64,000 nucleotides of DNA from a virus, in IMG/VR virus record IMGVR_UViG_3300006737_000017, positions 64,001-128,000 of that record; one strand, 5' to 3'. The notes below the pieces were generated by a model. It searched no databases. It saw only the letters and a program-made list of their open reading frames with translations, and had not been told where the DNA came from. Below, piece by piece: positions 1 through 64,000 of this stretch. The first letter of the stretch is position 1, and every line of letters starts with the position of its first letter. The position numbers and the translations under genes are program-made.

Positions 1-2
1 CG

Positions 3-203
3 CAAGGTTATATAATCGGTAACTCGCATACATTAGGAACATATCATAATCATTCCATACAACCAACTGCAAAGCCTATTATTAAAAGAAATGAAATACA
101 TTTTACAGCGATACACGATATACAACCTGGACAAGAAATTACATGCAATTACAATGCATACAGAATATTAAATATAACAAACTTAGAGAAACCAACATGG
201 TAA
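3..203 (+). CDS. SET-domain protein, C-terminal part (5' truncated by window edge)
   Basis: Not in the ORF track. Frame 3 reads QGYIIGNSHTLGTYHNHSIQPTAKPIIKRNEIHFTAIHDIQPGQEITCNYNAYRILNITNLEKPTW*, containing the SET motifs NHSxxP and IxxGxEITxxY. Confidence 0.8.
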   Translation, partial: QGYIIGNSHTLGTYHNHSIQPTAKPIIKRNEIHFTAIHDIQPGQEITCNYNAYRILNITNLEKPTW

Positions 204-391
204 ACTGGAAATCAACAGACAATACATACACGTCTATAAAGAAACAAAACACTATACACAAAGCTAGAATGGCAAATGAATTACGTGCTAATGGCATATC
301 CGTATCAGGTATTGCCACAATGCTGAATTTAAGCAAATCACGTATCTATGAGTATCTACGCAAGGACTTTATCGCACCGAATAACGGGTAA
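197..391 (+). CDS. small helix-turn-helix DNA-binding protein
   Basis: ELRANGISVSGIATMLNLSKSRIYEYL fits an HTH pattern. ATG at 197 overlaps the SET gene end and is preferred to the 143 start. Confidence 0.65.
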   Translation: MVNWKSTDNTYTSIKKQNTIHKARMANELRANGISVSGIATMLNLSKSRIYEYLRKDFIAPNNG

Positions 392-621
392 TTAGTAATA
401 CACACAGGCTGCATGAATACATCCACACTATATAACAGTATACCTATATATGAATATTCAAATAGCTAAAATAATTTGCTAAATAATAAAATAATGCTGG
501 CCCGTGTGTCCCGAGGATGTACTTTTTTTGCCGGCTAATGAACTTTTACACTGGGCCCTTAGGTACGTCTCACCTACCCTATTACTGCAATAGCACAGGC
601 TTAAACGGGCTTAAAACCGCA

Positions 622-655
622 TGACAAATTGTCTCTTTATTTTGCCAAATTGTCA
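622..655. promoter_or_regulatory. pair of palindromic operator-like sites (TGACAAATTGTC, TGCCAAATTGTCA)
   Basis: GACAA-A-TTGTC dyad at 623-633 and a variant at 643-655, immediately upstream of the promoter motif at 665. The same dyad recurs at 3318 and 3361. Confidence 0.5.
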
Positions 656-664
656 CCTAAAAAA

Positions 665-694
665 TTTGGATATGTCAATTTTTTTTCTTATATT
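665..694 (+). promoter_or_regulatory. early-type promoter motif TTTGGATAWGTC-N11-TTATATT, copy 1
   Basis: One of nine intergenic copies with identical 11-nt spacing; resembles the Bacteroidota -33 TTTG / -7 TAnnTTTG promoter. Confidence 0.75.
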
Positions 695-723
695 TATATA
701 TAACAAATTCAAACTCAAGATCT

Positions 724-900
724 ATGAACAATCTTAAATTTTATCTCGGTGCTATTGTCTCTTATTACCTAGCTTATATAACAGGTACAGGAGAGATACT
801 TAACTATGTTCCCTTTGCTGATCCATTAAATGAAATGGCTTTCTTTGTACTTATGATTACAACAGGCTCAGGATTCTTAATGTGCACTAGAAAATGTTAA
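724..900 (+). CDS. small membrane protein (58 aa)
   Basis: Below the ORF-track cutoff. MNNLKFYLGAIVSYYLAYITG...MAFFVLMITTGSGFLMCTRKC* has two hydrophobic segments and follows a promoter motif. Confidence 0.6.
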   Translation: MNNLKFYLGAIVSYYLAYITGTGEILNYVPFADPLNEMAFFVLMITTGSGFLMCTRKC

Positions 901-939
901 TAACTTTACTGATATTGTTAATAACTAACCGCTAAATAA

Positions 940-969
940 TTTGGATAAGTCGCAAAAATGTCTTATATT
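940..969 (+). promoter_or_regulatory. early-type promoter motif, copy 2
   Basis: TTTGGATAAGTC-GCAAAAATGTC-TTATATT upstream of the AAA+ gene. Confidence 0.75.
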
Positions 970-1000
970 TATATATAATTAATAACTAACACTACACTAC

Positions 1001-2197
1001 ATGAAGTACATTCTAAAAATTTCAACTGTTACTAAAACAGAAATCAAACTGGAATCAGGTAAAAATACCTTTACATTACCTGCTAGTCCAGAAGCTTTGA
1101 AAAAAGCTAAAGCTGCTATGAGGAAAGGAACCAACATTGCTCTTACTATAGATGGTGAGATGCTAAGCTTTGGTACCTCATCTGCTAAGACTAACGTTAC
1201 TAATGTTCCATCAGGACTAGAGAAATATTGGGACCAATACACTCCTCCTGTTAACAAGGAACATGCAGAGATGATGTCATTCATACACAATGACTCTGTT
1301 AAACTAAGACCTGAAATGCTAATGCTACCAGATCTACAATGGAAGTATCTCGTACGTTCTGTTATTAGAGGTAAAAACATTATGATGACCGGACCAGCTG
1401 GTTCAGGTAAAACAATGGCTGCTAAGGCTGTCGCTAATGCACTAGATAGACCAGAGTTCTATTTCAATCTAGGAGCTACTCAAGATCCAAGATCTACATT
1501 AGTTGGTAATACTCACTTCTCTAAAGATTCAGGGACTTTCTTCTCAGAGAGCTCTTTCGTTAAAGCAATCCAAACAGAGGATTCAATCATTCTATTAGAC
1601 GAACTATCAAGAGCTCACCCTGAAGCTTGGAATATCCTAATGACAGTATTAGACCCAGGTCAAAGATACTTAAGACTGGATGAAGCAGATAACTCACCAA
1701 CCATAAAGGTTGCCAAGGGAGTTACATTTATAGCTACTGCTAATATAGGTAATGAATATACATCTACAAGAGTAATGGACAGAGCATTACTAGATAGATT
1801 CACTATTATTGAAATGGGACTTCTCTCACAAGAAAAAGAGGAAGCATTACTTTGTATGCTATACCCAGAAGCAGATGTTACACTAATGAAAAATATTTCA
1901 GCAATAGTTTCTGCTACCAGAGATGAAATGAAAACAGAAGTACCAAGGATTTCAACATCAGTCTCTACAAGAACCTCAATAGAGTTCGCCTCTCTTGCTC
2001 ACGATGGCTTTTCACTCGAAGAAGCTGCTGAGGTTACAGTATATCCCTTATACGATGAAGCTGGAGGCTTAGATTCTGAAAGAACGTTTATAAAACAGCT
2101 AGTTCAGAAGTTTATACCAGCTAACACTGATGAAAACCTATTTAACACTGAAAAAGACGAATTATTCACTGAAGAAGATGTTAACAGTGCTTCATAA
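1001..2197 (+). CDS. MoxR/CbbQ/NorQ-type AAA+ ATPase
   Basis: Walker A GPAGSGKT, Walker B ILLDELSR, sensor FIATAN, arginine finger ALLDRF. Confidence 0.85.
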   Translation: MKYILKISTVTKTEIKLESGKNTFTLPASPEALKKAKAAMRKGTNIALTIDGEMLSFGTSSAKTNVTNVPSGLEKYWDQYTPPVNKEHAEMMSFIHNDSVKLRPEMLMLPDLQWKYLVRSVIRGKNIMMTGPAGSGKTMAAKAVANALDRPEFYFNLGATQDPRSTLVGNTHFSKDSGTFFSESSFVKAIQTEDSIILLDELSRAHPEAWNILMTVLDPGQRYLRLDEADNSPTIKVAKGVTFIATANIGNEYTSTRVMDRALLDRFTIIEMGLLSQEKEEALLCMLYPEADVTLMKNISAIVSATRDEMKTEVPRISTSVSTRTSIEFASLAHDGFSLEEAAEVTVYPLYDEAGGLDSERTFIKQLVQKFIPANTDENLFNTEKDELFTEEDVNSAS

Positions 2198-2224
2198 CAA
2201 CAAAATCATGTAGTGGTGATTAAG

Positions 2225-2281
2225 GTCCAAACTCGCTTAAAAATGCCCACCAATAGTTTATTGTAAGCAGCGAGTTTGGAC
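2225..2281. repeat. 13-bp perfect inverted repeat (stem-loop)
   Basis: GTCCAAACTCGCT (2225-2237) is the exact reverse complement of AGCGAGTTTGGAC (2269-2281). Confidence 0.7.
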
Positions 2282-2392
2282 TCCTTAGGGAGGGGGGTTA
2301 GGCCGTTTATATGCCGAGCTCAATTTTTTTACCCGGGGTTTTTCTTTTACCCTACTATAAATTAAATTTAATTAAATAATATACTAAATACT

Positions 2393-2653
2393 ATGCACAT
2401 GCTAAATACTAAATTACACGAGAAAAGAACCTACAGAATAGAAGGAATATTTTGGGTTCCATCTTACAAAGACTTTGATTACGACGACTTTCAAGTGCAA
2501 GCTTACAACAAGCGTCAAGCAAAGCAAAAAGCTATGGCACATCCAATGTGGAACCTAGCTAAAAAGCCTCCTGCGATTAGCAGGGTCTATGACGAACACA
2601 GTATACTAGAAAGCATGGTAGATGATTATTGCAATTCAGATATAAACAGATAA
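2393..2653 (+). CDS. hypothetical protein
   Basis: 86-aa ORF in a co-oriented early cluster. Confidence 0.6.
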   Translation: MHMLNTKLHEKRTYRIEGIFWVPSYKDFDYDDFQVQAYNKRQAKQKAMAHPMWNLAKKPPAISRVYDEHSILESMVDDYCNSDINR

Positions 2654-2663
2654 TAAAATTAAT

Positions 2664-2927
2664 ATGAAAAAAACACAAGCAGAAATCCTATTAGGTAAAT
2701 TTAAGAAATTAGTAACAGCCTTAAAAACGCAGGAAGAACCTAACCCTCAATGGTTAAACAATGTAATTGCTGTACTAGAAAGGCATAGTTTATTAGATAC
2801 TATGACACAAATATGTGATGCATGGCATTCAGAGTTTGATTCAGCCTCACACGGTAATTTAGGTGATCAAATGATTAAAGCTAATGATCTATGGAAAACT
2901 GCTAAGGTACACCCTATGTTTATCTAA
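2664..2927 (+). CDS. hypothetical protein
   Basis: 87-aa ORF with tight gene packing. Confidence 0.6.
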   Translation: MKKTQAEILLGKFKKLVTALKTQEEPNPQWLNNVIAVLERHSLLDTMTQICDAWHSEFDSASHGNLGDQMIKANDLWKTAKVHPMFI

Positions 2928-3127
2928 TGATGCATTACAAGGTTATTGCTATACACGACAAGCTATACAAGGTAAAGAGAATATTGCCTGAAACTAGAAT
3001 AAAGATGATTGATGGTTGGGCCGATGTTCTGCGAACCCTTTACAAGGCTGATATTATATTTAAGCGAGATGGCCAGCTTTACATTTGCGAAAGTATTGAT
3101 GACATAGACCATGACCCTATACCTTAA
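2927..3127 (+). CDS. hypothetical protein
   Basis: 66-aa ORF coupled to the upstream gene by a TAATG overlap. Confidence 0.6.
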   Translation: MMHYKVIAIHDKLYKVKRILPETRIKMIDGWADVLRTLYKADIIFKRDGQLYICESIDDIDHDPIP

Positions 3128-3166
3128 CCGCGTACCAAGTTTTATAATAATGCGCGGGGGTTTTTT
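3128..3166 (+). terminator. possible intrinsic terminator
   Basis: CCGCGTA/TGCGCGG stem (one G.U pair, long loop) followed by GGG and T6. Confidence 0.4.
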
Positions 3167-3234
3167 GATATACATTTAACACAAGATTAATATTAAGATA
3201 ACATACCGATATGAAAGATAATATATTTATTAAT

Positions 3235-3315
3235 ATGAAACAAGAACCAATAGACGTTACACCTGTTCTATACATAGCTATTATGGCTATTGTATTTGCA
3301 TTAGGTATTTTATAG
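3235..3315 (+). CDS. 26-aa single-pass membrane peptide
   Basis: MKQEPIDVTPVLYIAIMAIVFALGIL*, preceded by TATATTTATT at 3222. Confidence 0.45.
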   Translation: MKQEPIDVTPVLYIAIMAIVFALGIL

Positions 3316-3317
3316 TA

Positions 3318-3372
3318 GACAAATTGTCATATGCAATTGTTAATAACTTTTGCAAAAGTGGACAAATTGTCA
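3318..3372. promoter_or_regulatory. two GACAAATTGTCA dyads flanking a TGTTAATAAC box
   Basis: Dyads at 3318-3329 and 3361-3372, box at 3338-3347, just upstream of promoter copy 3. Confidence 0.5.
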
Positions 3373-3381
3373 CCTGTTTTA

Positions 3382-3411
3382 TTTGGATAAGTCGTATTTT
3401 TTGATTATATT
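3382..3411 (+). promoter_or_regulatory. early-type promoter motif, copy 3
   Basis: TTTGGATAAGTC-N11-TTATATT. Confidence 0.75.
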
Positions 3412-3455
3412 TATATATAAATAATTAACTAATCAAAACTTAAAAACTACTACGT

Positions 3456-3803
3456 ATGACTTATTTACAAAATTTACCTACTCTTACTGTTAAAGATCAA
3501 GCTTCTAAAATTACAGAATTAATTATTGAATTCATGGAATCAAATGGTTGGACTGAAATCGACGATGAAGGTAGAGGTCTTTTATTCGAAAGTGAAAAAG
3601 TTGGTTCAGAAGCTGAGGAGGAAGGACTCTTAGCTAATGATCAATATATTCAATTCTACAAAGGTTACTTCGGAGCTAACTCTGATCCTTCTGTTTTAGG
3701 TACTTGGATGTCAGACTCAGATGCTCACATCGATGCTATAGAAATGGAAGCACAAGCAGATGCTTATCTTACTCAAATTAAAAATTCAATCTTAAATAAA
3801 TAA
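3456..3803 (+). CDS. acidic hypothetical protein
   Basis: 115 aa; D/E outnumber K/R roughly 3:1 by eye; first gene after the promoter. Confidence 0.7.
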   Translation: MTYLQNLPTLTVKDQASKITELIIEFMESNGWTEIDDEGRGLLFESEKVGSEAEEEGLLANDQYIQFYKGYFGANSDPSVLGTWMSDSDAHIDAIEMEAQADAYLTQIKNSILNK

Positions 3804-3806
3804 AAT

Positions 3807-4217
3807 ATGATATTCGAAATTAAAGACGATTTAATCTATTCCAATGAACTCGATGGTTGGGTATTCATTGAAGACTATCTACTAATGATAGTAAATGATG
3901 CTGCTGAAACAATGAAGTCTTCAGCTACATTAAAATTTGTTTCCGCTTCTGATTCAGAAGGTAATCGTTGGAAATATCCTACAATCAAAACTAGTAATGA
4001 AGGTAAAGCTGAAGATGTTTGTCAATCTCTTATTGACCAAGGCATTCCAGCTCAGGTTGATCTTTACGAAGACGACGATGGTTACCCAGGGCAATTAAGA
4101 CAGATCTGGTCTGTTACCATTCCTGATATGGTTTTCACAGATATCGATTTACCTCATCACATTGATGACACAGTTTACAAATGGGATTCTCAGACAATGT
4201 CCTATGTTACCTGTTAA
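3807..4217 (+). CDS. acidic hypothetical protein
   Basis: 136 aa, strongly Asp/Glu-rich. Confidence 0.7.
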   Translation: MIFEIKDDLIYSNELDGWVFIEDYLLMIVNDAAETMKSSATLKFVSASDSEGNRWKYPTIKTSNEGKAEDVCQSLIDQGIPAQVDLYEDDDGYPGQLRQIWSVTIPDMVFTDIDLPHHIDDTVYKWDSQTMSYVTC

Positions 4218-4246
4218 TAACTTATTAATAAGTTTCTCTCTTTTTA

Positions 4247-4276
4247 TTTGGATATGTCAAATAAATTTCTTATATT
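4247..4276 (+). promoter_or_regulatory. early-type promoter motif, copy 4
   Basis: TTTGGATATGTC-N11-TTATATT. Confidence 0.75.
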
Positions 4277-4301
4277 TAACTATAATTAAAAAATCACTAC
4301 T

Positions 4302-4526
4302 ATGGCACAATGCTTAAAATGTTTAGGACCAGTACCCCAGGGTCGATTAGACTTGGGTTACAAGGTTTGCATCAATTGCTCTACTACACAATCATACAGT
4401 TGTATTGCAATCACCAATCACAAGACTGGTAATAATATACAAATAGTTGACCAAGAAACGGCAGCTGCTTTTCGTAAAGCAACTCAACGTAAAGGTTACG
4501 GAATTATGGCTGGCTTAAAAGGATAA
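4302..4526 (+). CDS. C4 zinc-finger protein, TraR/DksA-like
   Basis: CLKC-x6-RL-x6-CINC resembles the TraR/DksA zinc finger (CxxC...RL...CxxC). Confidence 0.55.
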   Translation: MAQCLKCLGPVPQGRLDLGYKVCINCSTTQSYSCIAITNHKTGNNIQIVDQETAAAFRKATQRKGYGIMAGLKG

Positions 4527-4527
4527 T

Positions 4528-4635
4528 ATGAAAGGTTGCTTAACTATATTACTATTCGGTTTACTTATTGGTACTGGCCAATGGCTTTTGTTTCTTATAT
4601 GCCTTTGGTTGTACTCAATTTGCGATTGTGATTAA
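4528..4635 (+). CDS. 35-aa hydrophobic peptide
   Basis: MKGCLTILLFGLLIGTGQWLLFLICLWLYSICDCD* fills the gap between the zinc-finger gene and the tRNA. Confidence 0.5.
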   Translation: MKGCLTILLFGLLIGTGQWLLFLICLWLYSICDCD

Positions 4636-4638
4636 TCT

Positions 4639-4712
4639 GGACCAGTAGCTCAGCTGGATAGAGCATTAGCCTTCTAAGCTAACGGTCGAAGGTTCGAATC
4701 CTTCCTGGTTCA
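4639..4712 (+). tRNA. trnR: tRNA-Arg (anticodon TCT)
   Basis: Cloverleaf: GGACCAG/CTGGTTC acceptor stem, GCTC/GAGC D-arm, TTAGC-CTTCTAA-GCTAA anticodon arm, GAAGG-TTCGAAT-CCTTC T-arm. CCA is not encoded. Confidence 0.95.
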
Positions 4713-4738
4713 CTAACAATAAAATTAAAATTACTACT

Positions 4739-6049
4739 ATGAATAAATTTAATGAAGACGGTAAAATGATTTACCACCACCCATGGAGGTTTCTCCAACA
4801 CTTTGTAGAAGATATGAAAGGTACAACTTCTACGTTAAAGAAAAAAGAAATAATCGAAAGGTACTCTGAAAATGAGTTTGTACTTAAATGTCTTAGATAT
4901 ACCCTCGACCCTTTCAAGATGTATTATGTTACTAGTAAAAATTGCAAGAAGCTTTCTAGTTACAAATCGCACGATGGCTATGAAGATGTATTTCAAATGC
5001 TTGATGATTTAGATAATAGAGTTATAACTGGTCACGAAGCAATATCTCAAGTAAATGGTTTCTGCGAAGGAACAGAAGACTTTGTTAAAGAATTAGTTTA
5101 TTCTATCATAGACAAGAATCTTCAAATCAGAGCTAATGCTAAATTGATAAACAAAGTAATTCCCGGATTGATTCCTACATTCGAGTTAGCTCTTGCTAAT
5201 TCCTATGATCCTAAACATGTAAACTTAGAAGAAGATACTTGGTTAACCTCTAGAAAATTAGATGGTGTTAGATGTATTGCTATCTGCGATTCTAATGGCG
5301 AAGTTAAATTACACTCTAGGGCCGGTAAGGAATTTGACACTTTAGCTAAAGTTAAAAGAGATTTGAAATTTGCAATGAGACCTAATACTGTATGGGACGG
5401 TGAGATTTGTATTTTAGATAAAGATGGTAACGAATCCTTCCAAGGTATTATGAAAGAGATACGTAGAAAAGATCACACAATACCCAATCCAACGTTCTTA
5501 GTTTTCGATTACTTAACTCTTAACGAATTTAATACCGGGACAAGCACTAGAACGTTATCAGAAAGAAATGATGTAGTTTTAGATATGGATCACGTACATT
5601 CTTTACAAATGGAAAAAGTTACTAGTATCGAACAGATTCAATCGCTAGCTGATGAAGCTGACGCTTTAGGTCACGAAGGTATTATGATTCGTAAAGATTG
5701 CGAATACAAAGGTAAGCGTTCTAATGATATTCTTAAAGTAAAGAAAATGCACGATGAAGAATACGAGATAGTCGGTTATGATTTTGCTGAACACAGAGTT
5801 ATCGATAATGGTAAAGAAGTAAAAGAAAGAATGCTATCTCAAATATACATTGAGCACAAAGGAAACAGAGTTGGAGTTGGATCTGGCTTCTCTAAAGAAC
5901 AAAGAAGATACTATACTAAAAACTTCGATGAGCTTACAGGAAAGACTGCTACTATACAGTACTTTGAAGAAACCTTAAACGAGGATGGACTATACTCTTT
6001 AAGATTCCCAGTTGTAAAGCACATATACAACAACGGTAGAAATTGTTAA
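4739..6049 (+). CDS. lig: ATP-dependent DNA ligase
   Basis: Motif I KLDGVR, plus WDGEI, VFDYL, EGIMIR, LKVKK, VGSGFS and SLRFP. Confidence 0.95.
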   Translation: MNKFNEDGKMIYHHPWRFLQHFVEDMKGTTSTLKKKEIIERYSENEFVLKCLRYTLDPFKMYYVTSKNCKKLSSYKSHDGYEDVFQMLDDLDNRVITGHEAISQVNGFCEGTEDFVKELVYSIIDKNLQIRANAKLINKVIPGLIPTFELALANSYDPKHVNLEEDTWLTSRKLDGVRCIAICDSNGEVKLHSRAGKEFDTLAKVKRDLKFAMRPNTVWDGEICILDKDGNESFQGIMKEIRRKDHTIPNPTFLVFDYLTLNEFNTGTSTRTLSERNDVVLDMDHVHSLQMEKVTSIEQIQSLADEADALGHEGIMIRKDCEYKGKRSNDILKVKKMHDEEYEIVGYDFAEHRVIDNGKEVKERMLSQIYIEHKGNRVGVGSGFSKEQRRYYTKNFDELTGKTATIQYFEETLNEDGLYSLRFPVVKHIYNNGRNC

Positions 6050-6077
6050 TAACTTTTTCAAAATAGTTCCCAAAAAA

Positions 6078-6107
6078 TTTCGATAAGTCGATTTTTTTGA
6101 TTATATT
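6078..6107 (+). promoter_or_regulatory. early-type promoter motif, copy 5 (variant)
   Basis: TTTCGATAAGTC-N11-TTATATT. Confidence 0.7.
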
Positions 6108-6134
6108 TATATATAAATACTTAACTAATAATAA

Positions 6135-6614
6135 ATGACAAATAAGAAAATTTTATACATTGATATGGACGGAGTCCTTTGTGACTTCGATAGCAAGGCG
6201 GCTATGACCCCTAAACATGTCAAAGACAAATATGGTGATAATCTTCACCGAGTTCCTGGGTTCTATAGAGACCTCAACCCTCTGCCAGGAGCAATTAAAG
6301 CTTACAAAGAATTATGCAAACATTACGATGTTTACATTGCTTCAACACCAAGTTGGAGTAATCCTTCATGCTGGATAGATAAGAGACTTTGGGTTCAACA
6401 ATATCTTGGACAAGATGCTTATAAGAAACTTATCCTAACAAGTAACAAGGGTTTACTTAAAGGATGTGACGATGACGGGTTTCCTTATATTCTAATCGAT
6501 GACAATGTTTGGAACGGGGTTGAAGATTTCACAGGAAATCACATACACTTCGGAACTGATGTTAATGCTATGAACTGGGACGATGTCCTTAAATTACTTT
6601 TACCAAATGTTTAG
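6135..6614 (+). CDS. 5'(3')-deoxyribonucleotidase (HAD, NT5C-like)
   Basis: HAD motif I YIDMDGVL, plus FYRDL.PLPGA, KRLWV and ILIDD. Confidence 0.9.
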   Translation: MTNKKILYIDMDGVLCDFDSKAAMTPKHVKDKYGDNLHRVPGFYRDLNPLPGAIKAYKELCKHYDVYIASTPSWSNPSCWIDKRLWVQQYLGQDAYKKLILTSNKGLLKGCDDDGFPYILIDDNVWNGVEDFTGNHIHFGTDVNAMNWDDVLKLLLPNV

Positions 6615-7122
6615 ATCCTGGACTACAGAAGAAATATTATTATTAGACCAAGCTGTTAAGAATCACTTAACTACTGAAGATATTTATGAGCTTGCTAAAT
6701 TGATTGACAGATCTTATCAAGCAACTAGAAAGAAGATTCTAGAGATTGCTAACATCATTCCATCTAGTCGATTGGTTACTGTATTAAGAAGAAATGAGCA
6801 ATTAACTTATAATGAAACCTCAGACTTTCCCAAAGATATAGACCATAGTTATATACCACCGGTTATCTTTAATGACGTTCTTAAAATGCGTAAGAAGAAG
6901 CTCAAGCCTGGTGACAAAGTATTGCTAAGAACTATAGAGCATATCAAAGGAATGACCGAGTTTGAAACAGATGGTGCATTTGATTATGCTGACAAGATTC
7001 TTACAGTTGGCTTAGTTTCTGGTAAATCTTTTTATGCTATAGAAGATGAAAAGGATTATCCAATAAGGTTCCATTTGGACTTGGTAAAAGATATTTATTA
7101 TAAATGCACAGAGACAATATAG
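6583..7122 (+). CDS. hypothetical protein (start may be 6607)
   Basis: 179-aa ORF; N-terminal WTTEEILLL...LAKLIDRS is Myb/HTH-like. Confidence 0.6.
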   Translation: MSLNYFYQMFRSWTTEEILLLDQAVKNHLTTEDIYELAKLIDRSYQATRKKILEIANIIPSSRLVTVLRRNEQLTYNETSDFPKDIDHSYIPPVIFNDVLKMRKKKLKPGDKVLLRTIEHIKGMTEFETDGAFDYADKILTVGLVSGKSFYAIEDEKDYPIRFHLDLVKDIYYKCTETI

Positions 7123-7364
7123 ACATATCACGTATGATTGAAATTTTCAATAAGATAGCACTTGATGAAGGGTTCAAAATGATTGTGAATGAAATTGATC
7201 CTTTACAGTTTTTTAGCTCAAAGGAAAAGTTTTTTAAGATGATAGATCATTTGATAGAGCATTATATAGAAACAGAAGAATATGAGAAATGCTCTATACT
7301 ACTACAAGTTAAAAAGGATCATGGCTATATAGACCCAGAGGTAGAAAAGGTTTTTTCAAAATAG
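7104..7364 (+). CDS. small protein with C-terminal UVR (UvrB/UvrC)-like motif
   Basis: LIEHYIETEEYEKCSILLQVK resembles the UVR coiled-coil motif (E.YE.AA.LRD). Confidence 0.6.
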   Translation: MHRDNIDISRMIEIFNKIALDEGFKMIVNEIDPLQFFSSKEKFFKMIDHLIEHYIETEEYEKCSILLQVKKDHGYIDPEVEKVFSK

Positions 7365-7375
7365 TTCTCTAAAAA

Positions 7376-7405
7376 TTTGGATATGTCGAAAATTTTAATT
7401 ATATT
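7376..7405 (+). promoter_or_regulatory. early-type promoter motif, copy 6
   Basis: TTTGGATATGTC-N11-TTATATT. Confidence 0.7.
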
Positions 7406-7569
7406 AGCATATAATTTATTATTTAATAATAACTCATACACTAACATAATTAAATAAAAACAATTTATTTATTATTATATAATTCAAAGAATTACACACC
7501 CACAAGGTGTATTAAAAAAGGGATAAGCCGAAACCCTAAATAGTAGGCAATATTAAATATTTTTACAAC

Positions 7570-7932
7570 ATGCAAAAGCATAATAGAAAATTTCGTAGAG
7601 GAGGTCCTGGTAATCAACTTCCAATTAAACACAATCAAAAGAAACCATTCGAGCCAGGTAGATATGGTAAAAATTGGGGATCAATTAAAGTGGAACTAGC
7701 TAAGGGCAATAAAGCAATTAACCCTATAGCTCCTGCAACTCAACCTATTATAGGTACACTATGTATAGGAAATATGCAAGTAGACATTACTTTCTCTGAA
7801 GCTAATAGAATTATTGAAGAGCTTCACGATGCAAAGAATAGATACAACGTTGCAAATAGATTAGGTATGTTAGATGCTAAGTCTGGTACACCTGATTCAA
7901 TTAGATTAACCCAAAGCTCTAGAAGCTATTAA
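7570..7932 (+). CDS. hypothetical protein
   Basis: 120-aa ORF with a basic N-terminus. Confidence 0.65.
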   Translation: MQKHNRKFRRGGPGNQLPIKHNQKKPFEPGRYGKNWGSIKVELAKGNKAINPIAPATQPIIGTLCIGNMQVDITFSEANRIIEELHDAKNRYNVANRLGMLDAKSGTPDSIRLTQSSRSY

Positions 7933-7950
7933 AAGAAAGGAGTTACAAAA

Positions 7951-8190
7951 ATGACAGTAGAATTATTAACATTTGCATTAGGTTTATTATTAGGTGGTAT
8001 ATTAATGTTCATCTATCTTTGGAGACAAGGTAAAGGTTTGAAAGAATTATTAGCTGATAAAATGATTGCTAATAAATTATTGAAAGATCAAATTACTGGT
8101 AGCGGTAGACCTAATAAATCTTGGAACAATAAGTCTAAGAAAAGATATTACAATGGCAAAAAGAAAAAAACAACAAGTACAAACTCTTAA
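7951..8190 (+). CDS. membrane-anchored basic protein
   Basis: N-terminal TM helix, Lys-rich tail, AAGGAG upstream. Confidence 0.65.
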   Translation: MTVELLTFALGLLLGGILMFIYLWRQGKGLKELLADKMIANKLLKDQITGSGRPNKSWNNKSKKRYYNGKKKKTTSTNS

Positions 8191-8494
8191 TACTGATATT
8201 CAGAAAACTGTTTTAGATATATTAAATTCTGTTGACAATGTAGATCCTAAAGATATTTCTAAAGTAACTGTTGAAAAGTTTGATAAGATACTTTCCTTAA
8301 TTTCAGCAAACATTAAAATGTCCGCTGGTAATAGAAACTTTGATCAGAATGAATTTAGAATAGATAAGTCTACAGTTTTTAATTATAAGATGAAATATTC
8401 AACAACTGGAAATATTAGTAAAGAGGATATACAATCGTTAAATTTGTTTTATCAGAAACATAAAAATTTAACAAAAATCTTACTTGCTATTTGA
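8153..8494 (+). CDS. hypothetical protein
   Basis: 113-aa ORF. Confidence 0.6.
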   Translation: MAKRKKQQVQTLNTDIQKTVLDILNSVDNVDPKDISKVTVEKFDKILSLISANIKMSAGNRNFDQNEFRIDKSTVFNYKMKYSTTGNISKEDIQSLNLFYQKHKNLTKILLAI

Positions 8495-8502
8495 TATTTA
8501 TA
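8493..8502 (+). promoter_or_regulatory. candidate late promoter GATATTTATA upstream of the tmRNA
   Basis: The same decamer recurs in front of many structural genes. Confidence 0.55.
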
Positions 8503-8504
8503 AT

Positions 8505-8724
8505 TGAATCGCTATTACTTATATTAGCTGCATTTATGGACCCGGGTTCGATTCCCGGCATCTCCACTAAAAGATTTACACGATATGGGGATGACTGGCT
8601 TTGACAGAATGATAAGGGTATAAGGAAGATTCACTGCAACAACTGGCACACAAGTTGAAATGGCGATGGCTGCCTAATTAGGCCCCCTGACCCAACGGTT
8701 GAAGAAGCATACCGTCTAAGCTTC
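8505..8724 (+). ncRNA. ssrA: circularly permuted two-piece tmRNA
   Basis: The 3' tRNA-like half comes first (GGAC-CCGGG-TTCGATT-CCCGG-CATCTCC-A, 8538-8566), then a 20-nt spacer, then the 5' half GGGGATG-ACTGGCTTTGAC (8587-8605). The acceptor stem has G3.U70. Tag frame GTQVEMAMAA* at 8645-8677. Confidence 0.9.
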
Positions 8725-8761
8725 GGAGGTAAGAGGATAATTAAATAAAAGGAGTAACAAT

Positions 8762-9145
8762 ATGACACCAGAAGAATACGGCAAAGTAGAAGAATTCATG
8801 GAAGGTTATATGTTAGATTTAACTTACGATATAGTAACTAAGAAGATTGCTTTATCTGAATTAGTTAATACTGACGAAGAAGTTATATTGAGTTACGACC
8901 CATTTGCAATAGGAGAAATAGATCAGGCTTGGTTATTACAAGACTTAATAGACTATTTTGTTACCACAGAAGAATATGAAAAATGTGCAAAACTATTGAA
9001 GATGAAAATACAAGTCGAAAAAGGTACGCTAGATTTATCTGATAGGATATATTTAACAGATGAAGATTTCTTGAATGAAGAACAAGATATGATTATTCAA
9101 TCCTTAATCGATGAATTATTAAAAAATAATTTTAACAAAAATTAG
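8762..9145 (+). CDS. acidic protein with UVR-like motif
   Basis: LIDYFVTTEEYEKCAKLLKMK, the same motif as in 7104-7364; AAGGAG upstream. Confidence 0.65.
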   Translation: MTPEEYGKVEEFMEGYMLDLTYDIVTKKIALSELVNTDEEVILSYDPFAIGEIDQAWLLQDLIDYFVTTEEYEKCAKLLKMKIQVEKGTLDLSDRIYLTDEDFLNEEQDMIIQSLIDELLKNNFNKN

Positions 9146-9155
9146 GAGTTATATT

Positions 9156-9332
9156 ATGAATCAACTACTGAAAGAAAAAATTGAAACAAAGCTTGAAAGA
9201 GTAATTGCAATGGCAAAGAAACAAGATGATGTTATTCTAAAAAGAGGCGACGTTATCAATGATGTAAGAAGTACTTTACGTACAATTGAAAAAGAAATAG
9301 AAGAAGTAAAAAGTCTAATACAAATAGTATAA
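9156..9332 (+). CDS. 58-aa coiled-coil hypothetical protein
   Basis: Below cutoff. MNQLLKEKIETKLERVIAMAKK...EVKSLIQIV*, with AGGAG upstream and a TAATG overlap with the next gene. Confidence 0.65.
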   Translation: MNQLLKEKIETKLERVIAMAKKQDDVILKRGDVINDVRSTLRTIEKEIEEVKSLIQIV

Positions 9333-10411
9333 TGAAGAAAAGACTCTTTCCTTTCTTAATAGGTTTATCAGCTCTATCAGTTTCTGGTAGTGCTGCATTC
9401 TATTCTGTGTTTGGATTGAGTAAACTATTTGCTGGAGCAAGTTTACAAGTTATAATAATGGCGGGTTCATTAGAATTTGCCAAACTAGTTACAGCATCAT
9501 TACTATATCAATATTGGGATACTATAAACAAATGGATGAGATTTTATTTATCTATTGCCGTATTCGTTCTTATGGTAATTACATCTGGTGGTATATACGG
9601 CTTCTTATCTGGAGCTTATCAAGAAACTGCAACAAAGTCGGAATTCTTAGACAAGTCCCTATTAGTATTACAAACAAAGCAAAGTCGATTCGAAGAACAA
9701 AAGGTAGATTTAGTTTTAGAAAAAGATCAATTGAATAAAACTATATCTGACTTAAGAACCTCATTATCTAATCCAGCATCAGTATCTTATTACTCTGAAG
9801 AAGCTGGACAAGTTATTACGACAACGTCTAGTTCTACAAGAAGAGCATTACAATCAGAACTAGCAACTACTATAGAAGATAGGAATGCTATAAACTTGAA
9901 AGTAGAAGCTGTGCAAGATTCTATAATGAGATTAGACACAGAACTATTAGAATTAGAAATAGGCAATGAAGAACAAAGAGAATTGGGGCCACTAAAATAT
10001 CTATCTGAACAAACTGGTAAAGATATGGGGCAAGTGGTTAATTGGTTCTTGTTACTAATTATATTTGTATTTGATCCATTAGCAATTGCATTAGTAATAG
10101 CTGCTAACTTTGCTTTTGCTCAAATTAAATCTAATAAAGTTACTAGTGAAGTAATAGAGGTTGAACCAACAATGTTTACAGGTGAAGTCACATGCTCAGT
10201 ACCACCTGGTCTAGAATATGACACGCCTTATACTCTAGATGAAATAAAAGAAAAATGGCAAGATGAACCAACTTTATACAAAGTCTATGGTGAAGATATA
10301 TTAGAAGACTTTGCAAAACTAAAAGCACAGTATAGAAAACAAGCAACTATACCCAATGCTGAATTTGAAAAACTAATTAATAAATACTATAAACATGGCA
10401 AAAAGAAATAA
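9332..10411 (+). CDS. multi-pass membrane protein with coiled coil
   Basis: Three N-terminal hydrophobic helices, a long coiled coil and a C-terminal TM segment (LIIFVFDPLAIALVIAAN). Confidence 0.75.
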   Translation: MKKRLFPFLIGLSALSVSGSAAFYSVFGLSKLFAGASLQVIIMAGSLEFAKLVTASLLYQYWDTINKWMRFYLSIAVFVLMVITSGGIYGFLSGAYQETATKSEFLDKSLLVLQTKQSRFEEQKVDLVLEKDQLNKTISDLRTSLSNPASVSYYSEEAGQVITTTSSSTRRALQSELATTIEDRNAINLKVEAVQDSIMRLDTELLELEIGNEEQRELGPLKYLSEQTGKDMGQVVNWFLLLIIFVFDPLAIALVIAANFAFAQIKSNKVTSEVIEVEPTMFTGEVTCSVPPGLEYDTPYTLDEIKEKWQDEPTLYKVYGEDILEDFAKLKAQYRKQATIPNAEFEKLINKYYKHGKKK

Positions 10412-10934
10412 AAAAATAAAGGTTGTAAATAGAGAACAAGAATATATTGTTGAATATAGAAAGGGTACAAAATGGAACGAAAGACCTGATTGCACCTACA
10501 GATATATGTCTTGTAAATTATGCGGTCACATGACAGTAGTAGGAGAAGACGCTACAGCAGTTACTTGTCACCATTGTGTTAATGAAATGGTAGAAGGCCC
10601 ACAATTTTCAGCAAGAAGAATAAGCTCTGGTCGCCCAGCTGGTTGGCATTTTATGGCTGAGTACGTTGATAAAGATGGTAACGTATTTCACAAAGGTAAA
10701 GAGCAACCTAAATTAAAAGGTACAATAGAAGCTACTGTCATTGTAAAAAAACAAAAAATTTCAAAGACAGAAAAGAATACTATGATCAGAGAAGCTAACA
10801 CTAGAATTCACAAATTAAAGAAAGACCTTAAGAATGCAAAGCTCAAGAAAGAAATCAAAAGTCTTACAAGAGAAATAACTAGATTATCTAAAATTGCAAG
10901 AGGTAAAATACCAAGGTCAAAAAGATTTAAGTAA
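10395..10934 (+). CDS. basic zinc-finger hypothetical protein
   Basis: CKLC...CHHC and a Lys-rich C-terminus. Confidence 0.65.
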   Translation: MAKRNKKIKVVNREQEYIVEYRKGTKWNERPDCTYRYMSCKLCGHMTVVGEDATAVTCHHCVNEMVEGPQFSARRISSGRPAGWHFMAEYVDKDGNVFHKGKEQPKLKGTIEATVIVKKQKISKTEKNTMIREANTRIHKLKKDLKNAKLKKEIKSLTREITRLSKIARGKIPRSKRFK

Positions 10935-10938
10935 ATTA

Positions 10939-10968
10939 TTTGGATAAGTCGAAAAAATTTATTATATT
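10939..10968 (+). promoter_or_regulatory. early-type promoter motif, copy 7
   Basis: TTTGGATAAGTC-N11-TTATATT. Confidence 0.75.
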
Positions 10969-11006
10969 GTATACTAATAGAAAACAAAACTTATTAGGAG
11001 ATTACA

Positions 11007-11228
11007 ATGGCAACGCACGACAAACTTATTTACTATAGAAGCGAATTTAGTAGAGAAGCAAAAAAGATAGAAATGGAAATTCCTCCGAATTTAACAATAG
11101 CAGAGTTTAAGATTGTATGTAGAAGATTAGCTTCTTCTTTGGGTTATGCACCTGAATCAGTAGCTAATGAATTTGGAAGAGATAAAGAAGTTGGAAATAA
11201 AAAACAATTAAAATTATTATTTGACTAA
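11007..11228 (+). CDS. hypothetical protein
   Basis: 73-aa ORF with AGGAG upstream. Confidence 0.65.
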   Translation: MATHDKLIYYRSEFSREAKKIEMEIPPNLTIAEFKIVCRRLASSLGYAPESVANEFGRDKEVGNKKQLKLLFD

Positions 11229-11230
11229 AT

Positions 11231-11815
11231 ATGAAAAATTCAATTAAATTTTTTCTATGGATAGCTGTTATATTTTTATCGAGTATATTCGTTATTATTA
11301 CAATGGTATCTTATGAAAAGCAAATAGAAGATTTGCAAAATGAAAACGGCTCTTTAGATTATGCATTAAAATTTCAAAAAGAACAGTGTCAATATCACGT
11401 TCAAGAATTAATGCTTAAAATAGATTCTTTAGAAAAAGAGCTTATTTTTTATGAACCAAAAACTATTGGTGAAACTATAGATGAAATCTTAAATGCCATA
11501 ATTAGAGTAGAGTCTAGCAACAACGATTCAGCATACAATGTAAAAGAAGATGCAGTTGGATGTTTACAAATTAGACAAACTATGGTAGACGACGTTAACC
11601 GAATCTTAAGAAGAAATGGTTATGATAAAAGATATTCATACAATGATAGATGGGATAGAAAAAAATCTATAGAGATGTTTGATATCTTTTGTAATTACTA
11701 TGGTTTAACTACTGCAGAAGAAATGGCAAGGTGCTGGAACGGTGGACCAAGAGGAATTGATAATCCAGCAACATTAGGTTACTGGGATAAAGTACAAATG
11801 GAGATGAACTCATGA
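11231..11815 (+). CDS. membrane-anchored lysozyme-like protein (i-type/destabilase-like)
   Basis: N-terminal TM and coiled coil, then IIRVESS (catalytic Glu), GCLQI, ARCWNGGPRG and TLGYWDKV. Confidence 0.75.
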   Translation: MKNSIKFFLWIAVIFLSSIFVIITMVSYEKQIEDLQNENGSLDYALKFQKEQCQYHVQELMLKIDSLEKELIFYEPKTIGETIDEILNAIIRVESSNNDSAYNVKEDAVGCLQIRQTMVDDVNRILRRNGYDKRYSYNDRWDRKKSIEMFDIFCNYYGLTTAEEMARCWNGGPRGIDNPATLGYWDKVQMEMNS

Positions 11816-12558
11816 ATTTAGATGAAAGTAAAATATTAGAAAATTGGAATGATTTATTAAAAGTCATTAATGATAATTTTGATGGTGAAAGAAAAAAGAA
11901 TCTTAAAGCAATGTACAATAAGTTAGCTGAAAGAATGATGTTAGCTCCTGCTTCTGGTATTATACACTATCACAATTGTTTTGCTGGTGGATACGTTGAT
12001 CATGTTCTAAGAGTTATAGAGTGTGCAAAAAGACTGTCTAATCAATGGGATGAAATGGGAGCAGACAAAAATTATACAGACGAAGAATTAATTTTTTCTG
12101 CATTGAACCACGACTTAGGTAAAGTTGGAGATATGGAAAAAGACTATTATATTCCTAACCCAAGTGAATGGCATAGAAAGAATCAAGGCAAGCTTTACAA
12201 ATTTAACCCTGACTTAGATTACATGTCAGTACCAGATAGATCTTTATTTTTATTAGCACAGAATGGAATTTCATACACATACAATGAAGCAATGGGTATT
12301 AGATTGCACGATGGTTTATATGACGATTCTAATGTTCAATATCTAAAAACTTTTAATACAGACAAAGAAATTAAAAGTAATCTACCTACAATACTTCACC
12401 ATGCAGATCATATGGCTTCTAGGATTGAACATGATAATTATGTAAAGTCTGCTGGTAATAATCTTAAGCCTCAACCAAAGAGAAGAAAAGCTTCTCCTAA
12501 ACTAAATGGTGCATCAGATTCAGCAAACGACTTATTCAAAGATTTTTTTAAGGAGTAA
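11812..12558 (+). CDS. HD-domain phosphohydrolase
   Basis: HNCFAGGYVDHV, ALNHDLGK, RLHDG and ILHHAD motifs (YhaM-like HD domain). Confidence 0.85.
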   Translation: MNLDESKILENWNDLLKVINDNFDGERKKNLKAMYNKLAERMMLAPASGIIHYHNCFAGGYVDHVLRVIECAKRLSNQWDEMGADKNYTDEELIFSALNHDLGKVGDMEKDYYIPNPSEWHRKNQGKLYKFNPDLDYMSVPDRSLFLLAQNGISYTYNEAMGIRLHDGLYDDSNVQYLKTFNTDKEIKSNLPTILHHADHMASRIEHDNYVKSAGNNLKPQPKRRKASPKLNGASDSANDLFKDFFKE

Positions 12559-12561
12559 TAA

Positions 12562-12828
12562 ATGATATTAGAAATTATATTAATTAGTTTATTAATGTTG
12601 TCTATCTTTATAATTTATAGACAAGACCAAACTATAAAAAAGCAAATAGACTATATAGATTCTATAGAGACAAAGTTAATTAATAACTTTGAAATTATTA
12701 AAAGTTCTTTTATACGTATGAAAGAAATAGATCAAAAGGGCGGCTTTGAAAGTGACGACGAAGTAGGCCAAGTATTTACTAACATTAAAGAAGTCATAGA
12801 AGATTTAGAGAAAGAAGTAAATGGATAA
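12562..12828 (+). CDS. membrane-anchored hypothetical protein
   Basis: N-terminal TM helix, FESDDEVG motif, AGGAG upstream. Confidence 0.65.
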   Translation: MILEIILISLLMLSIFIIYRQDQTIKKQIDYIDSIETKLINNFEIIKSSFIRMKEIDQKGGFESDDEVGQVFTNIKEVIEDLEKEVNG

Positions 12829-13567
12829 TTTAAGCCCAGTAGATTTATTCTACAAAGAACTAGAAAAACCTAAAGAAGTTAAATTAACTAGAAGAGGTAG
12901 ACCTAGAAAAACTAAGATGTATTTTACACAAGTAACAGAAGATGCTATTATAGCATACAACCAAGAGTCTGATGTAAGAAAAAGAAACAAGGTTTGGAAT
13001 GATCATATTAATGGTGCAATATTCAAATTAGCAGAAAACATAATTAACAGGTTTAAGTTTATGTACATGGATGGTGGTATTGTAGAAGTTAAATCTGAAG
13101 TTGTTTCTTTCCTATTAACAAAGCTGCCTAAATATACTTCTGATAAAGGTAAAGCTTTTTCTTACTTTTCAATAGTAGCAAAAAATTATTTAATACAAAA
13201 TAACAATAAAAATTATAAAAGATTGATAAATAAAGCTGGTGTTAATCATATAGATTGGCAAAGAAATATAGGTAATGAAATGCATTTGTCTAAAACGCAT
13301 GATGGTATATTAGACTTTATGACTCAATTTATAGAATGGTATGAAGAAAAAATAGATCAAAAGTTTAGATTAGATAGGGACAAAGCTATTGCTTATGCAG
13401 TAATGGAATTATTTAAGAAAAGAGACAACATAGAAACTTATAATAAAAAAGCTCTTTATATTCTCATAAGAGAGATGACTGGAGCTAAAACACAGTATAT
13501 AACCAAAGTAGTAAAGCAGATAAAAAAAGAGTATGAAACTCTCTACTTAAAATACCAAACCAGATAG
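12821..13567 (+). CDS. phage sigma factor, T4 gp55-like
   Basis: KLAENIINRFKF...LPKY...KGKAFSYFSIVAKNYL resembles sigma region 2 of gp55. Confidence 0.7.
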   Translation: MDNLSPVDLFYKELEKPKEVKLTRRGRPRKTKMYFTQVTEDAIIAYNQESDVRKRNKVWNDHINGAIFKLAENIINRFKFMYMDGGIVEVKSEVVSFLLTKLPKYTSDKGKAFSYFSIVAKNYLIQNNNKNYKRLINKAGVNHIDWQRNIGNEMHLSKTHDGILDFMTQFIEWYEEKIDQKFRLDRDKAIAYAVMELFKKRDNIETYNKKALYILIREMTGAKTQYITKVVKQIKKEYETLYLKYQTR

Positions 13568-13670
13568 TTATAATAAAGAAAAAGGTTATATAAAAGGTTT
13601 CTAAAAAAGGTTATGGTATTGAACTCCGAAAGCATGTTAATTTTATTAAGAAAATAACAAGGAGAATTAT

Positions 13671-14078
13671 ATGAAAAATTTGATTTTAACAATGATGCTA
13701 GTATGCGGCATGTTCGCAGCAAATGCACAAACAAGTGGTGACTGGTACGTAGGTACTGGAGATGTAGCAAATACAGCATGGACTGATTGGTCTGTGTCAC
13801 CTACAATTGGATATGGTGTTATGGACAACCTAATGGTTGGTTGCTCAGTATCTCAAGCAGATTCAACTGTTGATATGGATATTGATTTTCACGCAAGATA
13901 TTTTGTAAAAGGATATTTTGCTTATTTAGCAACAGACGGGCTATCTACGGATGGTATGTCTATTGGGGCAGGTAAGATGTTTACCTTACGTAATAATATT
14001 TACGTTGACCCTAAAGTGGTTTACAACACAGGAGAAAAAACTACAAACCTTACATTAGGGTTTGGGTTTAGATTCTAA
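13671..14078 (+). CDS. outer-membrane beta-barrel protein
   Basis: Sec signal ending ANA-Q, alternating amphipathic strands, C-terminal LGFGFRF BAM signal. Confidence 0.8.
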   Translation: MKNLILTMMLVCGMFAANAQTSGDWYVGTGDVANTAWTDWSVSPTIGYGVMDNLMVGCSVSQADSTVDMDIDFHARYFVKGYFAYLATDGLSTDGMSIGAGKMFTLRNNIYVDPKVVYNTGEKTTNLTLGFGFRF

Positions 14079-14153
14079 TTAACCCATAATGGGTCAACAT
14101 GCTTTCGATGCAATTTTGCAACAGAATACTTATTAAAACAATAGGAGAAAACA

Positions 14154-14378
14154 ATGGATTCAGTAATTAAATACGTAAATGGTTTCTTTGGTGGTTTAGG
14201 TACTATTATGTTAGCTATCTTACCAGTAACGATTCTATGGCAAGTACTTACGGGTACTACTGTATTTGGAATGGATGTAATTGCAAATTTATCAGCTCTT
14301 GTAACTTCACTAGGTAATGGTGGTTTTGTAGGATTGGTAGTATTAGTAATTGTTGCTTCATTCTTTATGAAGAAATAG
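14154..14378 (+). CDS. small inner-membrane protein
   Basis: 74 aa, almost entirely hydrophobic; AGGAG upstream. Confidence 0.7.
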   Translation: MDSVIKYVNGFFGGLGTIMLAILPVTILWQVLTGTTVFGMDVIANLSALVTSLGNGGFVGLVVLVIVASFFMKK

Positions 14379-14390
14379 TTATATAAATAA

Positions 14391-14421
14391 AAAGGGCCCT
14401 CGTTAATTCGGGGGCTTTTTT
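14391..14421 (+). terminator. intrinsic terminator
   Basis: GGGCCCTCG-TTAATT-CGGGGGCTT stem-loop followed by a T run. Confidence 0.85.
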
Positions 14422-14431
14422 GTGTGTTTAA

Positions 14432-14441
14432 GATATTTATA
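14432..14441 (+). promoter_or_regulatory. candidate late promoter GATATTTATA
   Basis: Directly after the terminator and in front of the baseplate module. Confidence 0.6.
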
Positions 14442-14457
14442 ATAAAGGGAATGATAT

Positions 14458-14796
14458 ATGGATAAAGAAATATTTAAGGGAAAAACGTTTTCTGATTTGT
14501 GTGAGGATATATATACAAATTCTGTAAAGAAAGAAAAACAAATTTCAGCTTTGATAAAAGATTTACAACCAATGATCAAGTCAATTGGGGATGCAACTGT
14601 TATTGTACCGATAATAAAAGAATATTTAGAAGTTGGTGTAAAGAACGATGAGCATTTAATAAAGATGGCAGCTATAGTACAAAGGGCTCAATCTAGAGGC
14701 GATTCAACTGAGTCTGGTGGAATGCTTTTAACTGAAGAAGAAAAACGCCATCTATTAGAAACTGTTGAAGAACTAAACTCGGAAGATAAAAAATAA
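14458..14796 (+). CDS. hypothetical protein
   Basis: 112-aa helical ORF heading the structural module. Confidence 0.7.
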   Translation: MDKEIFKGKTFSDLCEDIYTNSVKKEKQISALIKDLQPMIKSIGDATVIVPIIKEYLEVGVKNDEHLIKMAAIVQRAQSRGDSTESGGMLLTEEEKRHLLETVEELNSEDKK

Positions 14797-15830
14797 TGCA
14801 AGACGAAATAATACAATCATCATTTTCTTCAGCAGATGGAAACAAAAATGAAGGAAATAAAATACCTCTTTATATGGGAAGAGTTATTAATGTTCTATTA
14901 AACCCTGAAACAAAAGAGTCGGTTGGTAGAGTAGAATTAAGAGTAGCAGAAAGAGAAGATGAAGAGGACAATCAGTTTGAAGAAGTATTTGCATTTCCAA
15001 TAAATTTGTATAACTATACAATGCCGCTTATTAACGAGTCTGTATTGGTTCATAGAACTGAAGCTGGTAGATACTTTTACTTTTCAATACCTCCTCACAA
15101 TTTTTATGATCAAATAACAATTGATAATGAGGATGACACTGAGCTAGAAGGTGAGGAAGAAGATGTAAAAATAAACTTGCAATCTTTTGATTTAATATCT
15201 GCAAATGATGAATCAGATAAAGAAATATATGGAGAGACCTTTACAGAAGAAGTTAAAACTGCTACTGATGCTATATTAAGTAGAAACGTTCATGAAGGTG
15301 ATACACTAATACAAGGTAGATTTGGAAACTCTATAAAGCTTACTTCAAAGAATGAACTAAATGAAACTCCTTGGAGTATAGATGGAGAGGACGGTCAACC
15401 TGTAATAGCAATTAGAAATGGTTTAGAAAGATACGAAGATCCTACAACAGATAATTCATTTATATACCTATTATCAGATCAATCTTTTGATTTTGGCGAT
15501 ATAGCTTTCTCTCCTGAGAGTGGAAATCTTGGTGATACTATGGATGCTTATGTTGGAGGCCAAGTTATAATCGGAGCAGATAGATTAACATTGATGTCTA
15601 AAGCAGACGATATTTCTATATCATCTGCAGGATTAGTTAGTATAGCAACTGCAAAGTGGGCAGTAGATGTAGACGTCTTAATGGATCAAGTTAAAGCATT
15701 AGCAGAACAAGTTGAGGCTTTAACAGCTGGGTCAGCAACATTCACAACTGGAGTTGGTCCAACTGGTCCTGCTACTAATGCTGGTGACTGTGCAGCCATC
15801 ACTGTTGAAATATCTGGGATGGAGCAATAA
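14796..15830 (+). CDS. putative baseplate hub/spike protein (gp5-like, no lysozyme domain seen)
   Basis: OB-fold-like N-terminus (GRVINV...MPLINESVLV), EGDTLIQGRFGNSIKL, C-terminal TGVGPTGP; located before gp25/gp6. Confidence 0.55.
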   Translation: MQDEIIQSSFSSADGNKNEGNKIPLYMGRVINVLLNPETKESVGRVELRVAEREDEEDNQFEEVFAFPINLYNYTMPLINESVLVHRTEAGRYFYFSIPPHNFYDQITIDNEDDTELEGEEEDVKINLQSFDLISANDESDKEIYGETFTEEVKTATDAILSRNVHEGDTLIQGRFGNSIKLTSKNELNETPWSIDGEDGQPVIAIRNGLERYEDPTTDNSFIYLLSDQSFDFGDIAFSPESGNLGDTMDAYVGGQVIIGADRLTLMSKADDISISSAGLVSIATAKWAVDVDVLMDQVKALAEQVEALTAGSATFTTGVGPTGPATNAGDCAAITVEISGMEQ

Positions 15831-16366
15831 TGGCAATTAATTGGTCAGGTTTAGAATCGGATATTAAAGCTTGGTTCGAAGATGTAGGAGAAAAGACAGA
15901 AGATGATACTGCAAAATTTTTAGCAGACTCATATGGTCAAACTGTATCAACAGCTGCTGATCCAAATGGTAATCCTGTAATACCTCCTGGTAAAGAATCT
16001 GGAATAGAAAAAGCTTGGTCTTCTGCCTTTGCAGCACAGAAAGCAGTAGACAATAAATTAGGCCCTCCTGGGTGGGTATCTGTCGAAGGCGCTATACTTT
16101 TATTTTGGACTGCTTGTCCCTTTTCACCAGCACCCCCGCATCCTGGTACAGTAACGCCAATTTCAAATATTACAACTATGCCTGGATCTCCCGGTATAGC
16201 AGCAGCTATAGATAAAGCTTTTAATCAAGAAGATCCTGCTAAAGTTGCAAAGGAATTAGTTACTGGGTATAAAGCGCATGCTGCAACAATAGCTGGTTTG
16301 TACATAGGTCTTATACCACCTACAGCATCTACTCCATTAAACGTACCATGGGCAGGAATAAAATAA
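15830..16366 (+). CDS. putative baseplate-associated protein
   Basis: Pro/Ala-rich 178-aa ORF coupled to the spike gene. Confidence 0.55.
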   Translation: MAINWSGLESDIKAWFEDVGEKTEDDTAKFLADSYGQTVSTAADPNGNPVIPPGKESGIEKAWSSAFAAQKAVDNKLGPPGWVSVEGAILLFWTACPFSPAPPHPGTVTPISNITTMPGSPGIAAAIDKAFNQEDPAKVAKELVTGYKAHAATIAGLYIGLIPPTASTPLNVPWAGIK

Positions 16367-16417
16367 CCTTTAGTGATATTTATATATAGAAAAAGGTTTA
16401 TATAATAGGAGAATAAA

Positions 16418-16756
16418 ATGACAAAGAAAGACTTAGTACGTTTGATTAGAGAAGTAGTAAAACGAGAAGTAAAGACGCAAGTTAACAATGTATTAACTGA
16501 GATGGAAAATACCTCATCTAAAAAAATGAGTATTAATGAAGCAATAGAGCAAACAGCTGCAACAGACGTTCCAACTCTGAAAACATTTACAGCTGCTGAT
16601 GCAAGAGCAGGTTTTGCTGCAATGCAAACTGGCTTCAACCAACCACCACAGCAAACAGATTTACACGGTAAACCAGTTGACGTTAGTCAATTGCAAGGTG
16701 GACTAGATAAAGTATTAACAAGAGATTATTCAGAATTAGTAAAAAAGTTTAAGTAA
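16418..16756 (+). CDS. hypothetical protein
   Basis: 112 aa; GATATTTATA at 16375 and AGGAG upstream. Confidence 0.7.
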   Translation: MTKKDLVRLIREVVKREVKTQVNNVLTEMENTSSKKMSINEAIEQTAATDVPTLKTFTAADARAGFAAMQTGFNQPPQQTDLHGKPVDVSQLQGGLDKVLTRDYSELVKKFK

Positions 16757-16762
16757 TAACAT

Positions 16763-17182
16763 ATGCCAGAAAATAACCCGATATTAATAAACCCAATTGA
16801 TCTTGAACCAGATGTTGCCATCGGTATTAGTTTACCTATGGATGCTTCAAATGGCGCAGCACTTCAAAGTACATTTTATACTAAAGATCAAATAAAGGCA
16901 AATATTACAAGTTTATTTTCAACTATGATTGGAGAAAGAGTTATGCAACCAACGTTTGGTACATATCTTTTCAATCTATTATTTGAACAAGTTAATACTG
17001 ATTTGAAAGAAAAACAAATAAGAAATGAAGTAGATAGAGCTATACAACAATGGGTACCAGAAGTAATTGTAAATGAAGTATCATTTCCTGAAGTTATAGA
17101 TGAAAGAAAAATATTAATTAAATTGAAATATAGTATACCACAGTATAACTTAGAAGACGAATTAACTTTAGAGGCACAATAA
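16763..17182 (+). CDS. gp25: baseplate wedge protein, gp25-like
   Basis: TMIGERVMQPTFGT.L..LLFE and AIQQWVPEV are GPW/gp25 motifs. Confidence 0.9.
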   Translation: MPENNPILINPIDLEPDVAIGISLPMDASNGAALQSTFYTKDQIKANITSLFSTMIGERVMQPTFGTYLFNLLFEQVNTDLKEKQIRNEVDRAIQQWVPEVIVNEVSFPEVIDERKILIKLKYSIPQYNLEDELTLEAQ

Positions 17183-17184
17183 TT

Positions 17185-19068
17185 ATGGCAAGTAAAGATA
17201 TTAAATATGTAGGTAGAGATTTTGATGGTTTTAAGTCTAACTTGATAGAGTTTGCTAAAAACTATTTTCCTAATACCTATAATGACTTTGATACTGCATC
17301 ACCTGGTACAATGTTTATTGAGATGGCGTCTTATGTAGGAGATGTACTTTCATATTACACAGATTATGCATTAAAAGAAAGTATGTTGCACAGAGCAACA
17401 GAGAGAAAGAATTTATACGACCTAGCACAAGGTTTTGGATATAAACCAAAAATTTCTGTAGCATCTACATGTAAATTAGATGTATATATAAAAATACCCG
17501 CATTACAAGTAGCGACAGAAGATAATGCATTCGGAGGAGCAGCATCAGCACCAGATTGGGACTATGCTCCAGTTATAGAACAAGGAATGGTAGTATCAAC
17601 AGATGGTGGTACAAAATTTTATACGATGAACTCAATCAATTTCCAAGCTTCATCATCCTCTGATACTACTGATGTAACTGTTCACACGATTAATGCAACT
17701 ACATCTAATCCGGAATATTATTTATTAAAGAAGACTGTATTAGTATCAAGTGGTGATATAAGAACTACTTCATATGGTGGAACTGGTACAAAATCTCAAA
17801 AGTTTACTATAAACGATGATAATGTAATAGGTATAAATGAAGTAACAGACGGCGACAGCAATAGATGGTATGAAGTTCCTTACCTAGCTCAAGACACTAT
17901 CTTTGGAGAAAATGTTAATAGCGCAGCTTTTGATCCAACAACAAGTGGAGAATCTTCTAAGACTCCATATATTTTAACGTTAAAGAAAACGCCAAGAAGA
18001 TTTGTAACAAGAATCAATGGTGATAATAAATTAGTTTTACAATTCGGTTCTGGTATTTCAACAATAGCAGATTCTTTAATATTACCAAACCCAAATAATG
18101 TAGGTACAAATTTACCAGGTTCATCTGATAATTTGAACAAAGCTTTTGACCCTTCTAATTTTATGAAAACCAAAACTTATGGTCAAGCTCCAACTGAAGC
18201 TCTTACAATAAAATATACAGTTGGATATGGCTTAGCTGGTAATGTATCAACTGGAACTATAACAAGTGTCAATTCGAAAACTATTACACAAAATTCAGAT
18301 GACGTATCAGATGCTCTAAAGAATATAGTAGAAACTTCTATAGCAGTAAACAATCCTGAACCAGCAAGTGGAGGAAAATCACAAGAAACAATAGAAGACG
18401 TTAGAGAAAATGCTCTTGCTCATTTTGCTACACAACAAAGAGCTGTAACTAAGGAAGATTATATAATAAGAGCATATTCAATGCCGCCTAAGTTTGGATC
18501 TGTTCCAAAAGTATTTATAACTCAAGACACGCAAATAGATATGAAAACAAGAGAAGAAGTGAATAATCCTCTTGCTTTGAATATGTACGTTTTGGGATAT
18601 GATCAAAATAAAAACTTAGCTAATTGCAACGAAGCTTCAAAAAAGAATTTGAAAAATTATTTATCACAATACAGAATGATGACTGATTCTATAAATATTA
18701 AAAATGGGTACATAATAAATCTAGGAGTAGACTTTGAAATTGTAGTACTAGCAGGCTTTAACTCTAGAACAGTCGTCTTAACTTGTATAGATAAATTAAA
18801 AGAATTAATGCATATAGATAATATGCAATTTATGCAACCAATTATTATAAAAGATTTACAATTAGAACTTTCAAAAATAGACGGTGTTCAGTCTGTTATG
18901 AAATTTGATATAAGAAATAAGTGGAGAACAAGCTTAGGTTATTCTGGGGTTAAATACAACTTAGAAGATGCTAATAAAGGTGGAATAATATATCCTTCAA
19001 AGGATCCGTCTATATTTGAAATAAAATATCCAAACATAGACATCCAAGGAAGAGCAACTACATATTAG
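17185..19068 (+). CDS. gp6: baseplate wedge protein, gp6-like
   Basis: DFDGFKSNLIEF, YVGDVLSYYTD, LQFGSG, ASGGKSQETIEDVR and QQRAVTKEDY. Confidence 0.9.
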   Translation: MASKDIKYVGRDFDGFKSNLIEFAKNYFPNTYNDFDTASPGTMFIEMASYVGDVLSYYTDYALKESMLHRATERKNLYDLAQGFGYKPKISVASTCKLDVYIKIPALQVATEDNAFGGAASAPDWDYAPVIEQGMVVSTDGGTKFYTMNSINFQASSSSDTTDVTVHTINATTSNPEYYLLKKTVLVSSGDIRTTSYGGTGTKSQKFTINDDNVIGINEVTDGDSNRWYEVPYLAQDTIFGENVNSAAFDPTTSGESSKTPYILTLKKTPRRFVTRINGDNKLVLQFGSGISTIADSLILPNPNNVGTNLPGSSDNLNKAFDPSNFMKTKTYGQAPTEALTIKYTVGYGLAGNVSTGTITSVNSKTITQNSDDVSDALKNIVETSIAVNNPEPASGGKSQETIEDVRENALAHFATQQRAVTKEDYIIRAYSMPPKFGSVPKVFITQDTQIDMKTREEVNNPLALNMYVLGYDQNKNLANCNEASKKNLKNYLSQYRMMTDSINIKNGYIINLGVDFEIVVLAGFNSRTVVLTCIDKLKELMHIDNMQFMQPIIIKDLQLELSKIDGVQSVMKFDIRNKWRTSLGYSGVKYNLEDANKGGIIYPSKDPSIFEIKYPNIDIQGRATTY

Positions 19069-19079
19069 AGGAATAACTT

Positions 19080-20156
19080 ATGATTTATAATATATACCCA
19101 ACAAAAGATACGACTGTTTATAATTACTCTGCGAGTATGAATACTGGTCTTGATCCAATATTGGAAATACAAAAAACTACGCCAATACAAGGTTCAAAAA
19201 GTATAGCAAGATCATTTTTACAAGTAGATTGGGAAAAGGGATACGCAGAACTTCAAGCTTTACCTGGCGATTTTACTACGGCTTTTGCTGCATCAAACTT
19301 TTCAAGTAATTTAATCTTACATTCTACAGAAGCAGAAAATATACCTTACTCTTATAAGATAGAAGCAATACCATTAAATCAATCTTGGGAAATGGGTATA
19401 GGTAAAAGAACGCATACTCCTATAACTGATAAAGGTTGTTCTTGGGGGTTTACCGATCTTTCCGGTTCAACTGAATGGGGTAATGAAGGCGGTTCTCCTA
19501 GTGCAACTATAACTCAAGCAAACATAATGACTCAATCTTTTGAGTTTGAATCGACAGATATAAAAATAGATGTATCCGAATCTTTAGCTGGCTGGCATTT
19601 GAATGCTAGTAATAATAATGGTATAATGCTAAGAATTACTTCTAGCCAAGAATCAGATTCATTAGAATATGGTACATTAAAATTCTTTTCAAAAGATACT
19701 AATACAATCTATACTCCAAAGTTGCAAATAGGGTGGGACGATTCTATATACTATACTGGTTCAATGGAGAAAGCTGAAACAGATGAAATATTAGTTTATA
19801 TAAAAAATAATAAATATGAATACAAAGAAAAAGAAGTAATAAGAGTAGAAGTTAGAGCTAGAGATATTTATCCTACACAAACATATGGAACTTCTTCAGC
19901 AGCATTAAAAGATTATTATTTACCAACTGGTTCTTTTTATTCTATAAAAGATGCAGAAACTGAAGAAGCTGTTATTGACTTCGATAGTTCATATACAAAA
20001 TTAAGTTGTTCTGGTTCTGGGCATTATTTCAATTTAGCAATGAATGCTCTACCTTCAGAAAGGCTATATAAAATAATATTAAAAGTAGACAATAGAAATT
20101 ATAATGGTCAAGTAGAATACTTCGACTCTAATCATGTATTCAAAGTAGTTAGGTAA
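19080..20156 (+). CDS. putative virion structural protein
   Basis: Beta-rich 358 aa (IYPTKDTTVY, NNGIML, PKLQI; DNRLRE-like) within the baseplate cluster. Confidence 0.6.
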   Translation: MIYNIYPTKDTTVYNYSASMNTGLDPILEIQKTTPIQGSKSIARSFLQVDWEKGYAELQALPGDFTTAFAASNFSSNLILHSTEAENIPYSYKIEAIPLNQSWEMGIGKRTHTPITDKGCSWGFTDLSGSTEWGNEGGSPSATITQANIMTQSFEFESTDIKIDVSESLAGWHLNASNNNGIMLRITSSQESDSLEYGTLKFFSKDTNTIYTPKLQIGWDDSIYYTGSMEKAETDEILVYIKNNKYEYKEKEVIRVEVRARDIYPTQTYGTSSAALKDYYLPTGSFYSIKDAETEEAVIDFDSSYTKLSCSGSGHYFNLAMNALPSERLYKIILKVDNRNYNGQVEYFDSNHVFKVVR

Positions 20157-20161
20157 AAGAT

Positions 20162-21808
20162 ATGCCAAGAAAAATATTTTCAATAGAAGACATACAGGAG
20201 ATATACAATAAAGAGCGCGTTAATAAAAAACGCCAACAGTCCGAGTATGAAAAAAGTAGAAATCAAGAAAATACAACTGGGCCAACTGCTAATTCTAACA
20301 ATGTAGTTTTAATAAGCAACAGAGAAGAAATTGTAACAGATTTTAATGTATCTGCCGATAGAGAATACTATGATAGAAAATCTTTTGAAAGCACATTTGA
20401 TACAGAGATTGCACAATTAAAAACTGGAGCTCCACCAGTGGAACAAGATCCAGATCCAAGCCCACCACCTGCTCCAACAGTCGTTCAAGTTAGATGTACA
20501 AATCATCATTGGACATTAGATGGAGGGAAGGGGAGAACTGAAAAAGACAAACCATCTTGGCATCATAATCATCACCCATTAGGTAACAACCCCGATGGTG
20601 GTGCATTAGTAATACCAAATGATCACCCTCTTTTCTTTTTAAGAAGATGTGAACCTGCTGATGCAAGGAGGACTTTTAATTTTGAATGGAAAGTAGATGG
20701 CAAAGTAGTTTCAGAAGCTCCATATTTTCACATGTTTAATGCAAGCGATCAAAAACCCGAAGGCAATTCTTGGAGAAAGGCTCCGGATATTATAGTAGAA
20801 GTAAGAGTTTGGAATGAATCTGGCGAAAAGACTGCAAAGATGAAAATGAGATGTGCAAGCAGCATAGGCGATGATAATCATTTAGAAGATGATGGAAAAC
20901 CAAAACCAAGATGGAAGTGGAAAGGTACAAGATACTTTAGAGAAGAAGAATTTTGGAAAGGTGGTTGGAGAGTTTACACTGATTATCAACTTGACACAAG
21001 GTATAAACCTAGAAAAGTTTATCTTAGCAAAATAACTTTAGAAGATTTTGATAAATTGTCTTACACTAAACCTTCAAAGTTTGCAGCTAAACCTTGGAAT
21101 AATAGTAAAGGTATATCTAAGCAATTATTACCAGAGATGAAAAAGCCAGAAAGAAACGATTCGGACTATGCTCATCATTCTAAGAATTGGTCTAAGTGGA
21201 GAAGAGAACACTCTTCAATATTCCATTCAAGTAGATACAATCCTTGGAACCGTAATAAATTTTCCTTTATAGGTGAAGTATATATAAATGGTGATTGGGT
21301 TACTTTTCCAAAAATTTGGTCTGGGTATGAAAGCGAATCTGCATTAAAGGATAAGTATGACGCAAAAAACTTTATGAGATTAGATGAAGATGGAAATCCT
21401 GCTAAAGTACGCTCTAATACAAAGGACGGGGAAAAAGTTGGAACTACATTAATGCAAAAAATAAATAAGCCTATATTTGTAACAGCACCACTTGGAGAAG
21501 TAGTTAAATTTGGTTTTAAGTATGGATTCAAAAAATCTTCTACAAACAAGGGAGAATTAGAATATGTAATTTTTACAGGCCATAAAGCTCACACAGTAAA
21601 AGAATCAGATGGCGAAAAAGTTTGGTTAAATATAAAATTAAGACCGCATATTATAAAATACGACAAAGACGTTTATGAATACGAAATGCCTGATGGAGAG
21701 GAAAAAACTGACGGAGAATTTACTAAGTCAACAGCAACAAGTAGAAGTGAAAAAGGAACAACTACTAGTAATCGTAGAGATATGAATCGTGGAGGGGGAG
21801 GATACTAA
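20162..21808 (+). CDS. hypothetical protein
   Basis: 548 aa with a Pro-rich linker and a Trp/Lys-rich body. Confidence 0.65.
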   Translation: MPRKIFSIEDIQEIYNKERVNKKRQQSEYEKSRNQENTTGPTANSNNVVLISNREEIVTDFNVSADREYYDRKSFESTFDTEIAQLKTGAPPVEQDPDPSPPPAPTVVQVRCTNHHWTLDGGKGRTEKDKPSWHHNHHPLGNNPDGGALVIPNDHPLFFLRRCEPADARRTFNFEWKVDGKVVSEAPYFHMFNASDQKPEGNSWRKAPDIIVEVRVWNESGEKTAKMKMRCASSIGDDNHLEDDGKPKPRWKWKGTRYFREEEFWKGGWRVYTDYQLDTRYKPRKVYLSKITLEDFDKLSYTKPSKFAAKPWNNSKGISKQLLPEMKKPERNDSDYAHHSKNWSKWRREHSSIFHSSRYNPWNRNKFSFIGEVYINGDWVTFPKIWSGYESESALKDKYDAKNFMRLDEDGNPAKVRSNTKDGEKVGTTLMQKINKPIFVTAPLGEVVKFGFKYGFKKSSTNKGELEYVIFTGHKAHTVKESDGEKVWLNIKLRPHIIKYDKDVYEYEMPDGEEKTDGEFTKSTATSRSEKGTTTSNRRDMNRGGGGY

Positions 21809-24800
21809 TGGCACAGAAAGATAAAACTTCTATGAATCAAATAGCACCATTGATGAAAGAATTTGATGGTGATAGACATGACAAGTTAAAATCTGTTGAA
21901 AAGGTATTAGATAAGCGTAGCCCAAGAGATGGAGATTTTTTATACTTAAAAGTTTTTAATGGTGAAACTTTATTAAATACTCATTGGCTTAAAATAGCTG
22001 AATACGATTGTATAACTATTCCTAACGAAAGAGAATTATCTGTAGATTGGTATGACCTTTTATTAGATGAACTAAGATATAGCCCTGGTAATTATTCTAT
22101 CGACTATTGCGTAAAAAGGATGGCTTGTTGGCCAAACGAATTTGTTAGAGTAAATGAAATTTCCAAGAATAAAATGGAAATTAGAGTAGATGCAATACAC
22201 GAAGATGCTCTTACTAATATAAGAAAACCTTTAATACAAGGTAAATATTATGCACCACTAGATATATTTCACGAAAGAGAGGGTTTAGTAAAAGCTGTTT
22301 CTTGGGTATACGATGAACACTTTGAAGATGAAACTTTAATCGTAAAGCTAGGCGATAAAATTCCTAGGAAAATTAAAGTTGGAGATGAAATAGAATTATG
22401 GGATGAAATTTCAAGTGTAAGAAAACTAGATATAATTTTAGAAGTATCACTACCAACAGGTCTAGAACCATACACAGAACTTAGAGGACCGCAAGTAACA
22501 TTAGATGTTAATACAGAAGTTGGAAAGCCAACTGAATTGGAATCTTGGGAATCTATATTAACAGGATCAGCTGAAGTAAATCAAAACTTGTCAACGAAGA
22601 TATTATCTGGTTCTGGATATGAATTAAATATAGACTACAGAAAATTCGATAATTTTATACATTTCAGTTCTGCAAAGGAAAGGTTGGTAAACTTTGAATA
22701 CAAGGTTAGATTAGTAGAATACTATGAGTCTAAATCTTTAGGTCACTCAACAAGTTTAACTGGTCAAGCTTCATCCTCAGTTACTGCTTCAGCAATATAC
22801 ATTTCTGAATCAGCAAATTACAGTACAGAAAAACAACATATAATAGGAAGCTTTGATCACTTTGAAAAATATCTTTATGAGCAATCTGGTAGTGGGCATA
22901 CAGAAGATAGTATAGTTTATTATTCTACAACTTGGCCAAAATACGATAACCCAGTTGCAAACGGCTATCCAAAATATATTAACCACTCTTACTCTTCTTC
23001 TGAAGCTCAAACTTGGTTAACTGGTTCTTTCTTATCTGCTTCAAATTACGACGAAAGTAATATGAATATATTAAGAAAAACGATACCAGCAGTTCAAAGA
23101 GCAGATCAAAATAATTCTGGTTTTGTTTTATTTGTAGATATGATTGCTCAACACTTTGATATCTTGTACAATTATATAGACAACTTGAAACACCAAAGAA
23201 CAAGAGATGAAGATCTTAATACTGGTATATCTAAAGATTTACTATTTGAAACATTAAAATCTTTTGGTTGGAAGCCAAAGTCTGGTTTAGATTTAGAAAA
23301 GATTTGGGAATATTGGTTAGGAACAAGTAGAACTGGTGGTTACGCTGGACCAGGAACCACGGCTTGGGATGCTGATAATTCAGCTACATATGCATCAACT
23401 GCTACTACATCAAGTGCTTGGTCTACAGAACCAACTCCAAAAAGAGATTTAGAATTAGAACCTATTTCAAGAGTTATTAACAACTTACCTTATTTATTAA
23501 AAACTAAAGGTAGTAAGAGAGGTCTTAAAGCATTATTAGCTTGTTATGGTATACCAAGTTCTTTCTTCAAGATTCAGGAATTCGGAGGACCAGATCCACA
23601 AAGACACACAGCAACAACTTCTTCTCATACAAGAGAGATAGACGTTTCCAATCATGCATTACAATTTCAAGGTGGACTATATAATCAAGATGCAAAAGTT
23701 TGTTTCTTAAGTGGTTCATGGGATAATGCTGATGCAATACAATCTGTAGAATTTAGAATCAAAACCAATTATCAAAATTCTCAATCTTTGTTTGCAACTA
23801 ACATAGCTGGTAATGCTCCATCAAGGCAGCAAGTATTTTTATTGCCATCTAAATCAGCAGATGACCCAGATACTAAATATGCCTTTGTTAAGTATATGTT
23901 TGCAGACGTAGATTCAGCAACGTATAAATCGGGATCTCTTGGTAAACTTCCAATATTAGATAATGATTGGTGGAACCTAGCGCTTATCAATGATGACGAA
24001 GGTAAAAAGATAAAATTAGTTTGTCAAAAAGCTCCTGATCATGCAAATGGTAATATAACTCATAAGGATTCTATAGAAATAGATTATTTAGATACAGATC
24101 AAGGTTATGGATGGGGTCACTCATCGGTAAATGAATGGAGATTTGGAAAGAAATTCCAAGTTACAAATACCCATTTTAATAGTTCTGCATCAAATTGCGA
24201 TTTCTTTTCTGGAAGCTTACAAGAATTAAGATTTTGGTCAAACGAATTAGATGATTATTCTATAGACTTACATACTAGAGCAGCAACATCTATATATGGA
24301 AATTCTTATTCTGGTTCTTTTGACAATCTTGTACTTAGACTTCCATTGGGAACGGATAATAACATAGATCACAATACAGCATCGATAAATACATTTACTT
24401 CAACACACCCAGATCAAACGAAAACTGGTATATCAACTCAAACAGTTTATATGTCTGGGTCATTTGAATGGGAGGATGAAAATGAAACTTATTATGTTAC
24501 TACTCCAAACTCTTTTGGCCTAAGACCAGTATCTAATAAGATTAGAATAGAAGCTAATACTGTAAATGGAACACTAGATCCATTTGAATCTCAAGAGTCA
24601 AGTTCGTCAGATACAAATCCTATAGACTTAGCTGATCTATATGTATCAGTATCTCCACAAGACGATTTAGATTTAGACATAGGTTTACAATATGGCGATA
24701 TAAATATGGATAACTATGTAGGAGATCCAAGAGAAAAGTATGCAACAGATTATTCTCAACTGAGAAAATTAAGAGCAGATTACTTTAAGAAGTTTACATC

Positions 24801-25587
24801 AGTTCAAAAGATACAAGCTTATGTAAAAACGCTATCTTATATAAACAATGCATTATTCCAACAAATAGATGCTATGCTTCCAGCAAGAGGAACTAACGTA
24901 GTTGGTTTAATGGTAAAACCCACTTTATTAGAAAGATCAAAAGTTTCACTTGAACCGTCTTTCTCTTTCCAAGAAAATCATTACTTAGGTAAAACCGCAA
25001 GGTCTGATCAAAATCTAGAACACTATACCCAAAGTATAGATGTAATGCCAGATAGGTATATGGAAGAAAGCGATGATTATGATGCAATGTATTATGAATT
25101 CGAAGATGGGTCTGGTGCTGCACAATGGTTTTCTACTTTAACTGATACTGTAAAAACTGAAGCTGGTCATGAACCAAACCATTATACATTTAACATAGCA
25201 ACGATAAATCAAGATGGTACTGGTAGAGATAAAAACTTAGACGGATCACAATTAACAATGTCAGTTGCAGGAGTAATGCCACAAGCATATGATCAACCAA
25301 CTGATAATAAGTATTATCAAATCAGATATTACTACAGCTCTTCTCTTAGCTCTTCATTAAAAAAATGGTATTCATCTTCTTATGAACCAACTCAAATAGT
25401 TCAACAAGACGTATTTTTAGGTTTTAACAATTCGTTTGTAGCAGGTTGTAAGATGACATCACCAGACTTTAATGCCGCAAGCGAGGATACAATAGATGGT
25501 GGTCCAGTAGTAGAATACATAGAAGGAAACCCGAATACACTAATTAGTAAAAATCCAGGCTTATCTGGTGACCTATTAGTTAGATAA
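21808..25587 (+). CDS. large baseplate-associated structural protein with LamG-like region
   Basis: 1259 aa; NNLPYLLKTKGSKRGLKALLACYG is wedge-like and FSGSLQELRFW is a LamG-like end. Confidence 0.65.
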   Translation: MAQKDKTSMNQIAPLMKEFDGDRHDKLKSVEKVLDKRSPRDGDFLYLKVFNGETLLNTHWLKIAEYDCITIPNERELSVDWYDLLLDELRYSPGNYSIDYCVKRMACWPNEFVRVNEISKNKMEIRVDAIHEDALTNIRKPLIQGKYYAPLDIFHEREGLVKAVSWVYDEHFEDETLIVKLGDKIPRKIKVGDEIELWDEISSVRKLDIILEVSLPTGLEPYTELRGPQVTLDVNTEVGKPTELESWESILTGSAEVNQNLSTKILSGSGYELNIDYRKFDNFIHFSSAKERLVNFEYKVRLVEYYESKSLGHSTSLTGQASSSVTASAIYISESANYSTEKQHIIGSFDHFEKYLYEQSGSGHTEDSIVYYSTTWPKYDNPVANGYPKYINHSYSSSEAQTWLTGSFLSASNYDESNMNILRKTIPAVQRADQNNSGFVLFVDMIAQHFDILYNYIDNLKHQRTRDEDLNTGISKDLLFETLKSFGWKPKSGLDLEKIWEYWLGTSRTGGYAGPGTTAWDADNSATYASTATTSSAWSTEPTPKRDLELEPISRVINNLPYLLKTKGSKRGLKALLACYGIPSSFFKIQEFGGPDPQRHTATTSSHTREIDVSNHALQFQGGLYNQDAKVCFLSGSWDNADAIQSVEFRIKTNYQNSQSLFATNIAGNAPSRQQVFLLPSKSADDPDTKYAFVKYMFADVDSATYKSGSLGKLPILDNDWWNLALINDDEGKKIKLVCQKAPDHANGNITHKDSIEIDYLDTDQGYGWGHSSVNEWRFGKKFQVTNTHFNSSASNCDFFSGSLQELRFWSNELDDYSIDLHTRAATSIYGNSYSGSFDNLVLRLPLGTDNNIDHNTASINTFTSTHPDQTKTGISTQTVYMSGSFEWEDENETYYVTTPNSFGLRPVSNKIRIEANTVNGTLDPFESQESSSSDTNPIDLADLYVSVSPQDDLDLDIGLQYGDINMDNYVGDPREKYATDYSQLRKLRADYFKKFTSVQKIQAYVKTLSYINNALFQQIDAMLPARGTNVVGLMVKPTLLERSKVSLEPSFSFQENHYLGKTARSDQNLEHYTQSIDVMPDRYMEESDDYDAMYYEFEDGSGAAQWFSTLTDTVKTEAGHEPNHYTFNIATINQDGTGRDKNLDGSQLTMSVAGVMPQAYDQPTDNKYYQIRYYYSSSLSSSLKKWYSSSYEPTQIVQQDVFLGFNNSFVAGCKMTSPDFNAASEDTIDGGPVVEYIEGNPNTLISKNPGLSGDLLVR

Positions 25588-25637
25588 AATTAAAGAACAT
25601 GGATATTTATTAGTATAAAAAGAATAGAGGAAATACA

Positions 25638-26285
25638 ATGGGATACTTAGACAATACAAGTTTAACAGTTGATGCAATCCTTACCAAAAAAGGAAGACAG
25701 CTGTTATCAGAGGGCGCATTAGAAATTACAAAATTTGCCCTAGCTGATGATGAAATAGATTATAGATTATGGGATTCTGCTCATTCATTGGGTACGAATT
25801 ACTATGGACAAGCAATAGAAAATATGCCGTTATTAGAAGCATTTGCAAATGAAAATCAAATGATGAGGTATAAGTTAATTAGTTTACCAAAAAACACTAC
25901 TAAACTACCATTAGTACAAGCTGGTCAAACGTCTATATCTCATGTAAGACCTGGTGTACAAACAACAATTATTCCAACAACTGCCAACATAGCAAACGGA
26001 AACAGAACAGCAGGATATACATGTATATTATCAAATTCTGCAATTGCAACACTTACAGTTGCTCCAGGTGGAAACGTAGAACAAGAATCTACATTCTCTG
26101 CAATTGGCGATGATGCTGCAACATCTGTATCTGTAGTTGGAACAAGATTTTTAATTACATCTAAAGTAGTTACTGTAGATACTGCAACTACTATCACAAT
26201 TGTAGGAAATGAAACAGGGGGTTCTTTAACGATACCTTACACTGTTAAGAAAGATCCTGAGTTGGATATAGTAACTAGCGTATAA
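25638..26285 (+). CDS. putative baseplate/tail structural protein
   Basis: LTKKGRQLL...ITKFALADDEIDY; GATATTTATT at 25602 upstream. Confidence 0.65.
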   Translation: MGYLDNTSLTVDAILTKKGRQLLSEGALEITKFALADDEIDYRLWDSAHSLGTNYYGQAIENMPLLEAFANENQMMRYKLISLPKNTTKLPLVQAGQTSISHVRPGVQTTIIPTTANIANGNRTAGYTCILSNSAIATLTVAPGGNVEQESTFSAIGDDAATSVSVVGTRFLITSKVVTVDTATTITIVGNETGGSLTIPYTVKKDPELDIVTSV

Positions 26286-26297
26286 GAGGAATAGAAA

Positions 26298-27407
26298 ATG
26301 GCACAAAGAAGATCAAGACTAAATAAAAGAGCTTTACTAGAAGCAAGAAGTCGTAGAAGATTTAGAGGTATTACTACAAAAACCTATAATAGATTCGATG
26401 ATGAAGATATTATAGAATCAGATGTAGCTAAATCGATTACTTCGGCTTTATGGTCTGACAACGTTAGTACACTTACTACGTTCCATACGTCGTCGACTCA
26501 GTCACCGCATCCATCAACATCTCAATCGTATCAAGCAGAGATATACTCTGTAGATCCTGCAACAAATACTTCATCATCTGTACAATTTAACATTGCTTGG
26601 GGACATTATGCTGGCTCTGGGTCTATTACTTCTTCAGGAGCTTCTGATCAAGGTAATACTCCTTCAAAAGCGGTTTATACTTCTTTTGCAAATCAATTAC
26701 TTGCAGCAGGAGATGATAAATTTACAATAGATACTACAGATAACGATTATATGTATTTTATTACAGTAGCTAGAAATCGTTTCAAAGAAAAGATGAACCC
26801 TAATGGATGGGAATTAAAATTAGACGTTGGTTCTGCAACTTGCCATTTAATAGATGACAGTAGATACAATGCTAATTCTTCTACAAATGGAAACAGGGTA
26901 TACAATATAATTTCGGGTACATTAGCTGCAGGACAATCTGCAACTACAACTAATATGGGGTTATTTTATCCTGATCTTGGTATCTTAGCTATATCTCATC
27001 AAAATATTAATGCTGTATCTGGTTTTGATATTGCTTCTACAATTACACAAAGTAATTACTCAGTAGCACCAGTAGAACCTTTTGTTGATCCAGTAAAAGC
27101 TATGTTTACAGCAATTTCTGGTTCAGATGGTGCTTATTTCCAAGGAAGAGCAGAAGAAGATATTTCATCAACGCATTATTTTGTAAGAGTTAAAAATTCA
27201 GAATATAATTTTTCAAACAATCCAACCTTCGCAACTACTGTTGGAACATTGCAAAATGCAAGTATGGTTGGTGATCCTTCTGTTTATATTACAACAGTTG
27301 GTTTATATAATGACGAAAATGAATTAGTTGCAACTGCAAAACTTAGCAAACCGCTAAAGAAAACTTTTGCAAGAGAAGCAACAATTAGGGTTAAACTTGA
27401 TTATTAA
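26298..27407 (+). CDS. putative baseplate/fibre-attachment protein
   Basis: C-terminal YITTVGLYNDENELVATAKLSKPLKK...IRVKLDY. Confidence 0.65.
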   Translation: MAQRRSRLNKRALLEARSRRRFRGITTKTYNRFDDEDIIESDVAKSITSALWSDNVSTLTTFHTSSTQSPHPSTSQSYQAEIYSVDPATNTSSSVQFNIAWGHYAGSGSITSSGASDQGNTPSKAVYTSFANQLLAAGDDKFTIDTTDNDYMYFITVARNRFKEKMNPNGWELKLDVGSATCHLIDDSRYNANSSTNGNRVYNIISGTLAAGQSATTTNMGLFYPDLGILAISHQNINAVSGFDIASTITQSNYSVAPVEPFVDPVKAMFTAISGSDGAYFQGRAEEDISSTHYFVRVKNSEYNFSNNPTFATTVGTLQNASMVGDPSVYITTVGLYNDENELVATAKLSKPLKKTFAREATIRVKLDY

Positions 27408-27424
27408 TAAGTACAAGCTATGAT

Positions 27425-29251
27425 ATGTCAGAAATTTTCAAAACATTCAAAGGTGGTGAAAAAAAGATTACGCCAACCGTTACCCATAAAGAATGGGAAG
27501 TAGATAAAGAAAACTCTGCAAGCTTAGGTGTTGAATATTTTCAAGGGTTAGCTTATGATCACAAAGCAGCACAAACTGGAAGTTACCAATTCAATACGTC
27601 AGACCCTCATTTCGGCGGCACAGTCAGTAATGCAATAACTACACATAGAGGTAGAGAATATTATTCATACGGAATTCATAAAAGTATAGACCATTTGTAC
27701 TATGGTTTGAATGACAATCCCTATGACTCTTTTTGTAACGATGAACCTCATAAAATGGCAAAGGAATTAGATGGAATAGTTTTTGTTTTATCTATACCGT
27801 CTTCTATATATGGAGAAGAAATAAAACCTGGTAGTTTAATAATAAGCAGATCGTCTTACGTTTTAACAGATGATGGCAAAGGTAATTTAAGAGATTTATT
27901 AGATACTACTGGTTCAACTGCATCAACTACTTTATCTTCATCTTTGTTATACGCACCCTTTACTGATTACTGGAGACACACTGGAGAATGGTTTAGCCCT
28001 GGCGGTCCAAGATTCGTAGCAACAAGTTCTACTTTTATTGAAGCAGCTGGAGACTATGAAGCTTGTGCATATAATGTAAAATGGTACGGAGATCCAGCTC
28101 ATATTAATGGAGCAACAAGAGGACATGTAACTTTTCATGGTTCTCATAGTTTACAAGAAAGCAATTCTATAGATAACCCTTCTGATAGTTCTTTTGTTAG
28201 AATAAAAGGAACGAAAGATTTAGATTTAGAATCTGACTTTGCAATTTCATTATGGGTCAAATGTCCAGAATCTCAATCTGTTTCCGAAAGTTATTCTGGC
28301 CCTTGGGATTATGAAAATGGAACCAATTCTAGAATTACAAGAACGCTAAGAACTGGTAGGCAAAGAAATACCATATTAACAACTAGAGAATGGTGGGGAA
28401 ATAATTGTCCTATATCTTTAGAAATAATAAACAGTCTATCTGCAGACAAGGGTAAATTAAGAGTTACATATAAATCTAAAACCGAAGGTTGGATTAACAA
28501 TCTTACTTCAACTAATACCTTTAATGATTCAGAATGGCACCACATCTTACTAACCGTTGGAGGTGGAACTTGTTATTTAATTGTAGATGGTAATACAGAA
28601 GCAAGTGGCGATTACATACCTTCTCACCTTAATACAAGATGGCCAGTAGATATGCATCTGGGAGCAAGACCTTATAATTACAAACAAAGATATAGAAATC
28701 AACAATATCAAAAGTGGTTTAATCAAAAAGATCAAAAAAATTACATAGATCCTTTTTCTGGGTCAATATCTTCAGTAAGATTATACGATGAATTTATAAA
28801 CCCTAGTAATACTAACTTGATTAATTGTATTAGTGCTAGCGTTAACCAAGACAATTACGTTGGAAATGTTTTCTATGAACATGGTATAGCAACCATAACT
28901 ACGCCAAACAATACAGATGGCGTAAGTTATCAAGTTAACTGGGGTAATGATGCAACAGAAAAGATAACTTTCAAAGGTACACATAAAATAAAAGAACATC
29001 TTTATATTTGCAATATATTAGATGGAGAATTTAATGCAACGTATAATCCAACTGCAAGAGAAAAGTTTGATGCAAGAAATGATAACTTACAAGCATATAC
29101 TACTCATTCAGAATTTAACCCTTATATCACAACTATAGGTTTGTATAATGATAGTCACGAATTAGTAGCAGTTGGAAAATTAGCTCAACCTATAAAAAAT
29201 CAAGATGATTATGATAACACTTTTCAAATAAGATTTGATACAACAATATAA
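27425..29251 (+). CDS. structural protein with LamG domain (C-terminus paralogous to the previous gene)
   Basis: FAISLWVK, WHHILLT, FSGSISSVRLYD; ends YITTIGLYNDSHELVAVGKLAQPIKN. Confidence 0.7.
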   Translation: MSEIFKTFKGGEKKITPTVTHKEWEVDKENSASLGVEYFQGLAYDHKAAQTGSYQFNTSDPHFGGTVSNAITTHRGREYYSYGIHKSIDHLYYGLNDNPYDSFCNDEPHKMAKELDGIVFVLSIPSSIYGEEIKPGSLIISRSSYVLTDDGKGNLRDLLDTTGSTASTTLSSSLLYAPFTDYWRHTGEWFSPGGPRFVATSSTFIEAAGDYEACAYNVKWYGDPAHINGATRGHVTFHGSHSLQESNSIDNPSDSSFVRIKGTKDLDLESDFAISLWVKCPESQSVSESYSGPWDYENGTNSRITRTLRTGRQRNTILTTREWWGNNCPISLEIINSLSADKGKLRVTYKSKTEGWINNLTSTNTFNDSEWHHILLTVGGGTCYLIVDGNTEASGDYIPSHLNTRWPVDMHLGARPYNYKQRYRNQQYQKWFNQKDQKNYIDPFSGSISSVRLYDEFINPSNTNLINCISASVNQDNYVGNVFYEHGIATITTPNNTDGVSYQVNWGNDATEKITFKGTHKIKEHLYICNILDGEFNATYNPTAREKFDARNDNLQAYTTHSEFNPYITTIGLYNDSHELVAVGKLAQPIKNQDDYDNTFQIRFDTTI

Positions 29252-29252
29252 A

Positions 29253-29690
29253 ATGAGTCATTGGTTATATAAAAATAAAATTCTAGAAGAAGCGCCTGAA
29301 GGCGTATTTGGTTTTGTTTATTTAATTACAAACGATAAAACTGGTAAAATGTATATTGGTAGAAAATACTTTGGCAAAACTAGAAGAGTTAAAAAGAAAG
29401 GAAGTAAAAGAAGAAAAGTCATAAGAAAGGATTCAGATTGGAGAACTTATATAGGCAGTTCCAAAACTTTACAAGAAAGCATTCAAAAAAATAAAAAACA
29501 ATTTAATTTCAAGATATTAGCTTTTGGTAAAACGAAAGGTCAAGTTAATTATATAGAAGAAAATTTACATCATAAATTTCATGTAGCAAACTCAAGCAAG
29601 TTCTATAATGATTGCATAGGACCAAGAAGATTTGCAAGAGTAAATCTAGACAAAGAAACTATAAACGTTATAAATAAAATTGCGTTATAA
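29253..29690 (+). CDS. GIY-YIG family nuclease-like protein
   Basis: FGFVYLITNDKTGKMYIGRK and WRTYIGSS. The MSHW start (29253) is preferred to 29235. Confidence 0.75.
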   Translation: MSHWLYKNKILEEAPEGVFGFVYLITNDKTGKMYIGRKYFGKTRRVKKKGSKRRKVIRKDSDWRTYIGSSKTLQESIQKNKKQFNFKILAFGKTKGQVNYIEENLHHKFHVANSSKFYNDCIGPRRFARVNLDKETINVINKIAL

Positions 29691-29720
29691 TTTGGATAAG
29701 TCCAAAAAATTTATTATATT
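29691..29720 (+). promoter_or_regulatory. early-type promoter motif, copy 8
   Basis: TTTGGATAAGTC-N11-TTATATT ending 7 nt before the primase ATG. Confidence 0.75.
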
Positions 29721-29727
29721 GTAGTAA

Positions 29728-30648
29728 ATGAAAAAATCAAGATTAAAGAGGTTACTAGCAGCTCTACTAGGTAGAGGCTCTGAAAAGAATAAAGGCGATG
29801 TTTGGCACAAATGCCCTTTTTGTAAACACCCAAAAAATAAACTTAGCGTAAACTTAATAAGTGAAAAATGGCACTGCTGGCATTGTAATGCTAAAGGTAG
29901 AAAATTATTTGTACTGCTTAAAAAGCTAAATGCTAATTCAAAACAAATAGAAGAATTAAACGATATACTTGGTGAAAGATCTTTTGCAATTGTAAATAAA
30001 AAAAGAGACGATTATGTTTCCTTGCCATTAGAATTTATTCCTCTATTAAATGGTAATATAAATTCTCCTCATTATAAAAATGCAATACATTATTTGAAAG
30101 GTAGAGGATTAAATAAAATAGACATACTTAGACATAATATAGGCTACGCAGAAAATGGTGAATATAATGGTATGATAATAATACCAAGCTATGACGCAGA
30201 CGGCGTAGTTAATTACTTTGTAAGTAGAGCTTTTTATGAAACAAATTATAAACACAAAAACCCTAATGTTTCAAAAGACGTAGTAGGTTTTGATATGTTA
30301 ATAGATTGGAAAAAAGATATAAATTTAGTTGAAGGAGCTTTTGATGCAATAGCAACTGGTGATAATACAATACCTCTATTCGGTAAAATATTACCAGATA
30401 ATCTAAGTAAAAAGATAATAGAAAATAAAGTTAAAAGGATTAATATAATACTAGATTCTGATGCAAAGAAAGCAGCAATAAAACATTCAGAATATTTTAT
30501 GGGTAATGGTATAGATGTACATCTAATAGATTTACCAGGAAAAGATCCAAGTGAATTAGGAAAAGACGTAGTTAATAGATTGATCAGTGAATCAAAGAAA
30601 TTAACTTTCGGTAAGATAATGGAGTATAAAATTAATGCAGCATGTTAA
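29728..30648 (+). CDS. dnaG: DNA primase
   Basis: Zinc finger CPFC...WHCWHC; TOPRIM motifs LVEGAFDA, LDSDA and KDPS. Confidence 0.9.
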   Translation: MKKSRLKRLLAALLGRGSEKNKGDVWHKCPFCKHPKNKLSVNLISEKWHCWHCNAKGRKLFVLLKKLNANSKQIEELNDILGERSFAIVNKKRDDYVSLPLEFIPLLNGNINSPHYKNAIHYLKGRGLNKIDILRHNIGYAENGEYNGMIIIPSYDADGVVNYFVSRAFYETNYKHKNPNVSKDVVGFDMLIDWKKDINLVEGAFDAIATGDNTIPLFGKILPDNLSKKIIENKVKRINIILDSDAKKAAIKHSEYFMGNGIDVHLIDLPGKDPSELGKDVVNRLISESKKLTFGKIMEYKINAAC

Positions 30649-33600
30649 AGTCGATTTTGAAAATGTAAATAAAATTTTACACATTGCAGACGTTCATATA
30701 AGAAATTACCAACGTCACAAAGAATATAGGTCAATATTCAAAGAATTGTATAAAGCTGCAAAGGCTTTACCTAACAATTCTTTGATTTATATTGCGGGAG
30801 ATATAGTACATAACAAAACAGATATATCACCAGAGCTAATAGAGATAACCTCAGAATTTCTAAAGAAACTAGCAGACATAAAACCTACTATACTTATCAA
30901 AGGTAACCATGACACCAATCTAAACAACGATACGAGACTAGATACACTGTCTCCTATAGTTAAGAACTTAAATCATAAAAATTTATTTTACTTAGATAAG
31001 ACCGATGTATACAGAATTGCAGATTGCAACTTTTCTGTATTTGAAATTGCAGATGAGGTAAGCAATTATATTAAAGCAAAAGATATAGATGGAAAAAATA
31101 AAATAGCCTTGTTTCACGGAGCTATAGACTCATCAGCAACTGACGCTGGCTTTAAGGTAGCAAATGAAGAACATAAAATAGATTTATTTGAAGATTACGA
31201 TTTAGTCTTGCTTGGTGATATACACAAAAGACAATTTCTAAATAAAGAAAAAACCATTTGTTATGCTGGTAGTTTGATACAACAAAATTTTGGTGAAGCT
31301 TATGAAAATCATGGCTATATAGTTTGGGATGTTAAAACTAAAAGTTACGAAGAATTTAGTATAAAAAATGAATATGGATATTACACAATCCATATAAAAG
31401 ATGGTATTATAAATCAAGACCTAAGTGATATACCAAAATATCCTAGATTAAGGTTTAAGATTGTAAATACAACTCAAGCACAAATAAAAGAAGTTGTAAA
31501 AGAAATAAGAAAAAAATGCAAAGTTCAAGATGTAATAATAATTAGAGAAGATAAAATAAAAGGTTCATCGGAAAATAAATCTTCTAGAAGAATAACCAAA
31601 GACGTTCGTAATGTAGAGTATCAAAACGAAATGATAGAAGAATACTTGAATAAAAACCACGAAATAGAACCAAGCATATTATCTGAGATAAAGTCTATAA
31701 ATAGAAACTTGAATAATAATTTGTCAGATATAGAAATAGGTAGGGGTATAGATTGGAAACCTGTAAAATTTGAATTTTCAAATATGTTTTCATATGGACC
31801 GGGTAACGTTGTAAACTTTGAAAAGTTAAATGGTTTAATTGGAATATTTGCACAAAATCATATAGGTAAATCTGCTTTATTAGATTCTTTGTCTTTTTGT
31901 TTATTTGATAGATGCAGTAGAGGAAAAAAAGCTGATGACATAATGAATACTCAAAAATCAACTTTTTCTTGTAAGTTGCATTTTAAGATAGAAGAGGTAG
32001 ACTATTATATAGAAAGAACTGCTAAGAGAAGAAGAAATAATACAAAGATTAGAGTTGACGTTGACTTTTGGTATATCGATGAAGGTGGAGAAAGGGTCGA
32101 TTTGAATGGTGAACAAAGAAGAGACACCGACAAAAATATCAGGGGTATAGTTGGAGAATACGAAGATTTTATTTTAACGGCTTTATCTGTACAAGGTAAT
32201 AATACAGGCTTTATAGAAAAAACACAAACAGAAAGAAAAGAGTTGCTTTCTCAATTTTTAGATATAACCGTATTTGAAGAATTATATCAATTAGCAAATG
32301 AAGATATAAAAGAAGTTCAAATACTATTAAAAGATTTTAATAAGACTGATTATGATTCCGAGTTAATAGAAGCAGAAGACCAACTAAAAGATAGTAAAGC
32401 AGAATACAAGCAATCTAGTAAAACTGTTTCTAGAATAAAATCTAATATAAAAGACAAAGACGAAGAGCTTAAAGAATTGTACAAATCTTTGAGAAAAGTT
32501 AAAAAGGATTTAGACATAGTAGACTTAAAGAAGAGAAAAGAAGAACTTGAAGAGGAAGCGGTATTAGACTTAAGTAAACTTAATAAATACAAAGACTATA
32601 CAGAAAAAAATAAAGTTGAGTATAAAAATATTAGTTTAGAACTTTCCAAAATAGATATTGAAAAAGCAAAAGCAAACCAAAAAAACTATTTAGCTGATGA
32701 AAAGGTAATGCAAAAGTTAAATACTAAATTAAAATTGTTAAAGTCTGAAGTTAAAAATGCTAAAGAAAAACTTGATGCAATAGGTACATTCGACCCCAAC
32801 TGTGACTTTTGTAAAAATAATTCTTTTGTAAAAAGTGCAGAAAGAATAAAATTGCAAATAGATCAATGCAAAATTGAATACATAGCTCTAATGAAAGATA
32901 TTTCTAAGTGCAATCAAAAACTAGAATCTTATGGAGAATTTGAAGATTTGATAGATGAGTATGCAAAATTAGAAAAAAAGGTTTCAACTATACAAGTTTA
33001 TCAATCTGAAATAAAAGTTAAGACTGTAACAAGGAAGTCAAATATAAAACGTTGCAAATCTGAAATAAGAGCTATAGATAAAGATATAAAGAAATATTAC
33101 GAAAATGAAGAGGTTATCCTTTTTAATGAAAAAGTCAATAAAGAAATTGCAAAGAAAGAGTTATCTAAAACAAAGTGGGAAGCTGACTTAGAATTAAAGG
33201 AAGAAGACCTAGTTGAAAAACATTCTTCTGTTAGTTTATGGAAAACTAAAATTGAAACTATAAATAATACAATTGAAAAAGCTCATCAATTGGAAATAAA
33301 ATTAAAGTCATATGAATATTACCTAGAAGCAATTCAAAGAGACGGTATACCCTATGAAATAATTTCAGAAGTCCTTCCATATATACAAGACGAAGTTAAC
33401 ACTATACTTTCTCAGATGGTTGACTTTACTATAGAATTTGAAGTAGACGGTAAATCAGTTTTAACCTATATCGTTTACGACAATAAAAAGTGGTCTTTAG
33501 AATTAACTTCTGGTATGGAAAAGTTCATATCTTCTTTAGCAATACGTGTTGCACTAATAAACGTTTCAAATTTACCAAGGCCGAATTTTTTAGCAATAGA

Positions 33601-33778
33601 CGAAGGTTTTGGAACATTAGATTCTGAAAACTTAAGTTCAATGGAAAGCATGTTTAGTTATTTGAAATCGGAGTTTGATTACATAATAATTATTTCTCAT
33701 ATAGAATCTCTAAAAGATGTAACAGATTCTTTAATAGAGATAAATAGGAAAGGCGAATTCTCCAACGTTATTCACTAG
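30635..33778 (+). CDS. fused Mre11/SbcD nuclease - Rad50/SbcC ATPase (gp47-gp46-like)
   Basis: HIADVH, AGDIVH, GNHD, LGDIH phosphoesterase motifs, then Walker A QNHIGKS, coiled coil with CDFC hook, SGME signature and IDEGFG Walker B in one frame. Confidence 0.9.
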   Translation: MQHVKVDFENVNKILHIADVHIRNYQRHKEYRSIFKELYKAAKALPNNSLIYIAGDIVHNKTDISPELIEITSEFLKKLADIKPTILIKGNHDTNLNNDTRLDTLSPIVKNLNHKNLFYLDKTDVYRIADCNFSVFEIADEVSNYIKAKDIDGKNKIALFHGAIDSSATDAGFKVANEEHKIDLFEDYDLVLLGDIHKRQFLNKEKTICYAGSLIQQNFGEAYENHGYIVWDVKTKSYEEFSIKNEYGYYTIHIKDGIINQDLSDIPKYPRLRFKIVNTTQAQIKEVVKEIRKKCKVQDVIIIREDKIKGSSENKSSRRITKDVRNVEYQNEMIEEYLNKNHEIEPSILSEIKSINRNLNNNLSDIEIGRGIDWKPVKFEFSNMFSYGPGNVVNFEKLNGLIGIFAQNHIGKSALLDSLSFCLFDRCSRGKKADDIMNTQKSTFSCKLHFKIEEVDYYIERTAKRRRNNTKIRVDVDFWYIDEGGERVDLNGEQRRDTDKNIRGIVGEYEDFILTALSVQGNNTGFIEKTQTERKELLSQFLDITVFEELYQLANEDIKEVQILLKDFNKTDYDSELIEAEDQLKDSKAEYKQSSKTVSRIKSNIKDKDEELKELYKSLRKVKKDLDIVDLKKRKEELEEEAVLDLSKLNKYKDYTEKNKVEYKNISLELSKIDIEKAKANQKNYLADEKVMQKLNTKLKLLKSEVKNAKEKLDAIGTFDPNCDFCKNNSFVKSAERIKLQIDQCKIEYIALMKDISKCNQKLESYGEFEDLIDEYAKLEKKVSTIQVYQSEIKVKTVTRKSNIKRCKSEIRAIDKDIKKYYENEEVILFNEKVNKEIAKKELSKTKWEADLELKEEDLVEKHSSVSLWKTKIETINNTIEKAHQLEIKLKSYEYYLEAIQRDGIPYEIISEVLPYIQDEVNTILSQMVDFTIEFEVDGKSVLTYIVYDNKKWSLELTSGMEKFISSLAIRVALINVSNLPRPNFLAIDEGFGTLDSENLSSMESMFSYLKSEFDYIIIISHIESLKDVTDSLIEINRKGEFSNVIH

Positions 33779-33835
33779 CTCTATATTTATATATGAAACA
33801 TTAGATAGACTATTGTTGATATATCGGAGAAACTC

Positions 33836-35947
33836 ATGGGACGAAAAAGAAGTTCAAGAAAATATTTGGCTGAGACACCTGTACTTATAGTAGATAATAA
33901 GTACGAATCTCAGTATTTTCAAGTGTCCGATTTTCCAACACAATTACATGCTGGTAAAAATATGTTTAGACTTAGTGGTAACTCTGATTTACTATTAAGA
34001 GGTAGTATAGTAGAAATAGAAATTATGCCAGAAAATGGCGTAGAACCTATATATCACGAAGTAAACAATTACACAGACAATTCTAATAGAAAATTAATAT
34101 CTATATACGTTTATCCAGAAGATTTAACTGGTCTTGCAACTGTTACTATAAGAGGAACAGCGACTAGAAGACCTGGTGGTAGATTTGTAAGAGGTTCTTT
34201 TCAAGGAAGACCTAATGTAAAGTGGTCAAGAGAAATATATGTTGATCCTTCAAAACCTAATACTACACCTATAGTATTTGGTCATCAACCAAGAATAACA
34301 ATAACAGAAAATGTAAAACCTTATTTAAGCGAATCTTTTTCACAAGATTTAGGTTTTAACACTATAACTGATGCACAAGAATCTTCTACATTTACTTACA
34401 CTCATACGCCAGCTCAAACTTACAATAACGTTGGAGCAACAAGAGGCGGAGGAGGACAAGCAGCAAATAGCGGATATTCTTATAGTACACCACCTCAAAC
34501 AACAATTCAATCTAGTAACTTTCAATTTAGTTCTTCAATGATTGGTGGAACTTTAATGTTTCCAGACCCTTCTTCTGGTAACACGCCTGCTTTACCTAAT
34601 GTCACAATTACAGTTCCAGCATTAAAACAAAATGGTCAACCAAACACTAGAGATTACACTTGTTCTATAGTATCTGTTGTAAATACTACTACTTGCATAG
34701 TTGATAAACCCTATTCATTTGAATATAGTTATACTCAACCTGGTACAACTTCAAGAGGTACACCTGCTGTATCTTCTTTCCCTCAATCTATTTATGCAAC
34801 ACACACAGCTACACAAATGGCAGCTACTGCTTACTCTGCAAGTTGGCAAGGTGAACCAACGCTTTATACAGAAAACAATTACAATCTTGTTTCTTATGCA
34901 AATATAGTTATGGGTAACTTAGCACCAATGGCTGGGGATGTATACAGAGTTAAAACTTGTATGAAATCTCATGGTATGCAAACTTGGGATATACTAGCAG
35001 ACGAGATAGTTGAACAAAGAGAATTGCTTGCAAACCCTTCTAACATTTTTAGATTAGAAAGAACTGGTAGATTTATAAACCAAAGTACAATAGATGATTA
35101 TTGGGCAGCAACATCTACTAAAGCAGGAGGATCAACAGAATTAAAAGCAGACTCTGAAGTTTTAATGGAAGGTATGATTATATCTGGATCTAAAGATTTA
35201 GCTAATGAATCTAATCGTAATAATCAATATGTTAGAGTAAGATGTAAAAAACCAGTTGAGGTTTTTAGAAATTGCGAATATCAAGTGTCTTTCAAAGCAA
35301 GAGCCTTTGCAGAAGTAGATGATGGTTCAGATGTAGGAAGAGAATATATGAAAGTGTTTATGTCTGGGTCTGGAGTTGATTATGATCCAATAGGTTCAGC
35401 GGACTTGGGTAGAAGAATGGACAGTAACGAATTAAGAGCTCCTTATGTAGCACCGGTTTCACTAATTGGCAGACCTTATATGGCTGGACCAAGTATACCT
35501 ATGGCACAAGTTGCAAATATACCAAGATCTAGTACGATTGCAACTGCTACATCAACAACTACTTTGTCAATACCAGACTTTACGGAAAACTCTGCACCAG
35601 CTTATGATAGCGACAATGTAGTTTACACTTTTACAGCAGATCACGACGGTTTTGTAGTTCCAGTGTTTGCAGTTCACTTTGGAAAATGGTTAATAAGCGA
35701 AGTTTCAATAAAAGCTATTTCTGAAGATGGCTTTACACCGAATCATACTATAATAGAAGCAAGAGTACCAGAATATCAAGAGGATGATGTATTAGATTTC
35801 AAATTTGAATTTTTCGATTATAACGGAGTAAGAGCAGATTTAATATTAGTATCTGAAAGTATAGATTTTGCAGGTGGAAATACTTATATAAATGGAGAAG
35901 GATTTTTAGGTGAAGGTATAATATTTGACGGACAGATAGGAGCATAA
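33836..35947 (+). CDS. putative virion structural protein
   Basis: 703 aa, Ser/Thr- and beta-rich; TATATTTATA at 33782 upstream. Confidence 0.6.
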   Translation: MGRKRSSRKYLAETPVLIVDNKYESQYFQVSDFPTQLHAGKNMFRLSGNSDLLLRGSIVEIEIMPENGVEPIYHEVNNYTDNSNRKLISIYVYPEDLTGLATVTIRGTATRRPGGRFVRGSFQGRPNVKWSREIYVDPSKPNTTPIVFGHQPRITITENVKPYLSESFSQDLGFNTITDAQESSTFTYTHTPAQTYNNVGATRGGGGQAANSGYSYSTPPQTTIQSSNFQFSSSMIGGTLMFPDPSSGNTPALPNVTITVPALKQNGQPNTRDYTCSIVSVVNTTTCIVDKPYSFEYSYTQPGTTSRGTPAVSSFPQSIYATHTATQMAATAYSASWQGEPTLYTENNYNLVSYANIVMGNLAPMAGDVYRVKTCMKSHGMQTWDILADEIVEQRELLANPSNIFRLERTGRFINQSTIDDYWAATSTKAGGSTELKADSEVLMEGMIISGSKDLANESNRNNQYVRVRCKKPVEVFRNCEYQVSFKARAFAEVDDGSDVGREYMKVFMSGSGVDYDPIGSADLGRRMDSNELRAPYVAPVSLIGRPYMAGPSIPMAQVANIPRSSTIATATSTTTLSIPDFTENSAPAYDSDNVVYTFTADHDGFVVPVFAVHFGKWLISEVSIKAISEDGFTPNHTIIEARVPEYQEDDVLDFKFEFFDYNGVRADLILVSESIDFAGGNTYINGEGFLGEGIIFDGQIGA

Positions 35948-35950
35948 AAA

Positions 35951-38900
35951 ATGGCAAATTTAAGAACATTAAATTATCAAGGATTCAAAGCTGCAAGTTC
36001 TTCTTTAGGAACTTCTGGTTGGATGTTCTGGTCTGGCTCCAAAACCTTAACCGGATCGGGGGGAGCACCGGACACAGATTACGACGGTATAGGTTTAGAA
36101 GCAGTATTACATTCAGAAAGTTATTTTAGATACTCTGCATCTTCTGCTGGTTCAGGTTTAGATATTAGAACCGATACGTTTTTCTTAGGAAGTAGTGATG
36201 CTTTCTTATCTGGTTCTGGAGATGGTAAGATTGCTATATCATCTTCTAATTTCGAATTGTCAAATACTGGTAATGTAACAATGCAAGGGTCTATTACGGC
36301 TACGGCTGGTGGTACACTTGGGGGATGGGTAATAGGAACAGACATTCTATCAGCTTCTGCAGGAACCTTTGAATTAGATTCTGATGGACCTTTTCATATT
36401 TCATCTTCTGGTTTTCAAGTAGATACTGCTGGAGCAATAACAGCAAGTGCTGGAAAAATTGGTGGATGGATAATTTCTGATAAAACTTTAAGTGCACCTA
36501 ATGATAATATAGCTTCAGAAGCTGGTATATTTTTAGAAGCAGATGCCCACCCAAGAATTAGAATAAATCGTACTAGCTCGCCATCTGATAACTATATAAA
36601 TCTATTTTTTAGTGCTGATTCGAATTGGGGAATAGAAGGTAAGGAAGATGGTAATAGAGTATTTGGATTAGGTAACCCTAACAACACTGGAAATACAATT
36701 GCAGGCTGGGCATTTGATAATGCAAAATTAACATCTGGTCCATTAATGATAAATTCTGCTAATGCTTATATATCTTCATCTGCTGGAGATGGTTGGTTAA
36801 TATCTTCATCAGCAGACCCAGCTGACGAAGCAGGCTTTATTTCAAGTTCATTATTTAAGGTAAGATCTTCTGGACAGATGACAGCTTCTGCTGCAAACAT
36901 TGAAGGAAAGATAACTGCTAATGAAGGAGAGATAGCTGGATGGGCAATAGAGACTGGTAAATTGCATTCTGGACCATTAGAATTAAATTCTACAAATGGG
37001 TATATATCTTCCTCTGCTGGTAGCAAATGGATGATATCTTCATCAGCAGAAACTTCTGATCCTACTGGTTTTATAAGCTCATCTCAATTCAAAGTTTCTG
37101 CAGATGGTAGAATGTCAGCATCAGCTGGTAAAATTGCAAGTTGGAATATAAATGGAGACGACCTTGCATCAATTGGAGAACACATAGAACTAAAAGGAGA
37201 TGCATCTCCTGAAATTATAGTAACAGGTCCGAGTAATCAACATAAAGTTAGAATGTACTATACGGATGATGCTAATTATGGTATCCAAGCAAATTCTGGT
37301 TCAGCTACAAAAGTATTCCAATTAGGATCTACTAATCAAATTGCAGGATGGGATTTTACTAATGAAAAGCTGCAAGGTGGAGTAATGATAATTAAAAAAG
37401 ATGGAACCATAGAATCAGATGGTTTTGCATCTAACGTTCCGGGAACTGGTTTTAGATTAACAGCTGCATCGGGAGGTTTCCTTGAAGTAGAAAACGCAAG
37501 AATTAGAGGGACACTTTCAACAGCTGTATTTGAAAAAGAAGCAGTAACTGCAGTAGGAGGTCAATTATATGTTGCAAATTCTACAACATTAACTGGGTCT
37601 GTATTTCCAACAACATTGCAACCTTCCGGGTATACTTCTTCAGAGTATCCTCCTAATGAAACAACAATGTCAGTAGTTAATGTTACTGGTTTTGCAAATG
37701 GTGAAATACTATCAGCAAAGAAAATGAATAGTACAGGTTTTGCAACTGAATATATGAAAGTAATTTCATCTTCTAGATACGGGGATGCAGAAAACGATTT
37801 AACTGGTGCTATATATGTAGAAAGAGGATTAGGTACTTCATTTGCAGGAACATCTGGTTCACTTGGAGATAGTGGTTCATCTGCTCAAAGTTATTCAGGT
37901 TCACAAGTAATAGTTTCTACTGGTAAACTTGGAACTGGTTATATTAGATTAAACGCAAACCCTAATGATCCCTATACACCATACATAGACATAGTAGAAA
38001 GAACGGGTTCTGATGTTTATGATGTAGATCTAAAAGCAAGGCTTGGAGATTTATCTGGTGTTACCGATTCTAAATTTAGCGATGGCGTAAGCGGTTATGG
38101 TTTATATACACAGAATGGATATTTTTCTGGTAAAATAGAAGTAGCAAGTTTACCGGCTTTACCTACTACCACACCATCTTATCATTACGATTTTAACGTA
38201 GGAGCAGGAACAATAGTATATAACACAGTAGGACAAGACTTAAACGATATTAGTGGTTCTATTGTAAACGCAAATGAATGTTGGGTATCTGGAAGTGGAA
38301 ACTTTATAACTGGTGGTACATCTATAAATTTTGAATCTGGTAAAAGTACTCGTATAGAAATAGAAGATAGAGAATGGTATTATCCTGGTGGTTCAACGAC
38401 TCCGCTACACTCTGCAAGTATATCTGTTTGGGTAAAACCTGAAAATGTTGCACATACTCAACCTCAAATAGTATGGGAAGCTGGAGGAGGATCAAATGGA
38501 GACGCTTTATATATTTCAGGTAGCCATATCTGGTGGACAGCTTGGGAGGGCTCTTCAAATAATTATGACACATTAAAAGTTTCTGCATCTATAGAATCTA
38601 GCGTTTGGACTCACGTTGCAGCATCACGATATCATGGTACTGCAAGTATTTATATAAACGGAGTACATCAAGCAACTGAAACAGGCCACCCGGATATAGA
38701 CAGTGGCGGTATAGTTTACTCGGGTTTTAGTGGTATTGGAGCATCTCATAATGATAGTGCAATAATAACTTCTAGCTTTAGACAAACATCAGGAGTTGTT
38801 TCTGGTGATGGGATATACTGTTATACTGGATCTATCGATGAGCTTAGAGTTTTTGGCCATTACAAATTAACAGACAATGAAATCTCTGCTTTATACCAAT

Positions 38901-40684
38901 CGCCAGCAGGAACTGTAGGTGGAACAACAGTTATAGAAGGTGGCAGAATTAAAACTGGAAAGGTTCAATCAACAAATTACGGAGCATCAGCTGGCTCTGA
39001 ATTAGACTTAGATAATGGAACAATTAAACTGGGAGGCTCATCTGCACCAGACTTTGCAGTAGATGAAACTGGAGCATTAACAGCTTCTGCTGGTACAATA
39101 GCTGGTTGGACAATAGCCTCAGACAAATTATCTAAAAACAACGCAGAGATAGATTCAGCTGGTTCATTAACTTTGGGTACAACTAATGATATTGTAAAAC
39201 TAGATTCACAAGATGGAACTTATAGACTATGGGCAGGTAACGCAACTGCCGGGTCAGCACCATTCAGTGTAACAAAAGCAGGAGTATTAGCAGCAACTGG
39301 TGCTAATATATCTGGAGATATAACAGTAACTGGTGGAGCATTAACAGCTTCTATAATGGACTTCCCTTCTGAAGAAAATTTAATTGGGTATTACCCTTTG
39401 CATAATTCTGTAACAACAGATAATGGTAATGATAGAGTATTAGATTATTCGGGTAACGATTACCATGGAGAAGATGATGCTGGAAGTATATCTGGAGGAA
39501 CAACATTTGTGGCAGGAACATCTGCAGGACCATTACCAGGAGCCGCTCAATTTGATGGATCAGATTCTAGAATAGATATAAATGCATTAAAAGCTGGTTT
39601 AACTTCTAACATGGATATATCTTTATCTTTTTGGATTAAGGAAACAAGCAATGCAGGTGATATAATACCATTTGGTTTTCATGATGGTGGAAATAATGAT
39701 TTAATTTGGGTTATGAATGATGGTTCAACGGATAATCTAACCGAACTAATTGTAAATCAAGTATCTCTTGGAACATTGGCATCTGGAGTTGAATTTACAA
39801 ACCAATGGCACCATATAGTACTAGTAATGGCAGACGGTTCTCAAGCTAAACTATATATTGATGGTGAATATGTAGGTGCTTATACTACTGCCAATGTAGA
39901 AACAGCCAATTTAGATTCAGGCCAGATAGATGAAATTCTATTAGGAGGAGAATTAGATTCAGCTGCTGGATCACCAACTAATGACCTTACAGGTTATATG
40001 TCTGAGTTCCGTGTATATAAGTCTGCATTGACAGCAGATAATGCAAGAGCGTTATTTAATTTACCGGCCGGACCTAACTCTGCTGGGACAACTATATCTG
40101 GTGATAAAATAACAACTGGAAAGATACACTCTAACAATTGGGCAGCATCAGCTGGTTCTCAATTAGATTTAGACAATGGAATAATTAGACTTGGTGGTTC
40201 TTCATCTCCATCATTCCAAGTAGACCAAGCAGGAGCACTAACAGCTTCTGCCGGTAAAGTTGCAGGCTGGACAATTGGTGCTTCATCGATAACTTCAACA
40301 ACTTCAGTTGATGGTGGTTCAACGATATTAAAATCAAATGGGCAAATAACTGCATCAAGCATGCTATTATCTGGGTCCGCAACAGCTACAAACTTTGCAA
40401 CTAAAGTAGTAACTGTAGATTCTGGAAATTTATCTTCTTATAGAAGAGCAAATGGCGATGGCTACAATTTAGTATTTGATGGATCTCAAGGTGGAGAAAG
40501 AATTATGCATATGATTTTAGATGTAGACCCAGGAAAAATTAAGGGGTTTGATTTAGTTAATTCTTCTGCATCAGTTGAATCTCAGATTGTAATAGATGTA
40601 ATTACAACTGTAACAGGTTTTGATAACGGTGTCGTCAATAGTTCGTTTACAGCAATGAACGCAGTAAGGGAAGCACAACCATAA
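35951..40684 (+). CDS. long tail-fibre-like protein with two LamG domains
   Basis: Repeated TASAGKIAGWxI units and two LamG-like blocks (SISVWVKP/WTHVA/IDELRVF and SLSFWIK/WHHIV/MSEFRVY). Confidence 0.75.
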   Translation: MANLRTLNYQGFKAASSSLGTSGWMFWSGSKTLTGSGGAPDTDYDGIGLEAVLHSESYFRYSASSAGSGLDIRTDTFFLGSSDAFLSGSGDGKIAISSSNFELSNTGNVTMQGSITATAGGTLGGWVIGTDILSASAGTFELDSDGPFHISSSGFQVDTAGAITASAGKIGGWIISDKTLSAPNDNIASEAGIFLEADAHPRIRINRTSSPSDNYINLFFSADSNWGIEGKEDGNRVFGLGNPNNTGNTIAGWAFDNAKLTSGPLMINSANAYISSSAGDGWLISSSADPADEAGFISSSLFKVRSSGQMTASAANIEGKITANEGEIAGWAIETGKLHSGPLELNSTNGYISSSAGSKWMISSSAETSDPTGFISSSQFKVSADGRMSASAGKIASWNINGDDLASIGEHIELKGDASPEIIVTGPSNQHKVRMYYTDDANYGIQANSGSATKVFQLGSTNQIAGWDFTNEKLQGGVMIIKKDGTIESDGFASNVPGTGFRLTAASGGFLEVENARIRGTLSTAVFEKEAVTAVGGQLYVANSTTLTGSVFPTTLQPSGYTSSEYPPNETTMSVVNVTGFANGEILSAKKMNSTGFATEYMKVISSSRYGDAENDLTGAIYVERGLGTSFAGTSGSLGDSGSSAQSYSGSQVIVSTGKLGTGYIRLNANPNDPYTPYIDIVERTGSDVYDVDLKARLGDLSGVTDSKFSDGVSGYGLYTQNGYFSGKIEVASLPALPTTTPSYHYDFNVGAGTIVYNTVGQDLNDISGSIVNANECWVSGSGNFITGGTSINFESGKSTRIEIEDREWYYPGGSTTPLHSASISVWVKPENVAHTQPQIVWEAGGGSNGDALYISGSHIWWTAWEGSSNNYDTLKVSASIESSVWTHVAASRYHGTASIYINGVHQATETGHPDIDSGGIVYSGFSGIGASHNDSAIITSSFRQTSGVVSGDGIYCYTGSIDELRVFGHYKLTDNEISALYQSPAGTVGGTTVIEGGRIKTGKVQSTNYGASAGSELDLDNGTIKLGGSSAPDFAVDETGALTASAGTIAGWTIASDKLSKNNAEIDSAGSLTLGTTNDIVKLDSQDGTYRLWAGNATAGSAPFSVTKAGVLAATGANISGDITVTGGALTASIMDFPSEENLIGYYPLHNSVTTDNGNDRVLDYSGNDYHGEDDAGSISGGTTFVAGTSAGPLPGAAQFDGSDSRIDINALKAGLTSNMDISLSFWIKETSNAGDIIPFGFHDGGNNDLIWVMNDGSTDNLTELIVNQVSLGTLASGVEFTNQWHHIVLVMADGSQAKLYIDGEYVGAYTTANVETANLDSGQIDEILLGGELDSAAGSPTNDLTGYMSEFRVYKSALTADNARALFNLPAGPNSAGTTISGDKITTGKIHSNNWAASAGSQLDLDNGIIRLGGSSSPSFQVDQAGALTASAGKVAGWTIGASSITSTTSVDGGSTILKSNGQITASSMLLSGSATATNFATKVVTVDSGNLSSYRRANGDGYNLVFDGSQGGERIMHMILDVDPGKIKGFDLVNSSASVESQIVIDVITTVTGFDNGVVNSSFTAMNAVREAQP

Positions 40685-40696
40685 TAGGAGAATAAA

Positions 40697-41836
40697 ATGG
40701 CAACAGTAACAATGACAAATGGGCATAGGTATAAATTTGCAGCTTCGGCTGGAGCACCTGTGTTAGTAGAATCTTCAGACAATGTAGGAGATGTAAATTA
40801 TTTCCACAACGCAGTTCACATGGAAGACATAGAGGCCGATCAAGGAAGTTTAGGGTTTCTTACGGTTAAAGGTGATAATGGTAATACAAGTTATGGACCT
40901 CAAATATTATGTTGGAATATTGGATCAGGTGATGCAGGAATAAGCTTTAGATGCGATAGCCAATACTGGACAATTGGACAAGACAATAGCGATGGAAATA
41001 GCTTTGGTATTTATGAATCATATGTTATGGGTAGTTTACGTGCAATAGGTATAGATACATCTAGAAATGTTACTATTGACAATGATTTATATGTAAACGA
41101 TTATGCTAGAATAGATGCATTAAGAGTAGGGACTACTTCTACTGACCCAGGAGATGGCAATTTATACGTTGAAAATGATATTACATTGAAAGCTGGAGGA
41201 GATATACTTTTCGAAGCTGGTAATGGTCAAATAAGTTGGACGCATGCTGGGTCTGGTGGTAATCATGATTATTTGAAAATGGCTCAAGGAAATGAAGATA
41301 GAGCTTATATAAAATTGTTTGATTATGGAAACGAACATTCGCAAAGAGCTTATTTCTTTTATGATACAGATACTAATTTTATAGGAATACAACAACACAG
41401 AGACGATTCGGGCACTAGCCATTGGCCAGTATTCTACGTTAATCAATATGGAACTGTATATGCTACAGGTACTTACAATCAAACTTCAGATGAAAGGTTA
41501 AAGGAAGAAGTAAAAACTATTGAAAGTTCATTGGATACAATAAAAAAGTTAAGAGGGGTAAGCTTTACTTGGAACGATAAATCCTCAACACCTGGTGTAA
41601 AATCTTTTGGTATGATAGCTCAAGAAACAGAAACTGTAATTCCAGAATTAGTTAATACTGAAACAAAATTGGCAACAAAAAATGACAGCCCTGATAATAC
41701 ACCAACTTCTAATATAGATAATGCAAAAAGTATATCTTATGCAAATCTAGCTGGTCATTTTGTAGAAGCAATTAAAGAACAACAAGTAATTATAGAAGAT
41801 TTGAAAGCTAGAATAATAGCATTAGAGGCTAAATAA
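40697..41836 (+). CDS. tail fibre protein with C-terminal intramolecular chaperone (peptidase S74)
   Basis: SDERLKEEV...LRGVSFTW...GMIAQE...PELV...VEAIKEQQ coiled-coil end. Confidence 0.85.
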   Translation: MATVTMTNGHRYKFAASAGAPVLVESSDNVGDVNYFHNAVHMEDIEADQGSLGFLTVKGDNGNTSYGPQILCWNIGSGDAGISFRCDSQYWTIGQDNSDGNSFGIYESYVMGSLRAIGIDTSRNVTIDNDLYVNDYARIDALRVGTTSTDPGDGNLYVENDITLKAGGDILFEAGNGQISWTHAGSGGNHDYLKMAQGNEDRAYIKLFDYGNEHSQRAYFFYDTDTNFIGIQQHRDDSGTSHWPVFYVNQYGTVYATGTYNQTSDERLKEEVKTIESSLDTIKKLRGVSFTWNDKSSTPGVKSFGMIAQETETVIPELVNTETKLATKNDSPDNTPTSNIDNAKSISYANLAGHFVEAIKEQQVIIEDLKARIIALEAK

Positions 41837-41994
41837 TGAAAGAGAATAAATCTAAAGGTTTGGGTGATACTATAGCAAAAATAACAAAAGCTACAGGTAT
41901 TCAAAAAATAGTTAAAAAAACTATTGGTAATGATTGTGGCTGCGACGAAAGACAGGAACTATTGAATAAGAAATTCCCTTATAAGAAAGGTTAG
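41836..41994 (+). CDS. 52-aa hypothetical protein with CGC motif
   Basis: Below cutoff. MKENKSKGLGDTIAKITKATGIQKIVKKTIGNDCGCDERQELLNKKFPYKKG*, TAATG overlap with the upstream gene. Confidence 0.7.
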   Translation: MKENKSKGLGDTIAKITKATGIQKIVKKTIGNDCGCDERQELLNKKFPYKKG

Positions 41995-42007
41995 ATGATA
42001 TTTATAT

Positions 42008-42301
42008 ATGGCACAAAAAGTAAAATGGGAAGAAGCTAATTTTAAGTGGAATGATAACCCTCATCTATGGGATCTAGTACAGATAATAGAAGAGGTTACT
42101 ACCACTGGAGGAGCAATAGCTCCAGAATTAGTTAAAAAGTTAGATAAGAAGAAAAAAAAGAAACTAGTCCGTTTAATAATGCACAAAAACGGTACAAAAA
42201 TCTATGACGAAGAAAAAGAAGTTAAAAGCTTACATCTTAAAGTAAAAGACATAGAAATAATAGCCGAGGAGATAAAAAGACATGTACAAATTATACACTG
42301 A
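42008..42301 (+). CDS. hypothetical protein
   Basis: 97 aa; GATATTTATA at 41997-42006 abuts the ATG. Confidence 0.6.
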   Translation: MAQKVKWEEANFKWNDNPHLWDLVQIIEEVTTTGGAIAPELVKKLDKKKKKKLVRLIMHKNGTKIYDEEKEVKSLHLKVKDIEIIAEEIKRHVQIIH

Positions 42302-42842
42302 TAAAATAGAAAACTTTGAAGCAAAAATTGAGTTACAAGGAGCTTCATTAAAAAAGTCTAAAGCTAGGTTGGTAATTGAAGCAGAAGATTTTAATATAAT
42401 GTTTAATGGTAAAATTTCTGAGTCTGGTAATGTTAGTGTACCCGTTAAAAGATTAAAGGGTTTAATAGATGAAAATAGCAAAGGATCTATTAAATTAGAA
42501 GTAATTGCTGAAGATACATTTTTTACACCTTGGGAATCTACTTTCAAAGTAGAAGCAAGTAAAAAAGTTACAGTAGAAGTTAAATCTCAATCTTCTCCTT
42601 CTTTAGTAGAAAATAACTCAAAAGTAGAAATATTATCACAACCAACGTTAACAGAAAAAGAACATGTAATTAATTTGTTAAAAATGTTAATAAAAGAAAA
42701 TATAAACATTAAGAATCTTTCTATAAAGAAAACTGAGGTTAATACTATAGTAGCTGAATATATCCAAGCTAATCCTATAAATGATAATCAAAAAACGCCA
42801 ATTATAGAGAAAGTAGTAAAGATATTAGAAAAACGTAAATAG
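42282..42842 (+). CDS. hypothetical protein
   Basis: 186-aa ORF. Confidence 0.7.
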   Translation: MYKLYTDKIENFEAKIELQGASLKKSKARLVIEAEDFNIMFNGKISESGNVSVPVKRLKGLIDENSKGSIKLEVIAEDTFFTPWESTFKVEASKKVTVEVKSQSSPSLVENNSKVEILSQPTLTEKEHVINLLKMLIKENINIKNLSIKKTEVNTIVAEYIQANPINDNQKTPIIEKVVKILEKRK

Positions 42843-42851
42843 AGGTTATAA

Positions 42852-45800
42852 ATGGCTGGATCAGACGACTTTACAGGCCAAAATATTCAAGACACTTATC
42901 AAAGGGTTTTGCAATTATCATCGAGCGGAGCAGTTGCAGATGGTACAGGATCTTTAGTGCCACTGTTAAGAGTAACATCTTCATATGCTGTTTCATCTTC
43001 AGTCGAGATATTAAAGGAGCTATCTTCTTCATATGCAGAAACCGCAAGTTTTGCAAATAGCTTTGAAGTTACAGGACCACTTACAGCAAGCAATATAAGC
43101 GCAAGTGGTAGAGTAACTACATCAGATATTACATTGTTTAATACTAATGCTGGAAACCAAGAGATAGCTTGGTTCGGTGGAACAAATCAAGACGTTGAAA
43201 AAATCTATTGGGATGGTAACAATATAAATATTACTATACAAGACGAGGATATATTGCAAACTCATGTAGGAGGTGTAAACGTTAAAGGTACTTTAAGCGC
43301 AAGTACTGCAGTAAATACCGAAAAGATTATAACTACAAATAGTAATAATAACATAGAAATAAACCCAGCTGGTACAGGTGAAATAGATTTAGTAACTGGT
43401 AAAGTAAACATAAAAACTTCTGGGCCATTAGTACTACCTAAATTAAATTTATACAATAATGCTGGAACGTATTCTCAATCTATAAGTTGGACTCCCAGTT
43501 CAAACAAGCTTATTTCCATCCCAGACGAAGCTGGATCATTTGTAATAGAATCTCCTGGTAATGTAATATCAACAACTGCAATAAGCGCATCTGGTATTGT
43601 TTCTTCAAGTGGACTAAGATTACCAAACGGAGGAGCAATAACTTGGGGAGGTGTTGGTTACGCTTTATCAGTAACAAATAATAATCTGCAATTAGGATCA
43701 GGAGCTAACGTTGATGTAGAAGGTTATTTATCTGTCGGGGGAGCTATTACTTCATCAGCAGTATCATCTAGCGGTTTAATTGAAGCTAATAATATATTAT
43801 CTTCTGGCAGACTTTATTTTGGAGAATTTGGCGGATCTAACAAATTTTTTGGTATATCTGGAACTGGGTTAGCCCTTGAAAATACCTCATACCTTAAAAC
43901 GCCTTCTATAACTGCTTCCGGTGATATATCTACAAGTGCAGATCTTAAAGGTGGTAATTTATATTTAGGTCATAGTTCAAGAACCATAGCTAACACTGGT
44001 CACAGTAGTATAGGTAATCTTAATGTAAATGCTTCAAGAATTTTATATTTGCAACATGCGGAAGGATACAATTGTGCTATCGGAGGATATGAAGCACAAG
44101 AAACATTAATAGTTGAAGGTCAAAATGCTCAACAATCAGTTACGATTACAGCTAATAAAGGTCTTACAGTAAATGGAGCAATTACTTCATCTGGTAATAT
44201 AAGTTCAAGTGGTAATATCATAACGGAAAATGCACAAATCGCAACAAATTTATCAGTTGGCGGTTTTATTACTTCAAATATTGATAACACATTTGGAAAT
44301 ATATTTTCTGTAGCTACAACAAACCTAACAGCTTCAAGTAATATAAGTGCAAGTGGTAATGTATATGCTCATTCGGCATTTCTTCCGAATGGTGCTTCAA
44401 TTCAATTTGCTGATGAAACAGCTAATGAAGTAAGATTAAGAGGAGTTCAAGGAGCATTAGCAATAATGAGTGGTTCTAATACGGGTATAAGTATTAATCC
44501 AGGTGTAGGCCACATAACAGCATCAGGACATATAAGTTCAAGTGCAAATATTTATGGACAAGGGTATTATCTAAACGATGTTTCAATTTTAACTGAAAAT
44601 TCAAATATAGTTTATATAGGAGATACTGCAGCAGGTTCAGATTTTGATAGAGTAGAAGTATTACACCCATTAAGAACTCATCATCCAATAACAGCTTCAG
44701 CAGTTATTAGTCAAAGCGATATCGGCCATGCTACAAATATATTAGGTGGTGATTTACTTGTTTATGGTAAAATAAAATCTGTTGGTTCAGAACTTACGAT
44801 TATGTCTGGGTCGATAACAGCTTCTGCAAATATATCAACCTCTGCAGCTGTACAAGCTTTAACAGGTTCATTCGGTACTAATACTACAACTATAACAGAT
44901 AGAATAGAAACTACAGGCTTTATTAGTACAACAACTGGACTTCAAGCTCCGGGACTTACTGCATCTCATAAATTATTACAACTGGGATCAGCGGTAGATA
45001 CAAGACAAGAATTAGTAGTTTATGGAAAGATAGAACAAAAAGGATCAGGCCTAACTATTATGTCTGGTTCTATAACGGCTTCATCAGATATTTCAATGTC
45101 TGGAGACAGTAGTATTATAACTAGGACAGGATCTTTCAATCATATTATTACAGACGGAAATACTATTGAATTTAGAAATGCAGGGACTGGAGCAAAAGAA
45201 GGTTCGTTAAAGTTTGATTCAACAAATGGTTTACAAGTAAAAGATGAAAATGATGCAGAAGGTAAATTAAAAAGTAAATTTATAACTGCAACTGAAACTT
45301 TAATTTCTACGGGTAATGCAGAGTTTACAGGACCACTAACTGCATCAGGTGATATTAGTGCAAGTGGTACAATTAGAACTAGTGGAAACATCTTATCTAG
45401 TGGAGCAATAACAGCAAATTCAATAGCAGCACCAGGGTTCACAGCATCCCATAGATTATTACAATTAGGCTCAGAAGTTGATACAAAACAGGAATTAATA
45501 GTTTACGGAAAGATACAACAAAAAGGTTCTGGTTTAACGATTATGTCTGGGTCGATAACCGCTTCTGCTGACATTTCAATGTCTGGACCTGGTAGACAGA
45601 TTATTACAGAAACAGGATCTTTCAACCATATAATCACAGATGGTGATACTATTGAATTTAGAAATAAAGGAACTGGTGCTAAAATGGGATCGTTAAAATT
45701 TGATACAAGTAACGGTTTACAAGTTAAAGCAGCAGACGATTCTTCTGGTAAAACAAAAATAGGAGTTTTAGATGTAGATGATCAGTTCGTAGTTTCCGGA

Positions 45801-47558
45801 GATCAGGCAAGATTCGATGCACCAGTCACAGCTTCTATAATAAGTTGTAGTACAGAAGCAACAATGGGTGCTATGTCTGTAAGAGGAGCACTTGAAAGTT
45901 TTAATACTATAGAATCTTCAAAATTTATTACATCTCAACAAGGTCTAAGAGCACCGGGCTTTACTGCATCAGCAAAATTATTGCAATTAGGAGCAGCAGA
46001 TAATGAAAGACAAGAATTAATTGTTTTTGGTAAATTGCAAATAAAAGGATCTGATATTACTATGATGTCCGGTTCTATTACGGCATCTTCTGATATAAGT
46101 ACAAGCGCTGGTGTAGTAGCTTTATCTGGTTCATTCGGAACTGGAACAACTACAATCACCGATAGAATACAAACATCTGGTGATATACAATCCTCTGGGG
46201 AAATTACTGGAACTGTTGTAAATGGTACAAAGGGTGTATTCTCTGATGACATGGTTGTTGCAAATAGAATACAAACGAACCTAGAATTCAGAGCTCCAGG
46301 CTTTACTGCATCAAATAAATTATTACAACTGGGAGCACCAGACAATGAAAGACAAGAATTAATCATTCATGGTATAATTAGACAAAAGGGTTCTGAACTT
46401 ACAATAATGTCAGGATCTATTACAGCTTCTGGTGATATAAGCTCAAGTGCAACAATTGCAGGATTAACAGGTTCGTTCGGAACTGGTACTACAACGATAA
46501 CAGATTACATACATACAACCGGAACTGTATCTGGTAGTGGTATTCTAACTTCTGGAAATGTAACAGCATTAGGAGGCATTGCAACCGATGGAGAAGTAGA
46601 AGCAGTTACAGTGTCAGCTGGTTCTGGAGGAGTTAGTTCAAAGGGTACAATTACTACTCAAGGTCTAATAAACGCAGGTACTGGTTTAAGAGCTCCCGGC
46701 TTTACAGCTTCACATAAACTATTACAAATAGGTTCAGCGGTAGATACAAAACAAGAATTAATTGTTCACGGAAAATTACAAGTAAGAGGTTCAGACTTTA
46801 CAATTATGTCTGGGTCAATAACAGCTTCAGGTGATATTTCTGCATCGGGTAACGTAATGGCTGGTGGAGGAGGAACAGGATCCTTTGATCATATAATAAC
46901 TTCACAAAATACTATTGAATTTAGAAACCCTGGAACTAAATCACCAGTTGGGTTTGTAAGCTTTGATGCAACAAATGGTATGCAACCAATGGATGCTTCA
47001 AGAGCAAATCTTCCAAGATTAGCAGATAAATTTGCAACAGCAAGAACAATAGATGGTGTAAGCTTTGACGGATCTGCAAATATAACTACTAATCAGTATA
47101 TGGGTACAACCCAATTTCAAAAGGTTTTAATGAATGAATTCAATTATCAAACTAACGATTATGTAAGTTTATTAATTGGACCTAAATTCATATATCTAAC
47201 AAATCTTAATGAAGAAAAAGCAACTACTATTTATGCTACTGTTCAAATACCAATTGGAAGAACCTTAACAGCAGTAGCTCCTTTTGGTTCAACTGCTCCA
47301 GCTAACTCTGTTGCTAAAAATTATGTAACCTTAAGAGGGATTAATATTGATGGAACTTATAACTCAGACCCAATAACGTTTATTAGAAAATTGAAAACCG
47401 TTGTTCCTGAGCTTACTTTGCTAGGCATGGAATATCCAGTAGATGCAACAACGGCTAAAAAACCAAAGCATGAATCCACTAGAAATAATTATTTGATGAT
47501 AGGAGTAGTATTACAACCAGGAGCTAACTTTAGAGGATTGGTACTAACTTACTCTTAA
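42852..47558 (+). CDS. very long repetitive fibre-like protein
   Basis: 1568 aa with many ITASGDISAS units and five APGxTASxxLLQ(L/I)G...TIMSGSITAS modules. Confidence 0.75.
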   Translation: MAGSDDFTGQNIQDTYQRVLQLSSSGAVADGTGSLVPLLRVTSSYAVSSSVEILKELSSSYAETASFANSFEVTGPLTASNISASGRVTTSDITLFNTNAGNQEIAWFGGTNQDVEKIYWDGNNINITIQDEDILQTHVGGVNVKGTLSASTAVNTEKIITTNSNNNIEINPAGTGEIDLVTGKVNIKTSGPLVLPKLNLYNNAGTYSQSISWTPSSNKLISIPDEAGSFVIESPGNVISTTAISASGIVSSSGLRLPNGGAITWGGVGYALSVTNNNLQLGSGANVDVEGYLSVGGAITSSAVSSSGLIEANNILSSGRLYFGEFGGSNKFFGISGTGLALENTSYLKTPSITASGDISTSADLKGGNLYLGHSSRTIANTGHSSIGNLNVNASRILYLQHAEGYNCAIGGYEAQETLIVEGQNAQQSVTITANKGLTVNGAITSSGNISSSGNIITENAQIATNLSVGGFITSNIDNTFGNIFSVATTNLTASSNISASGNVYAHSAFLPNGASIQFADETANEVRLRGVQGALAIMSGSNTGISINPGVGHITASGHISSSANIYGQGYYLNDVSILTENSNIVYIGDTAAGSDFDRVEVLHPLRTHHPITASAVISQSDIGHATNILGGDLLVYGKIKSVGSELTIMSGSITASANISTSAAVQALTGSFGTNTTTITDRIETTGFISTTTGLQAPGLTASHKLLQLGSAVDTRQELVVYGKIEQKGSGLTIMSGSITASSDISMSGDSSIITRTGSFNHIITDGNTIEFRNAGTGAKEGSLKFDSTNGLQVKDENDAEGKLKSKFITATETLISTGNAEFTGPLTASGDISASGTIRTSGNILSSGAITANSIAAPGFTASHRLLQLGSEVDTKQELIVYGKIQQKGSGLTIMSGSITASADISMSGPGRQIITETGSFNHIITDGDTIEFRNKGTGAKMGSLKFDTSNGLQVKAADDSSGKTKIGVLDVDDQFVVSGDQARFDAPVTASIISCSTEATMGAMSVRGALESFNTIESSKFITSQQGLRAPGFTASAKLLQLGAADNERQELIVFGKLQIKGSDITMMSGSITASSDISTSAGVVALSGSFGTGTTTITDRIQTSGDIQSSGEITGTVVNGTKGVFSDDMVVANRIQTNLEFRAPGFTASNKLLQLGAPDNERQELIIHGIIRQKGSELTIMSGSITASGDISSSATIAGLTGSFGTGTTTITDYIHTTGTVSGSGILTSGNVTALGGIATDGEVEAVTVSAGSGGVSSKGTITTQGLINAGTGLRAPGFTASHKLLQIGSAVDTKQELIVHGKLQVRGSDFTIMSGSITASGDISASGNVMAGGGGTGSFDHIITSQNTIEFRNPGTKSPVGFVSFDATNGMQPMDASRANLPRLADKFATARTIDGVSFDGSANITTNQYMGTTQFQKVLMNEFNYQTNDYVSLLIGPKFIYLTNLNEEKATTIYATVQIPIGRTLTAVAPFGSTAPANSVAKNYVTLRGINIDGTYNSDPITFIRKLKTVVPELTLLGMEYPVDATTAKKPKHESTRNNYLMIGVVLQPGANFRGLVLTYS

Positions 47559-47578
47559 TAGACTGATATTTATACTAT

Positions 47579-48283
47579 ATGATAAAATTAAAAGACATAA
47601 TAACAGAAGGAGTCTATGATCCAGGAATATTCAAAGCAGTATTTACTGCAGGTGGTCCTGGTAGTGGAAAGTCTTATACTGCTTCAACATTGTTTGGCAT
47701 GCCTGAAAAAATGCCCTATGTTTCTGCAAAAGGATTAAAGGGTGTAAATTCAGATTCGGCATTTGAAACTTATTTAGATAAAGCCGGTTTATCTCAAGAT
47801 ATAAAATCCTTGAATGCAGACGAATATGCAAAAGCAATGGAATTAAGAAATCAAGCAAAACGTGTAACTGTAAAAAGAATGCACAGTTATATAAATGGAA
47901 AACTTGGTATGTTAATAGATGGAACGGGAAAAAATTATGATAAAATTGCAAATATGAAAAAGCAATTGCAATTACACGGTTACGATTGTTATATGATATT
48001 TGTAAATACTACTTTAGAAGTAGCAATAGAAAGAAATGATAAAAGACCAAGAAAAGTTCCTTTAGATATATTGAAAAAATCTTGGAAAGATGTACAAAAC
48101 AATTTAGGCAGATTCCAAACGCTATTTGGTGCAAGTCAAATATTAATAGTTGACAATTCAACTTACAAAGAGTTTTCATCAGTGGTTAAAAAAGCAGCTT
48201 CAAGTTTTGTAAACAAACCTATCAAAAATCACATTGCTAAAAAATGGATAAAAAAAGAATTAGAACTAAAGAAGAAAATATGA
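47579..48283 (+). CDS. zeta-toxin/AAA_33-like P-loop kinase
   Basis: AGGPGSGKS, VNSD, LIDGTG, MIFVNTTLEVAIERNDKRPR. Confidence 0.75.
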   Translation: MIKLKDIITEGVYDPGIFKAVFTAGGPGSGKSYTASTLFGMPEKMPYVSAKGLKGVNSDSAFETYLDKAGLSQDIKSLNADEYAKAMELRNQAKRVTVKRMHSYINGKLGMLIDGTGKNYDKIANMKKQLQLHGYDCYMIFVNTTLEVAIERNDKRPRKVPLDILKKSWKDVQNNLGRFQTLFGASQILIVDNSTYKEFSSVVKKAASSFVNKPIKNHIAKKWIKKELELKKKI

Positions 48284-49449
48284 ATTTAGGTCAATGGCTA
48301 GCAGATAATATATTAGAAGATGAAATAGTAGATTTCGTTTCAACTGGTAAAGTTAATTCTTTACTAGAAGTAAATTCTATAGGTTCTGCTGAAGTAGATG
48401 ATGGGCCAACAACTTTTTACAAGTCATATAAAGAATATGAAAAATTTACAAAAGCTCAAGCTGAAAAGATGGGAATGAAAGTTATAAATTTTGTAATTGG
48501 TGAAAACCCATTAGATACTAGTTATACAAATTCTAATATGCCAACATATTTTCCAGCTGGTATACCGGGAGAATCAACTCCAGCAGGTGGTAAAGATTAC
48601 AAATTTACTAAAGCGTATTCTTTATGGAGAAAGCGTATAAAGGACATAGCATTATTGGTTGGCTTTGAATTTTTAGATCACTTAGAGAAAAAAGAAATAC
48701 CTTCGAAAACTCCAAGTAACGATAAGATAGATGAACCAGTAAAACCTTCAAGCAATCCTCTAACAGAGGCTGTAAAGAACGAGCATGCATTCAAAGCTAT
48801 ATTCTTAGCTGGAGGTCCAGGATCTGGTAAATCAACAGTAATAAATAAATTATTTGGAATACCACCAAAGAATAAAGTACAATCGGGCCTAACTACAGCA
48901 GGGTTAAAGATAGTAAATTCAGATTCAGCTTATGAATATCTAAAAGCAAAAAATAAAATACCTCCATCGGAAAACGATATGACTGATGCTCAAAGATCAA
49001 TGGGCGGCAAGCTAATGGCTAAGTCTGTAAAGATTGCAAAGAAACAATTGGAAAATTATTTAGATGGAAAGCTTGGTATTATAATAGATGGAACTGGAGC
49101 TTCGTCAAATGCTCTTGGAAAAAAGAAAGCAAGAATAGAAGATTTAGGATACGATTGTTATATGATATTTGTATCTACTTCTTTAGAAACTGCTTTAGAA
49201 AGAAATAGAAATAGAAAAGAAAGAACATTGCTAGATAAGGTAGTTGAAAGATCTTGGCAAGCGGTTATGGATAATTTGAAAACTTATAAATCTATGTTTG
49301 GTTCAAATTTTGCAGAAGTATCAACAGAAGGAAAGGAATCAGACAAATTACCACCTGGAGTTAAATCTGGTATAAATAAGTTTTTAAGAAAACCTCCAAA
49401 AAATAAAGTAGCTAAAAAATGGCTTAAACATGCAAGGGAGTTGTTATAA
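48280..49449 (+). CDS. unknown N-terminal domain fused to a second zeta-toxin-like P-loop kinase
   Basis: AGGPGSGKS, VNSD, IIDGTG, MIFVSTSLETALERNRNR. The MNLGQ start (ATGA overlap) is preferred. Confidence 0.75.
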   Translation: MNLGQWLADNILEDEIVDFVSTGKVNSLLEVNSIGSAEVDDGPTTFYKSYKEYEKFTKAQAEKMGMKVINFVIGENPLDTSYTNSNMPTYFPAGIPGESTPAGGKDYKFTKAYSLWRKRIKDIALLVGFEFLDHLEKKEIPSKTPSNDKIDEPVKPSSNPLTEAVKNEHAFKAIFLAGGPGSGKSTVINKLFGIPPKNKVQSGLTTAGLKIVNSDSAYEYLKAKNKIPPSENDMTDAQRSMGGKLMAKSVKIAKKQLENYLDGKLGIIIDGTGASSNALGKKKARIEDLGYDCYMIFVSTSLETALERNRNRKERTLLDKVVERSWQAVMDNLKTYKSMFGSNFAEVSTEGKESDKLPPGVKSGINKFLRKPPKNKVAKKWLKHARELL

Positions 49450-50024
49450 TGAGAAAAGCAATAGATGATGCAAAAGTTCAGAGAATGAGAAATTTAGTAT
49501 CTGGGAACTATACATCTAAAACTAAAATAAGAAGTGGATATACGAAAAAAAGAATCGTAAGAAAAGAAGGTGATGTTTGGGAAGAGAACAAAAAAACTTG
49601 GACTATAAAAAACGGAATTAAACAGACAATAAATAAACTTGATAAGATAAGAGTAGAAAGTACAGTTCCTTTATGTTGTCCTAAATGCAATAAGAGAATG
49701 AAGCACGAAGCTGATAAATTTGCATATAGTCACTTTAAGTTTTGCATGAATTGCTTATCCGAATTTGAAACTTCTATAAAAATGAAAGGAAGAGACAATT
49801 GGTTTAAGTATAAGAAAGGAGTACAAGATGCTAATTTCCAATCTTGGTTAAAAGAAGTTTCTGGTGAATATGAAGATTTTCTAAAGCATAGAACTTCTAA
49901 GTCTATGATTAGTGAAGCTGGAGATATAGAAGATTGGGGATCTGGTCAAAGTGAAAAGCAATTAAGAGAAAAGTTTGATAAAGAAATTAAAGAAATAATG
50001 GAAAGAAGAAATGGCAATAAGTAA
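49449..50024 (+). CDS. hypothetical zinc-binding protein
   Basis: CPKC...CMNC; RKEGDVWEE...WTIKNGIKQ. Confidence 0.65.
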   Translation: MRKAIDDAKVQRMRNLVSGNYTSKTKIRSGYTKKRIVRKEGDVWEENKKTWTIKNGIKQTINKLDKIRVESTVPLCCPKCNKRMKHEADKFAYSHFKFCMNCLSEFETSIKMKGRDNWFKYKKGVQDANFQSWLKEVSGEYEDFLKHRTSKSMISEAGDIEDWGSGQSEKQLREKFDKEIKEIMERRNGNK

Positions 50025-50322
50025 AAAACAAATTAAGGAAATCTTAAAAGAAGAATTAATTAGAATTAAAGAAGCTTCAATAACTAGAGGTTTTCAAAAA
50101 GCTATAGAAGCTTACCAGGATGTGCAATTAAAACAGCAACAATTAAGAAAAGCTTTTGTCGCTGAAAAGAATCCAAAAACAAAAGAAAGGCTAAAACAAC
50201 AATTAATAAAAATGCACAAGGTTGTTCAAAAAGCTGAATCTGAATTTCAAAGAGTTCTAAGAGACGAACCAGTAGATTTAGATGAAAAAGTTGTTTGGGT
50301 AGGAAAACGTAAAAATAAATAA
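50011..50322 (+). CDS. hypothetical coiled-coil protein
   Basis: 103 aa, N-terminal IKEILKEE. Confidence 0.65.
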   Translation: MAISKKQIKEILKEELIRIKEASITRGFQKAIEAYQDVQLKQQQLRKAFVAEKNPKTKERLKQQLIKMHKVVQKAESEFQRVLRDEPVDLDEKVVWVGKRKNK

Positions 50323-50336
50323 AAGGAGAAAAAGTT

Positions 50337-50732
50337 ATGGGACTAGGATTAGGAAAATTATTTTCAGGTGGCGCCGGAGAACTGGTAGAATCAGTTGGTG
50401 GTGTACTTGATAATCTTACAACTTCAAAAGAAGAAAAGCTAGAAGCAAAGCGTAAAATGAAACAATTAATTTCAGATTACGAAACTAAAATGGAAGAAAA
50501 TATTACAAACCGTTGGACAGCAGATATGAATTCTGATTCTTGGTTAAGTAAAAACGTTAGACCATTAGTATTAATATTTTTAGTAGTATGCACAATGCTA
50601 TTAATATTTATAGATGCAGGTGCAATTAAATTTACAGTAGAAGAAAAATGGACCGATCTTTTACAACTAGTATTGATTACTGTAATCGGTGCTTATTTTG
50701 GTGGTCGTTCATTCGAAAAACGTAAAAAATAA
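50337..50732 (+). CDS. putative holin (3TM/GTA-holin-like)
   Basis: RWTADMNSDSWLSKNVRP, two TM helices, GAYFGGRSFEK. Confidence 0.7.
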   Translation: MGLGLGKLFSGGAGELVESVGGVLDNLTTSKEEKLEAKRKMKQLISDYETKMEENITNRWTADMNSDSWLSKNVRPLVLIFLVVCTMLLIFIDAGAIKFTVEEKWTDLLQLVLITVIGAYFGGRSFEKRKK

Positions 50733-50734
50733 TT

Positions 50735-52303
50735 ATGGCACAAAATCTAAAACAAATAATAGCTTCCGAGTATAAAAAGTGCGCTTCTGATCCAATGCAC
50801 TTTATGAGAAAGTATGGGTATATACAACATCCAACTAGAGGAAAAATATTATTTGATTTATACCCGTTTCAAGAAAAATCTTTAGATCAAATTTCTAAAC
50901 ATGATTATAGTATTATATTAAAATCTAGGCAACTTGGTATATCAACATTAACTGCTGGATATGCACTATGGTGTATGTTATTTAATGAAGACTTTAACGT
51001 TTTAGTAATTGCAACAAAACAAGACGTAGCAAAGAACCTTGTAACAAAAGTTAGAGTTATGCATCAATATTTACCATCATGGTTAAAAGGTAAAGTTTCA
51101 GAAGATAATAAGCTTTCATTAAGATTGCAAAATGGATCACAGATAAAAGCAATATCTTCATCTCCAGATGCAGGTAGATCAGAAGCACTATCATTATTAG
51201 TAATGGATGAAGCTGCATTCATAGATCACATAGATGAAATATGGGCATCTTCTCAACAAACATTAGCAACTGGTGGTAAATGTATTGCTTTATCAACTCC
51301 TAATGGTATGGGTAATTGGTTTCATAAACAATGGGTAAAAGCTGAGAATGGTGAAAATGCTTTTCAAACTATAAGGCTTCACTGGACAGTACACCCAGAA
51401 AGAGATCAAGCTTGGAGAGACGATCAAAATGAATTACTAGGAGCAGCAATGGCAGCACAAGAATGTGATTGTGATTTCCTATCTTCAGGTAATTCAGTAA
51501 TATCTGGTGAACTATTACAATGGTATAAAGAAAGTATGTGCCAAGATCCATTAGAGCAAAGAGGTCCAAATGGTGAATTTTGGATATGGGAATACCCTGA
51601 TTACTCTAGAGATTATATGATAGTAGCCGATGTTGCTCGTGGAGACGGTGGAGACTTTTCAACATTTCATATAATAGATGTAGAAACTGTAACACAAGTT
51701 GCAGAGTATAAAGGTCAACCTGGTACTAAAGAATTTGGTAATATGTTAGTAAATGTAGCAACTGAATACAATGAAGCTTTATTAGTTATAGAGAATGCAA
51801 ACGTTGGATGGGCAGCTTTACAACCTGCAATAGATAGAGGCTATAGAAATTTATATTATACATATAAACATGAAGGAGTATCAGATCCAGCAACACAATT
51901 AACAAAAGGTTATGATATGAAAGACCGGTCACAAATGACTCCTGGGTTTACAACATCATCTAGGACAAGACCGCTTTTGGTATCAAAACTTGATATTTAT
52001 TTTAGAGAGAAGTCCTGTACTGTGAAGTCAAAAAGACTAGTAGATGAACTAACTGTTTTTGTATGGAATGGTAATAGGCCAGAAGCACAAAGAGGCTATA
52101 ACGATGACCTTGTAATGGCTTTTGCAATTTCTTTATTTGTTAGAGATCATGCATTGAAACTAAGAAATGAAGGAATAGAGTTAAATAGATTGGCACTAAA
52201 TAACTTTAATAGAACTAGTGGCATATATAATAATACTCCTCAACAGAGCGAATGGACAATGAACAATGGTCGCGAAGAAGAGGACTTAACTTGGCTTTTA
52301 TAA
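50735..52303 (+). CDS. gp17: terminase large subunit
   Basis: LYPFQ, LKSRQLGIST, LVMDEAAF, LSTPNG, ADVARGDGGDFS and DDLVMA. Confidence 0.95.
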   Translation: MAQNLKQIIASEYKKCASDPMHFMRKYGYIQHPTRGKILFDLYPFQEKSLDQISKHDYSIILKSRQLGISTLTAGYALWCMLFNEDFNVLVIATKQDVAKNLVTKVRVMHQYLPSWLKGKVSEDNKLSLRLQNGSQIKAISSSPDAGRSEALSLLVMDEAAFIDHIDEIWASSQQTLATGGKCIALSTPNGMGNWFHKQWVKAENGENAFQTIRLHWTVHPERDQAWRDDQNELLGAAMAAQECDCDFLSSGNSVISGELLQWYKESMCQDPLEQRGPNGEFWIWEYPDYSRDYMIVADVARGDGGDFSTFHIIDVETVTQVAEYKGQPGTKEFGNMLVNVATEYNEALLVIENANVGWAALQPAIDRGYRNLYYTYKHEGVSDPATQLTKGYDMKDRSQMTPGFTTSSRTRPLLVSKLDIYFREKSCTVKSKRLVDELTVFVWNGNRPEAQRGYNDDLVMAFAISLFVRDHALKLRNEGIELNRLALNNFNRTSGIYNNTPQQSEWTMNNGREEEDLTWLL

Positions 52304-52318
52304 AGGGTTAGAAATAAA

Positions 52319-54133
52319 ATGGAAAACAATACATTTTTTAATAGATTAAGAGGGTTATTTTCAACTAATACTATTGTCCGTAGGATTGGCAATAATAAAC
52401 TAAAGGTTATAGATGTAAATAAAGCCCAAGCAAAAGAAAAACTTTCAACAAACAGATTAATAGATAGGTTTAGTAAACTGCATTCTACAATGGGAGCAGT
52501 TAATCCAGCTAATGATCCAAACTTTCACACGTTAAAATTACAACTATATGGTGATTATGAAATAATGGATGAAGATTCAATTATATCAGCAGCATTAGAT
52601 ATCTATGCAGATGAATCTACTTTAAGAGATGAGTTTGGTGATGTACTAACTATCAACAGTAAAAATGAAGAAGTGAAAAAAATTCTTCACAATTTATTTT
52701 ACGATATAATAAATATTGAATTTAACTTATGGCCATGGGTTCGTAACATGTGTAAATATGGAGACTTCTATTTGAAGTTGGATATTGCTGAAAAGATGGG
52801 TATAATTGGTGTAACTCCTATATCTAGTTATGAAATGTATAGGCATGAAAATTTTGACCCTAACAATCCGGAGCTAGTACAATTTGTACAAGATGCTTCG
52901 ATGGGTGGACAATCTGGTTACAATTCTAAAGTTGCTAAAGTAGAATATGATAATTATGAAATAGCTCACTTTAGATTATTATCAGATACAAACTTTTTAC
53001 CTTATGGTAAATCTATGATTGAGCCATCAAGAAAGTGTTGGAAACAACTAACTCTTATGGAAGATGCAATGATGATCCATAGAATTATGAGAGCACCAGA
53101 AAAAAGAATATTCAAAGTTGATATAGGTAATATACCTCCAGCAGAAGTAGATACATATATGCAAAGAGTTATAAATAAATCAAAGAAAACTCCTTATGTA
53201 GATACTAAAACTGGACAATACGATTTGAAATATAATATGAATAATATGATGGAAGATTTCTATTTACCTGTAAGAGGTGGTCAATCTGGTACAGAAATAG
53301 ATACACTTTCGGGTATGGAATGGACAGGTATCGATGACGTTAATTATCTAAAAGAAAGAATGTTTGCTGCATTGAAAATACCTAAAGCTTTTATTGGGTA
53401 TGAAGAAGGCGTAGAAGGTAAAGCAACTCTTGCAGCACAAGACGTTAGGTTTGCAAGAACGATAGAAAGAATACAAAGAATATTAGTTTCAGAGCTTACA
53501 AAAATAGCAATTGTACATTTATATTCTCAAGGGTATAACGATGAAGATCTAGCAGATTTCGATTTGCAATTAACAAACCCTTCTACGATTTATCAACAAG
53601 AACAAATTGAATTATGGAATAGTAAAATACAATTAGCTAGAGAAATAAAAGATACTCAAATACTTTCAGAAGATTGGGTTTATAAAAATGTATTCGAATT
53701 ATCTGATGAAGATATTCAATCCGAAAGGGAAAAAGTAATTGCAGATGCTAAAGAAAGATTTAGAAAAATGCAATTAGAACAAGAAGGTAATGATCCATCC
53801 GTTTCTAAAGAATCACTTGGTACACCACATGCTCTTGCAATGGTAGATCAAGAAGAAGAAAGAGAACCTGGAGATGCAAATGCTTTTGAAATAAAAGGCA
53901 AAGTAGGCAGACCAGATGAAGGACCAAAATCAGGCCAACAAGATTCTGCAAGAGGAAGAGATCCTCTTGGTAAGGAAATTAGAAATAGAGAAGGTAAATT
54001 AAGTAATAATGTTAGAAGAAGAACAAACGCTTTGAAAAGAGAGTCAAATCTTTCTATAGCAAAAAATTTATTTAATAAAAGCAAAAACACTTCTATATTG
54101 AATGAAAACAGTCTATTAGATGATAACATTTAA
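52319..54133 (+). CDS. gp20: portal protein
   Basis: LMEDAMMIHRIMRAPEKRIFKVDIGN, MEDFYLPVRG, EIDTLSG and ALKIP are T4 gp20 motifs. Confidence 0.95.
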   Translation: MENNTFFNRLRGLFSTNTIVRRIGNNKLKVIDVNKAQAKEKLSTNRLIDRFSKLHSTMGAVNPANDPNFHTLKLQLYGDYEIMDEDSIISAALDIYADESTLRDEFGDVLTINSKNEEVKKILHNLFYDIINIEFNLWPWVRNMCKYGDFYLKLDIAEKMGIIGVTPISSYEMYRHENFDPNNPELVQFVQDASMGGQSGYNSKVAKVEYDNYEIAHFRLLSDTNFLPYGKSMIEPSRKCWKQLTLMEDAMMIHRIMRAPEKRIFKVDIGNIPPAEVDTYMQRVINKSKKTPYVDTKTGQYDLKYNMNNMMEDFYLPVRGGQSGTEIDTLSGMEWTGIDDVNYLKERMFAALKIPKAFIGYEEGVEGKATLAAQDVRFARTIERIQRILVSELTKIAIVHLYSQGYNDEDLADFDLQLTNPSTIYQQEQIELWNSKIQLAREIKDTQILSEDWVYKNVFELSDEDIQSEREKVIADAKERFRKMQLEQEGNDPSVSKESLGTPHALAMVDQEEEREPGDANAFEIKGKVGRPDEGPKSGQQDSARGRDPLGKEIRNREGKLSNNVRRRTNALKRESNLSIAKNLFNKSKNTSILNENSLLDDNI

Positions 54134-54169
54134 TAGTTATATGATATTTATAAGAAATAGGCAGAGAAG

Positions 54170-55030
54170 ATGAAATATAAAAAATTGAAACACTCTAAAT
54201 TCAAAAATACAGGTGTATTGTTTGAACTACTGGTAAGACAAATTACTAGTGACACTTTGAACGGTGTAAAGAAATCTCCTGCTATAAAAATATTAGAAAC
54301 GCATTTTAATTCTAAAACTAATATTAGAAAAGAAATACAAATGTATCATACTTTGCAAAATCAAAAGTTTAATACAGAAGATAAAGCTAATAGATTTATA
54401 GATGCAGTTATAAGAGAATATGCTAAAATTAATAGAACAGCATTAAGAAAAGAGAAATATAATTTGATTAAAGAAATAAAGCTAAATTATAATCTAGAAG
54501 CTTTTTTCAAAACTAAAATTTCAAATTATAAAATGAATGCATCTATTGCTAAAACTTTAGATAAAGATTATGTAAACCCAGCAGATAAGGTAAGATCAAG
54601 ATATACTATCATAGAATCTATAACTGGTAAATCTTCAGAAGTTGGAAAACAAAAAGCAACTGTCTTAAAAGAATTTTCACAAGGCGATAAAGATCTAAGG
54701 ATATTATCTTATAATATATTGCTAGAAAAGTTCAATGCTAAATATGGAAAACTTAGTATTTCGCAAAAGAGATTGTTAAAAGAATATATTAATAATGTTT
54801 CAAATACTGAGAGGTTAAAGAAATATGCAGACTCTGAAGTTATAAAGCTTGCAAATAGCTTAAGTAAATGTGAAACAAGGGTTAATGATAAAATTGTAAA
54901 AATAAAAATAGCTGAAGTAAAAACGCAATTGTTAAAAATACAAGGCGAAAAGAAAATAAAAGATTTACATCTAGTTTCTTTGCTTCGTTCTTATGATTTA
55001 ATAAAGGAGTTGAAAAATGTCTCTAAATAA
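54170..55030 (+). CDS. hypothetical protein in head module
   Basis: 286-aa basic helical ORF; GATATTTATA at 54143. Confidence 0.7.
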   Translation: MKYKKLKHSKFKNTGVLFELLVRQITSDTLNGVKKSPAIKILETHFNSKTNIRKEIQMYHTLQNQKFNTEDKANRFIDAVIREYAKINRTALRKEKYNLIKEIKLNYNLEAFFKTKISNYKMNASIAKTLDKDYVNPADKVRSRYTIIESITGKSSEVGKQKATVLKEFSQGDKDLRILSYNILLEKFNAKYGKLSISQKRLLKEYINNVSNTERLKKYADSEVIKLANSLSKCETRVNDKIVKIKIAEVKTQLLKIQGEKKIKDLHLVSLLRSYDLIKELKNVSK

Positions 55031-55463
55031 AAAATTGAAAGAATTAGAAGATAAATTCAAAGAGGAAGAAATAGAAGAAGCAAACACAACTGCAGATGCA
55101 GGAGGTGAATACAATACAAAATATGCTTTTGGCAAAAAGAAAAAGAAAGACTTAGAAGTTGGCGGTTATAAGAAAGTTAAAGAGTCTAAGTTTATGACTT
55201 TAGCAAAAGCAACTTTGATGAATGAAGTATCTTATAAAGAATATAAGAAAGACGAATCAGCAACTTCAAAACAAAAAGTAAATAGAGCTATAAAAGAAAT
55301 TAATAGTAAGCTATATAAAATTGAACATATAGTCAACCAGAATATAAAATTAAAATCTGAATCGGGAGTAGATGAATCTAAATATTGGAAATCTACTAGA
55401 AGTAATCTTGCAAAGATATCAGAGAAAATGAATAGAATATCAAATAGGTTAAGAAGATTTTAA
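55017..55463 (+). CDS. hypothetical protein in head module
   Basis: 148 aa, AAGGAG upstream. Confidence 0.7.
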   Translation: MSLNKKLKELEDKFKEEEIEEANTTADAGGEYNTKYAFGKKKKKDLEVGGYKKVKESKFMTLAKATLMNEVSYKEYKKDESATSKQKVNRAIKEINSKLYKIEHIVNQNIKLKSESGVDESKYWKSTRSNLAKISEKMNRISNRLRRF

Positions 55464-55600
55464 TGAAAAAGAAAAAGACTATATTAAAAGAAAAACTAGA
55501 AAAAGAAGATCTAGCAAGAATACGAAAAATAATTCGTTCTGAAATTGCTGAACTGTTTTTTGATTTATATAGAAAAAGAACCGTTTGGAGCAAGCAATGA
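55463..55600 (+). CDS. 45-aa hypothetical protein
   Basis: Below cutoff. MKKKKTILKEKLEKEDLARIRKIIRSEIAELFFDLYRKRTVWSKQ*, overlapping both neighbours (TAATG and ATGA). Confidence 0.6.
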   Translation: MKKKKTILKEKLEKEDLARIRKIIRSEIAELFFDLYRKRTVWSKQ

Positions 55601-56229
55601 AAAATATTTTAATAGATACTATACCATTTAATGTAAGCCCAGAACTGATCAAAGAATCAGAAGAAAAAAATAACGGAAGAGTTATTGTTACTGGTGTTCT
55701 ACAAAGAGCTGGAGCTAAAAATCAAAATGGTAGAATTTATCCAAAAGAAATTTTAGTTAGAGAAGCTGAAAAATATGCAAAGACTGAAATAGCAGAAAGA
55801 AGAGCTTTAGGCGAATTAGATCACCCAGATTCTTCTGTTGTTAATTTGCAAAATGCTTCACACAATATAAATAAGATATGGTGGAAAGACAACGATTTAA
55901 TGGGACAAGTAGAAGTACTTGGAACTCCTTCTGGTAATATACTAAAGGAATTGTTAAAAGCTAATATAAAATTGGGAATATCTTCTAGAGGTATGGGATC
56001 CGTTAAACAATTATCCGAAGATGGCACATTAGAAGTACAAGGCGATTTTGAATTAGTTTGTTGGGATTTTGTAAGTAACCCTTCAACTCATGGAGCTTTT
56101 ATGCATCCAGTAAACGAATCTGTTACAAAAACTATTGTAAATAATAAATACGAAAAAGTAAACTCTATAATAAACGAAATACTTTGCGACTTAACATGCA
56201 AATGTTCTTTACCTAGAAGGAGAAAATAA
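55597..56229 (+). CDS. gp21: prohead core protease
   Basis: NQNGRIYP, ALGELDHP, LGISSRGMGS, WDFVSNPS; ATG at 55597. Confidence 0.95.
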   Translation: MKNILIDTIPFNVSPELIKESEEKNNGRVIVTGVLQRAGAKNQNGRIYPKEILVREAEKYAKTEIAERRALGELDHPDSSVVNLQNASHNINKIWWKDNDLMGQVEVLGTPSGNILKELLKANIKLGISSRGMGSVKQLSEDGTLEVQGDFELVCWDFVSNPSTHGAFMHPVNESVTKTIVNNKYEKVNSIINEILCDLTCKCSLPRRRK

Positions 56230-56951
56230 TGAAATTAAAAAGAATACTAAAAGAAAATGAAGAAGCTCAAGCTAAGTCTTTAACAAGAGAACAGAAAAGA
56301 GCTATTATCGATTCAGTTTCTAAATTCAATGAATACGGTAAATCTGTATACAGAGAATCAGATATTAAAGAAATGGTTAAAACAATAAAAGAGCTTTCAG
56401 CAAATGCTTCTGAATTAGCTGTAAACGAAGCTGGTGATTGGTTTGATGGTATCTCCGTAAAAAGAGATATGAAAGAAGTAAACGCTTCGGTTAGTTTATT
56501 TGAAAAGACTGCAAATGAAATAGCAACACTTCAACAAAGACTAGAATCTGTATTTGAAGATGTAGGTCATAAGCTTGGTAAATATTACGAAATCAAAGAA
56601 GAACTAGATAAGATAGACGATAAAGAAGCTGAAACTGATTATGACGACCTCGAAGATAAAGACATAGATAACGACGGAGACACAGATGATTCAGATGAGT
56701 ACTTACATCACAAACTAGGAGTTGTAGCAAAGAAAACTGAAGGTATATCTTTAAGCAAATTGAAAAATGAAGCTGCTCCTAAAATGAGAAAGAATCCAGA
56801 AGCTGAAAAAATTGACAAAATATATAAAGCAGCATATCTTCTAAGAAAAGGTGGAGCTGGTAATAGATATGGAAAAGAATTTGAATCTGCTAAAAAGAAA
56901 GCACTTAAAGCTTTAGCAGATATGTATAAATATTCAAAGATAGGAGTGTAA
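56229..56951 (+). CDS. putative prohead core/internal protein with EF-hand-like loop
   Basis: Starts MKLKRILKE; contains DIDNDGDTDDSDE (DxDxDG). Confidence 0.6.
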   Translation: MKLKRILKENEEAQAKSLTREQKRAIIDSVSKFNEYGKSVYRESDIKEMVKTIKELSANASELAVNEAGDWFDGISVKRDMKEVNASVSLFEKTANEIATLQQRLESVFEDVGHKLGKYYEIKEELDKIDDKEAETDYDDLEDKDIDNDGDTDDSDEYLHHKLGVVAKKTEGISLSKLKNEAAPKMRKNPEAEKIDKIYKAAYLLRKGGAGNRYGKEFESAKKKALKALADMYKYSKIGV

Positions 56952-56953
56952 CA

Positions 56954-57910
56954 ATGAATTCTGAAACAATTAGAAAAATAATTAAAGAAGAATTACAAGC
57001 TCTTCTACTAACAGAAAAATTTCAATCTAAAAAGCTTACAAATTTATACTCTTTACTTTCAGCTGAAAGATGGTCTGGAGGAAAAAAGATATTTGATAAA
57101 ATAGCTAGAGCTAAATCTTTTGATTGGGCAAATACACCGGACTCTGCAGTTAAGAAAGCAACATCTGGTAATGCAGATGCTAATACCTTAAATATATTTG
57201 TAGTAACTAAGGCAAAGCAAAATACTAGAGATAGAAGCTACGGTTATAATACTGTTAGGCCTGGTTTACTTGGTATGACTTTAGGAAAGAAAGTATTAGG
57301 TGGTAATGGTAACATAGTTTCTAAAAGAGGCGATAGAGCTGGAGAAGATTATACTAAGAAAGGTATTCATAACTTCAAAGCTTTCAATGAATTTTCAGAC
57401 GAAGTTTATCAAATAAACATAGTTGGCATTCCAAGCTCAGCTGATGTTCAAAAATCAAGAGCAGAAGCAAAAGATGGTGCAGCTGCTTTAATGACAGCAA
57501 GAGATGTACTAAGAAAGAATAAACAAAGATATCAAGATGCTTTAACTATGAAAGCTGGAGAAGGCGGTTGGAAATCAGCAAGAGATATGGTAAAAAGAGC
57601 AACAGATATATTTACAAATGCAATTGGTAATCACACTAAAATGTTATCTAATGGTATGTACATGAATACATGGAATAACGAATATGGTAATGCTTCAAAT
57701 TTATATAGTAGCATAATGGATAAATTCAAAAGATTCCAAGAGCAAAACAAATCTGCTATGAAATATAAAGCTGATGGAAGAGAAATGAAATATCATACAG
57801 ATAGAATGGCTGGAACATTAAAAGACATGCAAGATTTATTCAAAGATTTTGCTAAAAGAATGAAACAATTGGAAAATGCTAAACCAGAAAAAATCAAAGC
57901 AGGTTGGTAA
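56954..57910 (+). CDS. hypothetical protein, possibly internal head protein
   Basis: 318 aa basic; N-terminal IRKIIKEELQALLLTE. Confidence 0.65.
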   Translation: MNSETIRKIIKEELQALLLTEKFQSKKLTNLYSLLSAERWSGGKKIFDKIARAKSFDWANTPDSAVKKATSGNADANTLNIFVVTKAKQNTRDRSYGYNTVRPGLLGMTLGKKVLGGNGNIVSKRGDRAGEDYTKKGIHNFKAFNEFSDEVYQINIVGIPSSADVQKSRAEAKDGAAALMTARDVLRKNKQRYQDALTMKAGEGGWKSARDMVKRATDIFTNAIGNHTKMLSNGMYMNTWNNEYGNASNLYSSIMDKFKRFQEQNKSAMKYKADGREMKYHTDRMAGTLKDMQDLFKDFAKRMKQLENAKPEKIKAGW

Positions 57911-57952
57911 TAAAAAATAATCATCGCTCTCAATAAAAAAGTTGGCTTATTC

Positions 57953-57982
57953 TTTGGATAAGTCAATTTTTTTTGTTATATT
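57953..57982 (+). promoter_or_regulatory. early-type promoter motif, copy 9 (upstream of bS21)
   Basis: TTTGGATAAGTC-N11-TTATATT. Confidence 0.75.
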
Positions 57983-58020
57983 AGTACTAATAATATTAAT
58001 TCACTAAAAACAATAATACT

Positions 58021-58356
58021 ATGGGTAAATTTATTCCTAAAGACAGGTCTGGTAAGCCTATTAAAAATTACCGCAAAAGACACGAATTTATAATGCCGGG
58101 AGTTCCATCTGGAGTCAAAGTTCCAGGGACATCGTCTGGAGATGTAGAAAAAGCTCTTAAAATATTTAAGAGACAAATGAAAGACAGCGGAACATTAGAA
58201 GAATTAAGAGATAGAAGATATTTCATTAAGGAATCTAAGAAAAGAGTTATACAAAAAGAAAAAGCAGTAAGAGCTCAACAAAAGCATGACAGATGGAGAA
58301 AAGCTCATGATAAAAATCACATCTGGACTGCAATAATAGACGGCAAGGCGCAATAA
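58021..58356 (+). CDS. rpsU: phage-encoded ribosomal protein bS21 with terminal extensions
   Basis: VKV...DVEKALKIFKRQMKDSGTLEELRDRRYFIKESKKR...KAVR matches the bS21 core. Confidence 0.85.
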   Translation: MGKFIPKDRSGKPIKNYRKRHEFIMPGVPSGVKVPGTSSGDVEKALKIFKRQMKDSGTLEELRDRRYFIKESKKRVIQKEKAVRAQQKHDRWRKAHDKNHIWTAIIDGKAQ

Positions 58357-58374
58357 TAACCATTTAAGGCATCT

Positions 58375-58421
58375 AATTTAGGTAATATATAAAAATATTG
58401 CCTAAATTGTTGCGGTTTTTT
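58375..58421 (+). terminator. hairpin/possible terminator after bS21
   Basis: AATTTAGGTAATAT (58375-58388) pairs with ATATTGCCTAAATT (58395-58408); T run shortly after. Confidence 0.45.
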
Positions 58422-58572
58422 TAGTCTTTTCATATATTCCTATATATTTATATTCACAAACGATATACAAAAATGCGTTATCTATTCTAATATAATGCAG
58501 TATATGAAAAACAATCGATATTAAGGTTCATAATAACCTTACTTCCAAATTACATATTAAAGGAGAGAAATA

Positions 58573-59508
58573 ATGTCAAAAGACTTATTGAAAGAAGCTA
58601 TTGCTGACGCGAAGGCTGTTAGAGAAACTGCAATTGCAAACGCAAAATTAGCTTTAGAAGAAGCTTTTACTCCAAAACTACAATCTATGCTATCTGCAAA
58701 GATACAGGAAGAAGAAGAATTAGAGGAAACTGAATTAGCTGACGAAGATACTGCACCGAATGCAGAGGAAATGGCAATGGCTGATGAAACAACTGATTTA
58801 GCTGCTGAAAATGATGAAACAGAAGAAGCAGCAGAACCTGCAGAAGAGATGGCTTATGGTGAAGGTGAAGAAGTAGAAGAAGGTGAAGACACTGAGGAAG
58901 GTATCAAAGAAGACGAAGAAGTTGAAGAAACTGAAGACGTTGAAGAAGATGCTGAACTAGAAGAAATCATCAAAGAATTAGAGGAAGAGGATGACGAAGT
59001 ATCAGAAGAAGAAACTATGGACGAAGCTGAAGATGTTGAAGAAGCTGAAGAAGTAGAAGAAGACGAAGATATGGACGAAAGCCTAGACCTTGACGAAGTA
59101 ATTAAATCATTACAAGAAGAAGAAATGGAAGAAGAAGAAGTTGAAGAAGTTGATGAACTTGAAGAAGCATATAAGACTATTAGATCTTTGAAAGCTACAA
59201 TCAATGAAGTTAATTTGCTTAATGCAAAACTTTTATTTTCTAACAAATTATTCAGAAGTAACGACTTAAATGAATCGCAAAAAATGAAAGTAATCGAAAC
59301 TTTCGATAGAGCAGGTTCTGTAAGAGAAGTTAAATTAGTTTATACTACTTTAGCTGAATCATTAACAGCATATACTCCATCAAGAAAGAAAAGAGTAACT
59401 GAAGGCTTTGCATCAAAAACTTCTAAATCGACTGCACCTAAGAAAGGTGTTATAGTTGAAAGTAATGACTTTGCTAATAGAATGAAAAAATTAGCTGGTC
59501 TATTGTAA
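58573..59508 (+). CDS. prohead scaffold protein, gp22-like
   Basis: Extremely Glu-rich centre, directly upstream of the capsid gene, ends RMKKLAGLL. Confidence 0.8.
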   Translation: MSKDLLKEAIADAKAVRETAIANAKLALEEAFTPKLQSMLSAKIQEEEELEETELADEDTAPNAEEMAMADETTDLAAENDETEEAAEPAEEMAYGEGEEVEEGEDTEEGIKEDEEVEETEDVEEDAELEEIIKELEEEDDEVSEEETMDEAEDVEEAEEVEEDEDMDESLDLDEVIKSLQEEEMEEEEVEEVDELEEAYKTIRSLKATINEVNLLNAKLLFSNKLFRSNDLNESQKMKVIETFDRAGSVREVKLVYTTLAESLTAYTPSRKKRVTEGFASKTSKSTAPKKGVIVESNDFANRMKKLAGLL

Positions 59509-59547
59509 AACGAATTAATAATTTTAGAAATTAATAGGAGACAAAAA

Positions 59548-61164
59548 ATGTCAAATCAAATTTCAAACTTACTAAATGAAAGCTCTAATCAGTTTCGTGC
59601 ACAAAGAAACGAGACTAAAGCTTTAGTTAGTAAATGGAACTCAACTGGTCTTCTTGAAGGTATCGATAAAGAATACGATAAGCATAATACTGCAATCCTT
59701 TTAGAAAACCAAGCGAAACAATTAATTTCCGAAGCAAATGCTACTTCTACTACTTCAGCTGAAGAATGGAACGGCGTTGCTCTTCCACTAGTTAGAAGAA
59801 TCTTCGGTGAATTAAGCGCTAAAGAATTTGTTAGCGTACAACCAATGAACTTACCATCAGGACTAGTATTCTGGTTAGATTTCAAATATGGATCTGATAT
59901 CCAGGGCGATGCTAATGGTAAGAAATTTACAGATGGAACTGATATCTTAGGTGATACTTCATCTTCATCTACACCAACAGGTGGTATTTACGGTAGAGGT
60001 AAAGCTGGATATACAGCTGGACAAGGTTCTGCTACTGCTGTAACTGCTGCTCACGCAACTGCATCTTGGGAAGATGTTGGATATGACGGTGCACTTTCTG
60101 CATCTGCTGCTGCAGGTACAATTATGAAAGTAACTTTAGCATCAACTAACTATCCAACAGATTTCGATTCTGATATGGTTAAGTCTGCTGCTATCTCTTG
60201 TTCAGATGGTGGTAAATTCGATGTAGCTGATAACTTATCTGCTTACAACTTTACTGAAGGAACTAACTCATACTTCTTTACTTCAAAAGATACTGCTGGT
60301 GGAGCTGCTCCAACTGCAATCGGAAAGATCTTCTTTACGAAAGCTCCAGCTGATAACTTATCAAGAGGTGACTTCGAAGCTAATGACGCTGAGCCAACAA
60401 CTAATGATTTAGGTATTCCTCAAATCGATGTTGCTTTAAGACAAGAAGCTTTAGTTGCTAAGACTAGAAAGTTAAAAGTTGTATGGACTCCAGAATTTGC
60501 TCAAGATTTGAATGCTTATCATTCAATTGATGCAGAGGCTGAGTTAACTTCAATGTTATCTGAATACATCTCAATGGAAATCGATATGGAAATCTTAGAG
60601 ATGGTTGATTCAGCTGCATTACATGAAGATACTTGGATTGCTGAATTAGGTAAAACAGCTACTGCTGGTTCTGATGTATTAGCTGATGCTGGAAATGCTG
60701 CTGCTTATACTCAAGCTACTTGGTTCCAAACGTTAGGTACTAAATTACAGAAAGTTTCTAATAAGATTCACGCTTCAACAATGAGAGGAGGAGCAAACTT
60801 CGTAGTATGTTCTCCAGATGTTGCAACAATCTTAGAATCTTTAACTGGGTTTGGGGCTGATACTGATGGTCTTAAAAATCAATTTGCTATGGGTGTTCAA
60901 AAGATCGGTGCTATCAATAACAGATACACTGTATACAAGAACCCTTACTGGCAAGATAACGTTTTATTAATGGGCTTTAGAGGATCTCAATTCCTTGAAA
61001 CTGGAGCAGTTTATGCACCGTATATTCCATTAATTATGACGCCATTGGTTTATGATCCTACTAACTTTACGCCAAGAAAAGGTGTAATGACTAGGTATGC
61101 TAAGAAAGTAGTAAGACCTGAATTCTACGGTAAGATCAACATCGGTCAATTGAATACTATATAA
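59548..61164 (+). CDS. gp23: major capsid protein
   Basis: AILLENQ, LPLVRR, VQPMNLPSGLVF, AKTRKLK, AQDLNAYHSIDAEAEL, YAPYIPL and GVMTRYA. Confidence 0.97.
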   Translation: MSNQISNLLNESSNQFRAQRNETKALVSKWNSTGLLEGIDKEYDKHNTAILLENQAKQLISEANATSTTSAEEWNGVALPLVRRIFGELSAKEFVSVQPMNLPSGLVFWLDFKYGSDIQGDANGKKFTDGTDILGDTSSSSTPTGGIYGRGKAGYTAGQGSATAVTAAHATASWEDVGYDGALSASAAAGTIMKVTLASTNYPTDFDSDMVKSAAISCSDGGKFDVADNLSAYNFTEGTNSYFFTSKDTAGGAAPTAIGKIFFTKAPADNLSRGDFEANDAEPTTNDLGIPQIDVALRQEALVAKTRKLKVVWTPEFAQDLNAYHSIDAEAELTSMLSEYISMEIDMEILEMVDSAALHEDTWIAELGKTATAGSDVLADAGNAAAYTQATWFQTLGTKLQKVSNKIHASTMRGGANFVVCSPDVATILESLTGFGADTDGLKNQFAMGVQKIGAINNRYTVYKNPYWQDNVLLMGFRGSQFLETGAVYAPYIPLIMTPLVYDPTNFTPRKGVMTRYAKKVVRPEFYGKINIGQLNTI

Positions 61165-61211
61165 TTAAATAATTAATTTTCTTATATATTAATAATTGAA
61201 TATTGTTAATT

Positions 61212-61240
61212 AGGGCCCCCTTAATTGGGGGCTCTTTTTT
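61212..61240 (+). terminator. intrinsic terminator after the capsid gene
   Basis: AGGGCCCCC-TTAATT-GGGGGCTCT followed by a T run. Confidence 0.9.
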
Positions 61241-61291
61241 GTGTTATCTTGACTTACTTGATATTTATACTAAATAGAATAGGAGAAAGTT

Positions 61292-61969
61292 ATGTCAACT
61301 CATTTCGCAAAAGCAGCAGGAGCAAAGAATAATAAGAAAGGTTATAGATTCTTATTATCTTTGAACGAAGAACAAAAGTTAACCAAACCTTATATACTTG
61401 ATAATGATATATCTATTATAACTGGTAAAGCTGGTTCTGGTAAAACTTTACTTGCATGTCAAATTGCATTGCAAGGTGTACTTGAAAAAAGATATAAAAA
61501 AATTATCATAACTAGACCAACGGTTTCAAAAGAGGATCTTGGTTTTTTACCTGGTGGTATAGAAGATAAGATGGCACCATGGGTATCTCCAATATATGGA
61601 AACATGTATCAGCTATTAAGAAGAGAAAGAGTAGATCAAATGATAAGGGCAGATCAAATAGAAATAGTTCCAGTCTCTTACATGAGAGGAAGAACTTTCT
61701 TGGATTCTGTTATTATTATAGATGAATGTCAAAACTTAGATGATACGCAAACTCTTATGATTTTACAAAGATTAGGAAGAGATTCGAAAATGATATTCTG
61801 TGGTGACACAGACCAAATCGATATGAAAAATTCTACAGATAGCGGTTTAAGATTTTTACAATCTATAAAGAATGTAGAAGGCTTTTATGTAAAAGAATTA
61901 GAAACAAATCATAGACACCCAATTCTTGATAATATACTACCAATCTATGACAAATATTTCAAAAGTTAA
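61292..61969 (+). CDS. phoH: PhoH family protein
   Basis: GKAGSGKT, ITRP, LGFLPG, YMRGRTF, IIDECQN, GDTDQID and RHP. Confidence 0.95.
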   Translation: MSTHFAKAAGAKNNKKGYRFLLSLNEEQKLTKPYILDNDISIITGKAGSGKTLLACQIALQGVLEKRYKKIIITRPTVSKEDLGFLPGGIEDKMAPWVSPIYGNMYQLLRRERVDQMIRADQIEIVPVSYMRGRTFLDSVIIIDECQNLDDTQTLMILQRLGRDSKMIFCGDTDQIDMKNSTDSGLRFLQSIKNVEGFYVKELETNHRHPILDNILPIYDKYFKS

Positions 61970-62044
61970 GTCTTCAGCTTGATAATTATATACACAACTG
62001 CACATTGACTGCGGAACATGATATTTATATAAAAGGAGCAATAT

Positions 62045-63214
62045 ATGGCAAAAGATATTTCAATATGGCCTGGGTCTGGTTCTTTCTCTGCAAGCTATGC
62101 TGCAAGTGAATCTCCAACACCTTTCGCACTATACGACACAGATAACGAATTTACAGCTTCTGCTGATAATGTAGCTGTTTGGTGTGCAAGAAGACTTGGG
62201 TATCCTATAGTAGATATTGAATTGCAAGATAAAAACTTTTGGGCTTGTCATGAAGAAGCTGTAACAGAATATTCTGCACAAGTAAATAGATTTAATATAA
62301 GAGAAAACCTATTAAATTTACAAGGAGCTTCAACTGGTTCATCATTTACTGGTAAACAAATAAAGGGTGGATTAGATGCTACAATACAAATAGCAAAGCA
62401 ATATGGTTCAGAAGCTGGTTCTGGTGGATCAATAAATTGGTACAGCGGTTCTATATCTGTAACTTCTGGTTCACAAGTTTACGATTTAACTGATTCTAGT
62501 GTTACTACATATGAATCTGGTACACCAGGTACAAATGTTATAGAAGTTAAAAGAATATTTCACGAAGGAACACCAGCAATAAATAGATTGTTTGATCCTT
62601 ACGTTGGAACTGGAGCTGGTACATCTCATATGATGCAAGCTTTTGGTTGGGGAGGTTATTCTCCTGCAATCAATTATCTAGTTATGCCCTTATATGATGA
62701 TATGCTAAGAATGCAAGAAATAGAATTCAACGATCAGGTAAGAAAATCTGCACACTCATTTGAGTTGATAAATAACAAATTAAGGATATTTCCAAAACCA
62801 ACAAGCGATTATACTTTCTATTTTCAATATATAAAAACCTCAGATAGAAAAGGTAGTGTATCGGGGGCTGTTGTATCAGACTTTTCAAATCTACAATATG
62901 ACAATATACAATACAAGTTTATTAATGATCCAGGTAAACAATGGATTAAAAAATACACTCTTGCTTTAGTAAAAGAATTGCTAGGATCAATCAGAGGAAA
63001 ATACTCTACAGTACCAATCCCTGGATCTGAGACAACTTTAGATGGAGATGCTTTAAGAGCAGAAGGTGCAGCTGAAAAGGAAACGCTAATTGCACAATTA
63101 AGAGAAGATTTACAAGCTGCTTCAAGAAGGAACTCAATGGAGAGAAACAAAGAGGAAGCAGAATTTCAACAAGAACTAATTAACAAAGTACCACTAGGTA
63201 TTTATATAGGGTAA
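62045..63214 (+). CDS. neck protein, gp13-like
   Basis: WCARRLGYPIVDIEL and WIKKYTLALVKELLGSIRGKY...TLDG. Confidence 0.8.
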   Translation: MAKDISIWPGSGSFSASYAASESPTPFALYDTDNEFTASADNVAVWCARRLGYPIVDIELQDKNFWACHEEAVTEYSAQVNRFNIRENLLNLQGASTGSSFTGKQIKGGLDATIQIAKQYGSEAGSGGSINWYSGSISVTSGSQVYDLTDSSVTTYESGTPGTNVIEVKRIFHEGTPAINRLFDPYVGTGAGTSHMMQAFGWGGYSPAINYLVMPLYDDMLRMQEIEFNDQVRKSAHSFELINNKLRIFPKPTSDYTFYFQYIKTSDRKGSVSGAVVSDFSNLQYDNIQYKFINDPGKQWIKKYTLALVKELLGSIRGKYSTVPIPGSETTLDGDALRAEGAAEKETLIAQLREDLQAASRRNSMERNKEEAEFQQELINKVPLGIYIG

Positions 63215-63217
63215 GAT

Positions 63218-63730
63218 ATGTCGATATTCGGAGGAGATAGAGATATTTCTTTATTTAGGCACATAAATAGAGAATTAATTAACAATATCATCGATACAAA
63301 AGTTGATATTGTAAAAGCTGCGATAAAAGACATAAAGGAAAACTTATACGGCGAAGCACTTGGCAAACAATATTTTCAAAACGTTAGAGTTGGATGCTTA
63401 ATAGAACAAGGCTCAACAGAAATAGAAGATACAGATTTTGGACCAGATGTAAATAAAAATGTTACTTTTAGATTTTTAAGAGATGATATAAAAGATATAG
63501 CAAACTTGAAATTAGAAATTGGTGATTTATTATTTTGGGATAATACCTATTGGGAAATAGACAAAGTCTCTTCAGGTAATCAATATTTTATGGGAAGAAA
63601 TCCTAGTACTAATTTTGCAAGTGATGAACATGGTTATAACTTAGCTGTAATATGTGAAGCTCATATGACTAGAAGAAGTAAACTTTCTATAGAACAAACT
63701 AACAATGGCTATGATAAGAGGTTATACTAA
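63218..63730 (+). CDS. neck/head-closure protein, gp14-like
   Basis: NLYGEA and GDLLFW...WEI; position after the gp13-like gene. Confidence 0.65.
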   Translation: MSIFGGDRDISLFRHINRELINNIIDTKVDIVKAAIKDIKENLYGEALGKQYFQNVRVGCLIEQGSTEIEDTDFGPDVNKNVTFRFLRDDIKDIANLKLEIGDLLFWDNTYWEIDKVSSGNQYFMGRNPSTNFASDEHGYNLAVICEAHMTRRSKLSIEQTNNGYDKRLY

Positions 63731-64000
63731 TGAATAAACCTACAGCAAGAAAAACAAAGTCACAAAAGATAGACAGAAGTGCTCAAATAAAAAGAGACGA
63801 TAAACAGCCTATATTTGAAGTTGGTTTATATGAAATAGATGAAACTATTAAATATTATATAGATAATGTAATACAACCTCAAGTTAAAGATTCAAATGGT
63901 AGTTTATTACAATTACCAGTAATTTACGGTAGTACAGAAAGATGGAAATCTGTACAAAAATCTAATTTTTACAGAGACGTTAAAGGTAAAATACAATTAC
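63730..64000 (+). CDS. tail terminator/completion protein, gp15-like (3' truncated)
   Basis: MNKPTARK...LPVIYGSTERWKSVQK...GKIQL, open to the window end. Confidence 0.55.
   Translation, partial: MNKPTARKTKSQKIDRSAQIKRDDKQPIFEVGLYEIDETIKYYIDNVIQPQVKDSNGSLLQLPVIYGSTERWKSVQKSNFYRDVKGKIQL

Follow-up and report, generated by a model that had tools for sequence, protein, structure and literature searches.

An altered ribosomal protein bS21, encoded by a marine T4-like phage whose genome is rich in Shine-Dalgarno (SD) sequences, suggests that this phage retunes the ribosomes of its host. The reading we favour, tentatively and at somewhat short of an even chance, is that this long-form bS21 without Tyr54 enters the 30S subunit, frees the anti-SD and turns the SD-blind ribosomes of Bacteroidia toward SD-led phage mRNAs. 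If this is true, a virus changes the mRNA selection of a bacterial ribosome by the exchange of one protein, and it becomes clear how the conserved anti-SD of SD-blind Bacteroidia can be exploited. A literature search returned no ribosome-retuning idea of this kind. The gene and its family, the motifs around it, the SD statistics and the comparative pattern among relatives are direct observations. Coordinates refer to the window, the whole stretch of 64,000 nucleotides that was analysed, and the features mapped below lie on its plus strand.

The bS21 gene and its cassette

The open reading frame at 58021-58356 (111 aa) is, judged by its sequence, a real bS21 homologue, as the earlier note had called it. 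It matches Ribosomal_S21 (Pfam PF01165) with an E-value of 1.3e-12 and 47.6 bits (cut-off 27) over residues 40-86, TIGR00030 with 44.7 bits (cut-off 28.95), and PHROG 21469, "ribosomal protein S21", at 2.7e-07. The closest solved structures are the bS21 chains 9i5v_9 and 7jil_z, and an AlphaFold model (mean pLDDT 78.8) places helices at residues 39-56, 58-66 and 71-100, as expected for bS21, although Foldseek matched this model to no PDB entry at E 0.001. The protein consists of a basic N-terminal extension of about 30 residues, the S21 core, Arg84, a basic C-helix and a conserved WTAIIDGKA tail. A start at Met25, which would give an S21 of normal length, was considered and ruled out, as the protein sequence of residues 1-35 is conserved in all 24 homologues, the most distant of which has 44% identity (invariant: R9, R20, F23, G27 and VKVP). 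Among 50,697 phage records a tblastn search with the phage protein matched Mel-JY01 only, and the same records searched with Flavobacteriaceae bS21 gave five matches, none of them a cultured Bacteroidia phage. When the bS21 alignment was turned into a pattern and run against 185,579 species genomes, it gave 98 pattern matches, none of which was a relative.

In Flavobacterium johnsoniae, Tyr54 of bS21 stacks on A1534. KAVRAQ of the phage protein stands opposite KAAYIQ in the F. johnsoniae chain 7jil_z, which makes phage Arg84 the counterpart of Tyr54. This bears out the suggestion in the earlier note that a tyrosine had been replaced at KAVRAQ. The column holds Arg in 20 of the 24 aligned members of the phage family and Ala in the other 4, never Tyr (0/24); it is Tyr in three of three Flavobacteriia genomes, and Arg in one Ignavibacteriaceae and one Rhodothermales genome. 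The C-terminal part of the phage protein has a pI of 10.75 with 12 Lys plus Arg, compared with 9.5-10.2 in Flavobacteriia (n = 3) and 11.8-11.9 in the Ignavibacteriaceae and Rhodothermales proteins (a small sample). On this small sample it does not fit the less basic C-terminal part typical of Bacteroidia-type bS21.

The gene lies in the head module. Upstream are the prohead protease gene (55597-56229) and then two unnamed genes; downstream are an acidic 311-aa gene (58573-59508), putatively scaffold-like by position and composition only, and the Gp23 capsid gene (59548-61164). Four marine metatranscriptome runs of one study contain contigs identical to the window over 58582-59070 and over parts of the capsid gene, while bS21 is represented in these runs by one 163-nt contig of a relative (58170-58332, run X2). 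Such contigs give neither level, ends nor timing, and RNA libraries may contain DNA.

The bS21 gene appears to be set apart from these neighbours. An A-tract, a 17-bp hairpin and a T-run (57936-57972) form a terminator-like insulator after the upstream head genes. The hairpin folds at -15 kcal/mol (z -5.66, equalled by 0 of 200 shuffles), is included among the terminator-like sites of a terminator scan, and shows covariation, with 9 of its 17 pairs maintained by two-sided changes in 8 aligned relatives. As a stable stem-loop with a U-run, conserved in relatives, it is a predicted intrinsic terminator. It overlaps the -35 part of the bS21 promoter motif, TTTGGATAAGTC-N11-TTATATT (57953-57982), which has no mismatch at its 19 specified positions. 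Allowing up to 3 mismatches, the genome holds 23 copies of this motif, all on the plus strand and none on the minus strand, always with a spacer of 11 nt; in 20 shuffled versions the count averaged 0.3 and never exceeded 1. We infer that the motif acts as a promoter. The same class precedes the genes for DNA polymerase B, primase, exonuclease/helicase, UvdE and Hc1-gp32-RecA. Membership of this class of replication genes would make the bS21 promoter pre-late ("early-type"), with a predicted transcription start near 57989. A scan for the sigma-70 consensus found 31 sites, against 30.6 in shuffles, and so carries no information in DNA this rich in AT.

Between promoter and gene lies an A-rich, weakly structured leader without an SD (57983-58020). 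Its predicted pairing with the anti-SD is +1.6 kcal/mol, and the leader, taken together with the first codons, is no more stably folded than shuffled sequence (z +1.26); both the early-type promoter and the SD-less leader had been recognised in the earlier note. The leader has A at -3, -6, -12 and -13, the four positions reported as positive determinants in F. johnsoniae (PMC6847099, cited portion). The "ACTAAAA" leader without a core SD, and the whole design of hairpin, T-run, TTATATT and SD-less leader, recur in the 9 long-form relatives listed. The cassette may end at a weaker terminator-like element (58374-58422), a hairpin at 58374-58409 (-14.8 kcal/mol, z -3.96) followed after 6 nt by T7 at 58416-58422, which is absent from the list of the terminator scan. 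Beyond it, a copy of the late-type motif ATATTTATA (58444-58452) stands before gene 58573; this motif occurs 31 times on the plus strand (26 intergenic) and 9 times on the minus strand.

Shine-Dalgarno use in the phage and its relatives

Gene starts were taken from our own simple caller, which uses the first ATG and is uncurated. On these starts a core SD precedes 49 of 164 phage genes (30%), against a background of 3.8%. G reaches 40% at position -10 across the 164 genes, in a sharp peak from -12 to -7, so far as sequence can tell the placement expected of working sites. SD-led genes include gp32, RecA, dUTPase and GroEL, and the strongest pairing with the anti-SD among phage genes is no stronger than -11.4 kcal/mol. 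The genes from 55017 to 62045 other than bS21 all pair at -5.6 kcal/mol or stronger, among them the acidic scaffold-like gene with AAAGGAG at 58559-58565 (-9.1 kcal/mol). Eight genes that the earlier note listed as lacking an SD each pair at -0.5 kcal/mol or weaker, and the 17 that it listed as SD-led pair at -6.8 to -11.2 kcal/mol.

The earlier note also proposed a division of SD use between promoter classes, which held for first cistrons and failed within transcription units. Only 1 of 23 first cistrons behind early promoters has a core SD, against 11 of 22 behind the late motif (Fisher p 6e-4); with leaders longer than 10 nt, the early figure is 1 of 15. The single exception is gene 11007, already singled out in that note, with an early promoter at 10939-10968 and AGGAG. 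In the relative G011 the corresponding counts are 1 of 21 and 6 of 17. Among internal cistrons the frequency of a core SD is the same in both kinds of unit (early 15 of 46, late 21 of 70; p 0.84). One third of the internal genes of early units are SD-led already, and these are transcribed alongside bS21, not later, which weighs against the retuning reading. An early-type promoter also lies inside the late region (29691-29720), before DNA primase and a Mre11/Rad50-like gene; its mRNA is predicted to be leaderless because the ATG is only 7 nt past the -10.

SD use among relatives was compared in 54 usable head-module loci from the capsid clade, drawn from the best 80 of at least 585 IMG/VR contigs. 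In this set SD-led genes make up 100 of 184 (54%) in loci with a long bS21, 103 of 390 (26%) with a short one, and 44 of 390 (11%) with none. Per-locus fractions run from 0.42 to 0.77 with the long form and from 0 to 0.32 without bS21, with no overlap among these 54 loci (again the best 80 of at least 585 contigs); the long-form loci include the near-duplicates L039/L040 and L066/L067. Fractions over whole records are 0.29, 0.32 and 0.37 for G011, G012 and G013. On the capsid tree bS21 presence changes only three times, which leaves 2-3 independent pairs, too few for a test, and the association of bS21 with SD use may stem from shared ancestry or shared hosts.

Flavobacterium phage immuto is related to our phage, and its host is proven to be a Flavobacterium. 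It has no bS21; SDs precede 5 of its 212 genes, under its 10% background, and none in its head module. The description of our phage as SD-rich in the earlier note is borne out by this comparison (49/164 against 5/212 in bS21-less immuto). By the same measure 5 of 261 genes (2%) in Bacteroidota chromosomal loci have an SD, and 15% in Gammaproteobacteria loci. Where bS21 is of the Tyr type, in three huge phages, SDs precede 0 of 45, 1 of 47 and 11 of 69 genes. Two observations count against the retuning reading: SD use still reaches 16% in LR756501, which has the Tyr type, and Mel-JY01, which combines bS21 with moderate SD use, has Microcystis as its recorded host. A search for literature on Mel-JY01 and on SD use in late genes of Flavobacterium phages found nothing.

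Host, proposed mechanism and alternatives

The evidence, all of it read from sequence, favours a host in the Bacteroidia. A type IX secretion (T9SS) sorting domain on a protein of about 1000 aa in G000, G011 and G012 points to the Bacteroidota/FCB group; T9SS is found outside Bacteroidia too, within the FCB group. The nearest cultured phages infect Flavobacterium and Rhodothermus. The capsid protein is 51-52% identical to those of immuto and Mel-JY01 and 28-29% identical to those of cyanophage-type T4-like phages, and this similarity rules out a pelagimyophage, an identity that the S21, the two-piece tmRNA and 32% GC had made worth considering. The phage encodes a tRNA-Arg(TCT) (4639-4713; ARAGORN, Rfam 72.2 bits) and a permuted (two-piece) tmRNA with the tag GTQVEMAMAA (8474-8768; ARAGORN, and Rfam RF04321 with 66.9 bits, cut-off 47, at 8517-8677), so that both RNAs named in the earlier note are present. 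Compared with 10 bacterial genomes, the tRNA-Arg weakly favours Flavobacteriaceae (89% over 57 nt; Rhodothermales 86%, several phyla 80-86%). GroEL was rejected as a host marker. It is 51-57% identical to proteins of Bacteroidota, Rhodothermota, Ignavibacteriota and Pseudomonadota alike, with no signal, and a FastTree of 79 rows gives it a branch of 0.72 and shows its composition to be deviant.

As we infer it, from promoter timing and host to ribosome entry, anti-SD release and translational gain, the mechanism would run as follows. The variant bS21 would be expressed from an insulated, separately transcribed cassette under a host-sigma-type, pre-late, replication-class promoter. Its leader is A-rich and SD-less, and therefore unmodified host ribosomes could translate it immediately. 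If the host is one of the Bacteroidia, the ribosomal anti-SD would be hidden in a pocket of bS21, bS18 and bS6. The phage protein, which has the S21 core for ribosome binding, a basic conventional C-helix and conserved extensions and does not have Tyr54, would enter the 30S subunit and leave the anti-SD free; the freed anti-SD would then favour phage mRNAs with SDs of 5-7 nt, those of abundant virion genes included. Work on the F. johnsoniae protein provides the precedent, at least in the portions cited. F. johnsoniae ribosomes with bS21 that is Y54A, truncated or missing perform better on SD-led mRNA (PMC9976891, PMC13000453), and bS21 Y54A, delta-C or depletion raises SD-led translation 3- to 5-fold in vitro (PMC9976891). 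Replete ribosomes require a fully matched extended SD, under -13 kcal/mol, and bS21-deficient ones tolerate mismatches (PMC13000453). The locus and its relatives supply a concrete and falsifiable role for a phage bS21, and they suit a test bed that the Fredrick and Ortega laboratories already have, with strains of F. johnsoniae, GFP reporters that carry or lack an SD, purified ribosomes and cryo-EM.

In a Bacteroidia host the unlocking factor may also be something other than bS21. SD-led phage messages may be read by ribosomes that naturally lack bS21, or a different factor of the phage may free the anti-SD, with bS21 itself sustaining late 30S assembly or selecting phage mRNA through its N-terminal helix and extension. 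We regard this as improbable, though it is the most probable of the alternatives. Wild-type F. johnsoniae ribosomes hold about 0.8 bS21 per ribosome (PMC13000453, cited portion), and Chen et al. favour specificity through the N-terminal helix (PMC9723584, cited portion). Absence of Tyr alone does not predict SD use, as the SD fraction is only 0.07-0.11 in short-type loci where the column holds R, L or K; what goes with high SD use is the long form, in which an N-extension and a C-tail are conserved. Against this, the SD fraction never exceeds 0.32 in the 24 assessable loci without bS21 (from the best 80 of at least 585 contigs) and is 0 in the head module of immuto, so a route independent of bS21 yields no SD-rich genomes in the clade. 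The search for a different candidate factor gave none, in a gene set where the majority is without a Pfam match.

Somewhat less probable, and in our judgement unlikely, is that the phage copies the bS21 of an SD-using host outside Bacteroidia, either a bacterium with T9SS or one of another lineage. Arg is normal at the Tyr54 column in the bS21 of one Ignavibacteriaceae and one Rhodothermales genome, and the host could therefore lie outside Bacteroidia. The phage protein would then supplement or compete with an Arg-type host protein, there would be nothing to unlock, the SD-less early leaders would be a leaderless or fast-start design only, and with a host that natively reads SDs the locus would be an ordinary phage bS21. 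The very basic C-terminal part of these two bacterial proteins agrees with this, as do the presence in the capsid clade of a Rhodothermus phage and of one recorded on Microcystis, the tendency of the bS21-SD association to follow clades, and the permuted tmRNA, a form described from Alphaproteobacteria, some Gammaproteobacteria and Cyanobacteria (PMC9004378, cited portion). However, the two sampled non-Bacteroidia FCB genomes have SDs at only 4 of 85 and 8 of 74 genes (background 5%), far under the 30% of the phage, and their GC of 0.58 and 0.53 is unlike the 32% of the phage, which fits that of a sampled Flavobacteriaceae genome (0.32). The phage-family profile scores best on Flavobacteriaceae bS21 (1e-12, against 1e-10 and 9e-10), and if the host used SDs it would be hard to see why 14 of 15 leadered early first cistrons should avoid one.

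The S21-like protein might instead be a basic nucleic-acid-binding head or internal protein with no part in the ribosome, which would explain its position among prohead genes. The placement between protease and capsid is conserved here and in Mel-JY01, the basic N-extension and C-tail are missing from cellular bS21, and the Foldseek search of the PDB, as noted above, came up empty at E 0.001. We consider this very unlikely, given an early-type promoter rather than a late motif, a conserved hairpin that separates the gene from the late head genes, a well-conserved S21 core scoring over curated cut-offs, and the entry of a different phage's bS21 into E. coli ribosomes (PMC6375957, cited portion). 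That the AGGAG motifs reflect composition or another signal rather than initiation is the least credible reading of all; A-rich leaders in AT-rich DNA with uncurated starts may contain GGA or GAG by chance, but the motifs stand 8-fold over coding background, the G peak is sharp at -12 to -7, and the same measure separates Bacteroidota (2%) from Gammaproteobacteria (15%) loci.

Comparison with known systems

One close parallel is the set of freshwater Bacteroidetes myoviruses described by Chen et al. 2022 (PMC9723584, to the extent of the sections cited). There, as here, the bS21 gene adjoins capsid, protease, portal and terminase genes; Bacteroidetes hosts were proposed, as was substitution of the phage protein into host ribosomes in favour of phage mRNA. 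However, 61 of their 61 bS21 proteins keep Tyr54 or an aromatic residue, where all 24 family members here have R or A, and the authors conclude that phage bS21 blocks the anti-SD as the host protein does. The phage protein here also differs in its 111 aa with conserved N- and C-extensions. The bS21 gene of that study lies on the reverse strand, according to the abstract, and is co-expressed with late genes, whereas ours shares the strand of its neighbours and has a replication-class promoter. Chen et al. use neither the term "RBS" nor "ribosome binding".

The autoregulation of F. johnsoniae rpsU (Jha 2021, PMC7797042; McNutt 2023, PMC9976891; Naeem 2026, PMC13000453; cited portions) involves the same protein family and the same logic of a freed anti-SD. 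That loop is host feedback on one gene through an extended SD under -13 kcal/mol. In the phage, by contrast, a naturally Tyr-less variant, made from an mRNA that has no SD, would open the ribosome to dozens of ordinary SD sites. Two Flavobacteriaceae rpsU genes are preceded by GAAGGGAGGG and GAAAGGAGGTGAT; the phage gene has neither the Bacteroidia-type Tyr54 codon nor an extended SD upstream. In the cited portions, the only role that McNutt et al. consider for phage bS21 is to replace the host protein and redirect translation, and Naeem et al. make no mention of phage.

Pelagibacter phage HTVC008M and other pelagimyophages (Mizuno 2019, PMC6375957; Zaragoza-Solas 2020, PMC7029224; cited portions) are likewise marine T4-like myoviruses with a bS21 gene and a GC content of about 33%, and some of their relatives also have a two-piece tmRNA (PMC9004378, cited portion). 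It is the HTVC008M protein that enters E. coli ribosomes (Mizuno 2019, PMC6375957, cited portion). HTVC008M belongs to another capsid lineage, however, and its bS21 is 54% identical to that of its host, where masking of the anti-SD is not at issue (PMC6375957, PMC7029224, cited portions). Finally, the cassette resembles morons and other insulated auxiliary cassettes: one non-structural gene stands amid late structural genes, has a promoter to itself and lies between terminator-like hairpins. It differs from them in that the promoter is the phage's own replication-class motif, and some bases of the -35 part of this motif also belong to the upstream hairpin.

Phage identity and the bS21 protein

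The window phage is a T4-like myovirus. Its source record is linear, 138,299 bp long at 32% GC, with a CheckV completeness of 80%, and the window is bases 64001-128000 of it; the + strand holds 163 of the 165 called genes (from a simple ORF and codon-usage caller, with the first ATG taken as the start). A T4-type gene set is present: Peptidase_S77 prohead protease, Gp23 capsid protein, T4-type portal and terminase, gp25, sheath and tube. The capsid protein is 52% identical to that of Microcystis phage Mel-JY01, 51% to that of Flavobacterium phage vB_FspM_immuto and 36% to that of Rhodothermus phage RM378. Because these are its closest relatives, and cyanophage-type T4-likes reach only 28-29%, a pelagimyophage identity is ruled out despite the S21 gene, the two-piece tmRNA and the similar GC (traits as described in PMC7029224 and PMC9004378). 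Outside the window, the record (G000) encodes GroES and GroEL (19794-21567) and a sugar-nucleotide and glycosyltransferase cluster of ~15 kb, unusual in a phage, at about 24589-40370 (L006:4890-19850, L007:47-871), with GT1, GT2, FdtA, DegT, RmlD-like, C-methyltransferase, epimerase and UDP-glucose dehydrogenase genes.

The ORF at 58021-58356 (111 aa) is a bS21 homologue, scoring over curated cut-offs. Its S21 core (residues 40-88) is preceded by a basic extension of ~30 residues and followed by a long basic helix that ends in a WTAIIDGKA tail. Matches at E <=0.001 comprise 42 metagenomic proteins of 89-123 aa; when the window protein is aligned with 23 of these (identity down to 44%), R9, R20, F23, G27, V32-P35 and W102 are invariant. 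Judged by this conservation, the N- and C-terminal additions of the long form are real, and Met25 is rejected as the start because R9, R20 and F23, upstream of it, are invariant in the 24-row alignment. Searched with a profile, 1.84 billion representatives yield 36 proteins at E <=1e-10 and 2965 at <=0.001, the latter ordinary S21. AlphaFold predicts the three helices expected (pLDDT 78.8); a Foldseek search with the model gave no match at E 0.001.

In alignment, KAVRAQ of the phage protein faces KAAYIQ of Flavobacterium johnsoniae bS21 (chain 7jil_z), so Tyr54 corresponds to phage Arg84; among the 24 members of the phage family, 20 have R in this column and 4 have A. The earlier note had placed a flavobacterial Tyr here, correctly: 7jil_z has it, as do all three Flavobacteriia among the five bacterial genomes compared, each with an extended SD before rpsU. 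The other two genomes, one Ignavibacteriaceae and one Rhodothermales, have Arg and a more basic C-part. Jha et al. (PMC7797042) describe Tyr54 and a less basic C-part as signatures of Bacteroidetes bS21; the C-part pI is 10.75 in the phage protein vs 9.5-10.2 in the three Flavobacteriia.

Promoter classes and the bS21 cassette

An early-type motif, TTTGGATAAGTC-N11-TTATATT, occurs in 23 copies at <=3 mismatches, all on the + strand and none on the other (0.3 in shuffles), always with an 11-nt spacer and with an unusually conserved 12-nt upstream half. It precedes genes for a DNA polymerase A-like protein, UvdE, Hc1-gp32-RecA, exonuclease-helicase, DNA polymerase B, NUDIX and MoxR ATPase and, as an island in the late region, primase and an Mre11/Rad50-like gene; from this placement we assign the motif to a predicted pre-late promoter class. 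A SegE-type GIY-YIG homing endonuclease (29253-29690) adjoins the primase island. The layout TTG-N20-TATATT(T)A/G is common to the window phage, immuto (GTTGC-N-TATATTTAG, 20 intergenic copies) and Mel-JY01 (CTTGCATAnGTC-N-GTATATTTG; record PP395634, W02, e.g. at 60071, 60475, 143696 and 150694). Since the ATG lies 6-7 nt past the -10 element at 8 of the 23 promoters (8/21 in the relative G011), 8/23 early mRNAs are predicted to be leaderless, those of primase, UvdE and NUDIX included (window 29691-29730; G000 3230, 7153, 15478, 23924, 32318, 54973 and 55944).

The late motif ATATTTATA, with 31 copies on the + strand (26 intergenic) and 9 on the - strand, precedes virion genes; it also stands, almost on the ATG, before two adjoining Zeta_toxin/AAA_33 kinase-like genes (47579-49449). 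It is embedded in the -10 region (TTATATTTATATA) of 8/23 early promoters (window 665-694, 940-969, 3382-3411 and 6078-6107; four more in G000); such promoters may be active in both phases. In the closest relative, L031, the bS21 promoter contains the embedded motif, unlike the window copy. Some early promoters have paired copies of the palindrome GACAAATTGTC immediately before them (window 623-654 and 3318-3371, and also upstream of the window; 9 strand-matches at <=1 mismatch vs 1.5 expected), with TTGTTAATAAC boxes nearby; this arrangement resembles an operator through which a regulator would control one subclass of promoters.

The predicted bS21 promoter (57953-57982, + strand) is a perfect copy of the early-type motif, and its upstream half also serves as the 3' arm of a hairpin of 17 bp, with T8 behind it (57936-57972; -15 kcal/mol, z -5.66). 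This hairpin is kept in 8 aligned relatives, where 9 of its 17 pairs have changed on both sides; each of the 9 long-form relatives shown repeats the arrangement, from hairpin and T-run through TTATATT to an 'ACTAAAA' leader that has no SD. In G013, the whole record of one long-form relative, the bS21 promoter falls in the same local class as the promoter of a gene with a leader matching that of G000 DNA polymerase B. A hairpin downstream of bS21 (58374-58409, z -3.96, T7 six bases on) is the less well supported of the two. The bS21 leader shows no more structure than shuffled sequence; A occupies positions -3, -6, -12 and -13, the four reported as positive determinants in F. johnsoniae (PMC6847099). 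Several other SD-less early leaders carry (C)ACTAC(T) directly before the ATG (985-1000, 3440-3455, 4290-4301 and 4727-4738), as the earlier note had described.

Shine-Dalgarno use by transcription unit and in relatives

A core SD (AGGAG, GGAGG, GAGGT or AAGGA at -20 to -4) precedes 49/164 genes, compared with 3.8% of control positions within genes; the frequency of G is highest, at 40%, at position -10, and the strongest pairing is no stronger than -11.4 kcal/mol. Every gene that the earlier note listed as SD-led or SD-less is as it stated, and the check it proposed, SD against promoter class, shows how far its early/later split holds. Among 162 genes sorted by transcription unit, a core SD precedes 1 of 23 first genes after an early promoter (1/15 with leaders >10 nt) and 11 of 22 after a late motif (Fisher p 6e-4); the closest relative, G011, repeats the contrast (1/21 vs 6/17, p 0.03). 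Later genes, however, are alike in early (15/46) and late units (21/70; p 0.84), and gp32, RecA, dUTPase and GroEL are SD-led. The split is therefore one of promoter-proximal early cistrons vs all else, and does not extend to internal early genes.

Immuto, with a proven Flavobacterium host, has a core SD on 5/212 genes, under its own 10% background, and no S21 was found in its complete genome; Mel-JY01, which has S21, has 23/235 vs 1.7%. As controls of the measure, Bacteroidota chromosomal loci give 5/261 and Gammaproteobacteria 26/170. A capsid-clade set of 83 (80 IMG/VR loci, the best of at least 585, plus three genomes) was reduced to 54, with 29 dropped, by keeping loci that had >=8 genes and in which an S21 was visible or 3 kb lay upstream of the capsid gene. 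In these 54, SDs precede 100/184 genes in long-form loci (n = 10, range 0.42-0.77), 103/390 in short-S21 loci (n = 20, 0.07-0.60) and 44/390 in S21-less loci (n = 24, 0-0.32), long form vs no S21 giving a Mann-Whitney p of 6e-6. Over their whole records, three long-form relatives have SD fractions of 0.29, 0.32 and 0.37. The long-form loci are essentially one clade, near-duplicates included, and S21 presence changes just 3 times on the capsid tree (48 rows), leaving 2-3 independent pairs and therefore no phylogenetically fair test of the association.

Within the same set, all 21 loci with an SD fraction >=0.25 are non-aromatic at the Tyr54 column (the alignment of this column being uncertain in short forms), and Tyr occurs in only 2 loci (0.23 and 0.18). 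Three huge phages with a Tyr bS21 (KAIYIQ/KAIYVQ) have SDs on 0/45, 1/47 and 11/69 genes. Because the short-type loci L098, L072 and L053, where the residue is R, L or K, reach only 0.07-0.11, loss of Tyr is, on these alignments, insufficient for SD use; as far as these loci show, high SD use tracks the long form as a whole.

Host and role of the phage bS21

A Bacteroidia host is probable. Counted for a Bacteroidota/FCB host are a Por_Secre_tail (T9SS sorting) domain ending a ~1000-aa protein in 3 of 5 records searched (G000, G011 and G012; completeness is 60% and 9% for the two without it), a DUF4494 protein, the Flavobacterium and Rhodothermus hosts of the nearest cultured phages, and a GC of 32%, equal to that of the sampled Flavobacteriaceae genome. 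In G000 the sorting domain closes a 1082-aa protein (43791-47039; L007:4292-7540) in which no further domain was found. The tRNA-Arg best matches a Flavobacteriaceae genome (89%; Rhodothermales 86%), and the top score of the phage S21 profile is a Flavobacteriaceae bS21. A pattern scan of 185,579 species genomes found no bacterial relative of the phage S21, and the phage GroEL, on a long branch and 51-57% identical to bacterial GroEL across phyla, is uninformative. The recorded Microcystis host of Mel-JY01 counts as against or neutral; the -10 part of the Mel-JY01 promoters fits TAnnTTTG, the Bacteroidetes -7 consensus, and the actual hosts of this phage may be worth re-examining. Counted likewise is the tmRNA at 8474-8768, permuted and two-piece (Rfam RF04321; background in PMC9004378), unexpected in a phage of a Bacteroidota host.

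On F. johnsoniae ribosomes, bS21, bS18 and bS6 together sequester the anti-SD, and in vitro the translation of SD-led mRNA rises 3- to 5-fold when bS21 is Y54A, C-terminally truncated or depleted (PMC9976891); replete ribosomes require a fully matched extended SD, whereas bS21-deficient ones tolerate mismatches (PMC13000453). In a Bacteroidia host, ordinary SDs at canonical distance on a third of the phage genes would need a free anti-SD, and a Tyr-less, conventional-type phage bS21 could be made from an mRNA readable by naive ribosomes. The model of the earlier note, that phage bS21 frees the host anti-SD for SD-led phage mRNAs, is on this sequence evidence a tentative one, somewhat short of an even chance. 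Of the two main rivals, one, that the host is of the Bacteroidia and the phage bS21 has another role, we think rather unlikely. Still less likely is a host outside Bacteroidia that reads SDs natively: Arg at the Tyr54 column is, in the sequences compared, also simply the non-Bacteroidia state, but core SDs precede 4/85 and 8/74 genes vs a 5% background in just two non-Bacteroidia FCB genomes with crude start calls, and 1/69 in the sampled Flavobacteriaceae genome, so no sampled candidate host type equals the phage in SD use.

In full-text searches of a library that omits most subscription journals, the idea that a phage bS21 releases the anti-SD was not found in any paper. In McNutt et al. (PMC9976891) exchange of phage bS21 is a speculation, made without SD-led phage genes, and the paper of Chen et al. 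(PMC9723584) contains neither 'RBS' nor 'ribosome binding'. The latter conclude that their phage bS21 proteins block the anti-SD like the host protein (PMC9723584); their phage proteins, as given there, have an aromatic residue at position 54 in 61 of 61 cases, whereas the window family has R or A.
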